Of a DNA stretch of 64,000 bases, positions 1 to 64,000 are shown piece by piece. Each line of letters starts with the position of its first letter. Position 1 is the first letter of the stretch. Origin of the DNA: Vermamoeba vermiformis. Its lineage: Eukaryota. The notes under the pieces are model-generated. The model saw only the letters and a program-made list of their open reading frames with translations. It ran no database searches and was not told the DNA's origin. The stretch spans positions 496,001 to 560,000 of the forward strand of contig JBEWZL010000084.1 in NCBI GenBank assembly GCA_045837725.1, given 5' to 3'. A program made the translations under genes and the position numbers.

Positions 1-1854
1 CACGTGCTCAGTGTCAGCATCGTCATCGAACAGTGCCTCGTCGTCCTCAGTGTCAGGATCGTGCAGCTCTTCCAGTGTCTTGCCCTCAGCGTTGACTCCA
101 AACAGCATGGCAAACACCGCGGCCAAGAACATGAGCACACTAGCGGCCACATAGCCCCAAAATAGACTCATGCGCTCACCCGTGCCGATCAAGTGACCGA
201 ACACCACGGGCCCTGCTGTGCCTCCGAGACCGGTGCCTAGTGCGTAGAAGAATGCAATCGAGAGTGCGCGGACTGACGATATCAATAATGAGCAATTGAA
301 ATAGCTATCATTGTTTGAAATCACGTACTCTCCATCGGAAATATCTCCGAGACCGTGAGATACGCAGATGATGCAGAAGCAGAGCTAATGAAGAAGATGA
401 CTGACCAGCACACTGTCTGCGTCACGGCTGTCAACATGTCACTCGCGTACATCCAACCTAAATTAGGCAATGGTCAGTCATCGACATCGGGCAGTGTAAG
501 ATCACGTGCCAGTAGCTGTCAGCAGCACCGCAGACATCAAGTACGTGATGGCAATCATAGGTCTGCGGCCCCACTTGTCGAACAGCGGGCCCAACAGCAC
601 TGAGCCCAGGAAATTTCCGAGTGCGAAGGGCAGTTCATAGAGACCCACGTGACTGGGCGAGACACCGTACGAGGCAGTGAGCACTGGTGCGTACGAGAAG
701 AAGACCGCGTTGTAGAAGAAGGCCTGTGCCGCCACGAGCACGAGAGCGAGCAGTGAGCGGCGCTTGTACCGACGCAGCACTTTGCCAATTACCGCGCCGA
801 AGCCCACAGTGCCCGTCAGCAGTGGCAATCGATGTTGTGCAGACACCACTGTCAGCACGTGCCCTGACCGCTCTATGCGCTCTTCAATGCTCGAAACGAG
901 TTTTTCCGCCTCTGCCACTCTGCCGTGCATCACGAGCCAGCGCGGGGACTCGGGCAACTTCAAGCGCATGACGATGATGGAGATCCCGAGCACTGAGGCC
1001 ACGGAGAACGGGAATCGCCAGCCGAGCTTGGGTTCGAAGAGATCGTCGCGCAGAAATATGAGCGAGAGCCCACAGCCCATGCCCACACCGAGCCAATAGC
1101 TGCCATTGATCGCCAAGTCCACCGTACCGCGGATCTTCGCTGGAATAAACTGAGGAGAAGTGCGGTCAATACGATGCAAATGTCTATAGTAATGGTGCTC
1201 ATATACCTCATTGATCGCAGAATTCATCGCCGAGTACTCGCCGCCAATGCCGAGTCCGATCACAAAAGTGCAAGCAATGAATGACCAGAAGTCCCAGGAG
1301 AATGCAGCACCCTGCGAGGCGAGCAAGTAGATTGTCGGTGTGACTATGAACAGCCTTTGACGGCCATATCTATCGGCCAAATAGCCAAACAAAAGTGCGC
1401 CAAGCACAGCGCCGATCAGATACGTCGTGCCTGACCATCCAACCTCGCCAGGGGTCAGGGCCAATGTGTCTGGTGCTAGCAGCTTCGAGCCAACCAATGA
1501 GAGTGAGGAGACTATCAATCCGTCCATAATCCACGATATGCCCAGCGACACAGCAATCAAAGTGTGCCATCTAGTACAAAACAATTGTCAGCACAACGAT
1601 CGGAAGTCAATTGAGCTCGAACCTGCTCCACGGTAGGCGATCCATGCGTGCACTAATATTGCTTTCTATATAAGTCTTCTTGCCTACTTGATGCAACAGA
1701 CCTGTCTAAGACACATCTGTTAATTATGTTGAATTATTTTGATAATTATTTCAGCAATTATTTTGTTACATAATTAAGAATACTGAATTATTACCTGTTC
1801 ATCGCGAGGCAATTCCACTTCAATGTGTTCAGATGTGCTTTGTTGTATGCTCAT
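1..1854 (-). CDS. MFS transporter (sugar/aromatic-acid transporter-like); multi-exon, 3' end runs off the window
   Basis: ATG at 1854. Spliced N-terminus reads ...ARMDRLPWSRWHTL. MFS motifs GYLADRYGRQ, GLGIGGEY, LPESPRWL and GPLFDKWGRR; further exons at about 330-460 and 1-207. Confidence 0.9.
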
Positions 1855-2086
1855 CTCGATTAGTTGATCACTCATTCACTAGTCTGTGTTGAGTTTATCG
1901 AGCTCATCATACGAGCTAACAAAAGCGAGCAAATCTCATGCGACATTTGGTGGAGATATCAGTTAATTTATAAATACAGCGGTAAATTTCATCGCGTTTA
2001 ATTTTTCTCTTGTCGCGACAACTGATGCACCAAGACTATACTACACGACTATATATGGACATATGTACACGAGAGGACTGCGCCCC

Positions 2087-3116
2087 TCAGACCTTGAATC
2101 GCTTGTGGAATTCCTGTTCAAACAGCTGCACGGTCTCGAGGTCAAAGTTGGTCAAATTAATCGCGCGCAGACTGCTGTTTGACACTTCGCGCGCGTACTG
2201 CTCGATGACACGAAACATGACACTCGCACACGTGGCCTTGGGGAAGCGAAAGATGCCCGTGGAGATGGCTGGGATGGCGAGGGTCTGACACTGGTGCGCA
2301 GCGGCTTGCTCGAGACAGGCGCGCACTGCCACTTCTAAAAATAGCTCTTCACCTTGATCTCCGCCGTGCCAGATTGGTCCGACACAGTGAATCACCATCT
2401 TGCACGGCAATAGACCTGCTGAAGTCACCTGTCGAGTGAAGGTCAGTACTTGACACGTGTCATTGATCGGTGCGTGTCTTACAGCGACCTGACCATCCTC
2501 GAGACGACCATTTTTGGCAATGAATGCATCGCTCTCGTCTTGAATGATCTGACCGCTAAATAAGGCAAGTCAGTGTCACGTGTCGCTGAGTGCGCCACTC
2601 ACCCTCGCTTCTTGATTGCTCCTGCCAAACCCGCTGCATGTCACGTGATCAGAACTCAATTCGCGTCTATTTATAGCACACATTACTTACACGCGTGATC
2701 GAGACTCGAATTCGCAGCGTTACAAATTGCATCGACCTTCTCGAGCGTCAGATCTGTAGCTGGTCAGCATGATGTAATATATAGTAATTGTACTATGCTG
2801 CACTTGCCTCCTAAGCACACATTCACTGTGATGTTGTTGATTTTTGTCGAGCACTTAATGACACTGGGCTTGTTCTCCGCTTCTGCTTTCTGCGATGTAG
2901 ATCCAGCTAAGGAATAATTAATATCACAATAATTATTATAGCATAGGTTATTAATGTACTGTTCGTTGAACTGCCACCGACTTGCTCTTTGTAACACCGC
3001 GAACAAAGACCGAACGTAGATGCGTTGCTAATTAACAATTAATTTGGCTGGTCAGTCATAATACTGTGCTAATTATACCCGAAAAAGCCGCAGCCTCCAA
3101 TGCACTTGTCTGTCAT
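2087..3116 (-). CDS. A20-type zinc finger fused to a macro domain (MacroD-like ADP-ribosylhydrolase); multi-exon
   Basis: Spliced N-terminus [27 protein letters not shown] fits A20 ZnF. Macro motifs GDLTLEKVDAICNAANSSLDH, VIHCVGPIW and AIPAISTGIFRFP. Confidence 0.85.
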
Positions 3117-3469
3117 TTGAATTTTTGTCTCGATCTGGCTTTGCAACGGAGATCTTTGAACGACCGCTTCAATATTGCCGAGAGTGGTGTATCGATCTGT
3201 CTTAGATCAAAGAAAGAGAATACAGCCAAGTTTCCGCGAAAGGTCCGTTGTTAAGTCACGCTGCTTAGTTAAGTCACGATCCAAACAAAACGGCAAAAAA
3301 TTCGAACAAAATGTTTTTAGCTCGTAGTAGTCACAATAAAAGCCTCCTATCGAATTATTGAGCCACTAGCGTTGGTTCTTTACGCTGTTCCGTCCTTAGT
3401 TCCCTTAAAACACTGTCTCTTGTTAACTTGCTTCCGATCGTAAATCTGATTAGATTACATTGGACAAGA

Positions 3470-5659
3470 ATGTCTGCGCTTACAAAAAAGAGTTCGAACA
3501 ATAAAATTAAAGCTCCGCCAAAAACCACTGAAAACAATGTCTCTGTAGGTGGTCAATCCGTGCAAGAGCTCGTAGCTTACGCATTTAAGATGAGAGAACA
3601 GGTGAATCACGATCCTTCAAAATAGATCGCTGTTTTATCATCTCTGACCTCCCTGTATTTATTATAGGGTGATAATACGTTGTACTACGACCTTGTCAGG
3701 GCGTTTGGCCAGCCTACCAAAGAGCATTGGAAATGGTTCAAGGTTCTGAGTGCTTGCTCGGCCTCGATCAAGCCTGACATGCGCGAACTCGTGGATGCAC
3801 TCTTCAGCTTTGAATGGGAACAGCACACAGACGAGACAGTCATTGCTTATTTGGAGTTTTTGGTCCATCTCAACTCCTCGCAACAGAATTTCCTTCTTCG
3901 CACTATTGAAGCTCTCGTAATGCGACTAAGCCCAAAACTGAATACTCAAGGTATGTTCTAACTTTATTGCTCGCAACACGCTGCGGCGGACATTTTCATT
4001 TGTACTGCTGCAAGATCGGATCAATTTCAAGCCTTCCACGACGGACCGACAATTAATCAATTCAATGATCAGGTGCCATTCCAGAAAACTATGAAAAGAC
4101 GTGTAATTTCGTTCACGAAACATTCAAGAAGCTGCTGTGGGTCGTGCCAAGCAGCGCATCCAAGCTGTGGCCTATTCTCGGCGAGTATTTTCCGCACCGT
4201 GTTAATCCTGCTGAAATGCAGAAAGCATATCTTAAGAATTTGTTGTATATAATGGAGTACTGCCCCGTGCTGCAAGAACAGATCGTGCACATCATCGTCG
4301 ATCGCTTTTTACAGATTGATGTACGTGTTGTGAAACTGCGATGCTTTGCTCTTAGCCACGCCTAACACTTGCACGCCCACAGGTCGAAATCAAGCTGGAA
4401 GACATACCTGACGACGATCTCGATCAACAAGCGGAGCAAGGGGTGTTTGATCTCGAAGTGCGCGGCGAAGAAGTGAACAGACAAGACATTGAAGACATGG
4501 CCAACAAGCTCGACGCACTGATGGACCTGCTGCTGGCCTGGCTCATCACGCAACAGAGCGCTGGTCGCGGCGAAGAGTTGTTCGGCGTGCTGCTCAAAGC
4601 GTTTGATCGACTCATTCTGCGCACGCACAAGAGCAAGTTCACGCAGTTCATTCTCTTCTTCATTGGACGCGTGCACCCGCTCTACAACGAGAAGTTCCTC
4701 GCCTATCTCTCGCAGAAGCTGTACGATGAGCACGAGACGCTGGTGGCGCGTCAGACCTGCGCTGCCTATTTAGGTAAGTATCTCACGAACTGTGTGCTGA
4801 CGGGTGTGTGATTGACACGTGTCATACAGGCAGTTACGTGGGGCGTGTGAAAGATTTGTCCATTCTCGTGCTGAAAGAAGTGCTCAAAGTGCTGAGTGTG
4901 TGGGCTGGCAAGTACCTCGATCAGTTCACTGAAAACAGTCACGTGCTCGCCCCTGACGCCACGCGACACGCGCTGTTCTACGCCGTGGTGCAGTCCATCT
5001 GCTACATCTTCTGCTTCAAACACCACATTCTCTTCGAGTTCATGGACCACGTGTCGCGAGATTTCGTGCGCGGATTAAATCTCGAACGCATCGTGCACAG
5101 TCCGCTCAATCCGCTCAAGCTCTGTCTGCCAGCTGTCACTCGCGAATTCGCGCGCATTGCTCGGCGATCGATGCCAGAGCTGCGCCTCGATCCATTAATG
5201 GAAAAGAATCGAGTGCTGGTGCTGCCGACCAAGACCTTATTAGGCCAAGACAATCAGATCGACAACTACTTCCCATTCGATCCCTATCTCTTGCGTCAGA
5301 GCTCGCGATACTTTGCAGATATTTATCAAGAGTGGCGCGGCAGTGACGATGCCCTGGGCGAGGGTGAGGGCAGTCAACCAGGGCCGCAGACCCCCGATGT
5401 GGAGATGAGCGAAGAGAGCTTTGGCAGCTTCGACAACAACGAAGTGCGCGTCAAGACTCGCATGCGCAACTTGAGCTTTGGCTCGAACAGCTTCACGGGC
5501 CACGGCAAGTGGCTGGCTAGTGGCAGCGGCAGTCGCAACAACAGCTTCACCGAGCAGAAGATGATTGGCACGCCCATTCACGCCACCAACAGCATGCTGC
5601 TCTTGTCGGGCAGTTACGAGCGCTCGCAGTTCTTGGTCGAGGACAGATTCATGGACTAA
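3470..5659 (+). CDS. RRN3: RNA polymerase I transcription initiation factor RRN3/TIF-IA; multi-exon
   Basis: Motifs FPHR...YLKNLL, LQIDVEI, KLDALM, THKSKFTQFILF, FYAVVQSICYIFCF, SPLNPLKLC and YFPFDPYLL; GT-AG introns join the ORF segments. Confidence 0.92.
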
Positions 5660-5780
5660 TTAGGAAATACTTGCTAAATTTGGGGCTGTAAACGTGTGGA
5701 GTAGCCCTCTGTACATATTTGGTGTCTGATGACGGCATCTTTGCGGAATAATAAAACTTGTACAAATAAGGTAACTTTAT

Positions 5781-7781
5781 TTAGAGGAATGTCTTGCGCA
5801 CTCTGATCAGCCAATCATTGCAAATATTTTTGCTCGCGTCTGTTTTGGTGACAACGTGCTGCCACGTGGCACGGCTGTTTCTCAAATTGGTAATTGTGTC
5901 CAACAACTGCGTCACGTGATCAGCTGGCACCTGACCCGCGCGACAGTTGATCAGCACTGCGAGCTGCTGTTCAGTGAATTGTTGGTCAGGCACGTGACCG
6001 GCGAGCAATTTTTGCGCTTGATAGACGAATTTGGTGGCTAAATATAGACTCTTGTGCAGCTCGGTGCTGGCACTCAACTTTTCTGCCTTTTTTAGCAATC
6101 CTTCACTCACTCCCAAGTAGTGCAGTGCCTAAATATGGTGCGGTGAGACGAGTTACTAAACTAGGAAATGCACGCACCAGACCCTGCGTGATGAATTGAC
6201 GTGTGTCAAGCACGTGCAAGAGCTCTTTCCAAATCGGGGAGTGCCACTGCACTGCACTGAACACTGCCTCGGCCAGCAAGTGATTGCCCTAAAAATAGCG
6301 TTAGCAAGACTGTGCCATTGCCTTATTTGGTATATAACGCACCGCGAGCAGTCCTTTGATCGCGTGCTCGACTTCAAAGGCTGTAATTCCTTTTTTGTAC
6401 TTGTCCTCGGAGCTCGCACCGTGGCTATAAATAGTGCCTGGGAGTGCTTTCAGTGAATTCACCGCTGACTTGGTGTCCGTCGCGAACACTGCCACGTAGT
6501 CTGGTTCTAAAAATAGACGCGCAATTAGCTCAGGGCTGTGTTTGACACGTGTCACTCACCCGACTCGACTTGATTGCCAAATGTGGTGCGTGCTCCCACT
6601 GGGGCCACGAACAACACTTCAGCTGTCAAATGCTGTGCTGTCAACAGCGCTGCAACCTCTTGTTTGACACCTGTCAACGGCGTGTCATCTGATGGCGCAG
6701 TTCGTTCAGTGAACGGCTGATGCGCAGTGGCCTGCAGTGATTTGCAGCGCAGGTCAATCAACCACTCGGCTAAAAATAGACTCGTCAGCACGTGGCACTG
6801 GCAGTGTCGCGGTACCTGCCTAATAAGGAAATATCTGCTTGTTCGGGCAATGCAGTCACGTGCTCGTCAATAGATGTTTGCAGTTCATCGAGTGATCTTT
6901 GCACTTCTTCGCCAGTCACGTGTCCTTCACGCACGCGCATGATCTGATCGCGTATCTCCCCCTCGAGATACACGCGCGGTGTCAGACCACGTGATATGCG
7001 CTCTGCTTCACTGAACAGGCGCAGTGCGTGGTACCACTTCTTGGTCTGCGCGCCCTGGTTGAGGGTCAGTACGAGGATACACATCTCCATATATATCTAT
7101 ATATATACACATGTGTCCTATATGCACACACCATCAGCGTACCTTGTTGTTCTGCGCGTCTTTGAGAGCACTGAGCGCGAATCCAGTGTACTGCTGCACC
7201 GTCACGCGATTCAGCAGTGTGGTGCCACGTGCCACCACGCCCTGCCACTCGTCAGTGCTCCACGAGGTCTTGGCTGCACGTCACTGGTCAGTACAGCATA
7301 TATATATGCGACACTACAGACTCACTCGCAAACACGGGCTCGATCACCTTCGGATTGCCTTTCACCAAGAGTTCGCAGAATGTGCCCAGCTCTGCGCGCT
7401 GTTAGTGCTTGCGAAGGGAAGGGTGTGCATTACCATATATGGAATAGTCGGGATTGGTGCGCTGAATGGTGCCTTTGGGAGGGAACAGCGGGCCAGTCTC
7501 ATCTGCGACATAGACAGCGAGCAGATCTTGATCTGAGGTTGGCGTGTTGAGATTGTAGGCCCAACTGCGTCAATAGTTAACAATATGATGTTGCACAATA
7601 AGAAGTGAGAAATTTACGATAATAATTGATAAAATAAATAGTCTTTAATCAACCAGATCCTATTATAATATATATATAAATGCCTAGGTGTCGCTGATTA
7701 CCTGCCGCAGAGTATGGCGTAGATCATTTTGCCCCTGCCCTTCACGGCATTGGCGAGCAGTTCAACGAGTGCTGGATCCAT
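5781..7781 (-). CDS. Pol-beta-superfamily nucleotidyltransferase (RlaP/YcgL-like) with two tandem domains; multi-exon
   Basis: Spliced sequence MDPALVELL...YAILCGSWAYNLNTPTSDQDLLAVYVAD carries the GS...DxD motif, followed by FCELLVKGNPKVIEP and KKWYHALRL. A second repeat (VLFVAPVGAR...PDYVAVFA...FEVEH...KSLYLA) lacks the intact GS/DxD motif. Confidence 0.7.
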
Positions 7782-8031
7782 AGCTGCTGTGATGATATTG
7801 AGGATTATTAACTAATGGCACTGACAGTCGCACTGATAGTAACAACACTGAATAGCACCAACTGAAGTACGAGGCAGCGTGTTCTCACTCAAATTGAACT
7901 GAGTATTAATAAACACAATTTCAAGCACATTGGGCAACACGTGGCTCAGCGACTGCAATCATAGTTCGTAGCAGTAGTAGTAGTGTTCGTGTACTGGTGG
8001 TGATTGCGTGCAGCGAGGGAGTATTAGTAGT

Positions 8032-9243
8032 ATGGAGATTAGATTTGATAACAAGCGAGGTACGCTCTGGACTTTATACTTTATTATTAATTTAAATAAT
8101 AATTCATAATTAATTGTATTTACTCGCATTCAAATATGACCATACACTGTTAAATGATAAATGCCGAATTATAACAATATCATATTCTTGTTTTGCCTTT
8201 GCATATCTGCTCAATCAGCTGATTGCCTTATTTGGCAGTGCTGGTCACCGGCGCAGCGAAGGGCATTGGACACGAAATTTCAGTGGCCCTCGCTCGTGCA
8301 GGTGCGCACGTGATTGCAATGGGTCGCGATGAGGCAGCGCTGAAAGCATTGCGCGAATTTATTTCGAATGACTGCAAAGCTTCCTGCAGCTATTTCGTGG
8401 CAGATCTGGCCGATGTGACGCAGGTATGTCTATATATGGTCATGTCTTCACTGCACCGCGAGCACTGACGCTATTTTTAGACGCAACAAGCCGTGCTCGC
8501 CGCACTTCAATCAGGGCCGATCGATCTGCTCGTCAACAATGCTGGCAAGTGGCACTCCCTTGATGTCCAAATTAGGCAAGTGACTCACTCGTATTTGCAG
8601 GGGTGGCACACATCGCACCATTTTTGGAACTAACTGTGGAGCAATGGGATGCCACCATGAACGTCAATGTTCGTGCGCTATTTTTGGTCACGCAGCTCGT
8701 GTCACGTGATTGGGTGTCACGTGCGCACCGCGGTGTCATCGTCAATGTCAGCTCGCAGGCCTCCATGGTGCGTCACGTGCTCGATGGCGCAGCAGTAGTA
8801 CTGACCTCTGTTTGACAGGTGTCACTGCCCGGTCACGTGGCGTACTGTGCCAGCAAAGGCGCGGTCGATCAATTGACACGTGTCACTGCACTCGAGCTCG
8901 GTGCGCACGGCATTCGCTGCAACGCTGTCAATCCGACAGTAGTGCTCACGGTACGCGCACTGACCTGTCACACTGTAGCACTGACACTTGCCTAATTAGG
9001 ACATGGGCAAGCAGAACTGGTCAGACCCGAGCAAAGCAGAGCCCTTGTTGCGCAATATTCCGCTCAACAGATTCGCTGAACCGCGCGAGGTAACTGCTGC
9101 CACCTGAACGGCGCTAACGCATGCTGACCTCTGTTTGACAGGTGTCAGACGCAGTGCTCTATCTGCTCTCAGACCGCGCCTCGTTCATTAACGGCGTCAT
9201 GTTGCCGATCGACGGTGGATTTTTATCCACGGGCATGAAATAA
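8032..9243 (+). CDS. Short-chain dehydrogenase/reductase, L-xylulose reductase (DCXR)-like; multi-exon
   Basis: [57 protein letters not shown] and LPIDGG. Confidence 0.88.
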
Positions 9244-9587
9244 CTGCCGCACTCTGAGGCACCGCAGAGGGCACGTGATCAATGCTCCATGGCGCACAGT
9301 TGTACCGAGTACAGTGGTGTGAATCACCGGAATGAAATTTCGTAACGCGGTGGAATATTTCCCAAATAAGTAAAAACCAGGATTCTTAATTACAACGCGC
9401 TGGGTTAATTCATTCACAGCTCGCTCCGCACAAACACAGTAATATGCGATAACTAGTTGTAGTGTTTGCACCGAGCACTACAAATCCTGCATCTTTTATT
9501 GTTCTTTTTGAAGGAAGCAGCTGTATCTGCTGCGGAGTTTGGATTTGAACAATTTCTATTTTACTTATTCATTAGTACCCTATTAGT

Positions 9588-10879
9588 ATGGGTCAACCAT
9601 CATCTGTAGAACACAACAATCAAATATTGAGATACTCAGGCTGTCGGATACGAGGTAGGGCTCGATAATAATTAAATTAATTATTTGATCGCGCACAAAA
9701 ACAACTTGAAATTTTTGATTTTTAACAACTTTCTGCACTTGCAATTGATTATTCTCCATATAATGTTAACTTATATGCATTTTTTCAGGACGAAGAACGA
9801 TATTAGAGGATAATTTCTCAGTCTACCTAAAATTCGGCAAATCTTGGTCCAGCGAAACAACACACACCACTGCACCCATAGAAGAGTTGCGCGACAAGGT
9901 TATGATAGATAAACAACACGAGATTGCTCCAACTTCAACGGAAAAAAGCTCGATCGAACCAACAGCAACAACAGATACGGATCCGACAGCCGCGAGCAAA
10001 GAGATCATTAAAGAGCGTATCAAAGAGCCCGATAGTACACTCAACGAACCACACGACAGTTCCGAAGAACAACCGCGATCACTGCGCAGCAAAAAGAAGA
10101 GGAAGCACAAGCCAGATGCAGGTGCCAGTCTGTTCGCGGTGTTCGACGGTCACATGGGCGATCATTGCAGTAAATTCTTGCAACGCTATCTCGGCCGATA
10201 CATCTACAACAACAGACACTACCCGCACGACATTCCGCGTGCCTTGAAGTCAGCCTTTCTCCGCCTCGATCGCACCTATCTCAAAATTGCACTCGGCGAG
10301 GGTCGCTCGTCTGGTGCCGCGGCCATTGCCTTATTAGTACATGGACGCGTGCTGTACGTGGCCAATGCCGGCGACTGTCGCGCAGTGTTGTGCGAGGGCG
10401 GAGCAGCCGTGCCCCTGAGCACCGATCACGTGCCCAGCAACCAATCAGAGCTCGAGCGCATTCAGCGACACGCGGTGCGAGTCAAGCACGGCAGACTGCG
10501 CGTCACTTCACGCACGGGCGAGGGACTCAGTCTCAACGTCTCGCGCGGCTTTGGCTCGATTGCCTTCAAAGACAAGCGGCGGCTGATTGGTCGCGCGGTG
10601 ACTGCCGAGCCAGACGTGCGCGTGACAGCTCTGACACGTGACAGCGAGTTCGTGGTGCTCGCGTCTGACGGGCTGTGGGACGTCATGTCGAACGAGCACG
10701 TGATCGACTTTGTGCGCACGCGACTGCAGGACAAGATGGCACGTGATCATCCCAACAGCGCCTTGTTTGGCATCACCACTGCCCTGGTCGATCAGGCCTA
10801 TCTCAACGGAGGCACGGACAACATCACGTGCATCATTGTCACGTTCACTGAAAAACTGCGGCGCGATGAACCCGAATGA
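9588..10879 (+). CDS. Protein phosphatase 2C (PPM family)
   Basis: Exon 1 MGQPSS...RIRG spliced to RRTILED. PP2C motifs FAVFDGHMG, ANAGDCRAVL, DHVP, SRGFG, LASDGLWD and GTDNIT. Confidence 0.92.
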
Positions 10880-11162
10880 AGTTGATCGATCGCCTCAATG
10901 TTGTAATATTACTGTAAATAAATCCTTAAATAGTGTAAAATTCCAAAAAGGAACTGTTATGTGTGTCTAGTGCGTTGTGCATGGATTGTGTTTGGATGGA
11001 GCCAGATTCGGTTTTTGAATTCAAAAACGGTTTGCAAATACATTTATTATTTAAAACAAGACTCGCACGTGTGCTGATTATAGACACATGCACCCCCCAC
11101 GCACCCATCAGAAATTAACATTCGCTACAACCCACTCCCCCGCACCACGGCAGCCACATCCA

Positions 11163-12493
11163 TTATTTGTGGTAGTGGAACTGCGTGTAGTACTCCATGG
11201 CATCCACGAGCTTCTCCACCTCACCCTCGAGTGCGGGGTCGTTGAAGACCTTGTTCAAGAACTCTGCATTGCCCAAGTAGCCAAAGGTCTGCGTCAAGCG
11301 GAACATGTTCTTGTTGGTCAGATGTGGCGACAAGAGACCCGTCAAAATATTCTCTGCCTTCTTAATCGATGCCTCCACCTTCTTGAGGGCATCGAGGACC
11401 ACTTGTTGCTGCACTCTGCCGCGCGCATTGAAGCACTTGATCATCAGTTCGAAGGACTCGCGTAACGGCGCATCTACTTCCAAAAAGTCATCGCCGGTAA
11501 GCTTCTTATTCTCGATTAATAGGTAGGACTTGACGGCAATCTTAATGATGTTCTTTTCAAACTCGTCAGCCTTCTTCTGACTCGACTCTTTCTTGACGAT
11601 CCGCTTCATGGCCGAGAGCAGACTGGTGGTCTCTTCGTTGATGATGGACTTGACGACGCGCTTGCCGAGGTGACTAGTCGCAGCACTGCCTGCCATCTTC
11701 TTCTTGGCGCGGTTCAGCACGCTCTCTTTCTTTCGCTTCACGCGCTGTGGGGCCTCGCTCTCATCCAGCTCCTTGTTCTTCTTGAGCGCGGCAATCCAAT
11801 CGCTGTGCTCCAATTGACTGCCCAGTGCGGCGGTGTAGCTGCTCTTGTCCTCGCCCTCACTCACTGTCAGCTGCAGCGCGAACTTCTTGTCGCCCACATC
11901 TGGGGCCTCCACCAGGGTAGCGCGCTTCAAATGCACGACGCCTGTCGGCTCTTGGTCCTAATCGAGCTGAGTATTAATTATGCCGAGTAGGTGATTTGGT
12001 TGAATGGTGATTGAGTCAATCTCGAGAAAAGGAATTGACAAACTCGATTAACAGACTCACAATGTATAACATATTCATCGATATGGTGTCAATAAAATAT
12101 TCTAATGATTAATATACGAAATAGCCTATTAGCAAGAAAATTGAATTTAATTTTGCATCAGTTAACGCTCAAAGAATTTTTAAAAAAAAGAGAATCGGTT
12201 TGAATAGCGCGCGATAAATATGGATGTATTAACGAGGATATAATCCATAAAAATGTACATACTTTGGCGTCCTTGTAGTAAAACAAAGATCCCTTGATCA
12301 AGACACAATGCACAGCGCGCCACTTGTCTTTGACCTTCAATTCCATGTAGCCCACGCGGTCAGCTTTAATCTCTTCAATCACGACCTCTTCTTCGTCCTC
12401 GGAAGACGAGCTCTCATCGCGACCACTGTTGTTTGCTTTCTGCTCCTCTTTCTTCGCATCTGCTGCGTCTTTCTTCTTGTCTTTGTCTGCCAT
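11163..12493 (-). CDS. PH domain fused to a TNFAIP8/TIPE (DUF758)-like helical domain; two exons
   Basis: PH features GYMELKVKDKW...LIKGSLFYYKD...DWIAAL. The C-terminal part (RAKKKMAG...IINEETTSLL...KKADEFEKNIIKIAVK...RLTQTFGYLGNAEFL) resembles TIPE proteins. Confidence 0.72.
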
Positions 12494-12755
12494 ATTGTAC
12501 AACTATATATTATATACACGAGGTGTTGGCGCACTGTCTAATTACAAATCAATACTACGGATATTTGGCTGCACAAATGGAGTCCACCAGGGCCATTGCC
12601 TAAACGGGAATAACGCGAATCAACTGCATGCATCGACCCCCTAAGGACTAATAGGCTATTTATATATAATCCGCGAATGACTCGCTCTCCGAGTCGTTGT
12701 ACAAAACAAAAAAGAATTGTTTGCCTAATTAGGCAAATCACATCCACTAAGGTGC

Positions 12756-14452
12756 TCAAAGTCGACTGCGCAGTGCAGGAGTGATCTCATCTACGGTGCG
12801 CAGTTCTTCAGGGTCTTCTTTGAGCAAGAATCGCTTCAATCCATCGCTGTACGTCACAAAATAGTGCTCCCAGTTCAGATGGCGCACATCGAATTCGAAC
12901 AGCGCGCGATCTGTGCCATTCAACTGATCTAGCAGCGCATCGACATTGTCGCACGCGAAGAACCACTGATTGGTGGTGAAGAAGGCGAGCGAGCTGATGG
13001 CTTTGTCGAGTTTCTGCGTGGCCGAGACAAATTTAGCTTTCTTGCCCGTGACGATGCGACCCAGATCTGCCACCCCTGCTGGCACCACGTGACCGAGGTA
13101 GTGCATGAAGCGATGCAGCACGGGATTGCCGACGTAGAAGCACCAAGCAGGGCCCATCATCTGCTTGGGCGGAGTGCGTGAAAATATCTGCACGGTGGTG
13201 CTCTTGGGCCAGTCCCAGCGACACGGATTCTTGGCACTGGTCGCCATGTGGTACACGGGGATTGAGCGTCGCGCGAGGGGCATGCCATTGCTGTCGTACT
13301 CGCTCGCTGTCTCGTCCACGCCGCGCCACACGCCACTGGCTGCAACGGCGAGAATGGCATTGGCCACGTGATCGACGGGTATCATGTCCGCGACTTTGTT
13401 GGGATGTCCGCGCATAAAGTGCAGTGCGCCGAGTCCACACGCGAGCATGAGCCCATTGGCACCGATCATGCTGTCCATCCACCCGGGCAGCGGCTCTTTC
13501 TCCGCGCACCCGACAATCGAGGGCCGCACGATGAGCAGTGGGGCGCGCAGTCGCGGTGCTTCATCGACCTCGCGCTGCAGCAGTGTCTCGCCCAGGGCCT
13601 TGCTGAAGGTGTACGTGTTGGGATAGGGCGCAATCAGCTCCATCACGCGCTGATCCATCTCGGGATCGGAGAGTGCCGTGATGTACTCGAGCACGTGATA
13701 GGGGTCCCACACCGTGCTCTGACCAGGGCCCTGACGCGTGCCGTGCAGCCACTTCTTGCGCGTGTTGTTGCCGAGCGGATAAATCTTCTCGCGTATCTGC
13801 GTGTAGCCCAAGCGAATCGAATTCACGTAGCAAGTGGACACGTGCACCATGGCCTTCAACTGCACGCAGCGCTTGGCGAGGTCGAGCACGCGCTTGCTGC
13901 CCAGCACATTCATCTCAATGGCCAGACGCAGCTGTTCCATGAACTTGGTGGTGGCCGCACAGTGCAAGATGAGTGTCACCTCGCGCTCGAGCTCCGCAGT
14001 GTCGTGCGCGGACAGACCGAGCCCGGGCTTGGCAATGTCACCGTCCAGCGCCACGATGCGACTCTTCAGCTCGGGCTGGGCACGCAACAGGTCCTCGAAG
14101 ATGAATACTGACAGCACTTCGCGCTCAAATCGCTCTGCAGGGGTGACACCGCGCTTGGCTCGAATCAACACGTAAATGCGCTGCACGTGCGGGCACTCCG
14201 TCAACAACTTCCACAGCACGATCTTGCCCAGGAACCCTGTCGCTCCCGTCAAGAAGATTGTCTGCGCCTCCAGTGTTTGAACTATGCGCGAGTCCTGTGG
14301 GGCAAGTAATAGCGATTAATACGCGCTGCAATTGTACAACCGACTGGGGCACTGAATCTCGATCTGATCGGAAAATATCCTTCCAGCTTACAAAGGAGTC
14401 TGTATACATGAATTATTTTAATATTACTTACCCCACGATTTATTTTGCTCAT
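12756..14452 (-). CDS. Fatty acyl-CoA reductase (male sterility 2-like); the start may instead be the ATG at 14518
   Basis: FLTGATGFLGK, HCAATTKF, HVSTCY, PNTYTFSKALGE, RPSIVG, EPLPGW, DMIPVD and a C-terminal Sterile domain. Confidence 0.93.
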
Positions 14453-14633
14453 GGTGCTGTAACTGGCTTGGCTCAGTGCGTTATTGCGGTGCGTTTCAGA
14501 AGATAAATAAATAATCATTTTTTCACAGCTGTGAAACTTTGAAGAACACCAGCACCACACCTCGTGCTGGTTATTAGGAGAGTATAGTAGAGTAGAGTAG
14601 AGTGTAGTATAGTACTGGGGACTAACAATCACT

Positions 14634-15816
14634 ATGACCGAGCACACTCCCATCACACACGTAAGCAAGACAGTTCAATTTGAATTCGCAGTACTACTCT
14701 ATATGATGCGCTATTATTAATATTGCAGCTCTAGCATGTTGGCTATTATATGAGTGAGAAGAAAGAGAAGCAGATCGGCTGGTCTGAATTTGTTGCTTAC
14801 GCGAGGTACACCCATCGACCCTCCTATTCACACCGATCACTCGTGCCAGCACGCACCATGCACCGCACGTGTACTAATTCGCTGTTCACAGAACGCGCGG
14901 CCTGGCCATCAAGCGACTCGATCTGACCGTGCCCCTCAGCGCGCAATATCCGCTCGATGTGCTGCTGCTCAAAGTGACCGACGAGTACGCACATCAAGCA
15001 CGTGACCCGCGCAGTGCGGAGATTGTGCGCGTGATTGAGGGCTGGGTGCAGCAGTGGGGTGCAGAACGGCCGTTGACACGTGTCATTGACTTGCCGCAGC
15101 ACCAGGCCCGCACGACTGACCGCGTGGCACTCGCACAACTCGCGGACTGGCTGGTGGCACAGTGCCAGCTGACACCGCTGCTGACAGTCGCGAGCAGTGT
15201 GACAGCACAGCACGGCGACGAGCACGTGATCGATGCGCTGCGCTGGCCAATCATGTGCAAGCCCCTGCAAGCGAGTGGCAGCAGCAGCGCGCACGACATG
15301 TCCATCTTGTTCAATCGCGCGCAAGTGCAGCTATTTTTAGAACAGCATCCTGGCAAGTATTTGTTGCAAGAATTTATTCCGCACAATGCCACCATCTTCA
15401 AGATTTACGTCATCAACAACTCCAGTCACGTGGTCAAGAGGCCCTCATTTCCTAATTTGGACACATTCGGCGCCGATCACGTGCCAATTCGATTCGATTC
15501 CCAGGCAGTCAAGCACGTGTTGCCACCAGAGCTCACCGCGGAATATCAGTGCTCGCAGCCAGCTCCGCCCGATCACGTGATCGATCAGATTTCACACGCC
15601 ATCATGCAGTACTTTGGCATTTCCTTATTTGGCTACGATCTCATCACGGACATCAGAAATAACAAGCACGTGGTCATTGACGTCAATTTCTTCCCAGGTA
15701 AGTTCCCACAGCACTATTTTTAGCACGGCTAATCATTGCGGCTATTTTCAGACTACAAAGGGGTGCCGGAACTGCCCGACAAACTCTACAGCCACTTGAT
15801 GCGCACTCTCAATTAG
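14634..15816 (+). CDS. ITPK1: Inositol-tetrakisphosphate 1-kinase (ATP-grasp); multi-exon
   Basis: HVGYYMSEKK, DVLLLKVTD, PIMCKP...GSSSAHDM, QEFIPHNATIFKIYV, RPSFPN, LFGYDLI and VIDVNFFP. Confidence 0.9.
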
Positions 15817-15963
15817 GAAATAAACTTGTATTTTGTCACGTGTCTCTGTTGCAGTCCCTCTACCAGGGCTGTGGATGAAATTTCTGCAACGACTGCAGCC
15901 TCCAGTCAATTTAAATTTTTTGAGCGCAGCACCAGCACACATCGAGCAGTCATATACACAGCC

Positions 15964-17240
15964 ATGCTCAGATCTTCGGGCGACTATTCCAGCACGAGTT
16001 CATTGCAGCGCATCAAACTGCGCGTGTATTTTGTGGATGGAGCGTGCAAGAGTCTGGCGGTGACGGAAGAGGCCACCTTCCTCGATCTGCTCTACATACT
16101 CGTGAACAAGCTCTCGATGGGCGATACACAGCCTACCTCCAAGACCGCGCAGCTATTGTCGCAAATGTTTGCTTTCTTTTCTGTTACTGGCGACAATTCA
16201 GGTAAAATCTGCTCAAATAATAAGCCCGTTGCCTAGAATAATGTCCTATAATATGGAAATATCGCCCAATAATTATATGCACTCACTTGCCTCTTGTTTC
16301 AGAGCACAAGTTGCTGGATTGGAGTGCGTTGCCGTTGCAAGCGATGAACGAGTGGACCACGAGTGCCGACCACTTCTTGTTCAAGCGCGTGTTATTCATA
16401 CGCGAACACTACGAGCGCGAGGTGACAGACGATGTGCTGCTCGATCTGACCTGGCGTCAAGCACACCGCGCACTGCTGTCGCACCACCAGTACCGCTACG
16501 ATCCCATTGCGGCTAATAATAGCTCACTCAGCACTGCTGTCAACCTCGCCGTGTCAGTCACGCATCAGAGCGCGTCAACGCCCTCCTCACCCGCCACCGC
16601 ACGTGACTCCACTGCCCTGGTCGAACACGAGCTCGGAACATCTCCGTGGGCCCTGGTTGATTGGGGCGTGCCGAGCCCTGACGAAGCACTCGAACTCGCG
16701 GCACTGAGCGCGGCAATCTCTGCGCCGATTGGTGCCCTGAACGGACTGAGCTGCACTGAACTGCGCGCACTGCTGTCACGTGGGGTCTGGACGCAACGGC
16801 GTGCCACCGACTGGGAAACAGCCCTCGCGAAACAAGTGCAATCTCTCAAGGCACGTGGTCTCAGCGCACGTGATGCAATGAAGGAATATCTAAAAATAGC
16901 GCAGAACTTGACCTTTTATGGTGCCATGCTGTTTTTCAACTGCAAATCCTGTGACAGCAACAGTGCACTGAACAGCGCGCTGGCCACCAAGAAAATTCCC
17001 AACAAATTAGTGATTGCTGTCAACGAGGACGGAATAATTCTGCTGCGTCGCGAAGGAACATTTTTGGCGGTGTATCCCTTCGCAAAGATCAAAAACTGGA
17101 GCTCGTCGTTCAGCTCGTTCTCGTTTGACGTGGAGGAGACGCAACTCGAATTTGAGACCGCTGAAGGCGAGACGATTGCCTTGGTGGTGCAAATGTACAT
17201 TGATCACTTGATTGACAACATTCTGCTGCCCTCCAACTAA
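15964..17240 (+). CDS. FERM-domain protein; two exons
   Basis: F1 lobe LRVYFVDGACKSL; F2 lobe FLFKRVLF...AMKEYLKIAQNLTFYGAMLF; F3 PH-like lobe IAVNEDGI...YPFAKIKNWS...FETAEGETI. Confidence 0.85.
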
Positions 17241-17671
17241 CCTGGAAGTGCCTTACACCATGTATTATATGAGAGACCTGTACAGTAAAGTAGATGCTTA
17301 AAAATGGTGTCTCTCAGTGTCTGGAGTGTTGCAATTGACTGCTCAAAGCATTCAGTGATGTTGATGAGTGGCCTTTAGAGTTTGTACAGGCTACTTGGGG
17401 CTCATTTGGAGACTGATTGTGGGTTGACGACAAGTACGCAGATCTGATGTAAGTTAGCAATTTACCAACTACCAAACTTTGCCAAAAGCACCAGCAGACC
17501 CAAGAAGTACTACTGATGGACCGGAGTCTTTAGGCAAAGTGCTGGAGGCTGAAAATGCTATGTTCTGCAGAAGAACTTCAGCATTGGATATCGTTCTAGT
17601 GGCTGCAATACCACTTAATCTTTGCTACAGCTAACACTAGTGCAGAGATAGTAATCATTCAAGAAATTGAG

Positions 17672-18475
17672 TCTCAGATTTTTTCTAAGGTCCAATAAAA
17701 AAATCCAGTAAATAAAAAATCCATTCAGATACCAGGAATTGAACCTAGGGCAACCACATCCCGTCCGCCATGGACCACACGTCCGCCGACCATACATCAG
17801 ATAGTACGAAGTTTTTAATAAGATTTCTATATGCCATGTTTGAGGTTAAGCATATCTCTCCATATAAAAAGGTTTGCCACCATGCTGGACAAAGTTACAA
17901 CAAAAGTATGAATGATGCAAAAATTTTTGGACAGTTAGGTGACCGTGAATTCTAGCCAAAGTTCAGTGGAGTGCATAAAATACGTATATTTGTGTTGTAC
18001 CAAGTATGTGCTGATGGATGGGTTCATACTTAATGCTGAAAATTTACAATTGCTGTCACTACAATATCTTTGACGATTACCCATATTTTCTTGTTATATA
18101 GTGATAGTTCTAGGTATTTCTAAAGTTTATATTGCAGCGCATAGAACAAAGTTCTGGTACTGAAGTTCTTTGCAGAACAATGACATTTTCAGCCTACAGT
18201 CCAAAGCCTCCTGATGCCAATGGAGGTCAGCCAGGCCGAGTTGGCCAGTGTGGCAGGCCAAGAATTTGTGGCCAGTCCGGCCGGCCAGCTATGTATGTAT
18301 GGTACAAGGCGCCAAATGGTGTATCTGTACATATGGGGCATTAATATACATATTACTGCGCATTGGCTAATAACAAATCACTTGTAACGACATTCAGAAA
18401 AATAAAAAAATGGCAGACAGCAGGAATTGAACCTGGGACTCAGATTTTTTCTAAGTCCAATAAATAAAAAACCCG
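17672..18475. repeat. Dispersed short repeats with tRNA-like B-box fragments inside a CpG-poor intergenic island (about 17.3-18.9 kb)
   Basis: CTCAGATTTTTTCTAAG(G)TCCAATAAA occurs at about 17672 and 18439. CAGGAATTGAACCT(A/G)GG, whose reverse complement contains the T-arm-like GGTTCAATTCC, occurs at about 17733 and 18421. Confidence 0.5.
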
Positions 18476-18929
18476 TGCAGTACAAAGATCTTATGGTGTG
18501 TCTGTACTGGGATTTAACACACCTGCTACAGCAGAATAGTTACACTTGTCTGCATCTTGTGAAACTGATTGCCCACCCTGGATGATGTTCTGCATTGCAG
18601 TTTTGAATGGAGGGATTTGGATTACGCTGAGGCCTAACATTGCTGACGCCAGAATCCTCCTTAGGTCTGGGCATTAATGACATCAACCAGGTGGGTGTTA
18701 TCTGTCCTGGCAAGTATATGGAGAGGTTGCAACTTCTTTTTTCTTTGGGGCCATAATGACTGAGTTACCAATATGCAATTATGACCCCTCTACCTAGATA
18801 ATGTGTGAATAAAAATTATTGTTACCCTGGGGAACCTGGGACTTCTGCATGGTTATTATTACTTATTTTGTAGTCAACTCCCAGGAACTGAGGCGTTTTT
18901 ACAACAAATTGCAACCCTTTATGCTAACG

Positions 18930-20434
18930 TTACATTTTGAATAGCTCCGTCATGCTGACACGAATAAATGGTCTTGAATAAGCAGGAACGACATTGCCCT
19001 TGCTGTCCACAGGCGAGGCATATGCCAGGTACAGTTCATTAGCAGCATAGTCAAATATGGCAATTTGTGCATCGCCAGTTTGAGCTCCAGCAGTGATGTA
19101 CTGGATGGTGTTGAGGGGCGTGTACTCGCCGTAGAATTGCGACATCAAGTCTCCCATGCACGGGTTGTGCGAGGGCTGCACGTGACGATCCAGATAGAGC
19201 AGACCAGGAAAGACGGGGTGTCCTGGATAGGCCTTGGTGTTGCGGTCATTGTGCACTTGCACATCATCAGGGCTGTAGCCCACAATCTTGAACTGTTGCG
19301 TGTCAGTCCAGTCACCGAGTCCGATCCAAATCGAGCACGTTCTCGCCGCTGAAGCAATGCGCGAGAGGGCGTTGTCGATGTCGCTGTCGTACTGCAAGAT
19401 GTCGCGCAACAAGAAGTGCCAGGGCACGCCTGCGCGGTGTTTGGTGCCGTTGTACTGCAGCCAGACCTGTCGCTGGTTAGTCATTTGACACGTGTCACTG
19501 TGCTATATTTAGCCGCACCTTTTCGCAGACTCCCATGGGGGCACTCGAGTAGCCAGTGATGGCACCAATGAACCCCGCAAATGACGCGGTGGAGAAGGCG
19601 TGTCCGTAGCCAGTCTTGGGGTGATAGACCGTGAGCACGGGGAACTGTTGGAAGGGACTGTGCGGCAGTATGAGTATAGTACAGCGGTGTATATAGACAG
19701 TCACACTTACCCGTGCACTTCCCAATCGAGTGCGCGCAGTTGCAGCAAAGTGCCGTTCTTGATCGCAGGACCCCATGCGCCGTACATGCTGCACGCTGCT
19801 TGAATCAACTCGGGCAACATCTGCACGCGCACGAGTTCCATGTAGTCGATCTGTGCGCCATCGGAAATACCGCGCAACTCCTCGAAAAAGTGCGCGGGGG
19901 TGTAGGGCTTGGTCATCCAATAGGTGAGTTCAAGTGCTGCGTACACACCTGGGGCCACGCAGAATGCATTAGTATCTAGATCCGAACTTTCAACAGAAAA
20001 AGAGGTGGAACAAGTCTTTAAACAATTTATCAACAAGATTAATAATGATATCTATATAGGCTATCTAATGCATACGTACCTCCCTCTTCAATAGCTTTGC
20101 GAATAAAGTCTGGCAAGTCATCCAAGTACTTGTCAAGCTGTTTATACGCGTAGTCGTAGAATTGATCCACGAGCTTGTGGATTTGATCTTGCAACAGTAC
20201 GCCATATGCATAGCCCATCTCGTAGTCTGTGCCGTAAACATGCACCACGCTGATGGGCGGATCCACGGAGTCTACGACGGTTAACTTGCCATTGGCTATC
20301 TGTTTGACGAGCTTGGGTGTAGCGAGACTAGGGAACTGCATATTAGGCACACCCGCACAGCTCTTGGGGATCTGCGCTTCAACGAGCCAGAGAGAGGCCC
20401 ACACGAGCACTGCAGCGATGACTATGGCACGCAT
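18930..20434 (-). CDS. Secreted Ntn-hydrolase (acid ceramidase/peptidase C45-like, Dictyostelium Dcd1-like); multi-exon
   Basis: Signal peptide; HVYGTDYEMGYAYG; cleavage/nucleophile site AACSMYGAWG; LQLRALDW; TCSIWIGLGD; QTGD. Confidence 0.82.
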
Positions 20435-20657
20435 CACTATCAACTAGCTGTGTAATCAGTAGTGTATAGTAGCAATGATATATATATAATAAGAGAGCTG
20501 TGTTGCCTCTGTGACTGCACTGATTGCTATTGACACGCAGAGGTGATTGATGTTGCACACACGTGACTCGCACGAACACCACGAGGAACATAAACAACAC
20601 TTGTCTTTATTCGCACTATAATGATGCATCTATCGCAACTAAATATGACCCTTCGCA

Positions 20658-23600
20658 CTACTCTTCAAAGCCCGTGTTCTCTCTCTGCACATCCGCGAGT
20701 AATTTACTGCACAGTGCCTTCACCGCCACAGAGCCTATAAATAGCTCGATATTAATACGCAATCATTGAAGGCAATGGTGGTGTTACCGCGCTGTTTTCC
20801 GAGCAACAGATGTGGCACCAATACCGCGCAGAGCTGTGGGTGCGTGGTGCGTTGTTGTTGCAGGTGCGCGAGTGATCGAACACTGGGCTGCAGTGCACTC
20901 AACAGCTGCGCTCGATCTGCACTCAACTCGCGACTCCACAGCTCAACCAGCTCTGTCCTCTGCACCGTGGGGATTAACAAAGTACGCGTAAGGAACGATG
21001 CTTGTAGTATGGCGATACTCACCTGTGCCTCGCGACAGAACTGCAACAAGGTGCACACGACGGACACGCGCGCAGCAAAGTCGTGCAGCTCGTTGTAGAT
21101 CAGCAGCACGTGTCGCGTGTAGGCCGTGCTCTCTGCAGTGCCATCAGCTGTGCTCGCAACATAATGTGTTGATAAGACACCACTTACCTCGTGCTGCAAG
21201 CTGTGCAAAGAAGGAGAGTGCCAGTGCAGCGAGTGACGCATCGGTGTGCAGCAGTTGTCGTGCGAGTGACGGCAGCACAAGCTCGTGTTTGATGAGACGA
21301 TGCAAGGCCAGTGCACTCAACACACGCATCGCTGTCAGCTGCACGCTGAGGGGCTGTGCGTCGCTGATGCTGTGCGCGAGTGCCGTGAGCAGTGGCGCAG
21401 TGTCACGCGGATACTGCACCAAGAGATCACCGTAGATGACTGCACAACGACTGTTAGTACTAACTGCGCGGCACTACCATATGGGCTGTGGTGTTACCGA
21501 GCACTTCAGCAGTCCAGTCACCTTGCGCACTCATCTCGTGCAGTAGTGGCAAGTAGTGCTGAGTGAGCTGCACTCAAAGCAGTGAGCTGGCATGGCATGC
21601 AATACAAGTGGACTTACCGCGAGACTGGTGGCCATCATTCGACCCAGTGCGAGCAGTGCTGCACGACGCAGCGGTGCATAGGCTGTGCAGCATTAACACA
21701 CCCGTGTTGGCCATCAATGCAACATCACACTTACGCGACACCACGCACTCTGCCACCAATGGCACATAGCGAGCAAAAAACCCATCGGAGCTTGTCAAGC
21801 CTTCAATCGCGTGCGTGACTCGCTCCTCAATCACGTGCCTTCGAGTGAGCTCATCTGCACACAGCGTTAGTACTGCCACCACAGTGCCCACCGTACCTTT
21901 GTAGTCCTGTTCTCGCACCGCAGACTCAATGACGCGCGTGATGTAACTCGTCGCATGTGTCATCAGCTCGCCCGTAAACTCCACGAATCGACACATCTGA
22001 GCACGCATTAGTGGCACCCACACAGCACAGCACTCACCTGCGCGATGGAGGAGGACTCGCAGTGCCTCAGTGTCTCTTCGTACAGCTGCAAGAGCATGGC
22101 TCCACGTGCTACAGGCCCGTCGCGCAGTGTGTACAAGAGTCGCACGCTCGCTCGCACATTGCCCAGCTTGATGAGGGCCAACAAGTACTCGTCGCAGAAC
22201 TCCTCGATTGCTGCATGTGGTGCGCGTGTTGAGTTGTGTGCCAGTACCTAGTGCACGTGAATAGAGTCGCACGATGAGAGGTCATACGCACCTGCAGCGC
22301 AAAGTTGTTGATGCGCTGAAAATAGTCCAGCTGTGACTCGTTCAGTGAACGGCTCTGTGCCTGCAACGCGAACTCCTCCAAGTACTGCACGAGTGGCGCG
22401 ATGAACGGCGCTGATTCGCAGGTGTGACTCAGATGCGCGAGCACTGCAACAATGGCATTAACGACAGCACAAGCATGACACATGTGGATCAAGTATCACT
22501 ACCAATGATAGCCCCCAGTCTCAGCGCAGAGGACTGTGATTGTTGCACAGTGTGGCGACGCACATCGTGTTGCTCCAACAGCGCGCAAAATGACTGCAAG
22601 TGTCGCGTAGGCTCAAAGAACACTGCAAACAACGTGCTGAGCAATTCGCGCACCGATCTGTCGTGTTCACGCATCATGTGGGCGATCATCTGTTCAAACA
22701 GCTCGAGTTCATGGGTATTCAATCTGCACAATGGAATCAGCGCATATCAGGACGTGACTGCTTACCGAGCAGCGAGCAGCGACAGACTGACTGCAGCGTA
22801 CAGGGCGAATTCAGACTCGCCGGGAAATCGCAGCGCACTGGCAATAATGCGCGACACACTGCTGCCCAGCGTATCGTCGTTGAATGCAAAGCACGGCAGC
22901 AAGTGATGCAGCTCCACCATAACATCGGCACACATGAGCTGTTCGATGGCGCGCACCAAGTCTTTGGACCACTTCTCCGAGGCTGGATGCACATTCAACA
23001 TGCGATACAACTGTGGCATGGCGCGCTCGTAGAAGACAGCAGTGTATTCAGCATCAGCTCTGATTGACATGTGAGTGATGTGCTGCGTCACAGACTGCTC
23101 ACCTATCACGCATGTCGTGCAGTCGGTGCAGCGATTTGACAGCTTGCAGCCGTACTGCCTTGCTGTCGTCATGGAGAGCTGCAGTCACCACGCACTGCAC
23201 GGTGTTAGTGCCAGCAGTGCAGATCAGAGGACGTACCAATCTGTCAGCGAATGATGCAGCATCGTGTGCAACAGCTGCACTCACTGTCCGTGTACGAATG
23301 TGCGCATCAGCGTCGTGTGCGAGTGTCACCACGAACGACCAATCATGTGCGAGTGCCAGCAACACATCGACCAAGACACGACGAGTGGGACTGGCTGCGG
23401 TGCTGTAGATTGCCAACAGGTCTGCAGTGAACAGCGCCACTGCACGTCTATCTCGTTCACAACACTCTTTCACGAATGCCATCAAGCGAGTGGCACTGTC
23501 TTTGCGGTTCTTTTTAGCTGTGCGATCACCATGCTTCAGTGCAGCGACAATGTGGTGCAAGAACTGCAGTCCCCACGCACGATGCAACTGCATTACTTTG

Positions 23601-24692
23601 TCGAAGAACACGACGAGCACTGCGCTGACCTGCGGCTTGTCCATCAGTAGTTGTACCAGCATTGTGCGGTGTGTGCGAGCAACGGACTCGTCTGGCAGCT
23701 CAGTGCCGCACTGCAGCATGGTGCACAGGAGCTCTGCCGTGCCCGTGAGCAGTGCATTGGATGGCTTGGCTGCAGCGCTGATCAGTGCCACGACTGCAGG
23801 TTGCAAGTAGCGGTGCACTTCATCGCCCTCGCACTGCTTCAACACGCCGTGCCACTGCTCCACACACTGGACACACACTGCGCGCCATCGATCGTGCAGC
23901 GTCTGATCAGTACGCGCGGTGAGCAGTGCCATGAACAGATTGCGCGACAGAAACAGCGCAGCACGGCGTGTCGTTAGTGAGTGCAAAGCTATGCCATTGA
24001 GACGCAACAAGATGTCGCTACACTGGCGCGCGTCGAAGTTCGATTGCTTCGCGACGTGTTGTACGAGCTGATAAACTCTTGTAAAGCCTATGCCTGACTG
24101 CAAGAACTCCTTGTCGATCAACTGAGGCTTCAACGTACTGAAATTGCCCTGCAAAATGATGTTAGCCGGTACCAGGTTATGTATCGCTCAACTTGCATCG
24201 GATGCGGCACTGTTCAACCAGCTGGCGTCGGGAAATTCATCGAGTGATACGAGGGGAGAATCAATACATTGACTCATACTTGCGCTGTTGTGGTGTACAG
24301 TGTGCGTCGAGAATGAAAATGATGCGAAAAGACCACGGCGGTACACGATTGAGCTGTCAGTACACGACTGAAATTCCCCGTTCAGAATTGCTTTTTGGCG
24401 CCCTTGTCCAGCTGTGGTATTTAAATATTTAAGTTCGCAATCAAAGCGTCAACAATTAATTGATATTGATGAGTGAAACGCAAACTCGCTCGTTGTTATT
24501 ATCGACTGAAGATCTGGAGCTCGATCTAATTGATGAGCCCAATCAGTTAACAGCGGAGGTAAGTCAACTTAATACAATACCATCAATTACAACACTACCT
24601 AACGTAAATTATAATATAGGAGTTAAAAAAGAATAACGAAGTAGAGCGGATTTTACAAGGTAAAGTACTCACAGCGTGATCTGGGCCTTCAT
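20658..24692 (-). CDS. Large multi-exon HEAT/ARM-repeat protein, possibly a divergent PDS5-like or cohesin/condensin-associated protein
   Basis: A chain of minus-strand helical ORFs joined by GT-AG introns. HEAT-like motifs LAHDADAHIR and LHDDSKAVRLQAVKSL. Boundaries are approximate and the family is uncertain. Confidence 0.55.
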
Positions 24693-25000
24693 TTAACGCC
24701 GTACCTGCAGTGCTGCTTTCACTGCCAAATAACGAGCAGTGGGCAAAAATCAAACATTTGGAAGACTGGGCTTACGATCTGGGGCTCAACGAAGGCACGT
24801 AGTCGAACAATGTCGTATAATCACTGTAGTTATTAATAAATAATACACTAGGACGTGAGATGGATCGCGGCAAAGCACTTAAAATATTGTAAATAGAATG
24901 GATGTAGTAAAGCTTCAGTCAATATTTTCCGTACAGGTTTCACTGCCTAGTCACTACAACTGAACACGCATTTATTAGTACGTGCACTAGTATACGCCTA

Positions 25001-26264
25001 TTATTTCTTCGCTTTCTTAGCTGCGCGCGGCTCCTCCTCGCTGGTGGCAGGTACATCCGATGGCGCGGGTGGTTCCACGCCATTGGAGTTGCCACGCTTG
25101 CGTTTGCCGAGACCCTTCTTCAAGTCCTTGTTGGTAGGCATCTTGTCGATCTCTTGCTGCGGCACGTACACGCGACCCAGCTGTTCGGTCAGCTCGTTGT
25201 CGCGCTTGTTCTTCTTCTTGCGCGCTTCCAAGGCACGAGGCTTGCGATTAGCTTCGCGGCGCAGATCTTCGCTCGCAAACTGAGTGCGGCGCACAGTGAG
25301 GTCCATGCGCGGTCCCATCTCTTCTAGCTCCACGCGCGGTATCTGTGCACAGCGAGTTAGCGTGACAGGTGTCAAACAGAGGGGTGCGCAGTCGACTTAC
25401 TTTAGTGCCCGACTTCTTCAACTTGATGCGGTAGTGTCGGAACAGAATGGTCTTGTCGTCGTTAGCGGTCAATATAATCACGTGATCGAGGCCTTGCAAG
25501 TTGATCTGATCCACTTGTTGGCCGCGGAAGAAGTCAACAAACACATTGCCAATCGTTTTCATGTCTTCACTCGTGTTGAATGCCTCGCCGCTCAATACAA
25601 AGCAGGGCTTGCTGCCTGAAGCTGATTTCTCAACTGTAAAGCTCGACAATGGCGCGTAATTAGACACCTCAAACTGCACCAGATCCAGCATGTGGTGGTT
25701 GTATAATCGCCCAATCGTGAGATCATTGGGTCTCTTCTTAGTGTGATTAGCGATTGCCACTAAAGGGCAGTCTCTCAAATAGCAAAGTCTTTCGACGGGG
25801 GTTGGATCGTTCATTACATCTCCGTAGTTAACGCGGTTATTAGGATTATCGTCCTCTCTCGATTTTAATTTCTTTAATAAAATGGCTTCTGGCTTCTTTA
25901 ACAGGTACTGCAAGGACAAAATTAGTTGATCCGTTTCTGAATCGCATCCTTTTTTTTTTAATAATACCGAATAAATCTATTTAAACGGTACTATTATTAT
26001 TAAAAATACTATCAATGTTTTAATCGTTCAGATACAGAAATTAGAGAACTTACCAGATCTTTCAACAGCCCGTTAACAACATCTGAAGTTTTGTGAGCAC
26101 GCAGGAAAATGGCCTTCTTAGTGTCTTCAATTAATTGGGGCTCTCTTTTTTCCAAAATACGCTTGCCGCGTCTAGTTTTGGGCTTTCTACAAGGGAATTC
26201 GTTAGCCGTTTCAAGCAGGCCGCAGAAATATTACACCTTACCGTAAAATACCTTGCGCAGACAT
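25001..26264 (-). CDS. RPF2: Ribosome production factor 2 (Brix domain); multi-exon
   Basis: KPKTRRGKRILEKREPQLIED, HTKKRPNDLTIGRLYNHHMLD, DFFRG, KKSGTKIPRVELEEMGPRMD and GRVYVPQQ. Confidence 0.93.
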
Positions 26265-27158
26265 GTTAATCAGATTAAGCCAGTAACACAATAAAAAAAC
26301 ACTTTTGGATCGGTGAGATCGCGATCCAAAAACTGAATAAACTTTATAAAAACGAGGGATTTTCGTGTCAGTTTCAGAAAAGAAACAGCGTAAGAGCTCG
26401 CGAACGTAGTGAGATGCACGCACAAGCCAAATTCGCTTAAAATCAGCCTAATTGAGACCTAGAAGTCACCATTCATTCAGGTCGAATGGTGTTATTGTCG
26501 ATTTTTGTTTTTCTCAACCCATACGATAGTTTATTTTGATAAACGATGTATATTATTATATCGTCATGTAAATGGTATATTCAAATGCAATTGAATAATA
26601 TGGTTGAATTATTAACCCGGATGTAGATTTTGTTTGTGGATGAGTGATTATGTTCCTATTACTTCTCAACATGTTATTGTTTATTATTTCATTTGTTATT
26701 GTAATTGTTTGTTTGTGTTTACGTTAATTAATTTCGTTCGTTCGAACGAATCTCCTCTCTGAGTCCACTTTCAGTAAACGAACTAAGGTATTTATCTTCA
26801 AGACGCTACGTAACGTAGTCGATTGCTGCGCAACGTTTTATCGCTGCGAATATTGGTGAACTCAAGGCGGAAAACTCGCTGCGTGAGCTCATCAAACTCG
26901 CTCTGATTGGTCAAAAATATTCTCGAGTGAACTCACTGCCAATTTTTGGTTGGTATTTAAATTCTCGCACAGCCCATTTGAATTCACTGAAGATTCATCG
27001 CTCGCTGAAACAACACGGAAGCGAATACCGAAATATTGGTAAATATCTTAGCGGCTAAATTCATTAACACTGAACTCATCCTTCTTTGGCCAGAGGGTTC
27101 TGACTTTTAATTGGTACCAAGCCACCTTCTCACCATCTAAGTCCGGCTCCCTCTTCCA

Positions 27159-28976
27159 ATGTTACACCAACAACAATTTTCTCTACCCACCGGTATCGGG
27201 CTTCTCGAAGAGAAGAAAGAAACAAAGCCCGAGCTTATGATCAGCACACGACCTGAAATCCGCAAGGGTTGTGTTTGGGAAGTACAGCTGCGCTTCAGTG
27301 CCGATATAATCAAGAAGCATGGTCTGAAACAAATATACATTGAAAAGCCAAAGAACTCTGCTGCCAAGGAAGTCGCATATCTTTGCCTCAAGGTCCGATC
27401 CAAGCTCATCACGCCACGTCGCGAGCTTGCTTTCCGAAAAGTTGCAGAGATTGAGAATGACACAGAATTCCTCGAGCTCAACGAGTTTGGTGTCATCACA
27501 CTCAAGGTGCGCTTCACTCAACGACCTCGCGCCGTGTTCCACAAGCACGCAGATGTGATGATCTTGATGGTCAACTTGAAGAACAGCCGCACCGACCAGT
27601 CTATCACCTACGATGAGCACGAACTTATTTTTAGAGGCGGCACTGGCAGTCAACACTCCGCTGACAATCGCAAGAGGATGTGGACCACCACTGACAACGT
27701 TGCATCCAACGAACAACAACAGCAGTACATGCAACAAAACAGCGCACAATCTAACTCCTTCATGGACCCTCCTTCATCGGGTCTCGACTCGGAGGTGCTG
27801 AATGCCGCAGAGCTCGTGACTGATTTCTTGACTGGTCAGTCGAGTGGTCTGATGCAAGGCCATCCGTTCCAGTCCGTCAACTCGCTCATTGCCTCACCGA
27901 CCCTCGGTGGCATGTCTCTCACTTCAGGACTCGACGACTTGACGCCTCCTTCACTGGCCTCCATGGACACGCTGTGCAACTCGTTCTTGTCGAACACACC
28001 GAGCTCGATCGCAAGTCTGACGGGCAGCAGTGCGTCATCGAACTCCTTCTTGTCCGCCAACACCAACATCACCACCAGCTCTGCAGCCTTCTTGTCCTCA
28101 AACATGTCTGCACAAATGAGCGACAGTTCTGCCTTTGGACTCGATGCCTCAGATCTGCTCAACCCCTCGCGCTCTTTCTTCTCCTCGGGCACACTGCTCG
28201 ACTGTCCTTCAGACACCTTTGCGCCCCTGCCCTCCACTGCACCGTCCATGTTCTCGTCCAGTCACTCGACGACCTCCTCGTCCTCGTCTGCCTCGCTCAG
28301 TGCCACTGCCTTGCCTGCCCTCACACCGTCCTCCAACAAGTTCACGGTCGTGTTTGACAAGCGACGCGGTGCCTGCACGCGATGCAAGACTGAGTGCGAG
28401 GTGTATCAAGGCACTGGTGGCTCGTGCAACAACTGTGGCTGCTTCCCGGCCATGCACCTCGATGTGGACAAGCCCGCACACGAACAGATGTGCAAGAAGC
28501 GCAAGCACGATGCGGTGGAAGAGGACGAGACGAGCGAGTCTGACACTGATCAAGCTGTGCCCCCGATGAAGCGACGCAAGTACATCTTGGAGACCGAGTT
28601 CTATCAGAAGCTGTTCTTCAAGAGCATTGCCTTCATGACCCTCGATGAGCTCGCCTCGCTGTGCAACAACGCCCCCATTCCCCTGTTCGTGAAGGACGAG
28701 AACAGCGTCTACAAGTACGTTAACACCTCGTTCTGCAACTTCATCTTGGACACGGTGCGCAAAGACAACATTGTCAACAAGCGCACCAATCAAGTGCTCT
28801 CGGGACACGAGGCCGATGAGGTCGTCAAGATGGACAAATACCTCATGACACGCGAGGGCAAGATCATGACCTTCAACGTTGCGGTCAATCGTCAAGAGTA
28901 CCGCGTGATCAAATTGTATACTAGACTGCGTGACGGCATGAAAGTAGTCGTTGGTGCTGTCGTCTCGTCACTGTAA
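27159..28976 (+). CDS. Uncharacterised 605-aa protein: N-terminal globular domain, Ser-rich linker, Cys/His zinc-finger-like motif, NLS and C-terminal PAS-like domain
   Basis: Long single ORF. CTRCKTEC...CNNCGCFPAMH; KKRK and KRRK; LCNNAPIPLFVKDENSVYKYVNTSF is PAS-like. Confidence 0.75.
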   Translation: MLHQQQFSLPTGIGLLEEKKETKPELMISTRPEIRKGCVWEVQLRFSADIIKKHGLKQIYIEKPKNSAAKEVAYLCLKVRSKLITPRRELAFRKVAEIENDTEFLELNEFGVITLKVRFTQRPRAVFHKHADVMILMVNLKNSRTDQSITYDEHELIFRGGTGSQHSADNRKRMWTTTDNVASNEQQQQYMQQNSAQSNSFMDPPSSGLDSEVLNAAELVTDFLTGQSSGLMQGHPFQSVNSLIASPTLGGMSLTSGLDDLTPPSLASMDTLCNSFLSNTPSSIASLTGSSASSNSFLSANTNITTSSAAFLSSNMSAQMSDSSAFGLDASDLLNPSRSFFSSGTLLDCPSDTFAPLPSTAPSMFSSSHSTTSSSSSASLSATALPALTPSSNKFTVVFDKRRGACTRCKTECEVYQGTGGSCNNCGCFPAMHLDVDKPAHEQMCKKRKHDAVEEDETSESDTDQAVPPMKRRKYILETEFYQKLFFKSIAFMTLDELASLCNNAPIPLFVKDENSVYKYVNTSFCNFILDTVRKDNIVNKRTNQVLSGHEADEVVKMDKYLMTREGKIMTFNVAVNRQEYRVIKLYTRLRDGMKVVVGAVVSSL

Positions 28977-29174
28977 ATTTTGTAACCAACACCCCCTTGT
29001 ACATATACACTGTAAATAGTAAAATTGCGACCAAAATTTTGATGAAGCTTTTGGTCTTTTAACAACAATAAGCTAGAGTTCTTTGGATAAAGACCAGTTC
29101 GGCATCTAAGGCAACTCGAGTTTATTAACAAAAAAAATGATAATTATACACAGCGGTTTTTATATACAAAAAAG

Positions 29175-30250
29175 TTAAAGACTATTAATACTAGAGCGGA
29201 GAGATCGTTTGGTTTGATTCTTTCCTTTTTTAAGTATTCGTCGTCTTGCATTCGTGAACCAGTTGTTGATCTGCGTCATCGAGAGATTTGTAGCGGTACA
29301 AAGAACTGCTTTCTCCTCTTCGGTAGGATAGGGATGCATCTCGTGGTCGAAGAGCCATTTCTTGAGCGAGTTCGTGGCTGTTTCAGGCAAGTGACCGCGT
29401 CGTTTCTTGGGCTTGGGTCCTGCGCTGCTCTTGCCGTTGGTCGCTGAGCCTCGCGATTGTCCGCCTTGCAAACTGCCGCTAGAGTCGTCAGACGCCTCTT
29501 CTCCTTCCTCGATGACGCCGTTCAACGAGTCGCTGCTATCGTCGTCAAGCCATTCGTCCTCATCTCGCATGCGTTTGCCACGCCGTCTGGTGTCAGGAGT
29601 GCCATCGTCGTTTGTGAACTCAATGCCTTGCATAATATCACTGGGCTTTGGAGAAGCAGCTAGATTGATGAGCGGTGCCGAGGCTGCTGGAGAAGCGAAT
29701 TTCGAAAGATGCGACTGTTGTTGTAGCGTTACTAAGAGTGACGTTGCCCACATATCGGGATTAATGTCCATAGGTCGATGTCCAGGCAGTGACGGTATCG
29801 GAGAGGCCAGCATGGGTGGAATAAAGAAGGAAGGTTTTTGCTCATCGAAGTGGTTTCCTGCCGTTGTTAAGTCCAAGGGAACTGAACCTTCAAACGTCTG
29901 CTTAATTGGAGTTGTATCTGCAGAGCCATGCATCGATGCTTTAAGAGTGACTATTTGGGCACGTAAGTCATCCACCTGACACCGCATTCAGGTTAGAAAA
30001 AAAAAGCTCAAAAAATGTACTAATATTTCTGGATAAAATAATAAAATACCTCTTTCTGATGCTCCTTCTTAATAGCTTCGATCCTTTCATTTAGCTCCTT
30101 TTGCAGTTGGTCTTTCAACGAATCCACTATTTCTTGCAGTTGACTCGGCTCCTGTCCCTTCGCATCCGGCCGCTCGAGCAAAGAAGCGGAGTCCAACAAC
30201 GTCTTTTCTCCCAAGGGCGAAAGAGATGTCATAGTTAGTGTACTGCACAT
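29175..30250 (-). CDS. TALE-class homeodomain transcription factor; two exons
   Basis: KKRRGHLPETATNSLKKWLFDHEMHPYPTEEEK...QINNWFTNARRR. Start codon is 30250 or 30232. Confidence 0.92.
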
Positions 30251-30494
30251 TTGACTCTACCCCATTGACATGTCGCTACACTTTTTTGTGTTCGATTTTT
30301 GGCCGTCAAAAACCTGCGGGACGATCAAAAAATTGGCTGGCCAAAATTCATTTGGGAAATAATCCGGGGCAACACGGCAATTAATGATAAACGAGATCAA
30401 TGGGAGATATTAATATCATTTCTTGTACGCGGTGCAACCAAATCCAACAAAAGCAAAAGTATTTACAATCACTTACATTACTTACAAGCTCAGC

Positions 30495-32416
30495 TTAGTC
30501 GGTTATTTCAACCAAGTTCTTCTTGAGCAAGCGCTCGACCGAGACAGAAAACATCCAGTTGGAGCCTCTTTTTTTCTTCTTTTCCTCATCTCGCTCTTTC
30601 TTTCGTTTTTCTGCCTCTTCCTTCTCTTTTTGAAACGAAGTAAAGAGTAGTGCGCGATACATTGTTCTTCTCGCCTTTCTCACAGCGCTGATGTTTCGCT
30701 TCAAGAAGAGTGGTGGCTCATTGGGCTCGACACGCGTGTTGACGAGCAGCGTATCTTCCACAATGTCGTGGTAATCAATCGGCTTCGCGTTCTCCTCTTC
30801 TTCTTCCTTCCGCTCTGATCGGCCCTCACCTTCACTGTCCTCGTCGTCACTGTCGGGCAAGTCGTAGTGGTAGTCTTTGAATTGTCGCATAAAGTAGCTG
30901 ATCTGCGGCTGGGGCTGTGCTACAATGTGTCGACATCTGCGCTTGTTCTCCTGCATGCGAATCAGATCAAGGACAGGACTTGCAGCGGCACCGCGGACTT
31001 ACCGATTTGCTCGTGCTGATGAGTTCTTTGACGGGCTTGGCGCACAAGAACTTGCGACAGTTCTTAGAGCCGCAGTAACAGCGCTGTCGACTCGAGCCAA
31101 AGCGTTCAAATTGATAGTCAAAGGTGAGCTCTTCTTCCTTGGCAATGTCTTTGATCGCGAATATACCCACGCGCGTCTCACCATTCACAAACCTGTGCGT
31201 CGGAGTTAGCGCAGTTGTGCGGTGCAGTCACCTACCATTTTTGGGTAATGCAATTCGGATCGCAAGAGTGGTTGATGAAGCGCGCAATGTTGCCCTTTCT
31301 ACTCGCGTCGATGCACTCGTTGCCCGTGAGTGTCAGCGTGTAGAAGTGTGCGCGACGTCGTTTGCGCGGTGTCTCGTTGTCATCGCTCGACTCATCGCTG
31401 TCCACGCCCATGCGCTTGCGTGCCTCATCGATGCTGATCACTTCGCCCACGTATTCAATCACCAACTGACCGCTCTTAATCTCGGAGGTTGTTTTCACGC
31501 CGAGACCTTTCTTGCCTGCATCGAACAGCGTCACGTGCGGATAGTCTCTGCGCTGAAATCGCTGATTGGTGCAATAGTCGCCCGAGGGACAGTGTCCGAT
31601 CACGCACTCGATGCACATCATGCGATTGATGCACTGCGGACCACACGGCACGGCACCTGGACTGGGCTGACTGCTCAGACGCGGACAGTTGCAGACTGGC
31701 ATCTCTTCTTCTTTCAACTTGCGGGGCTTGCGATTGACAAACACGTCTAAATAAGGAACATTCAGTCACGTGATCGCGCTAGTTGCATACGTACTCTCGG
31801 TGATGGTCTCGTACTTGTGGATCCGAGTCTCAGCACTGCCCTCGCTCGCTGAGTCTTCACTGTCAACACTTGATTCGTCCGCCGAGTCCTCTGTTTGACA
31901 CGTGTCAATTGAAAGACTCTAGCCGTGTAATTGTTGCTGCACTTACCACTCTCGCTGGATTCACTTTCTTGCTGGTAAAAAAATTGGTTAATAAGGATTA
32001 ATTAATATCAATATTAATGTATGATGTATAAGTGATTTAGCGCTGCAAGTAAATTTTCTTGATTTTCCCATTTTTTTTTTTTATTTTCTGGATCTCGTTA
32101 TTTTAGAATAAAAAAGAGTACTCACCTTTGAGTTAGTATTATTGGAATCTTTTTCTTTTGAATTCGGTGAAATTTTTCTTCGCTTCGGTTGTGGTTCGTC
32201 TTCCAGATCTGCTTGTTTTCTTCTTTTGCCGCGCCCATTGCCGCGCTTTGTATTCTCTTTATCAGTGCGTCGCGTGTACGGTCTCTTTTTTCGGATCTCA
32301 CCCTCGATGATGGGCTGCTTCTTCACCTGAATCTGCTCTATGGTGCCACTTGCTTTCTCTTTTGCTGACCGACGAGGCAGTCCTCGTTCAGTATATAACG
32401 TTGATAAGTCTGTCAT
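30495..32416 (-). CDS. SET-domain histone lysine methyltransferase, SET2/ASH1 (H3K36) type; multi-exon
   Basis: AWS domain CINRMMCIEC...CTNQRFQ; EYVGEVI; GNIARFINHSCDPNC; EELTFDYQF; post-SET CYCGSKNCR. Confidence 0.9.
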
Positions 32417-32941
32417 ATTTAATAATTTGTTGTGTGCGTGTGAACGACAGAAGAGGAATAATAATAAACAAGTCGAAACAATTCTTTCAACTCTCAGAAC
32501 CATTACAAACGGATTTGAGTTTTCTGCCAAATTGCCGCACAAAATTGTTAGCGGCTTGTTAGGTTTTCAGTGAAAACCGTTTGTATTGCTAAGCTCATGT
32601 GAAGTTCATTTTCAAGTTACCTCGATTGGTATGAAAGGCGGCAAAAAGCCGAATCTTTCTAAATCGGTCGACGGCACGAGCTCGGCGATAAATTTTATCT
32701 GGTTTATAATCTCACGGAAGATTTAAAATTCCTAATTTGGTGAATTGAATTTTGAATCTGTGGAATGTACTGCATTACCTGCTGGTGATTAATACATGAA
32801 TTAGTGCGCAGATGTGTGAGCTGACCACTCTCTACTGCATGTCCACCAAGTTGGTTGCGATTCTATTTTTGGATTTTTGTAACGTTACAAACACAGCTAA
32901 TTCGGACCGAATTTTGTAATAATTTATGATCGTTGAACACA

Positions 32942-35434
32942 ATGCGATTCCACCTCGGCATATTAATAACCCTGTTTATTGCAGTGGCGGTGGCTCAACT
33001 GCCCACTAGAACGGTGAAGTTGGCGATTAGTGTTTCCACGCAAACCGCTTCATCCTTTCTGAATACTAACGGCAAAGCTGTACTTGGTGGCTTGGAGTTC
33101 TTTGCTCAACGAGCCAACAGTTGGAATATTACTGCTGACAACCAAACTATCCAGTTCACTGTTACACATCTCGAAGACTATGGCAACAGCTCGATCGTCG
33201 TACAAAACTACAAAACTTTCTTAAACGATTCTACTGTGGACTACATGTTCGGTCCGGTGACCTCTCCGCTCAGCAGATCTGCCAAGTCGGTCACAGAACC
33301 AGCAAAAAGACTGCTTATTGGTACAAAAGTCGGATCTCAGTCGTTTTATTCTGGCGCCGATTATTCCTTCTCAGTCACGACTAGCCCTCCTCGTTACGCA
33401 ACTACTACACTTCCCGAGTTCCGCATTAACAAAATTAGAAAGATTATTGTGGTGGTGGAACAAACCCCTTTTCAAATCGACATTGGCAATGGATTTGTGG
33501 TCAACGGCAAAGACTACGACGTAACTGTGGTCACACCACTCATCCCTGTGCTCTCCGACACTTTGAACGGCATTGACGACGCATTTATCAAGAATATTAC
33601 GGATACCGTAAAGATGGTGCGTGACATGGATACACCGGAGAATGCAATCGATGCCGTGGCTGTGATGAGCTTCAGCAATGTCGGCAAGCAGTTCTTGATT
33701 GCCATGCGTGATTTGGACTACACACCGAAAGCCATCTACATTAGCGCGCTGTTCATTCCCGACTTCCAGACTTACGATCCCGAACTCACTGCTTACGTGA
33801 GCGGATGCGACGTCATGGCTCCTGGCATCAATTTCTTTGATAACTACTTTACCTCTTACACTCAATTCATCGAAGATTACAACGCTGCTAACCCCGGAGC
33901 CAACGCAGACGCAAACCACGCGATCGGTACGCAACTAAAAATAGAATTCAAAATTTTAAATTTATGTTCGGCTCTTTCGGACAATTGCTTTGATGATGCG
34001 ATTGTGTTGTTGTATTAAATGATTCGCATACTAATTTAGTTTTGTAGGTGCTGTTGCTGGCCAATTGTTGGCGATCGCCATTAAAAACGCTAAGACTCTA
34101 GATAACGGCGAGGTCACCAAATACTTCAGTCGCTTGAACGAAGAGACGTTCTACGGTCCTATGCAGTTCGCTTCAGATCACGCGCAACTGAGATTCGTGC
34201 CGCTGTTGCAGTTCGTGCCCGAGCCTACGAGCTGGACCGCGCACGCACTGAGCAAGGCTAACTTCACTAACGACATTGTCGTCGTTGGTCCCTCGAGAGT
34301 GCAAGTCGTAAGTAAACCCTAAATATATATTTACCGCCAGTCTAAATATGGCACCGGGATTAACCGAGATTTCACTTGCCAAATTAGGACGACTTTGTGT
34401 ACCCCATCCCGACCTGGTCAGAGCGCGTGTACAACCCTCAAATTGCACCAGCCGAGTGGGCCATGTTCGCGCTGGCCATTGCAGGCAGTGTGTTCTCCAT
34501 CGTGCTCATGATCTACATTGCCATTCACCGCAACAACAAAGTCATTCGCGGCTCATCGGCACTCTTCTTGGGCTACCTGTTGTTCGGCACACTGCTCTCC
34601 TACGCCTCGATCTTCACTGGCAACTTGAATGCGATCAGTGTAGGTACCTGCGTGCTGACCCCGCTCTTCTTGGGCATTGGCTTCACCATCACGTTTGGCT
34701 CGCTGTTCGCCAAGTCGTGGCGCATCCACTCGCTGTACAACGACAAGACCCTCACTATTCGCGCCATCACCGACACGAAGCTCACCATCATCACTGCTGT
34801 CGTCGTCGCGGTGGAGGTCGTCATTTGCATCATCATTGCCATATTTGGCAGTGAAGTCCAGCTCGTGGTGACAGATCCGCACCGTCCCTCGCTGTGGTAC
34901 CAGAGCTGCAATGTCGACATGATCCTCTCGCCTGTCTCGTGGTCCTTTGTCATCATAGCCCTCGGATACAACGCGGTGGTCATGGCCTACGGTGTCTATC
35001 TCGCCATTCGCATCCGCTCCGTGCCGCACAAGGTGTACAACGAGTCACGTCAGCTCGCGTTTGTGATCTACGCGCTCGTCGTGCTCGCGGCCCTCATTGT
35101 CGCGCTGCAGTTCATCCCATCGATCAATCGCGTCGAGAAGTACGTCATCAGATCTGTCGGCATTGTGGTGGCCAACTTGACGACCATCATCGTGATCATC
35201 GGCAACAAGCTGCACATGATGCGCCGCTTGAAGGACAACAAGGACGAGTCGTTCAGATCAGATCGCAGCATGAACATGACGTCCGTCAACACCAACAGCA
35301 GCGACAACACCAAGCTCGAACAAGAGAACGAAGAGCTGCGCAAAGAGGTGGAGAAGTTGAAGGCCGAATTGAGTGCTGTGAAGAAGCAACAACAAGCTGA
35401 CGATAACAGCAGCGAGGCTCGTCCTGAAGTTTAA
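32942..35434 (+). CDS. Family-3 (GABA-B/Grl-like) GPCR with a type-1 periplasmic-binding-protein-like ectodomain; three exons
   Basis: Signal peptide; VDYMFGPVTSPLS; ETFYGPMQF; YPIPTWSER; 7TM motifs FGSLFAKSWRI and YNESRQL. Confidence 0.88.
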
Positions 35435-35733
35435 TATTCGTATTAATAATTATTTCTAATTTTGTCAGATGTAGTTCTTGATTGACTTGAACTGCATGAC
35501 AAGTACAATGCTTCACCATCATGTGTTATATTAAATATTAATTTGTTGGAATATTGAATATTTCTCATTGATCCACACACGGAGAAACTTCCGAGACAGC
35601 GAGCAGTGACGAGTTATATTTAGCAGCAGATACCGAGGAATATAATTTAGTTGTGCTGTTGCATCAGGGCAGTGAATCAACAAGATTTAAGTCGCTTCAA
35701 TTGCCCACTGCTCATTCAATTCAACCCCCAGTC

Positions 35734-36450
35734 ATGTCCGCACACACACTGCTCGTAGTATTGTTGGGCGCAACACTCGCGCTCAACACCGTGCACGCTG
35801 CGTATCAGTACCCGCTCTACACCGACGCGCGCTGGAAGAACTTCCGCGATGACATTCCCTTCCACATCCGTGCTGAAAACATGCGCGCAGCACTGGCCGT
35901 GCAGTTGCGAGGGCAAGGTCCGTGCCCATTCGGTGCATTTGGCGCGCTTGTCGTCAACCGCACTTCAAATGAAGTGATCTGCATGAACAGTGGCCAGCGA
36001 GAGGCCCCCAAGAACCCTGCGCTGCACGCTGAGAATGCCGCATTGAACAACTGCTCGGATATATTCAGAAATCAATACGGCATCACCAACATTGGCCAAA
36101 GACCTGACATCTGGAACCAACTCGACATGTATGCCACTGGTGAACCCTGTCCTATGGATTGTGGTGCACTGTTGTGGGCCAAGTTTAACACAGTCGTGTG
36201 GTCCGTCAGCATTCCAAAGCTGATCGAGAAGGGTTTTCAACAGATGAACATCCAATGCAAAGAGATTGCAGAGACATGGAAAGAGAACGATTATCCTACG
36301 CGCTGGATTGGTAACTTCTTGGAAGATGAAATCGTGCCCTATTTCTCTTGGCAATACGACCAAGAAGCGCGTTGCCCTTTCGGATGCCGCCGAGTTCCTA
36401 ATCCCAACGCACCCAGTTCTACTACATGTGCTGACGATCCCCGATATTAG
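35734..36450 (+). CDS. Secreted cytidine-deaminase-fold protein (guanine/nucleoside deaminase-like)
   Basis: Signal peptide; PFGAFGALVVN; HAE; YATGEPCPMD(C); Cys-rich C-terminus. Confidence 0.82.
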   Translation: MSAHTLLVVLLGATLALNTVHAAYQYPLYTDARWKNFRDDIPFHIRAENMRAALAVQLRGQGPCPFGAFGALVVNRTSNEVICMNSGQREAPKNPALHAENAALNNCSDIFRNQYGITNIGQRPDIWNQLDMYATGEPCPMDCGALLWAKFNTVVWSVSIPKLIEKGFQQMNIQCKEIAETWKENDYPTRWIGNFLEDEIVPYFSWQYDQEARCPFGCRRVPNPNAPSSTTCADDPRY

Positions 36451-36723
36451 ATTTGTCAACCTCTACTGTTGTATAATTAAATATAGAGAAAATAAAAGTG
36501 AATTTAAGCAAAGTTAAGTTATTCCGCCTTTAAATTGCAATACTCCGCTCACATTTTATTGGATTGACAACGTTAGCTCGAGTACAATGATGTAGTAACG
36601 ATTTTAATGTTATTCTGGGTATTTTATTCAAGTCAAAATCAAATCCAGCGTTTTTCCGCAAAACTAATGTACAAAATATTCGAACCACTGCTATCATACA
36701 ATATATAGATGACTGTATATATG

Positions 36724-38751
36724 TTAAGGCTCCATCTCCTCGCCTTCGTTGCTCTGCGTGGTGTGTTCCGTGGTGACAGTGTTCTGTTTGCCGCTGTGCT
36801 GCGTGGTGGATGTGCCTCCCGACACGTGACGCGCAGACATGCGTTTGTCACCCTTGATATTCAATCGCCACACCTTTGGTCCGAACACAAAGCCCAACAG
36901 ACTCATCGAGACAGCAAATATGCTGATGGTGAATGCACCGACCTCGGCCAACAAGTTGTACGTGACCATGAAGTTGACCATGAGCGTGAAGACCGCGAAC
37001 AGCACGGTGACCATGATGCACCAGCCAATCTCTTTGGACTCTTTGTACTGCTTGAACTGACTCTTGATGTCGCGCGTCTTGTACGAGACCACGGTGCCGA
37101 TGATGAGCAGCACACCCTTGGGCACGAAAAAGATCACCACGGGCCAGACACCGACCGAGCGACACGCCAAGTAGAGCTGATTGGTGCTCAAGAACGGCGA
37201 GTCCGTCACTTGCACCACGCGCATGGGATCGATGGCCTGCCACAGAATCAGAATCACCACCTCCAAGCTCAGCATGGGGAAGATGCCCTTCAAGATGAGC
37301 GCGCGATCCGAGTCCGCAATCTTGGTGTCGAGTGAACTCACGCTGAAGATGCGCCAGATGCGATAGTTCTTCACGATGAGACCGCCGTAGCTGATGGAGA
37401 AGCCGAGGCCACCGAGCCAGGCGCGCAACATGCAGAACGAGTCCGTGGGTCTGCCGAGCCAGAAGTAGCTGCTGAGTGCGCCCAAGATGACGCCGACCAG
37501 CACCAGCACGCAGAAGATGTACGCGGAGGAGCGAATGACGACCGTGTTGCGATAGACGAGCGTGTCGATGATCATGCACACCGCGAGCAGCATCACCACG
37601 CCGTTCAAGATGAGCACGGCCAGACCCAGGCCCTCGTCGTAGTGCACGTAGATCTCAGTCGTGATGTCGGCCAGCGTCAAGTTGCGCGGATTGTACACGC
37701 CCTCAAAGTACTTGCGCTGCGTGCGCGCCTCATTAGGGGTCATGCAGGTCAAGTTCGTGGTGCGCGGGAAGTAGTTGGCCAAGTCGCCGCAGAACACCAT
37801 GTCCGTCTTGGCAGCAATGGCGTTCTTGGCCGCAGTGACCGCGCGCTCAAAGTCGTTGGGTGCTAGCGTGGAGAAGGCACTCAGCTGCATCAACTTGTCG
37901 AAGCCGTACTGCAGCTCCACGCCGCCCTGGAAGGTGTTGTTCAGAATGCTGTACACGACTGTCTCGTAGATGTACAGCCAGTCATATACGACGGAGAATA
38001 GGACGTTCTCGTTGATGTCGTATCTGAAGTCCGCCGCGATGCCGACCACGTCGATCTGCTTGACTTTGGCCCACTCGTCCAGCGCGTACTGGCCTTGACT
38101 GATGCCGCAATCAACACCGAACTGATCGACCATGTAGTCGGCGGAGGCACGTTCAATGGGCGGATTGTAAAAGTCGTTCGTGTACATGAGGATCACTTGC
38201 ACATCTGGATTCGCTTTGCGTGCACCGGCGTAGACAGAGTTAGCAATGGCCCAGCTGTTGCCAGTGGGTGAGAGCGACACGAGACCAATCACTCCGCTCT
38301 TAGTGCGCATGCCGCACGCTTGACCAGCGAGGTAATAGGATTCAATGGGGATGGGGCCGGCATTGATCGAGTTGGGCATGGAGGAGTTGGCCTTGGCACC
38401 AAAGGACAGAATGTGCTGATTGGGGAAGCGATAGGCGAGGTCTACAGGGGTCTGCGCGTAGTCACTGCTCGTCGTCACCACGAGCTCGATCTGCTCCTGG
38501 TTGAGGATGTCGGTGAAGGTCTGCGTCAAGTTGTTCTGGTCGTAAGATTGAAATATCTGGCACGTAGAGTCAATGCCGCTGTTGACGAGGGTGCGGTGCA
38601 GGGTAGCACGGGCCATTTCGTGTGTTCTGGACCACGCATCTTGTCCGATCGGATCGGAATACGCGACCAACATATTGAACTGCACCGCGCAAATGTTGCT
38701 CATATACAATGCAGTGCACAGGACTGTGAGTAGTGCGTGGAATGCGCGCAT
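36724..38751 (-). CDS. Family-3 GPCR (Grl-like) with a BMP/PnrA-like ectodomain; single exon
   Basis: DAWSRTHEMAR, SYYLAGQACG, FYNPPIER, VLFSVVYDW; 7TM motifs YGGLIVKNYRIWRIF and KESKEIG. Confidence 0.88.
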   Translation of the reverse strand: MRAFHALLTVLCTALYMSNICAVQFNMLVAYSDPIGQDAWSRTHEMARATLHRTLVNSGIDSTCQIFQSYDQNNLTQTFTDILNQEQIELVVTTSSDYAQTPVDLAYRFPNQHILSFGAKANSSMPNSINAGPIPIESYYLAGQACGMRTKSGVIGLVSLSPTGNSWAIANSVYAGARKANPDVQVILMYTNDFYNPPIERASADYMVDQFGVDCGISQGQYALDEWAKVKQIDVVGIAADFRYDINENVLFSVVYDWLYIYETVVYSILNNTFQGGVELQYGFDKLMQLSAFSTLAPNDFERAVTAAKNAIAAKTDMVFCGDLANYFPRTTNLTCMTPNEARTQRKYFEGVYNPRNLTLADITTEIYVHYDEGLGLAVLILNGVVMLLAVCMIIDTLVYRNTVVIRSSAYIFCVLVLVGVILGALSSYFWLGRPTDSFCMLRAWLGGLGFSISYGGLIVKNYRIWRIFSVSSLDTKIADSDRALILKGIFPMLSLEVVILILWQAIDPMRVVQVTDSPFLSTNQLYLACRSVGVWPVVIFFVPKGVLLIIGTVVSYKTRDIKSQFKQYKESKEIGWCIMVTVLFAVFTLMVNFMVTYNLLAEVGAFTISIFAVSMSLLGFVFGPKVWRLNIKGDKRMSARHVSGGTSTTQHSGKQNTVTTEHTTQSNEGEEMEP

Positions 38752-39949
38752 TGATGCAGAACAGCTGGTGAGGCACGTCAGTTAGTACGGTGCAGCACTA
38801 AGGTCTAGATGTGTGCTTACAATTAATTCAACGAGTGCGGCAATTGAGAACAAGTGCGCTGTGTGGTCACTCGTCGCTCAATGATAACTGAAATGATCAT
38901 AATTTTGTGTCTGGAATAAAATCGCGCTGACGAGTGCTTGTCACGGTGAATTCTCGACCAGGGCTGCAATCAGTTGAGTTGTTCCGCTGCTGCGTGCACA
39001 TTGGTAAATTACAAGCGCGTGGCTAGCATAGGCATATATATATGTAGCTAGTGCCTAGTCGCGGGGCCCATGGATGGTGCGGGTCTGAAAGTGCTCTGTC
39101 CGCGCACCGAGCTGTCCCACTGCCGTATACTCGGATATACTGGCATCGCAGCCTCACTCGCAGCTGCGTGTCGCGAGGTGCTAGGTGTGCAGTGCGCGTG
39201 CGGGGCTGTGGTGTGCGTGTTCCGAGCAGCATCTGTGACAACTGTCTGTCGTGTTGATTGAAAGATGAGAGCTGTGCAAGCAATGGAATCTTTCCTAATA
39301 TGACCTCCAACCACATTCAATCTAGGAGCTATTCAATATGCATGCGTATCTACGATATAAATAGAAGCGGTTAGTTCCTTTGTGTCAGATCAAGATCGAA
39401 AACGGAAAATCTCAAAAATAAAAGAAAAAAATTAAATCGGATGCGGATAATTACAACCAGCAGTTGTACCGATCGTTCAAGTAAATCAATCGGCATTAAT
39501 TAATGCTGATACAAAAAACAATCAGATCAGCTTGGCAAACAAGTAAATACAAAGGCTCTCAAATTTATTCTTTTGATGCTTTTCATGAATTAGATTTTGT
39601 GAACTAAAATTGAATTGAAAGCCGTTGTAATTTAGACCGCAACCTGAGTGGCATGCCAGGTCCGTGCAGATCACGACTTACCGAGTTGCGTTGTTGGATC
39701 CAACGACAACCGCCATTAGTAACCGCACCGGACAATAGCGGAACAAATGTTACGAATTAACTGCATCAATAATAAATATTCTTCTGTTGTTTCGTTTTGA
39801 ATCACGAATTAAATGATTCAGACGCGTGTTGCGCTGACATTGTGACCACCAGCAGTCAAGTACAATACATATAGTCAATACGTTGCATATTTAGCGAGAG
39901 ATTAGCTTTGCACGGAGAATTATACCCGATCAGGCTTGATTTCGCAAAT

Positions 39950-40751
39950 TTACAGCGTTATTAGCATTACAGAATACACTACAATTACATACAATACACT
40001 CCTCCAATAATAGAGTCCCTGGTGCTTATTGTGGGCATTCGAAGTGCTGAACGGCGTCAGATTGAACGGAGCAGTAGCCACACCGTTGCAGTGCGTGGTT
40101 CTGTAATTGACGCTGCCAAAGCTCGAATACACAACGCACGTGCTGACATTGGCCTGCACTTGTTCGAAGATGTTGTAGCCACTGCACTCAAAGTCCGCAA
40201 AGTTGTAAAAGCTCGTGCCGTATTGTTGATCGCACTCGTAGAACATGAACGATTGATATGACAAATACGAGGTCTGTATGACGTAGTTGAGGCACACTCC
40301 TGTCTTGCCTGTGGATCGTGTTAGCAAAGGGTCGCTGGAGTTCTGCCAGTCAATTCAGAATTGACATTTACCAATATAAATTGTGTCGTAGAACACACCA
40401 CAATTCGAAGTATTAAACACCATATGAATATCCCATCCTGATCCTGCTCGAGCGAACGATTGTAAGTCAAATCCGTCCGTGTTGGGTGAGAAAGTTGCAT
40501 ATTGTCCGACCGATACTTGCGAGCAAGAGCGTTCCAGCAACGTCTATAATATCAATATAATATTAGTATTAATTATTCACTAATTGTAGCGTTTCTCTCA
40601 CAGATTCGGCGACCACGACACCAATCAGCGCGTGTGCCTCATCACTGCAGTCAGTCGTGTTGTAAATGCGCCACACACCGCGCACTGCACGCACTTCCAG
40701 CACGGCACTCAACAGCAACAGCGCTGTGCACAACACCGTCTGTGCTCTCAT
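39950..40751 (-). CDS. Small secreted or membrane-anchored Cys-containing protein; three exons
   Basis: Signal peptide MRAQTVLCTALLLLSAVL and a hydrophobic C-terminal tail; ORF pieces separated by GT-AG introns. Confidence 0.65.
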
Positions 40752-40991
40752 GCTGCTCGTTGGTTGAATTCTAGATACAACCGCAACGGGACCAACCCTG
40801 CGGCCCTAGCCAGGATGCATATTTAAGTCTAATATTATGCAGTATTGCCTCAGTGACTTTGGCGCGCATTGGTTCAGTGAAACACTGTCGCGCTGTTCAG
40901 CGAATGCGACCATTCAGCGATTGGGCAATAAGACTTGGGATTGCCGTTCAGTGCGTTTTCTCCTACAATACTAGAGTAAAGGAACACTGCC

Positions 40992-43116
40992 ATGGCGACA
41001 GAAGTACAAGTCGAATCGAGAATCCCCTCGTTGAAGGAAGCTTGTCTAGCTTCCATTTCCACCGATCTGCATCTGTTCAATCAGCTGAAAAAGTTACCAG
41101 CAGAGTTGCGAAGTAATATATTAGTACATGGTGCGAAAAATAAGTTGCTGAAAAAGCGCTGTATTCCCGCAGTGTAAGTCAATTTCGAAATTGAATCCAA
41201 TTCTGAATTGTAATAACTCACCGCATGCAGCACCTACTATTTGCTCGATGAAGACATGACTGAGCTCAGAATGCCCAATCTCGATGAGGTTGATGATACG
41301 TTGCTGGACTTGGGTGAGCCTATAAAACAGATTCGGAACATGAAGCTGCGTTCAAAATCACCTATATTAACAGCACCCTATTCTCAGTGTCACGTCGCTG
41401 CACACAGCTGCGTACAATCGATCTCTCCAAGTGCCTGTACTTCACGCACACAGGCCTCGCGACACTCATCGCTGCGCAGCACTCACTCACGGTACGATGC
41501 AGGAATATAATACAATACTGAATGCATATAATACTGAATGCATATAATACTACTACGAGCACAACTACTAACACCGCTGCCAGTCGCTCAACTTGAGCAA
41601 GTGTGACGCCCTCACTGATCGCGCGCTGCAGTGTTTCCGTTCAGTGAATTCGCTGCGTCACGTGCTGCTGTCGTGCTGCAAACAGATCACTGGCCAGGGC
41701 GTGCTCGATGTCGTGCGCGGGTAAGTACCACGGAGCTGTATTATATATGCATGACCGCAGACTGACCCCGCACAGCTGCGCAGACTTGGTGCAGCTCGAT
41801 GTGTCGCGCAGCATGCAGATCAGTGACAGCGCATTCGCGGAGATATGCGCCGAGATACCGCACGTGCTGCAGCTAAATTTGGAATCGACCTCCATTCAGA
41901 ACATCGCACCGGTATGGTGTCGCGTGACAAGCCAATGACAGCACTGACAGCACTATTTTTAGATCAGCACGCACTGTCAGTCACTGATCTCGCTCAATCT
42001 CGCGCTCTGCATCGGAATTACTCCGCACTCCTTCGACGAATTCATCGCGCACGTGCCCACCACTCTGCGCGTGCTCAACTTGCGCAGCTGTCGCGCCAAT
42101 GTACGAGATAGTCTTCGAGATACATATTTGCAGCTCTAACGGTGCCTTGTATTTGCAGCGCGATGCACTGTTGCAATCCTTGCCTCGTCTCGCCAAGTTG
42201 CGTGAACTGCACTTCTCAGGTGCGCAGAACAGTTGCAATGCTTAAACACGGCACTGACAGCTTGACAGGCACTGGTACCGGCACGGAGGCTGACAATCAC
42301 GTGGTGCGCGAGATTGCAGCGCAGTGCACGCGACTGCAGGTGTTGGATCTGAGTGGCTGCGTGACCATCACCGGTGCGTAGACATCTGCGTTGTATTTGC
42401 ACACATTCTCACGCTCTAACAATAGATGATGCGACACGTGCCATCGCCAAGCACGTGCGCGGACTGCACACGCTGAATCTGTCCATCTGCGTGTCCGTGC
42501 GTGACTGGCGCGTGATTGCGGAGATTGTGCGCGCCAACACAGCACTGCGCTACATTGCACTCTCGGGACTCAAGTGGTGAGTGGTGCGTAGAGGACTCGT
42601 TTCTCTCTCTATATATATCTATACTATATATCTATACACACAGTACTCACCTGCTGTCTAGTCTGAACGATGAGCTCGTGACCGTAATTGCCGAGTGCTG
42701 TCCCAATCTCGAATATGTACGTACCTCATAGATACCCCTATATATGTATATATATATACCTATATGCAACTGTCATAATAACACTCGCACAGCTCTCCCT
42801 GGCCGGTCACTCGCAGATCAGCGACGCAGCCCTCGCGCAGTTAGGACAGCACTGTCGTCAGGTGCGCGAGTTGTGGCTCAAGGGCTGCATGCACGTCACT
42901 GATGCGGGGCTCAAACACTTGGCGCACTGCAAGCAACTGCGAGGGCTCGGACTGTCGGGCATACGCGGCGTAACGGACAGTGCGCTGCAGCAGCTGTGTG
43001 CTGACTGCTGGGGACTGCGCGAGCTCGTGTTGAGTGGCTGTGTGGGTGTAACGGACCAGTGCATCGATCGGCTCAAGCAGCAGCGCGTTGCCGTGTTCAA
43101 ATCTGATCTGCTCTAA
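40992..43116 (+). CDS. Leucine-rich repeat protein (AMN1/FBXL-like, cysteine-containing LRRs); multi-exon
   Basis: IPSLKEACL N-terminus; repeated LxxLxLsgCxxiTD units such as LQVLDLSGCVTIT, VRELWLKGCMHVTD and LRELVLSGCVGVTD. Confidence 0.85.
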
Positions 43117-43445
43117 TTGCTTGTAATTGCCTTAAAATATAAATGGTGTTCTTGGATTGTAGGACCGTTACTCTTGGTGATTGTTACATAAGTATCACTA
43201 CGTGTTGCATATTAAATTGCGGTACAAATTTCGTTGTACCCTCTGTCGCGTGCGAAAAAATGCGTTATTTTTCACGAAACGCTGATCTGATTCAGTAAGG
43301 GACCACGTGCATTTGCGTTAATCAAAAATTCGTATTGTTGGTGAAGAGGTGTCATGGTAAGGTGCTTTGGTCATATAAAAGCATCTTTTCGCTTTCAGCT
43401 CGAACGGAGGACGGTGAAATAGTAGATCTCTGTTTGTTCTTGTTA

Positions 43446-43586
43446 GTTGCTCTAAATTGTGCGTACATTTAATGTTATGTAATTAAATCGACCTGAAAGT
43501 GGCGTAGCATGAAGGCAACTGAGTTGATCCGTTGCTTAACCCGCGTTAATTACATTACATTAATTGTACGCACAACTTCGAGCAAC
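43446..43586. repeat. About 41-bp imperfect inverted repeat (hairpin or MITE-like)
   Basis: GTTGCTCTAAATTGTGCGTACATTTAATGTTATGTAATTAA (43446) pairs with TTAATTACATTACATTAATTGTACGCACAACTTCGAGCAAC (about 43546-43586). Confidence 0.75.
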
Positions 43587-43739
43587 TTTATTACGCATAA
43601 GTAAATCGGTCTTAATCGCTTTGTATAGCGTCATTATTACGTACTCAAGGTGTTTGATGACCCTTGCGAATGTCGCAAAATACCGTGGCAAAGGTTCGCG
43701 TGCGCGACGAAATTAGTGTGTTTATTTTCATGAAGCCGA

Positions 43740-44162
43740 TTTTTTCGTGAAAGAGGTCAAACTTTGGTCAACGGTGCGTGTCCTTACACGTTAACCCAGG
43801 TTACGTAGATAAAGCGAGCCGAACCAAAAAGACGATTTTTTCATGAAAGAGGTCAAACTTTGGTCAAAATACCGTGTACCTACACGTGTAACCTGGACTT
43901 ACGTAGGTAAAGCGATGGGACATCTTTTAAAGCACCTTGTGCACACCACAACGAGACCAGCCAATTTTTGGCAGGACCAGTACAAAGTAAAGTACCGCTG
44001 GTCGGAGATTCCCGAAACCTAGAAAAGCGCTAAATAAATCCGCAATAGATCGCTTTCTTGCGGTATTCCAGAAGGATTCGTACAACTAACCACGGCATCT
44101 ATTAAAGCACCTTGTGCACATCACAACGAGACCAACCAATTTTTGGCAGGAGCAGTACAAAG
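43740..44162. repeat. Two pairs of 65-80-bp direct repeats
   Basis: TTTTTC(G/A)TGAAAGAGGTCAAACTTTGGTCAA...AAAGCGA at about 43741 and 43837; CATCT(T/A)TTAAAGCACCTTGTGCACA...CAGTACAAAG at about 43921 and 44096. Confidence 0.8.
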
Positions 44163-44876
44163 CAGGCTAATGCCTATTTACAATCAAAGAAAATAATCGG
44201 AATTGGAATTAGCGACAGCAAAACCGTAGCTTTACTTTCCTAGAACAACACTAATTGAAGGTATGCTATGTCAAGATAATTTGTTATTTGCACGACGCTA
44301 CCCATCGGGATACAAATCTCCTGGATCTTCTACAACGATGGTAGACTACCTTTGCTCACGTACAAGTTTTGTGTCGTATTCTACGCTGATCTTTAGTCGA
44401 GGGGCATTGTCGCAATTATATTCGACCAACTTAAAGAGGTTTTGTACTTGTTCCGGTACAATTTTTCGATTTGTTATTCATGAAACGATTAGTTCTGATT
44501 GTTTTCTTTGTAATGATCGCTGCTTTCATCGATTTGTGCTCTTGTGCTTGAACTTGGCATCTGCAACTTGAACGTTTGTGTAGTACTTATTTGTATTGTG
44601 GTACGCAGCCGATAAGAATATGTCTTGCTTACAGTGGCTTTGTATCAGTATTATAATAGCCTCCTAGTGATGGCGGAATCTAATCCAAGAGTATGGCTAA
44701 ATCATTCAAATGTTGGGGATGTTCGATAGATCAATCGCTGACTTGGTACTCGTTTACTTAGTTGGCACTTGGTGTTGGCGGCGCTGGTAATTCGTAGTCA
44801 TTTACTGTAAACTCAGGAGTGATTTCGAATAAAAATATTTTTATTAATTTAATTTTGTTTTTTCTGAGTGCTCAGG

Positions 44877-46219
44877 TCAGATTCTTTTGGCATTCGCTGC
44901 TTTTTTCGTAGCCACATCCGCCCAAATATACAGAAATGAGCCGACGGCTACTAATACAGTACCGACCCAATGTTGAATAGTAAAATCGAGTTGGGAATTT
45001 ACTATGCTGAGAATAAGACTCAAAAATTTTCGTGCTGTAGTAATAAAGATGCACGTCAATGTTCCTAAACTCGCCGTGATCTGTAAGCTTCAAATTGCCA
45101 AATTAGGGGGTGAAAGGTAACGTACCTGTCACATGGTGCACGCCATTAATACAGAAATATTGAGTAATACAATTGATGAAGATGTAGATCCACACTGCCA
45201 ATTTTATTCACACAAATCTCGGTTGAGAAATAATCGCTAGTGAAGCGAGTCTCTTGAGAATAGAATCACAAATTGTTGGTGATCGCTCTTCACAAAATCT
45301 CTGTCGAGAGTATTCGTAATGCTTGCAGATGTAAATTAAAAATACAATTTATTATCACACGTAATGTGAACAATAAATTCTTTTCTTCCCCTTGGTCTTT
45401 CTTCACTAATGCGGCACCCTATAAAAATTACAATTTAATTTATGGATCAAAGAAATTAAGTTTAAAATCTTACGTTTAGTTTATTTTTGTGGCAAGAATA
45501 TCCAGACCTAATATCGAATTATTGGTTAGTAAAACTAGAATTTTTTAGGTTCGAAACTTACCAAAAATATTCATATCCGCAACTTAATAGTGGAGAGTTG
45601 TGTTTTCTATTCGTAAAAAAATTATTATAACATGAGGGTTATTAATAATTAATTGAAGAAGGGCACGTGAGGAATTGTACTATTTATTTTATTAAAAAAC
45701 TTAAACAAAAATGCCGAACACTATTTAATGGGTCGCACCATGTCGGTGAGAATTTGTGAAAAAAATGAAATCTCAAAATAGGCACGTTGTGCCTATTTTT
45801 TCTCTCAGAGAGAATTTGTGAAAAAAATGAAATTTCAAAATTGGCACAACGTGCCGATTTTTTCTCTCAGCTGAGACTTTGTGAGTTGCATCGCAATGCC
45901 AAAACCGAGATAAATCTCGGTTGAGACAAAGTTTGCAGGATTCACAACTCGTGATCGAAGACTCAACCGAGATTTGCGTGAATAAAATTGGTAGTGCACG
46001 CGATTGGGACAGCAAGCGAGAGAATTGAAACTGGATCTGATGCAGTCCAAACCTTCATAACTCGGACTATACACGGTATTAACTATACGTAACGTAATCT
46101 TCAACTTACTTGATTCGTTTCCAAAGAGCATGAACATCGGCAAAGGCAGCAGATGTGTATAAAACTCCATTTCTTTGGGATGGTTGCCATACTTCTCGTT
46201 TGCTTGACCTTGCCATCTC
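44877..46219 (-). pseudogene. 3' part of an SLC35B4/YEA4-like UDP-sugar transporter gene, interrupted and 5'-truncated by CACTA-type elements
   Basis: KYGNHPKEMEFYTHLLPLP, AWIYIFINCITQYFCINGV (once the insertion is removed) and TTARKFLSLILSI...HWVGTVLVAVGSFLY match the SLC35B4 C-terminal half. Confidence 0.8.
45193..45996. mobile_element. Non-autonomous CACTA/EnSpm-type element (MITE)
   Basis: About 35-bp TIRs CACTGCCAATTTTATTCACACAAATCTCGGTTGAG ... CTCAACCGAGATTTGCGTGAATAAAATTGGTAGTG; 2-bp CA duplication on both flanks; subterminal repeats. Confidence 0.85.
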
Positions 46220-47113
46220 CGCTCCATTCTTACTCACTCAAATCTCGGTTGGGAATTAATCTCATGTGAAGCGAGTCTCGTGAGAAGAAAATCTCAAAGC
46301 ATTTGTGATAATTCACAAAATCACAACTGAGAGTAATCAAGTAATAGTAACGCACATACACCAACAATTAAAAAACTTGAGTTTATTTATTAATTGTTGT
46401 ATTACCAATATGGTACATTGCTCCTTCCTCATTGTAGTGCATTCCTTACCCTTGTGTAAAATATTAGAAAATTATTTTCAGATTGTGGCAAGTAATTTTT
46501 AAAAAATTACCTAAATATTCATCTTATGGGGCAGAAGTACATTGGATATCCTTACCTATATTATGCAATTACTTAACAATTTAATCACGTACTTAAAAAA
46601 ATTAAAACTTACATCCGTTCATCACATCCCAGGAAGCAAAGTGTTGCGTAAGAGTCTAGCATTCAAAAATTACTATATAATATAATATCAATTAATTTTA
46701 AGCACATAAGAAGCTTGTGGCTCGTGAGGAATTGTATTGCTTTATTTTAATAACTAACAGGAATAGTGTGACAAGCTATTTTAACGGTTAAAGTTATCTC
46801 AACTGAGAATATGTGATAAATATGAAATTTCTATGTCAGGCAGTGCCGACTGTTTGAGAGTTAGTGATAATTCTCAACCGAGGTTTTGTGATGGATTTGT
46901 CGCATTTCACAGCTTGCGACTGCTATCTCTACTGAGAAAATGTGATTTGAGATTTTGTGAGAATTCTCAGGTGTGATTCTCTGTGTGTGTTACATCACGA
47001 AGCAAAACCGAGATAAATCTTGGTTGAGACAGAATTATGTGCAATTCACGACTTGTGATTTGCACCTCAACCGAGATTTGTGTGAGTAAAAACGGCCAAA
47101 AAATGGCCCAGTG
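46220..47113. mobile_element. Second, more diverged copy of the same CACTA-type element
   Basis: Same end motifs (TACTCACTCAAATCTCGGTTG ... CTCAACCGAGATTTGTGTGAGTAAAA...CAGTG) and shared internal blocks such as CGTGAGGAATTGTA. A further end fragment lies at about 48345-48415. Confidence 0.7.
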
Positions 47114-48424
47114 AGTATCTGGTGGACTATTAGGCACTAAAATTTAAATATGGTACTTCCTTCTTTTTATATAGCTACAGACCAACGAGGAAAGAGATGA
47201 GAAAGCTGCCAGATTGAAACTCTCTCACAAATGGCTGGCTGGCTGACTACTCACTCAGCCAGCCAAAATCGAATGCTTTATTGACACCAGCAGAAACAAT
47301 GAAAAATATTAGCGTCATTTTGAGATATCCTCAAAAAGGAATCTATGATGACATGTTAGCACGGATCACGGATCAAGTTTGTGAATCACTTCTCCGATCC
47401 AGATGTGCCGATAAGATTAATATTTTGAATTACCATGGTTTTAAATGTGAAGTTTTTCAATCAAATTGGTGAAAAGCTGAAAGTAAGCAGGTTAGGGTTG
47501 CGGCAAATTGAAAAAATGTTAGCATAGGCACAGTTCCAGAGTCAATCCTAATGATAAATGTTATTAATAATTACTGTGTACTTTAAAAGGAGCTCTAGTA
47601 TGTTATTGCTAATACATCCACCGAGTAATGAAAAATTAAGTATAGTACTGAACCTCCCAACCCACTGGCTAAGGGTTGCTTAGTGTTAGTAATTGGTTAT
47701 TCATGCTTCACACTATTTTTTCAGTAATCACTTAGCATAACAATGGAGTTTAATAGGTCATGCTAGCTAGCTACTGTAGTTTACTTTAGTTTCAATTTAT
47801 GATTATTCAATGCCTTGTGGTGATTCGTTTGGCAGGGATGAAAAACAATAAAATAAATATTCATTCACCTCAATCACACAAGTTGTGAGCAAGAAAGGCT
47901 GGGTTATTTCAGGGTAAATATTCACGAGAGAATATATTTGAAAGTTAGTTAATTGTACAATTATAGAGGACTATGCTGGGGCTCCAGAGGCGGAGGATCG
48001 AGAACCACTACCTGTTTCCTACTACAGTTTATACTTAATTTTATCAATATTATTATTCTTTTTATTAACTTTATTATTCCACTTGTAGATCTTGCATCTT
48101 CACAGGTGCTCTGTTGGATGTGCTTGTATATGTTTGATATGGGAGGTCAGTTGTGGAGATATGGCGCATAAATTAAAAAGAAACCAGTTTACTTAACACT
48201 AGAATGACTTCCAATTGGAGGCAAGATAAATGAAAAGCCAATATCTATAATTGTGCAACTTTCATGAACGGTGACTTTTCATGAAAATATTAAATTTTAT
48301 TAAAATTACATAGTAATTCTCAATTTATGAACAAGACTCAGTACCAATCTTATTCACACAAATCTCAAGTTGAGACACCAATCACAAGTTGTGAATTGCA
48401 CATATTTCTGTTCTAACACTCTAT

Positions 48425-48762
48425 TGTAAGCTGCTGGACTGCCAATCTACTGTAATGAACTATCAAAAGCATTCAATAGAACCCTTGGTGATAATTATTC
48501 TCATTGGTTGAGATTTTGTAATGGGGCTTTTTTTGAGCCTGAATTTTTAATTTTGGATCTGTACACCCAAAAACAAGCATTCAAACCTTCAGAAAAAATG
48601 ATATCAGCATCAAGCTATCCTGGGACAATAGAAACATCTATAACAATAAGAAGAAAAATGAATCAGTGGTTTTCAGTTTTCCAAATGTGGCCAAATCTCA
48701 AAACTCTTCCTAAGTTCATGAATTGTTCACATCCACGGATTGGATGGCATTAATTGCTGAAC
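48425..48762 (+). pseudogene. Internally deleted fragment of the RAG1/Transib-like transposase
   Basis: Near-identical to about 62470-62775 plus 62905-62945 (shared GAGATTTTGTAATGGGGCTTTTTTTGAGCCTG and GTTCACATCCACGGATTGGATGGCATTAATTGC). Confidence 0.8.
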
Positions 48763-48963
48763 TCAATTACTATTATTTTTGCTCAGTCATTATCATTCAT
48801 GAGTGGCAAGATCAGGGATAACTTTCTTCGGGCTAGTCTTGAGCGGAGTTACTGAAAGGATAGCACAGTATTTGTCTAATTTTGAAAGTCAACTGTAATG
48901 CAAAAAAAGAGTATGTTTTATGTTTAAGATAATAAATTAATTAATTACCATTGAATTACACAA

Positions 48964-50469
48964 CTAATTAGTGGCAAATGTTGGTGCCACACTTTGCAGG
49001 TACTCCCATACAGACAATTGGCCATATTTTGCTGTCTGATAAAATTGCTTTACCAAGTCAGATTGGTCTTCTTCAAAGGAAGCCCCAATATCCATTAAAT
49101 GAGCAATTATAGCACGGTTGACTTCTCCAATTGTGTTAGCAAATGAGTATGGGAGCAAGGTATAGGCCATTACATCATACTGTCGAGTGAAATTGGGAGT
49201 GCTTTCTGCTAGCTGAACATCCTTTATCTTAATCTGCCCAAAATTTGGATCTTTAATAGCTTTATGAACTTCATTAGCCACTTGCTTGGACATTGCTTGG
49301 ACTGCTGCACACTCAGTTTGAAGAGTAGGCACAATGCTTGAGTGTATGCTTTCAGTCCACCTTGGAGAATTCTCAATAAAATCTACTAATGAGCACACAG
49401 TATGGAAGCCTGAGTTTAAACCTTGTCCCAGAATGGGTTGGGTGGCAGTAGCAGCATCTCCTTTAATAGAAATAAACTTGTTAATACTAAAATGCAGTAT
49501 TTCAAGGGGAATTACCAATTAGAAGTATTTTTCCGAATCCCCATGGGTCACACTTTATATCAAGCATTGGCCATCCTTGCTCCTCCCATCCTCTATTTTG
49601 CACAGCCTCGTCAAGAAGTTTTTTGTAAGAATCAAACATAGGATAGTCTGAGATTATATTTTGAACCAAGGAATTAATATTAACAGAATTCCTTTCATAT
49701 ATCATGGTAGTTCTAAGAATGAACTCATCTCCAGCTTTTCCTGGCAGTCCCAAAACACTGTAATCCTTTCCCACCCAGTAGTTGACCGCATCCATTGGAG
49801 TTCCATCTGGGATTGGCAAAGCTAATGAGATATATGATTGCTCAGAAAATTGAACCGACACATTGAAGTAAGGCCTGCAAGTTTTAGAATAGTATACAAC
49901 ACAATATGTAATTCTACCTTTTTTGCATCAATCTCCTTGTCTTGGAGTATGCTCCATCAGCAGAAAAAACAAACTGAGGGTGGAGCACAGTGCAGTTTTT
50001 CCCTTCTATGATCTCCACAATACATGGAGAGAATGAAGGTATCTTAACCTTGGCTCCAAAAGTGAATTTAACCCCAAGTTCCTTTCCCTTTTCAAACAAA
50101 GCTGCAACTATGGTGGCTCTCTCCATTGAGTACATAACTCCTCCTTTTGTGGAATAGGGATACTTTTGTGTTGGTTTATCTGCAATATGATTTATTGATG
50201 TTACTTTTACTCTAGAACAACTTACCAGAATAATGAGTTGCTCTGTGACTTAGTGGATGTGCATGTGCCTGCAGATCTTGCCATATCCCAACCATTTCCA
50301 AAGCAGTCTTTCCTTTATCAGATAGAGTAATACCTGTCGAAACAGCTGCCAATTTCAGCCTCTCTCTCTTCTCAATCACATGAGGCTTCAATCCAGCCAG
50401 AGCCAATTTGATTGCTAGGAATAATCCAACAGGTCCAGCTCCAAGCACAACAATTGTATCTTCTTCCAT
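48964..50469 (-). CDS. FAD-dependent aromatic monooxygenase, kynurenine 3-monooxygenase-like; four exons
   Basis: GAGPVG Rossmann motif, ADGAYSKTR (DG motif) and LIG|DAATATQPILGQGLNSGF (GD motif); three GT-AG introns. Confidence 0.85.
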
Positions 50470-50532
50470 AACAGTGCTGTAGCTGCTATTTTAAAAGTAA
50501 AAGTCAGATTATGTAATGACTTAATAGATATC

Positions 50533-50975
50533 CAAGACTATCACATCCAAAAAAATAATGAAAAAATAAACAAAAATTAACCACCCATCCAAATAATTCA
50601 TTCAACTCAGGATATTGACTTCTATTAAGGTATTAAGTTGGTATAAGCAAAGGCTGTATTTTACAATCAGTTAGTAAGCTATCAAATATTTAGTTGGTAA
50701 GTTGCTTTTTCACATCTGCTGATTTGAGCCAAGTGCTAAGAGGTATTATAAAATCCATTTTAGTTGAGAAGGGGCATATTTGGGATACTCCAAGTCACCA
50801 GCATTGTCTTCTGATCATATAAATCTATAATGAAGGGGCAAAGTGCCTTCTGGAGCCAGATATCTTTTGGCTGAGCAGATTGAAACAATTCTCAAAGAGT
50901 TGAAGGAAGTTGTGCAACAAGTCAATGACACGATTAAATAAGTTTTTATTTATATTTTTGGGTGTGATATTCTTG
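50533..50975. mobile_element. Short non-autonomous element bounded by inverted CACA(T/C)CCAAAAA ends
   Basis: Left end CAAGACTAT-CACATCCAAAAAAATAATG, right end TTTTTGGGTGTG-ATATTCTTG. About the first 160 bp are repeated at 54470-54632; an internal block is repeated at about 52635-52690. Confidence 0.7.
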
Positions 50976-51009
50976 ATTATTCAATTCCACTTCTGCTGTG
51001 GCCAATGGC

Positions 51010-52101
51010 TCAGGCATCATTTAATCTGGAACAAAACTCTCCAGAGATATATGTTGTTAGTTCTTCTGCTTGCCCTTTAATACAAAATGATGTGACAGTT
51101 TGGATTCCTGCTCTGTCTTGCAAATTTCTGTAAAAGCCAAATTTCTGAAGCATATTTTTGTAGGATGATACATTGCCAATAAACTTCTTTTTCTCCATAA
51201 ATGTTTGAGTGCATTCAGCTAAAAGACTATCATTCAAGTAGTAAAAACGCAATGGAAAGTGCAATTTGATGTTTTGGAGACATTTCTTATCAATAGAGTA
51301 AACTAGTGTAACTATTAGACCAGTAGCAGAAACAGTGTCTGATAATGTTCTTGGCGTGTTGCACATGTTATTACAACAAAATTCTTGCCAAAACTCTGAG
51401 CATGTTTCTATCAATGAAGGAAATGCTTCTGCAATCAAGGCTGTCATTTTGATCGTATCCAATCCTTTTAGACGAATATAGACTTTAAGTCTAGGGTTGC
51501 TTCCCAAATCAAAAGCTAAAAAGTCTAAGTTATGGCTGTCCACGCCACATTTCTCAGTAATTGTGATAAACTCGCTTGAATTAATGCCCACTGCTGCAAA
51601 AGCATCAAGTACTTTTTCCTGTGAAGTTTTTTGGGATGGACCATTCAGTTGTGGGTTGAAGTATATTTTGTGATTATACACTCCTGGAGCCAAGTCAATA
51701 CCATACCACATAAAAAATTTTCCAGAGTCAACAGGTTCCAAGAATATTGATTGCAAGGAATCAAACAATGTCCAATTTAGTGAAGGATTGTTTTGCTTTG
51801 CCTCTTGTATGAACCTATTGGCACATTTGACAATATCACTGAAAGATCGACAGTTGCTGTCAATAGGTTCTCCAAGCATTCTTACAATTGGACGTCCTTG
51901 GGTTGAAAAGGTGATGCTAAATTCAACAGGACTGTTATCGTCAGTAATAAATGATGGCCACTGAGGCTTGGTTGAAAACTGATGGGATGCAAAAGTATTC
52001 AAAAACTGTTTGATGGCAGTATAGCACTCCTTTTTCTCTGCATCTGAATAGGCACAGAAATCTAAAAGAGTATCAAGGCAATCATACACTGCTTTGTTCA
52101 T
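51010..52101 (-). CDS. Aromatic (indole/tryptophan) prenyltransferase, DMATS family, bacterial type; intronless
   Basis: SFITDDNSPVEFSITF...VRMLGE, WYGIDL...KIYFNP, FLAFDL...RLKVY, KLHFPLRFY and TTYIS match ABBA/DMATS motifs. Confidence 0.82.
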   Translation of the reverse strand: MNKAVYDCLDTLLDFCAYSDAEKKECYTAIKQFLNTFASHQFSTKPQWPSFITDDNSPVEFSITFSTQGRPIVRMLGEPIDSNCRSFSDIVKCANRFIQEAKQNNPSLNWTLFDSLQSIFLEPVDSGKFFMWYGIDLAPGVYNHKIYFNPQLNGPSQKTSQEKVLDAFAAVGINSSEFITITEKCGVDSHNLDFLAFDLGSNPRLKVYIRLKGLDTIKMTALIAEAFPSLIETCSEFWQEFCCNNMCNTPRTLSDTVSATGLIVTLVYSIDKKCLQNIKLHFPLRFYYLNDSLLAECTQTFMEKKKFIGNVSSYKNMLQKFGFYRNLQDRAGIQTVTSFCIKGQAEELTTYISGEFCSRLNDA

Positions 52102-52848
52102 TTCAAATCTAGGCTACAAAGTTTTGGCTTAATAACAGCAAGCTGTTAAACTTAAATTTAATTGGAAATTCCAGTTAAATTAATTCCAGTTAAAAAATCA
52201 TTTTTATAGTTTGCAGATTTGATAAATAACAATTAAGTGAACCTAATCCAAAAATCCTCAACTAATTATGTTGAACAATTATTCAAATTAACCAATAATA
52301 GATCTCGGTGCGTTCTGCTGACATACATTGGAGCAATAGGCAAAGAGAGAAATTCTTCAACCAAACATTGAAAACTTTATTATTTTTTGAGCGACATAAA
52401 CCAGCATTTTCCCATCAAATAAGTCATGATTTTTCCTAATCACAACTCTTCAAATGAAAACAAAATGTGTTGCTCTTTGAAATTATCAATTAATACCTCA
52501 AGAATATCAAGATAGGCTATCCAGCACAAATTCATCAGCTTTTTTTTTCGTTTGCATACAAAATTAAACTTCACACATCCAAAGCAAATCGTATTTTGAC
52601 ATTTCTGAGTACATCTTGGCTTGAAATAATTTTTAAATCCATTTTGGTTGAGAAGGGTACATTTAAATCGATACCCCAAGCCACCAGCATTTTTTATAAA
52701 TCAAAGAAGAGGTAAAGTAATCTGAGTTGAGCTTATTATTTGGTTGGGGTTAATTTTTGTTTATTTTCATTATTTTTTGGATGTGAAAGTCTCAATCTTT
52801 AAAATCCTATGTTATTTCTCACCAATTCTTCACATTTACCTCACACCC

Positions 52849-54468
52849 ATGCTTCCGTCACTGGTAGTTGTTGAAGAGTTAAGTGGAACTCTTGGCTTGT
52901 ATGATTTAGAAGGAGTACAAAAAGGTCAAATATACATTGGAGCAAAGCCCCATGAAATTCTACTACACTACCACAAAAGCCGGTTGTTAGCTTTTGTATC
53001 AATATTTGGATTGTCTGATTATGACAGCAAAGTAGGAGATTCTGACTGCTTTATAAGTGTAATTGATATGCAACACTTTTGTGAAGTGGCTCGTTTCTCC
53101 ACCTTCAAAACTGGAGAGTTAATAGAGCACTCTCAAAAAGCTCCCCATGGCTTAGCTGTATCTATAGATGGACAGTATTTATTTTGCAACACAGAATTCA
53201 AATCAGATAAAGTTTGTCCTAGTATATTGCAATACGACCTTAGCGACATTCTTCCTTCCACAACAGTATCTTTAATCCCTCCAAAAAATATATTCACATT
53301 ACATTCTGCAAGCTCATCCCATAATTTGATCATTCACCCATCTATGCCACACATGATTTTATTGATGGCAGGTGCCCAAGGCATAGCTTTGTTTGACATT
53401 GATAAAAGCATTGTGGTTAAAACTTTTACTCCCCCTCAACCTGTTAGAGGACTGTGCCACTCACCTCAAGGCCTTCTGGTCAGTGGTTTAAACAAGTTGT
53501 ATGAAATTGATTTGGAGCTAAATCTAATCCGTGAAATTAATGGATTAAATGTTCACCAACTTATGTACTCTGAAGTATCCTCTGACGGAAAAATTATTGT
53601 TGCCCCTGCAGTTTTAAACAGCCAAGTCCTTTTGATAGACTATGTAACAGGGAAGGTAATTAATCGAGTATGCACTGGGTTAGCTCCTCTCCATGTTTCA
53701 ATAACTCCTGACTCAAAGATTGCCTTTGTTACTAATGCTTGGGACTACTGTATTACAAAAGTCAGCTTGGAAGATTTTTCAGTGGCAAACTTAAAAGTTG
53801 GAAGAGGTCCAAATGGCATAGCTAGTTGCTTTCTTCCCTCTCCTTATACGAGAAAGAAGAAACGACTGGCTTTTGTATCTTCGTTTTCTGCAAAAGACTT
53901 TGAAGATATGAAAAACACAATGGATATCCTTATGAATTTAAAATGGTGGGCAGAGACTTTGAATCAGAAAGGGGGTCTTTTACTTGAGGACAACTCTCTT
54001 CTTGTTGCATTTGAGATTGAATGGTCATTGTTTGATGATGAAGCTGATTCTCAAAGGCAAGCAGATATTATAAGATCTATTGATGGTGTATATGATGTGA
54101 TCATTATTACTAAGAGCCTCCAACAAGTACAACATAATTCAAACGTGATCTTCTTACTGGACAGTCCTGCAATCCTGCAGGTTTCTGAAGCAAAGATAAT
54201 GTTAAATGACGATGACATTTGCAGCCACTTAAAGAAAAACTCAATCAATGTAGAAGGGAATAACTATCACCAAGGGGAGTTGCATTCTCTCTCAATGTTT
54301 GACAGCTGTTTTTGGCAGAGATTTTCTTATAAAACAACAATCTTGGGACAGATTGCCTATTTAGTAGGAAATATTTTGAAGAGGTACTTTGTTTACAGAT
54401 CTACTCTACAAAAATATGTTGAACAAACATTTTTGGGCAAGTTAACTCTGGAGATTTCAAGCCAATAA
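52849..54468 (+). CDS. YVTN/YncE-like beta-propeller fused to a degenerate periplasmic-binding-protein-like C-terminal domain; intronless
   Basis: Repeats IGAKPHEI, APHGLAVSIDG, TGLAPLHVSITPDSKIAFVTN and VGRGPNGI. C-terminal WAETLNQKGGL...LFDDEADS resembles LivJ-type binding proteins. First ATG at 52849. Confidence 0.72.
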   Translation: MLPSLVVVEELSGTLGLYDLEGVQKGQIYIGAKPHEILLHYHKSRLLAFVSIFGLSDYDSKVGDSDCFISVIDMQHFCEVARFSTFKTGELIEHSQKAPHGLAVSIDGQYLFCNTEFKSDKVCPSILQYDLSDILPSTTVSLIPPKNIFTLHSASSSHNLIIHPSMPHMILLMAGAQGIALFDIDKSIVVKTFTPPQPVRGLCHSPQGLLVSGLNKLYEIDLELNLIREINGLNVHQLMYSEVSSDGKIIVAPAVLNSQVLLIDYVTGKVINRVCTGLAPLHVSITPDSKIAFVTNAWDYCITKVSLEDFSVANLKVGRGPNGIASCFLPSPYTRKKKRLAFVSSFSAKDFEDMKNTMDILMNLKWWAETLNQKGGLLLEDNSLLVAFEIEWSLFDDEADSQRQADIIRSIDGVYDVIIITKSLQQVQHNSNVIFLLDSPAILQVSEAKIMLNDDDICSHLKKNSINVEGNNYHQGELHSLSMFDSCFWQRFSYKTTILGQIAYLVGNILKRYFVYRSTLQKYVEQTFLGKLTLEISSQ

Positions 54469-54469
54469 T

Positions 54470-54835
54470 AGATATCCAAGACGATCACATCCAAAAAATA
54501 TGAAAAAATAAAAAATAATTACCCACCCATCCAAATAATAAGCCCAACTCAGGATATTGACTTCTATTAAGGTATTAAGTTGGTATAAGCAAAGGCTGTA
54601 TTTTACAATCAGTTAGTAAGCTATCAAATATTTTATTTCATTTTAAACATCTGCTGGTCCAAAATTAAAAATTCAGGCTCAAAAAAAGCCCCATTACAAA
54701 ATCTCAAACGATGAGAATAATTATCATCAAGGGGTATAGTGAATGCTTTCGCATTATGATAGATAGGAAGTCCAGCTACTTTTCTAACTCTCTGCCACTG
54801 GTTTGAGCTAAGATCTGTAAAGCTTTGGATGTCAT
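54470..54835. mobile_element. Element remnant: end repeat plus an inverted transposase fragment
   Basis: 54470-54632 is a direct copy of 50526-50691. About 54657-54832 is the reverse complement of about 62418-62600. Confidence 0.8.
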
Positions 54836-55102
54836 TTTACAACCTGTACTTGTAGATGTACGATAAAAAATTGGGGTAATTGGGTCAAAAAAGTTAGTTG
54901 GCAAATTATTACCACTTTTATAATTATTTGAAGTTGTGTTATGGCTGCAGTTGGTTCATTAGTTCAAAGCAGCAAAATTAAAAATACCCTTAAATTCATG
55001 TTAATGTGACTATTATTAACTTTCATCCAATGTCATTGAGTTTTAGGTTGCAATTTTTGAAAATTTCCAATTTTTTTTAATGGAGACTTGTGGAGATAAG
55101 GA

Positions 55103-56833
55103 ATGGGGATGATTCGAAAGCTAAAGCTCCATCAGTATTGGGCATCAGTATTTTTAATCATTGGAAAAGCAGGCACTATGCCCATTTTTTCTTTGTTGTA
55201 TGGAAAACTACTGGGCAGTCTATCTGATAGTACTCTCTTTATGCAATACATATTCTATATCGGAATGGTCAATGTGGGGAGTTTTTTTCTAGATTTTTTC
55301 TATATCTATTTAATGCAGCAAGTTGGTCCAAAAGTGGCAGCAAGACTTAAAAAACAAATAGTAAAAGAGCTTATGAAAAAAGACAGTACTTTCTTTGCAA
55401 ATAGCTCTTCAGGGGCGTTGAACAACTCTTTCTTAGCAGAGACAAATGCAGTCAAAGGATTTTGCTCTGCAGTACTTCCAGAGTTCCTACGAAACACATT
55501 TATGTTACTTTGGTATATGGGAATTGCTGCATACATAAATTATATATTCTTTGTTGTAATGTTTGTGACAAGTGGATTGACAATCACTATCTCTTTACTG
55601 ACCAGCACATTTGAGAAGCTAACATCAAGGAAAGTTGCAGAAGAAAAAAATCTAGCAAAAACTCAGGCAGAGATTACATTCAATTGGCAAGTCATTCGAG
55701 TATTTGCACGACAAAGCCATTTTAAAGCAAAGATAAAGGATCACCTACAAAGAGTGTTATCAGTGGAGCACAAGTTAGCAATCATTTTAGCAAGCTCTTC
55801 AGCACTGTCATTTGCAATATCAAATGGATCACTGTTGCTTGTGGGCTATTTTGCTTTAGATTTATACAATTCTTCCACTATCACTATATCAGATATCTAT
55901 ACTGTTTGGTCAGCAAGCTTGCTAGTAGCATTGCATTCAAAAATTATAGCTCAAAGAGTGAATGAGGTCAAAGATACTGTGGCAGTACTTAGAAGTATGG
56001 AAAGAACCATAAGCTTTGGAAAAAGCCATTATGTTGACATTCCCCCAACCAACTATGACCTATCCTCTCCTACTGTTGAATTCAACAATGTCTCTTTTAC
56101 TTACCCGAATTCTTCAAAGGCAGCAATCTCAAACATCAATATTGTATGTTCTGCAAATACAATGACTGCTTTGGTAGGTGCTTCAGGATCGGGTAAATCA
56201 ACATCCTTATCTCTGCTACTCAAATTACACCAAAATTATGAGGGTAGAATATCTGTAAACGGAGTCAATTTGCAGGACATCAGTTCTTCCAATTACTATG
56301 AATCCATTGGTTATGTTGCACAAGATGTGAGGCTATTTTATGGAACCATTGAGGAAAATATTCGATTTGGGATTGACAATTGCTCAATATATGAAGTAGA
56401 AGAAGCTGCTCGTAGGGCCAATATTCATGATTTTATTATGCACTTACCTGAAGGTTACAAAACTATTATTGGTGAGCAAGGAGTTAACCTTAGTGGAGGT
56501 CAAAAGCAACGTATGGCTATAGCAAGAGCTTTGATACGAAATCCTAAAATTTTGATATTTGACGAGGCAACTAGTGCACTTGACTCCACATCTGAAACTA
56601 TGATACAAAAATCCATTGAAACTCTCAGTACCAGCATAACTGTAATTGTTGTTGCTCACCGTTTAAGCACTATCATTAATGCTACCAAAATTTATGTGTT
56701 TAGTGAAGGCAGAATAGTAGAAGAAGGGAATTATCAAAATTTGATTGCCCGCAATGGATTCTTTACCTCTATGGTGACTGCCCAGCAACTGGAAAAGGAA
56801 GACCAGACTAGACAGAGGAGTTACACTTCATAA
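55103..56833 (+). CDS. ABC half-transporter (ABCB/MsbA-like exporter, TMD plus NBD); intronless
   Basis: Walker A GASGSGKST, Q-loop YVAQD, signature LSGGQKQR, Walker B ILIFDEATSALD, AHRLST; hydrophobic N-terminal half. Confidence 0.92.
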   Translation: MGMIRKLKLHQYWASVFLIIGKAGTMPIFSLLYGKLLGSLSDSTLFMQYIFYIGMVNVGSFFLDFFYIYLMQQVGPKVAARLKKQIVKELMKKDSTFFANSSSGALNNSFLAETNAVKGFCSAVLPEFLRNTFMLLWYMGIAAYINYIFFVVMFVTSGLTITISLLTSTFEKLTSRKVAEEKNLAKTQAEITFNWQVIRVFARQSHFKAKIKDHLQRVLSVEHKLAIILASSSALSFAISNGSLLLVGYFALDLYNSSTITISDIYTVWSASLLVALHSKIIAQRVNEVKDTVAVLRSMERTISFGKSHYVDIPPTNYDLSSPTVEFNNVSFTYPNSSKAAISNINIVCSANTMTALVGASGSGKSTSLSLLLKLHQNYEGRISVNGVNLQDISSSNYYESIGYVAQDVRLFYGTIEENIRFGIDNCSIYEVEEAARRANIHDFIMHLPEGYKTIIGEQGVNLSGGQKQRMAIARALIRNPKILIFDEATSALDSTSETMIQKSIETLSTSITVIVVAHRLSTIINATKIYVFSEGRIVEEGNYQNLIARNGFFTSMVTAQQLEKEDQTRQRSYTS

Positions 56834-56855
56834 AAACTTTAACTTCTAATGTTTA

Positions 56856-57245
56856 TTATGACATTTCTACAGAAGAGCTCTCTCGGGTGGTGTAAGACAC
56901 TATTCCACCTGCCACTCTTTGTTGTTTAAATAAAGCAACAGCTACCAAAATTACAATAAAGCCTCCTATGACACCATAAATTACTATTACTGCAATTGTT
57001 TGAGGTAGAGGATATGTTTGCACCAAAATAGCAGATTTATCACCAGCACACATTTGGGATGTGCACAATACAGGCCATATTTTAGTCTTTGCATAACAGT
57101 CATCATCAGTAGCACAGGGGACACATGTTCCACCATTACAAACTGGAAGGGTTAATGGACAGTCTTCTAATGTTTGACAAGGTAATTGAAGGTAAACCAA
57201 AGAGAGGCAGGAAAAAAATATGATTATTGACAATAGAGTTTGCAT
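56856..57245 (-). CDS. Small single-pass membrane protein with a Cys-rich ectodomain
   Basis: Signal peptide, CQTLEDCP...CNGGTCVPCATDDDC, one TM helix. Confidence 0.65.
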   Translation of the reverse strand: MQTLLSIIIFFSCLSLVYLQLPCQTLEDCPLTLPVCNGGTCVPCATDDDCYAKTKIWPVLCTSQMCAGDKSAILVQTYPLPQTIAVIVIYGVIGGFIVILVAVALFKQQRVAGGIVSYTTRESSSVEMS

Positions 57246-57426
57246 GCTGATTTTATTAGTTGCTTTCTATTCCAAACAAAAAATATATTCAAATAAGAGT
57301 GCTTTGCTGAAAGGAAAGAAAATGGAAATTTGTGGATTTTTTTTTTGATTTTTATTTTTAAGATGATTTTTATTTGCCTTTTTAATTAGCCTTTTTAATT
57401 AGCCTAAATTCAAGTGAACAACAACA

Positions 57427-58914
57427 ATGAAGTGTCTTTTTTGGTTGAGTTTTTTTCTCCCTTCAGTTTTGGGGGTAATGATTATCTCTCAGCCCCAAAA
57501 CATATCTGGTGTTTATCCGTTTGTAAAACTGACATTTGCAAACACTCCTGCCGAAATTAATGTGCCGCCACAAATTCCTCTGAAAGGCAAGCTTACGCTG
57601 CCTGGACCTCTTGCTTATGGAAATATTCTTCTGCTGCCCAGAGCTGGAGGATCATTTACAGCAGTGATTAGTGAAATGATATACACATTTCTGCCAAGAG
57701 CTATTGTAATTGTTCCTAGCTCTCCATCCGAACCTGGAATTGAAGAATTCTTCATGGATGATTATGAAGAAACAAAAAAATGGCAAATACCCATTGGAAC
57801 AATGGGGTTTTTCCCCGGCATCTCTTTATTGCAGTCAGGCTTGCTTGATAATGGTACTGCTGATGTAGAGCTTGTATTTGGTATGTGAACACACCACAAA
57901 ATTGTTGCTAACCAGTTCCAGATGAGAATGGTTGGCATTCGTTTGCCTACAATCCTGCTTGGATTGTATTGTACACACTAGTCTCCATTGGAGCACTTGT
58001 TGCCTGGGCTATCTCCATCTCAAGATTTGTGGCTTTTGTAAAAGCATCCGGTTTTCAGCTCTCACTAGCACAGGTTACCTTGCTTATACAAATGATTATA
58101 AACCCAAGTAAGTATGAAATTTTTGCCCTTTACTTTACTAATCCTATTTTTCAGCTCTTTTTTACTGGTGGGTTACTGGCGCAGGTTATTCAATTCCTGC
58201 CCTACAGTTCCAAGTTCAAACGTTTATTGAACAGTCCATACCTTCTGGAGCAGTGACAATTTGCATTTTTTTGTCTGCATTTTTCTGGTAAGTACATCCC
58301 TTAGTGAAATAATCCCTCTAACTTTTGCCAGGCATGAACTGATTACAATGTCTAAAATTCGAGTTACTACATTCATTGTTGGACTAAAAATACCAGCTCT
58401 TATTATTGTTTGTTTGGTGATGTTTCTTTTATACGCAGTTAGTGTGGCGTTTGCAACTTTAAATGCTATCAGTTTAGAATCACTATATAGCCTTTCAAGG
58501 TTGAAGATTTCTGTTGATCTGGCTATTAATGGAGTCGCCTTCATCTATTATTCCATTATTGGAAGTTTGGTGCTCATTCGAGTACGCAAGTCTCCTGGAG
58601 AAAGAACTGCAAAACAAGTCAAAAAGGTAGGGTCTTCCTGCACTGCTCTTTGCTAAAATCTCCCACAGACGACTGTTCGATTTCTGCTGGTGGCCATCAC
58701 CATTCTTCTCCGCATCACAGGACTTGCCTTCCATTTGGATGAAATAATGTTCAAACAAACTGGAACATACTTTATTCTGACAGCAGCAGCTTTTCGAATG
58801 TCTTATTGGCTAATGTTTTTCTCAATGGTTGCAACAAATATCTTTTTGTGCTTAGGGTTCAGAACGCCAGAAAAAGTTACAGGTTCTTCAAGAGCAACAA
58901 AAACTTCTAATTAA
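57427..58914 (+). CDS. Multi-pass membrane protein with a signal peptide, a PA-like ectodomain and about seven TM helices; about five exons
   Basis: ORF pieces linked by GT-AG introns starting at about 57881, 58108, 58269 and 58627; hydrophobic helices throughout the C-terminal part. Confidence 0.6.
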
Positions 58915-59243
58915 TAAAGTCCCTTTCATTCTTTTTTCCAGCCTGTTTAAAGCATCATCCAATTTCCTTGGCAATTGCTTCACCCTCGGTTAGATATGTC
59001 AAAGGAGTAGCAGGTAAGGCAATTGACTGCAATTTAAATAACATCAATACATTGGTAACCGCCAAATATTGGCAGCAACATGATAACCTTTCAGATCCAA
59101 AAATTGCACACTTACATCCATCAAATTTGAGTTCCATTATCATTTTTGGTTAGAAATAAGGCAGATCTACGTTCAATCTTGTCTCCTTTTTATTTAATTT
59201 CAAAAATGGTTGTAAACAGTACAACTATTACTGTTTACTATGG

Positions 59244-60375
59244 TTAACTAACAGGAGACAACAGCAAACTTTGAATGTTGAAGATCCACTTCGAAACAAA
59301 ACTGTGTACAAGTGGAATGTCCTTCATAGTATATGAACCTAAATCATATGATTAGACTAAGCAGTTAGCTGAAACTTACAATACAGAGGAAAAGACGCTA
59401 TAAGCTCCACTGCCTCATTAAAATCTTGAAGTGCAACTTTCCAAGCATATTCAACTCCTTGCTTAGCCAAGGAGGATAAATACAATCTAATGAAATTAGA
59501 GTTAACAGACACTACAATGCATTACATACTGGAGCAAGGGCATAATTTCTTCAGCTGAACTTTTTTGGGTTGAGAGGAAAAATGCAACATCTTCCATGGG
59601 ATTACCATTATGAATATATTGCAAGTCAATTAAGCGTATCAACTCTTTTTCAGTGTCAAAAAAGATGTTGCTAGTGTGCAAGTCTCCATGCACAACAGTA
59701 CGAGTTTGTCTAAAGGCTGATGAAATCCCTATCTTTTGACAATTAACTAATCAAGAACCAACACCTTACCTTATGGACTTGTTGGACTTTTTTATCATAA
59801 TGAAGATAACCAGAAGAGAATGTTGGATCTTTTTCCCACAACGCTTGCATTTTAGTTATAAGTTCTTCAATCAAACTTGGACCTTTAACCATCTCCAAAC
59901 CTCCCCAATTCCCTACAGGGTTAGTTAGATAGTTTCTCCACTAAAGTATCCATACGAGAGTGAAATTCAGCAATAGAGCATATCAGGACTTCCTCCTCTT
60001 TAATGGAAGGGGAATAGTTAAGTTTGCTTCCTGAATACATTGAAAGGTCTTCAAGTAGAATCAAGTATTCATTAGGGGATGAAACTTTTGTTCCAAAGCA
60101 TTTTGGAAACAACACCCTTCTTGTCTCCAACAAATTTGCATTCCTTTTTGCATATTGTGTTACTATATTTAGACATAAAATACCAACCGGTAGCTTTTTA
60201 TCTCTGAATCCAATAATTCAGGAGGAGCACTAGCTTTTTTCAAAATTAACGTCTTTTCCTTTCCTTCCAGACACAAAGAAATTTTGTATGCCTTGCTGAA
60301 TGCTCCAGAACCAATCTCAGCAATGCAAAACTGGGAAATATTGTAGCCAAACAGATCTAATAATATTTGCTCCAT
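59244..60375 (-). CDS. Small-molecule kinase of the APH/choline/ecdysteroid-kinase-like phosphotransferase family; multi-exon
   Basis: EIGSGAFSKAYK, LILKK, EIKSY, ILLEDL, IAEFH, Brenner motif VVHGDLHTSNIFF, and LIDLQ...GNPMEDVAFFL. Confidence 0.82.
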
Positions 60376-60437
60376 TCCATTCAAAAACTAACAAAAATAC
60401 GTGAGTGAGTCAAACAAATTACTGCAGTTATTTAGTG

Positions 60438-60659
60438 CAAGAATTCACACATCCAAAAAATCAATCAATAATGAAAAAATAAATAATAACTTCCTCCCTA
60501 GAGGAGTTGCTCCAGCTCATTCTGTTACCATAAATAACGCGGAGATCAATACTACTAGGGTTTGGGACTCAAAGAAGTGCAATGAATGGTTGAACAACTC
60601 ATTGAGTGCTTGAATGGCAACAAGAAAGAATAATAATATTTAGTTTATTCTGGGATGTT
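60438..60659. mobile_element. Miniature internally deleted derivative of the RAG-like element
   Basis: Starts at the CACATCCAAAAAA end motif. About 60500-60640 is the reverse complement of 61545-61640 joined to 61240-61283. Confidence 0.7.
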
Positions 60660-61318
60660 ACCAACAGCAAATTTATTCCTGTGGCACAACTGGGTCAAAT
60701 TAAAAATGGAGTGAATGGCTCTTACTTTCAGGTTAGGAGAACTTTGCTGAGTCCTTGTGGAGGTTTGCATTTATTTTTGTTACAAACTAACTGTGTTGAA
60801 ATCTAGGAGGCAAAAATTATCTTGTGCAGGGTGTCTCCTACATAATTGTTCAGCTGTCTGCTTTCACATTTTAATATCAAACTGTGATCCTGATACTGTG
60901 AGTATTCTGAAAAATGTAACATTGCACATGTAGGACTCCTGAGTCCCTGGCAACAAATTTCTAATTTTTGTTGAAGCAAAAGTCTGTCAACATAGGAAGT
61001 GTGTGGGCTGACTTTGGCTGCTATACAAAAAATTTTGCTGGATTTACCTAGGTTAACTTGCCTCAATTTACGGAGCTTAGCATTGCTGGTTTTTTTCTTC
61101 CAATGGGCCTCATTCCATAAAGCATCAAAATAGCTTCCAAAATTGGCAAGACTACTGAACAATACTATCACATCCAAAAAAATGAATAAAAAATTTATTT
61201 AAATATTGAACACACTCTTAAAAATATAACGAGCACAAATATTATTATTCTTTCTTGTTGCCATTCAAGCACTCAATGAGTTGAAGTGTGTAGTCCTTGT
61301 CTTGTCTTACAATCTCCT

Positions 61319-62141
61319 TCAACTCTTTGAGAATTGTTTCGATGCCATCCATTTCTTCATCAAACCAAGCACTTCCATTTGGTTATCTTTTGAAGATTTC
61401 AACATATTAAGCATCATAGTTTCAATATCCACCACCTCCTGACGATGGAGACCCTTTTTTGGAGAGGGAGGATTTTTTAAGGTTGTTGGATCTGGCTTCA
61501 CTTCAGTCACTTCGCTCTTAATTTTTTTCTTTCCATCAAGGTAGTTGTTCAACCATTCATTGCACTTCTTTGAGTCCCAAACCCTAGTAGTATCGATTTC
61601 TACAATGTTTATGGTAACAGAATGAGTAGGAGCAAGTCCAGGATCAGATTTGAGGTTGACAATTTTAACATTTGCACGGGAGCCGTTTGAAGTCCTGTAG
61701 ATAGCTGTAACAGTCCACCAAACATCAGAAGCCTTCAGATCCTCACTCGCATGCCAGGGGTAAGTTTAGTTTGTGTGTTGGTGGCTACATCAGTGAAGGT
61801 AATTGACTCGTAAAAATCCCGATGAATTTTTTTTGCTCCAAGGTCAATTGATTGGTTGGCATAAACACATTGCTCCACCTTTTTCTTCTTTGGTAATTTC
61901 TCTTTTGCCTTGGTTGGATTTTTTTGCTCACTTGCAACATTTTGTTGGATTCGACTTCAGATGAGCATGTTCAGCCATTATTTGGCTTGGATCAATAGGG
62001 CCTTCATCAACATCGAGGCAAAGAATTTCATTAAGTTTTTTGGGTGACTCTGCAGGTTTTTCTATGTTGTTGTTAGGTGCTGAAGCTCCTTTCTTTGGTC
62101 TTCCTTTTTTGGATGCTGATCAGATGGCTATTTTTTTCCAT
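61319..62141 (-). pseudogene. Decayed accessory ORF of the RAG-like element, with an AT-hook-like KKGRPKK motif
   Basis: A mostly open minus-strand frame with in-frame stops (…ASKKGRPKK…YPWHASEDLK…WLNNYLDGKKK…KQFSKS*). It lies inside the end motif at 61169 and is divergent from the transposase. Confidence 0.5.
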
Positions 62142-62341
62142 GATACCAACAGCTAAATAAATATCTGGTGCTTCTTTTTCAAATGAAATGCATTAAGAAG
62201 GTCGAGAGCAGGAAGGATTGATGAAGATTGAAAAGAAGAAAGACTTTGAAAAATTGATCTCCGAAAGAATGTTGCTCAAAATCACCAACTAGCCGTTACA
62301 AATATGCTAGGCTGTAATAAAATGCACATTATCTTTATAGC

Positions 62342-64000
62342 GATGATGGAAGCCCCAAAAAAGCGTTATTACCCAAAAAATTATGAAAAGACTCTCATGG
62401 GAGTGTTGGAAGCTCTTGCATCCAAAGTTTTGACGGATCTTAGCTCAAATCAGTGGCAAAGTGTTAGAAAAGCAGCTGGACTTCCAATCTATCGCAACGA
62501 ACTATCAAAAGCATTCAATAGAACCCTTAGTGATAATTCTTCCATCGTTTGAGATTTTGTAATGGGGCTTTTTTTGAGCCTGAATTTTTAATTTTGGAGA
62601 TTTTGGATCTGTACACTCAAAAACAAGCATTCAAACCTCCAGAAAAAAATGATATCAGCGTCAAGCTATCCTGGGACAATAGGAACATTTATAACAACAA
62701 GAAGACAAATGGATCAGTAGTTTTTAGCTTTCCAAATGTGGCCAAATCTCAAAGCTCATCCAACGTACATGAATTGCAATTGCTGCAATTCCAGAGGACT
62801 CTAGCAACCTAAGAATGCTGTTAAGAGAAGTAGAGTTGGATGAATTCATAGCAGAATATAATAACAAAATTGTGAATGTTAATGGAAAGGAGTATAAAAT
62901 TATTTTGTTCACATCCACGGATTGGATGGCATTAATTGCCAAACTTGATGATATAGCTCTTCCAAATACAAGGAGCTTGGATGATCTCATATGCCCATTC
63001 TGTGGTTGTAACAAGCACTACTTAAGATTTGGTTGGCATGAGGAGCCATTCAAGCTTGGAGATATTTCATTGGAAATTGATGATTTTCCAAAAGCAGCTC
63101 TACCCTCTCTTTTATTAAAATCTCTGCATGGAGTTACAAATATGCTTTCAAATGTCCTTGTTCTCCTCTTTAACCTGATACCCAAGAACTCAGGCTGTCG
63201 TACTCAGTTCAAGGTACTGTAACCTGCCAAATAACTCGGAATTTTTCGCTGAATTTTCCCGAGCGGATCGCGAACGAAATCAGTTACTTGGTCGAACGAT
63301 TGATTAATTTAATTATATATATACATAATACACCAAATTTAAGGCAAGCCAGCACTAATTGGCAAAAATTTTCAAACCAAATCCAAAATTAAACTAACGC
63401 GAATCCAAAATGTACAACGAATTTTGGCTTTCCTTGGGTACAAATCAACTAAAAATAATATTTTAAACCAACTTTGCGTGGTTTTGTGCAAAGCTTACCC
63501 AAAAATCAAAACCAAATCCAACTTCAATCCAACCGAATCCAAAATAACGACCGAATTTCAATGTGATAACCAAGAATTAGGTTGTTTATGATTATAAACA
63601 CCTATTCTTGTTGTGCCAAGGCCAAAATTTTGTTGTGTATGCCTAATTTTTATCGAACTACCAACGCGCGAACCGAAAAAAAAATAAAAATTCTATTTGT
63701 GTACGGCTGGATTCGAACTTGGAAAATTTACGAGTTATTACGCAGTTTACAGTAATTCTTCAAAAAAACCTTAGTGGATGGGATGTGAAACAAAGCATGA
63801 CTCCAATGCTCATGGATCCACATTTTTGGTGTTGGATTCAGTACGAGTATTTAATAATTTTGAATACAAAGAGTGCCCCAAAAAACAAGACTTTGATGTC
63901 TTGTGAACTGCAAGACAAGCATTCATCAGTGTCTACCATGGAAACCTTTGGTGGTTGACTGTGACTCAACATTTTATGACAAATGAAGCTTTGAGATTTG
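62342..64000 (+). pseudogene. Decayed DDE transposase of the RAG1/Transib/CMC (CCHH) group; continues beyond the window
   Basis: Ordered motifs VKLSWD (first Asp), FTSTDW (second Asp), ICPFC, SLHG and TQHFMTN. It has frameshifts and stops, and a MITE insertion whose removal restores the frame (FKV-ILQK). Confidence 0.68.
63217..63752. mobile_element. Tc1/mariner-type MITE inserted into the transposase
   Basis: About 30-bp TIRs CTGTAACCTGCCAAATAACTCGGAATTTTT ... AAAATTTACGAGTTATTACGCAGTTTACAG; TA on both flanks; internal AATCCAAAA repeats. Confidence 0.88.

Follow-up and report, generated by a model that had tools for sequence, protein, structure and literature searches.

Genes and element copies at the locus

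The window, i.e. the whole 64-kb stretch of DNA that we analysed, contains an AT-rich and transposon-rich block of 20 kb with a compact group of metabolic-type genes. The genes considered here are listed below; T1 to T7 denote the seven ends of the repeat family described further on.

48964..50469, minus strand: gene for an FAD-dependent monooxygenase, its introns short; Pfam FAD_binding_3 matched by exon 1 (7.1e-08); 63 bp between its ATG and the outer edge of T1
51010..52101, minus strand: DMAT-type (ABBA) prenyltransferase, intronless, 363 aa; Pfam Trp_DMAT (1.2e-25)
52849..54468, plus strand: intronless gene (539 aa) for a beta-propeller with a degenerate solute-binding domain; bacterial propeller-SBP fusions are its best homologues (32% identity, E=1.6e-49)
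55103..56833, plus strand: ABC exporter half-transporter, intronless, 576 aa; Pfam ABC_membrane (8.3e-26) and ABC_tran (4.4e-31)
59357..60375, minus strand: gene for an APH/EcKL-like kinase, interrupted by introns; Pfam APH matched by one exon (7.4e-10); 62 bp between its ATG and the outer edge of T5

The copies of the element and the other repeats are the following:

50533..50975, plus strand: MITE1, 443 bp; T1 with its nonamer at 50533-50541 and CAC at 50542, T2 with CAC at 50966 and its nonamer at 50967-50975
52565..52794, minus strand: MITE2, about 230 bp; T7 on the left (CAC 52574), T3 on the right (CAC 52785, nonamer variant at 52786-52794)
54477..~54900 (right limit approximate), plus strand: E3, a deletion derivative; T4 (CAC 54486), nhmmer E=1.1e-47
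60438..60641, plus strand: E4, an internally deleted copy; T5 (CAC 60448, with a 10-nt outer variant) and two ORF1 fragments, including the stop
61160..64000, minus strand: E5, the largest copy, decayed and running past the window end; T6 (nonamer 61160-61168, CAC 61169)
63217..63752, no strand assigned: Stowaway-like MITE of another family, 536 bp, nested in ORF2; TA/TA flanks at 63215-63216 and 63753-63754
48428..48763, plus strand: ORF2-region fragment, with 89-96% identity to 62470-62945
48834..48841, minus strand: copy of CAAGACTA, the supposed 'lone outer half', with no CAC after it and no profile match; outside the family

The ORF2-region fragment at 48428..48763 adjoins 48339-48411, where one end of another MITE family is found.

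MITE1 is placed between the ATG of the FAD-monooxygenase gene (50469) and the stop of the DMAT gene (51010); as 34 bp separate this stop from the outer edge of T2, the spacer minus MITE1 would measure 63+34 = 97 bp. MITE2 sits in the divergent spacer between the DMAT and propeller genes, with T7 at 463 bp from the DMAT ATG. The spacers of the cluster that are free of transposable elements have lengths of 22 bp (56834-56855) and 181 bp (57246-57426). The tight bracketing that the original prediction had described for the propeller gene was reproduced, with 63 bp between the ATG (52849) and the CAC at 52785, and 17 bp between the stop (54466-54468) and the CAC at 54486; measured from the outer edges, T3 lies 54 bp before the ATG and T4 8 bp after the stop. 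Over the cluster, an end occurs within 100 bp of 5 of the 14 gene borders, the ABC gene, a Cys-rich ORF and a membrane-protein gene are without a close end, and no copy of the element was found near any other gene in the 64 kb.

Repeat ends and their extent

The motif CACAYCCAAAAAA occurs exactly at 50542 (plus), 52785 (minus, 52773-52785), 54486 (plus), 60448 (plus) and 61169 (plus), and with one mismatch at 50966 (minus). Its recurrence, as originally predicted, is far above chance: five exact 13-mers were found versus 0.0015 expected in the AT-rich 20 kb, and 16 sites with at most two mismatches versus 5.30 +/- 2.46 expected, a number reached in 0 of 100 shuffles. A seventh end, T7 (CAC at 52574, plus, two mismatches), is degenerate, was absent from the earlier list and closes the 52574-52785 unit. 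By BLAST and nhmmer all seven ends, five in plus and two in minus orientation, belong to one family, in which we distinguished 5'-type ends (T1, T3, T4, T5) from 3'-type ends (T2, T6), and across the whole 64 kb the same searches gave no further match with E<0.1 beyond these seven. Every CAC end faces repeat sequence of the same family, in agreement with the claim that the ends point into remnants of one element and that the terminal inverted repeat of a transposon accounts for the motif. On the other hand, the 'lone outer half' at 48834 is at chance level, since CAAGACTA is present four times in the window versus about 0.8 expected per 20 kb, one of these copies being at 2031, in an unrelated GC-normal part of the window.

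The copies are related as follows. MITE1 and MITE2 have terminal inverted repeats and no long ORF; the inverted ends of MITE1 (about 33-35 nt) pair with each other over 33 nt at 85%. The 5' 170 bp of MITE1 are 93.5% identical to 54466-54633, and the final ~95 bp correspond to the 3' end of E5, which bears the ORFs (61340-61293 plus 61202-61160). MITE2 matches the 5' end of MITE1 in inverted orientation (52792-52722, 85.5% identity), its right end T3 being an inverted 5'-type end, and the MITE1 interior at 52629-52691 (79%); the 5'-end profile detects it with E=3.2e-25 (nhmmer). E3 is built of the T4 5' end and about 165 bp, followed by the reverse complement of the ORF2 start (54658-54830 = 62598-62420), and E4 matches E5 in inverted orientation in two pieces, 60503-60605 with 61639-61536 (88%) and 60595-60641 with 61283-61237 (100%).

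The repeat extends beyond CAC. In fact, four of the seven ends carry the 12-mer CAAGACTATCAC with no more than one mismatch, one has it with three mismatches and two have indel or degenerate variants. In all, 123 source-run contig pieces mapped to the window, and the loose ends listed show unrelated flanks, as for dispersed copies: among them, two contigs begin to match at 50533 after unrelated letters and one consists of unrelated letters followed by the nonamer and CACATCC, while two of the joints listed arrive at 50533 with 11 or 7 unrelated letters before it. The summed depth, which is not a copy number, is 2935 in the MITE1 bin versus about 550 in unique bins. The nonamer CAAGACTAT thus accompanies CAC in other copies among the source-run contigs, with unrelated DNA beyond the nonamer. 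The outer CAAGACTAT therefore belongs to the inverted repeat and not to a target, and CAC lies 9 nt inside the element. The original prediction, which took CAC as the terminus unless the outer half proved to be carried by the repeat, is abandoned on this point, the nonamer being carried by the copies elsewhere. T1 and T4 also share 11 further identical bases outside the nonamer (TAATAGATATC, two exact copies versus 0.07 expected at up to three mismatches), which independent transposition does not explain, so that either a local duplication or a longer subfamily end is needed.

Transib/ProtoRAG ends and V(D)J RSS start with CAC, V(D)J RSS are made up of a heptamer, a 12/23 spacer and an A-rich nonamer, and RAG1/Transib transposons produce a 5-bp target-site duplication and encode a RAG1-core-like RNase H/DDE with zinc-binding modules. 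The ends described here are similar in that CAC stands near the end and precedes an A-rich stretch, and in facing away from the flanking genes. Nevertheless, the analogy fails because CAC is 9 nt inside the element. Moreover, the 12/23 spacing of an RSS is lacking: the best nonamer-like words (4-7 of 9 letters) stand at spacers of 21, 10, 18, 22, 28, 10 and 27 nt, and the V(D)J heptamer consensus is matched in 4 of 7 letters in all seven ends. A 5-bp duplication is likewise absent at MITE1 and MITE2, both old copies, and a RAG1-like domain is absent from the ORF1 and ORF2 pieces in Pfam and PDB.

Parent element and its two ORFs

E5 carries two divergent ORFs separated by a central spacer of about 190 bp:

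61245-62140, minus strand: ORF1, with at least 3 frame breaks
62304-62343 (start) to 63958, plus strand: ORF2, cut by the window end, its frame broken near 62545 and again near 62790

The reading frame of ORF2 is picked up again after the nested Stowaway-like MITE (frames 62773..63222 and 63647..63958). The MITEs share their ends with this larger, ORF-bearing element: the right 95 bp of MITE1 correspond to the C-terminal coding part of ORF1 and the 3' end of E5, and an X1 contig joins 50680 to 61735 on the opposite strand, i.e. a 5' end to ORF1. The parent appears to have consisted of a 5' end, ORF2 (a candidate transposase, on the reverse strand), the ~190-bp spacer, ORF1 (predicted beta-rich with a long helix) and a 3' end. 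In the metagenome contigs the ORF1/ORF2 junction has a second copy, with ~96% identity, whereas single-copy genes there differ by 0-1 letters.

Hardly any relatives of the two ORFs exist in public data. ORF1 gave three weak matches among 1.84 billion representatives and ORF2 no homologue in a collection of 5.8 billion proteins. Apart from noise, no Pfam family was matched at E<=1 by the visible pieces of ORF1 and ORF2 (for ORF2, 62250-62552, 62537-62812, 62773-63222 and 63761-63955), and no RAG1/Transib chain of the PDB at E<=10, ORF2 being decayed and cut by the window end. In a language-model search the nearest neighbours of the ORF2 fragment were unnamed clusters, with a recognition value of 2179, below the 2300 mark; the families named among them were Plavaka (45% of one cluster), Transposase_21 (15%) and RAG1_RNase_H (12%, rank 20). 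The RAG-like identity originally proposed for the element is therefore not borne out by Pfam or PDB, the RAG1_RNase_H neighbour being a sub-threshold lead.

PIF/Harbinger, CACTA/En-Spm and MuDR are two-ORF DNA transposons. Our element resembles such transposons in combining a candidate transposase with a small accessory protein and in the deletion derivatives and MITEs that arise from the parent; unlike these three groups, its ORFs are without the corresponding Pfam families and no TWA, 3-bp or 9-bp duplication was seen.

Origin of the association between ends and genes

Very probably, the motif is the inner part of a ~35-nt terminal inverted repeat of a low-copy, unclassified class II family, whose insertions came to lie between packed genes and are not cassettes. 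The repeat starts 9 nt outside CAC, with the consensus CAAGACTAT-CACATCCAAAAAA, and the five copies in the window are all dead, MITE1 and MITE2 as well as the deletion derivatives E3 and E4 and the large E5, which is decayed and truncated. We infer that the family moved by cut and paste with ORF2 as transposase, and that tolerance (purifying selection) determined the positions of the copies. Against this reading stand the boundaries of the two complete MITEs, where no direct repeat of 4 bp or more was seen, and the 11 bases that T1 and T4 share beyond the nonamer. Because the spacers free of transposable elements are only 22-181 bp long, any tolerated insertion is close to a gene; non-destructive insertions would end up some tens of bp from a start or stop codon, and the genes would look 'bracketed'. 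The three 5'-type ends upstream of ATGs lie at a regular 54-63 bp and face away, a regularity that may mean more than tolerance.

A comparable case is known from Epichloë. The 11-gene ergot-alkaloid (EAS) cluster of Epichloë festucae contains nine MITEs, seven of them from one family, and MITEs are enriched 5' of ORFs (357/1,077) and near secondary-metabolite genes (31/1,077) (PMC3227409). Our locus is like the EFT families of that fungus in having short, non-autonomous inverted-repeat elements of one family in metabolite-cluster spacers, a preference for the 5' side of genes, parent elements that are degenerate, and an AT-rich, repeat-rich setting. Unlike in Epichloë festucae, the host here appears to be amoebozoan-like and not fungal, and the family is low-copy.

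It is unlikely, though compatible with insertion between packed genes, that the 5' ends have been kept as promoter or cis-regulatory sequence and couple the expression of the cluster genes. T1, T3 and T5 precede the ATGs of three genes, by 63 bp for the FAD monooxygenase, 54 bp for the propeller and 62 bp for the kinase, all facing away, and with 5'-type ends so close there is almost no room for a native promoter. The three 54-63-bp spacers are not alike. However, the same orientation in three cases has a chance of 1 in 4, and genes without such ends (ABC, and DMAT on its 5' side) are in the same block.

We consider it improbable that the family is a CAC-ended, target-specific transposon (CMC/Mirage- or Transib-like) with a 2-bp AT duplication and a preferred palindromic target, CAAGACT..ATTCTTG. 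CMC elements (CACTA/Mirage/Chapaev) have a CAC(TA) terminus, a 2-3-bp duplication and a DDE transposase of the Transposase_21/Plavaka type. The near-palindrome at the 50542-50966 unit is real (flanks CAAGACTAT and ATATTCTTG), AT/AT stands directly outside CAC/GTG at MITE1 (offset 0), and the language-model neighbours of ORF2 include the Plavaka, Transposase_21 and RAG1_RNase_H families. Nevertheless, AT/AT at MITE1 is an automatic match because the inverted repeat reads ..TAT-CAC, and MITE2 has no AT at offset 0, its sole 2-bp boundary match being AT at offset 9, where MITE1 has none (AT at offsets 0 and 12, TA at 1 and 11, and a 3-bp AAT at 16). At offsets 0 to 25 no direct repeat of at least 4 bp was found at the boundaries of MITE1 and MITE2; both copies are old and decay is possible. 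Since the flanks past the nonamer are unrelated, the 16-bp palindrome would be needed at 9 or more sites, at which it cannot have pre-existed, as contigs totalling 211 million letters should contain <0.1 such palindromes by chance; nor does the window hold an empty palindromic site beyond chance (one match at three mismatches versus 0.82 expected). In addition, the recognition value is below the mark, Pfam and PDB gave nothing, and, unlike in CMC elements, the terminus is not CAC. Of the original proposal of a target-specific transposon inserted repeatedly between genes, one family and repeated insertion are retained, whereas the palindromic target is lost, the nonamer being part of the repeat.

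That the ends of this orphan family mobilise or regulate their neighbours, the element having built up the compact bacterial-like gene group or wired it for co-expression, is very improbable. Around the DMAT gene, the inverted 5'-type ends T1 and T3, with ATC directly outside both, resemble a composite unit, and three further genes have their start 54-63 bp beyond such an end. Composite and cargo elements (Pack-MULEs, composite transposons, Starships) offer a parallel in that DMAT lies between two inverted ends; unlike in these, T1 and T3 come from separate MITEs, each with its own second end. There is no sign that the unit ever moved, and the source-run contigs mapped to the window contain no second copy of DMAT, with a flat depth of ~550.

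Least probable is a cassette assembly, in which RAG-like or integron-like recombination on CAC signals would have captured genes and put them together as signal-flanked units. In its favour, the propeller and DMAT genes are each between two ends, the inverted 5'-type ends T1 and T3 bracket MITE1, DMAT and MITE2, and a conserved neighbourhood with other cluster genes was found at 0 of 15 loci of the bacterial relatives of the propeller gene, so that these lineages did not pass on the cluster order as a block. However, ends are close to 5 of 14 borders only, are ordinary remnants of an ORF-bearing transposon with interior sequence of it, have a signal that is not CAC-terminal and a spacer layout that is not fixed, and show no rearranged or excised form in any of the joints listed among the source-run contigs. 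As for the 3-bp match of the flanks, chance would give one in about 40-64 tries, and three pairings were possible. An integron cassette array has one site per cassette, in uniform orientation, and an adjacent site-specific recombinase gene; here the ends point both ways and none of the 30 ORF pieces scanned with Pfam has a recombinase or RAG-like domain.

The CAC-bracketed genes of this locus are therefore an ordinary situation, a side effect of very short intergenic spacers, and the recurrence of one MITE family inside metabolite clusters is already known from Epichloë (PMC3227409). What the locus adds is an unclassified, low-copy DNA transposon family, together with the MITEs belonging to it, from an amoebozoan-like genome that has been little studied. 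It would be of interest if the orphan ORF2 were a new transposase lineage, or if the ends drove or coupled the expression of a gene group that looks horizontally acquired; either, if true, would bear on how foreign genes get expressed and clustered in protists.

The motif and the repeat family that carries it

The recurrence of the CAC-bearing motif was confirmed: exact copies of CACAYCCAAAAAA lie at 50542(+), 52785(-), 54486(+), 60448(+) and 61169(+), and the copy at 50966(-) differs by one letter. When two mismatches were allowed, the window gave 16 matches against 5.30 ± 2.46 expected, a number reached by none of 100 shuffles; of the exact 13-mer, the AT-rich last 20 kb has five copies, where base composition predicts 0.0015. 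A further, degenerate end at 52574(+), absent from the original list, forms a short unit with 52785(-). The "lone outer half" reported at 48834 was instead at chance level, CAAGACTA being found four times in the window (once at 2031, in unrelated DNA) and its copy at 48834 being without an adjoining CAC.

We defined the family by comparing the window with itself by BLAST and by nhmmer profiles of the ends. By both, all copies belong to a single family whose ends are of two types. The seven ends, T1 to T7, are listed by the position of CAC, and the nine nucleotides outside CAC are called the nonamer.

Ends and copies of the family
50542 (+): T1, 5'-type end
50966 (-): T2, 3'-type end, inverted
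52574 (+): T7, about 10 nt left
52785 (-): T3, 5'-type end, inverted
54486 (+): T4, 5'-type end
60448 (+): T5, 5'-type end
61169 (+): T6, 3'-type end
50533-50975: MITE1, 5' end, interior and 3' end
52565-52794: MITE2
54477-~54900: E3, 5' end fused to the reverse complement of the ORF2 start
60438-60641: E4, 5' end and two ORF1 fragments
61160 to beyond 64000: E5, the largest copy, with 3' end, ORF1 (61245-62140, minus), a spacer of ~190 bp and ORF2 (plus)

The nhmmer end profiles found no other family member at E<0.1 anywhere in the 64 kb. E5 is decayed, with at least three frame breaks in ORF1 and ORF2 also broken. The last ~95 bp of MITE1 correspond to the stretch of E5 that encodes the C-terminus of ORF1 and to the 3' end of that copy. 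Among the metagenome contigs compared with the window, one (set X1) connects 50680 with 61735 of the opposite strand, and the ORF1/ORF2 junction has a second copy of ~96% identity, in contigs where single-copy genes differ by 0-1 letters; hence the pieces belong to one parent element, whose order would be 5' end, ORF2 (reverse), spacer, ORF1 and 3' end.

T1 and T4 are 93.5% identical over 170 bp and, outside the nonamer, share 11 identical bases (TAATAGATATC, at 50522-50532 and 54466-54476), which together point to either a local duplication of the end with a little flank or a longer subfamily end. At T4 these 11 bases supply the stop TAA, then TAG, of the propeller ORF. E4 and E5 are inverted with respect to each other: their arms of 47 nt (60595-60641 and 61237-61283) are 100% complementary and enclose a 595-nt spacer. 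The identity of the arms suggests that a recent inverted rearrangement, and not a pair of separate insertions, produced them. The segment 60642-61159 (518 bp) is also repeated elsewhere (record 21 of metagenome set X5, ~97% identical), and in X1 a joint leads from 61159 to 61523 of the opposite strand.

All copies are confined to an AT-rich block. Mean GC is ~49% over 1-44 kb and ~36% over 44-64 kb, with a sharp break at ~44 kb. The block is full of transposon remnants, yet has genes that look intact, some containing introns, and contains at least two other MITE families. One of these (45193-45996, 46219-47096 and 48339-48411) has inverted ends of ~35 nt beginning CACTG and containing CACACAAATCTCGGTTGAG (five matches against 0.00 expected), and its copies lie amid fragments of a UAA-type nucleotide-sugar transporter (45835-46233, Pfam 4e-05). 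Its first copy includes two tandem 62-bp units (45743-45866, 87% identical), each with one 25-nt hairpin-like inverted repeat, and an ORF2-region fragment (48428-48763) adjoins one end of this second family. A 536-bp Stowaway-like MITE with inverted ends of ~32 nt and TA/TA flanks (63217-63752) is nested in ORF2, which resumes in frame past it when the MITE is removed together with one TA.

The window is of eukaryotic origin. GT..AG introns of 40-55 nt with CTAAC-like branch sites were present in the genes at 48964-50469, 57427-58914 and 59357-60375, and the nearest protein cluster of a receptor gene (36724-38751; 7tm_3 and Bmp) was mostly from Evosea (Amoebozoa), which we considered a lead only.

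The outer boundary of the element

The 12-mer CAAGACTATCAC occurs with at most one mismatch at four of the seven ends (T1, T2, T4 and T6) and with three mismatches at T3; T5 and T7 are indel or degenerate variants. Outside the window, the match of two source-run contigs starts at 50533, where the nonamer begins, with unrelated letters before it; another has the nonamer and CACATCC after unrelated letters; and two joints of the same run reach 50533 after 11 and 7 unrelated letters (among the loose ends listed, a further 77 being outside the listing). As the letters outside the nonamer are unrelated in these copies, the nonamer moves with the element, and the CAC, taken as the terminus in the original prediction, lies 9 nt inside the inverted repeat, an outcome which that prediction had itself named as telling against it. 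The flanks of the 50542-50966 unit, when joined, do give the near-palindrome that had been described, which is the two outer arms of the repeat.

We considered a preferred 16-bp palindromic target unlikely, since it would have to pre-exist at no fewer than nine sites, with <0.1 chance occurrences expected in 211 million letters. An empty palindromic site was not found in the window (one match at three mismatches against 0.82 expected). As for a target-site duplication, the boundaries of the two complete MITEs showed no direct repeat of at least 4 bp at offsets 0-25; the matches seen there were of 2 bp, with a single one of 3 bp, and their offsets did not agree. The 21-nt end had one match in the metagenome scan, by chance in a bacterial coding region, and one chance match in the scan of viral contigs, also within a coding region. 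None of the contig joints skips exactly a MITE, which, given the contig data, is not evidence of absence. In X4 and X5 (water and aquifer metagenomes) the contigs of the organism are 150-250 nt long and none spans a MITE, although record 12 of X4 carries the T2 junction from 50965 on; set X9 gave nothing.

The reading frames and the RAG comparison

The original prediction had assigned the ends to a RAG-like transposon. The visible parts of ORF1 and of ORF2, the candidate transposase, matched no Pfam family at E<=1 beyond noise and no RAG1 or Transib chain in PDB at E<=10, and the collection searches gave no homologue of ORF2 among proteins of near or greater length, which leaves it an orphan. 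Against 1.84 billion representatives ORF1 had three weak hits at E<=0.001, two of which were set aside as repeat proteins; the sole credible relative, P0007 (214 aa; 29% identity over residues 13-134), has no Pfam family. Both ORF1 and P0007 have an N-terminal part that is rich in beta structure and has a WTV..IYRT motif, and a long helix at the C-terminus. In the structure predicted for P0007 from a three-row alignment (mean pLDDT 57.5) the N-terminal part is beta-rich and the long C-terminal helix is confident. With that value, and a mean pLDDT of 45.7 for the ORF2 fragment, both models were too poor for a fold search.

In a language-model look-up the clusters closest to the ORF2 fragment were eukaryotic and unnamed, and the neighbours included Plavaka at 45% of one cluster, Transposase_21 at 15% and RAG1_RNase_H at 12% at rank 20; the recognition value of 2179 is below the 2300 mark, so we considered this placement a lead only. 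The ends agree with the consensus V(D)J signal heptamer in 4 letters out of 7; words resembling the signal nonamer fit best at spacers of 10-28 nt, with no 12/23 pattern. The RAG-like label is thus unsupported. No paper listed on Transib in Amoebozoa dealt with an element of this type.

The gene group and its flanking ends

A compact group of metabolic-type genes lies at 48964-60375; three of the genes are intronless.

Genes of the group, with distances to the nearest element outer edge
FAD monooxygenase: ATG at 63 bp
DMAT-type prenyltransferase (Pfam 1.2e-25): stop at 34 bp, ATG at 463 bp
Propeller and solute-binding fusion (best relatives bacterial, 27-33% identity; best match 32%): ATG at 54 bp, stop at 8 bp
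ABC exporter
Cys-rich ORF
Multi-exon membrane protein
APH-like kinase: ATG at 62 bp

The tight bracketing of the propeller gene was reproduced (63 bp to the ATG and 17 bp from the stop, both counted from CAC). Truncation of this gene by T4 was rejected, the alignment to the bacterial homologue reaching near both protein ends; the binding domain is internally shortened. Because its best relatives are bacterial at that identity, the propeller gene is a candidate for horizontal acquisition. At 15 propeller-homologue loci we searched as much as 10 kb to either side with 16 query pieces from the other cluster genes (tblastn, E<=1e-3), and none of the loci had a match, hence the group was not inherited en bloc from those bacterial lineages; the result is neither for nor against piecewise assembly.

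The bracketing had been read as cassette-style assembly. That reading is not supported: of 14 gene borders, only 5 lie less than about 100 bp from an end, and both orientations of the ends occur. The element-free spacers in the group are 22 bp and 181 bp, and the FAD-DMAT spacer without MITE1 is 97 bp; in spacers so short, a start or stop codon is never more than tens of bp from a tolerated insertion. Such a pattern is already described for MITEs in metabolite clusters of fungi: according to PMC3227409, in Epichloë festucae an 11-gene ergot-alkaloid cluster has nine MITEs (seven of one family), and, of 1,077 MITEs, 357 are 5' of ORFs (somewhat enriched, P = 0.051) and 31 are near secondary-metabolite genes (enriched, P = 0.016).

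Three ATGs each have, 54-63 bp upstream, a 5'-type end that is directed away from the gene; the chance that the three agree in orientation is 1 in 4. These ends may have a promoter role. DMAT is bracketed by T1 and T3, with ATC directly outside both; as a 3-bp match is expected once per ~40-64 tries and three pairings are possible, this would be a weak sign of a composite unit.

Neither the RSS/RAG analogy nor the cassette idea is supported. The motif belongs to the inverted repeat of a low-copy, unclassified family of DNA transposons and their MITEs.
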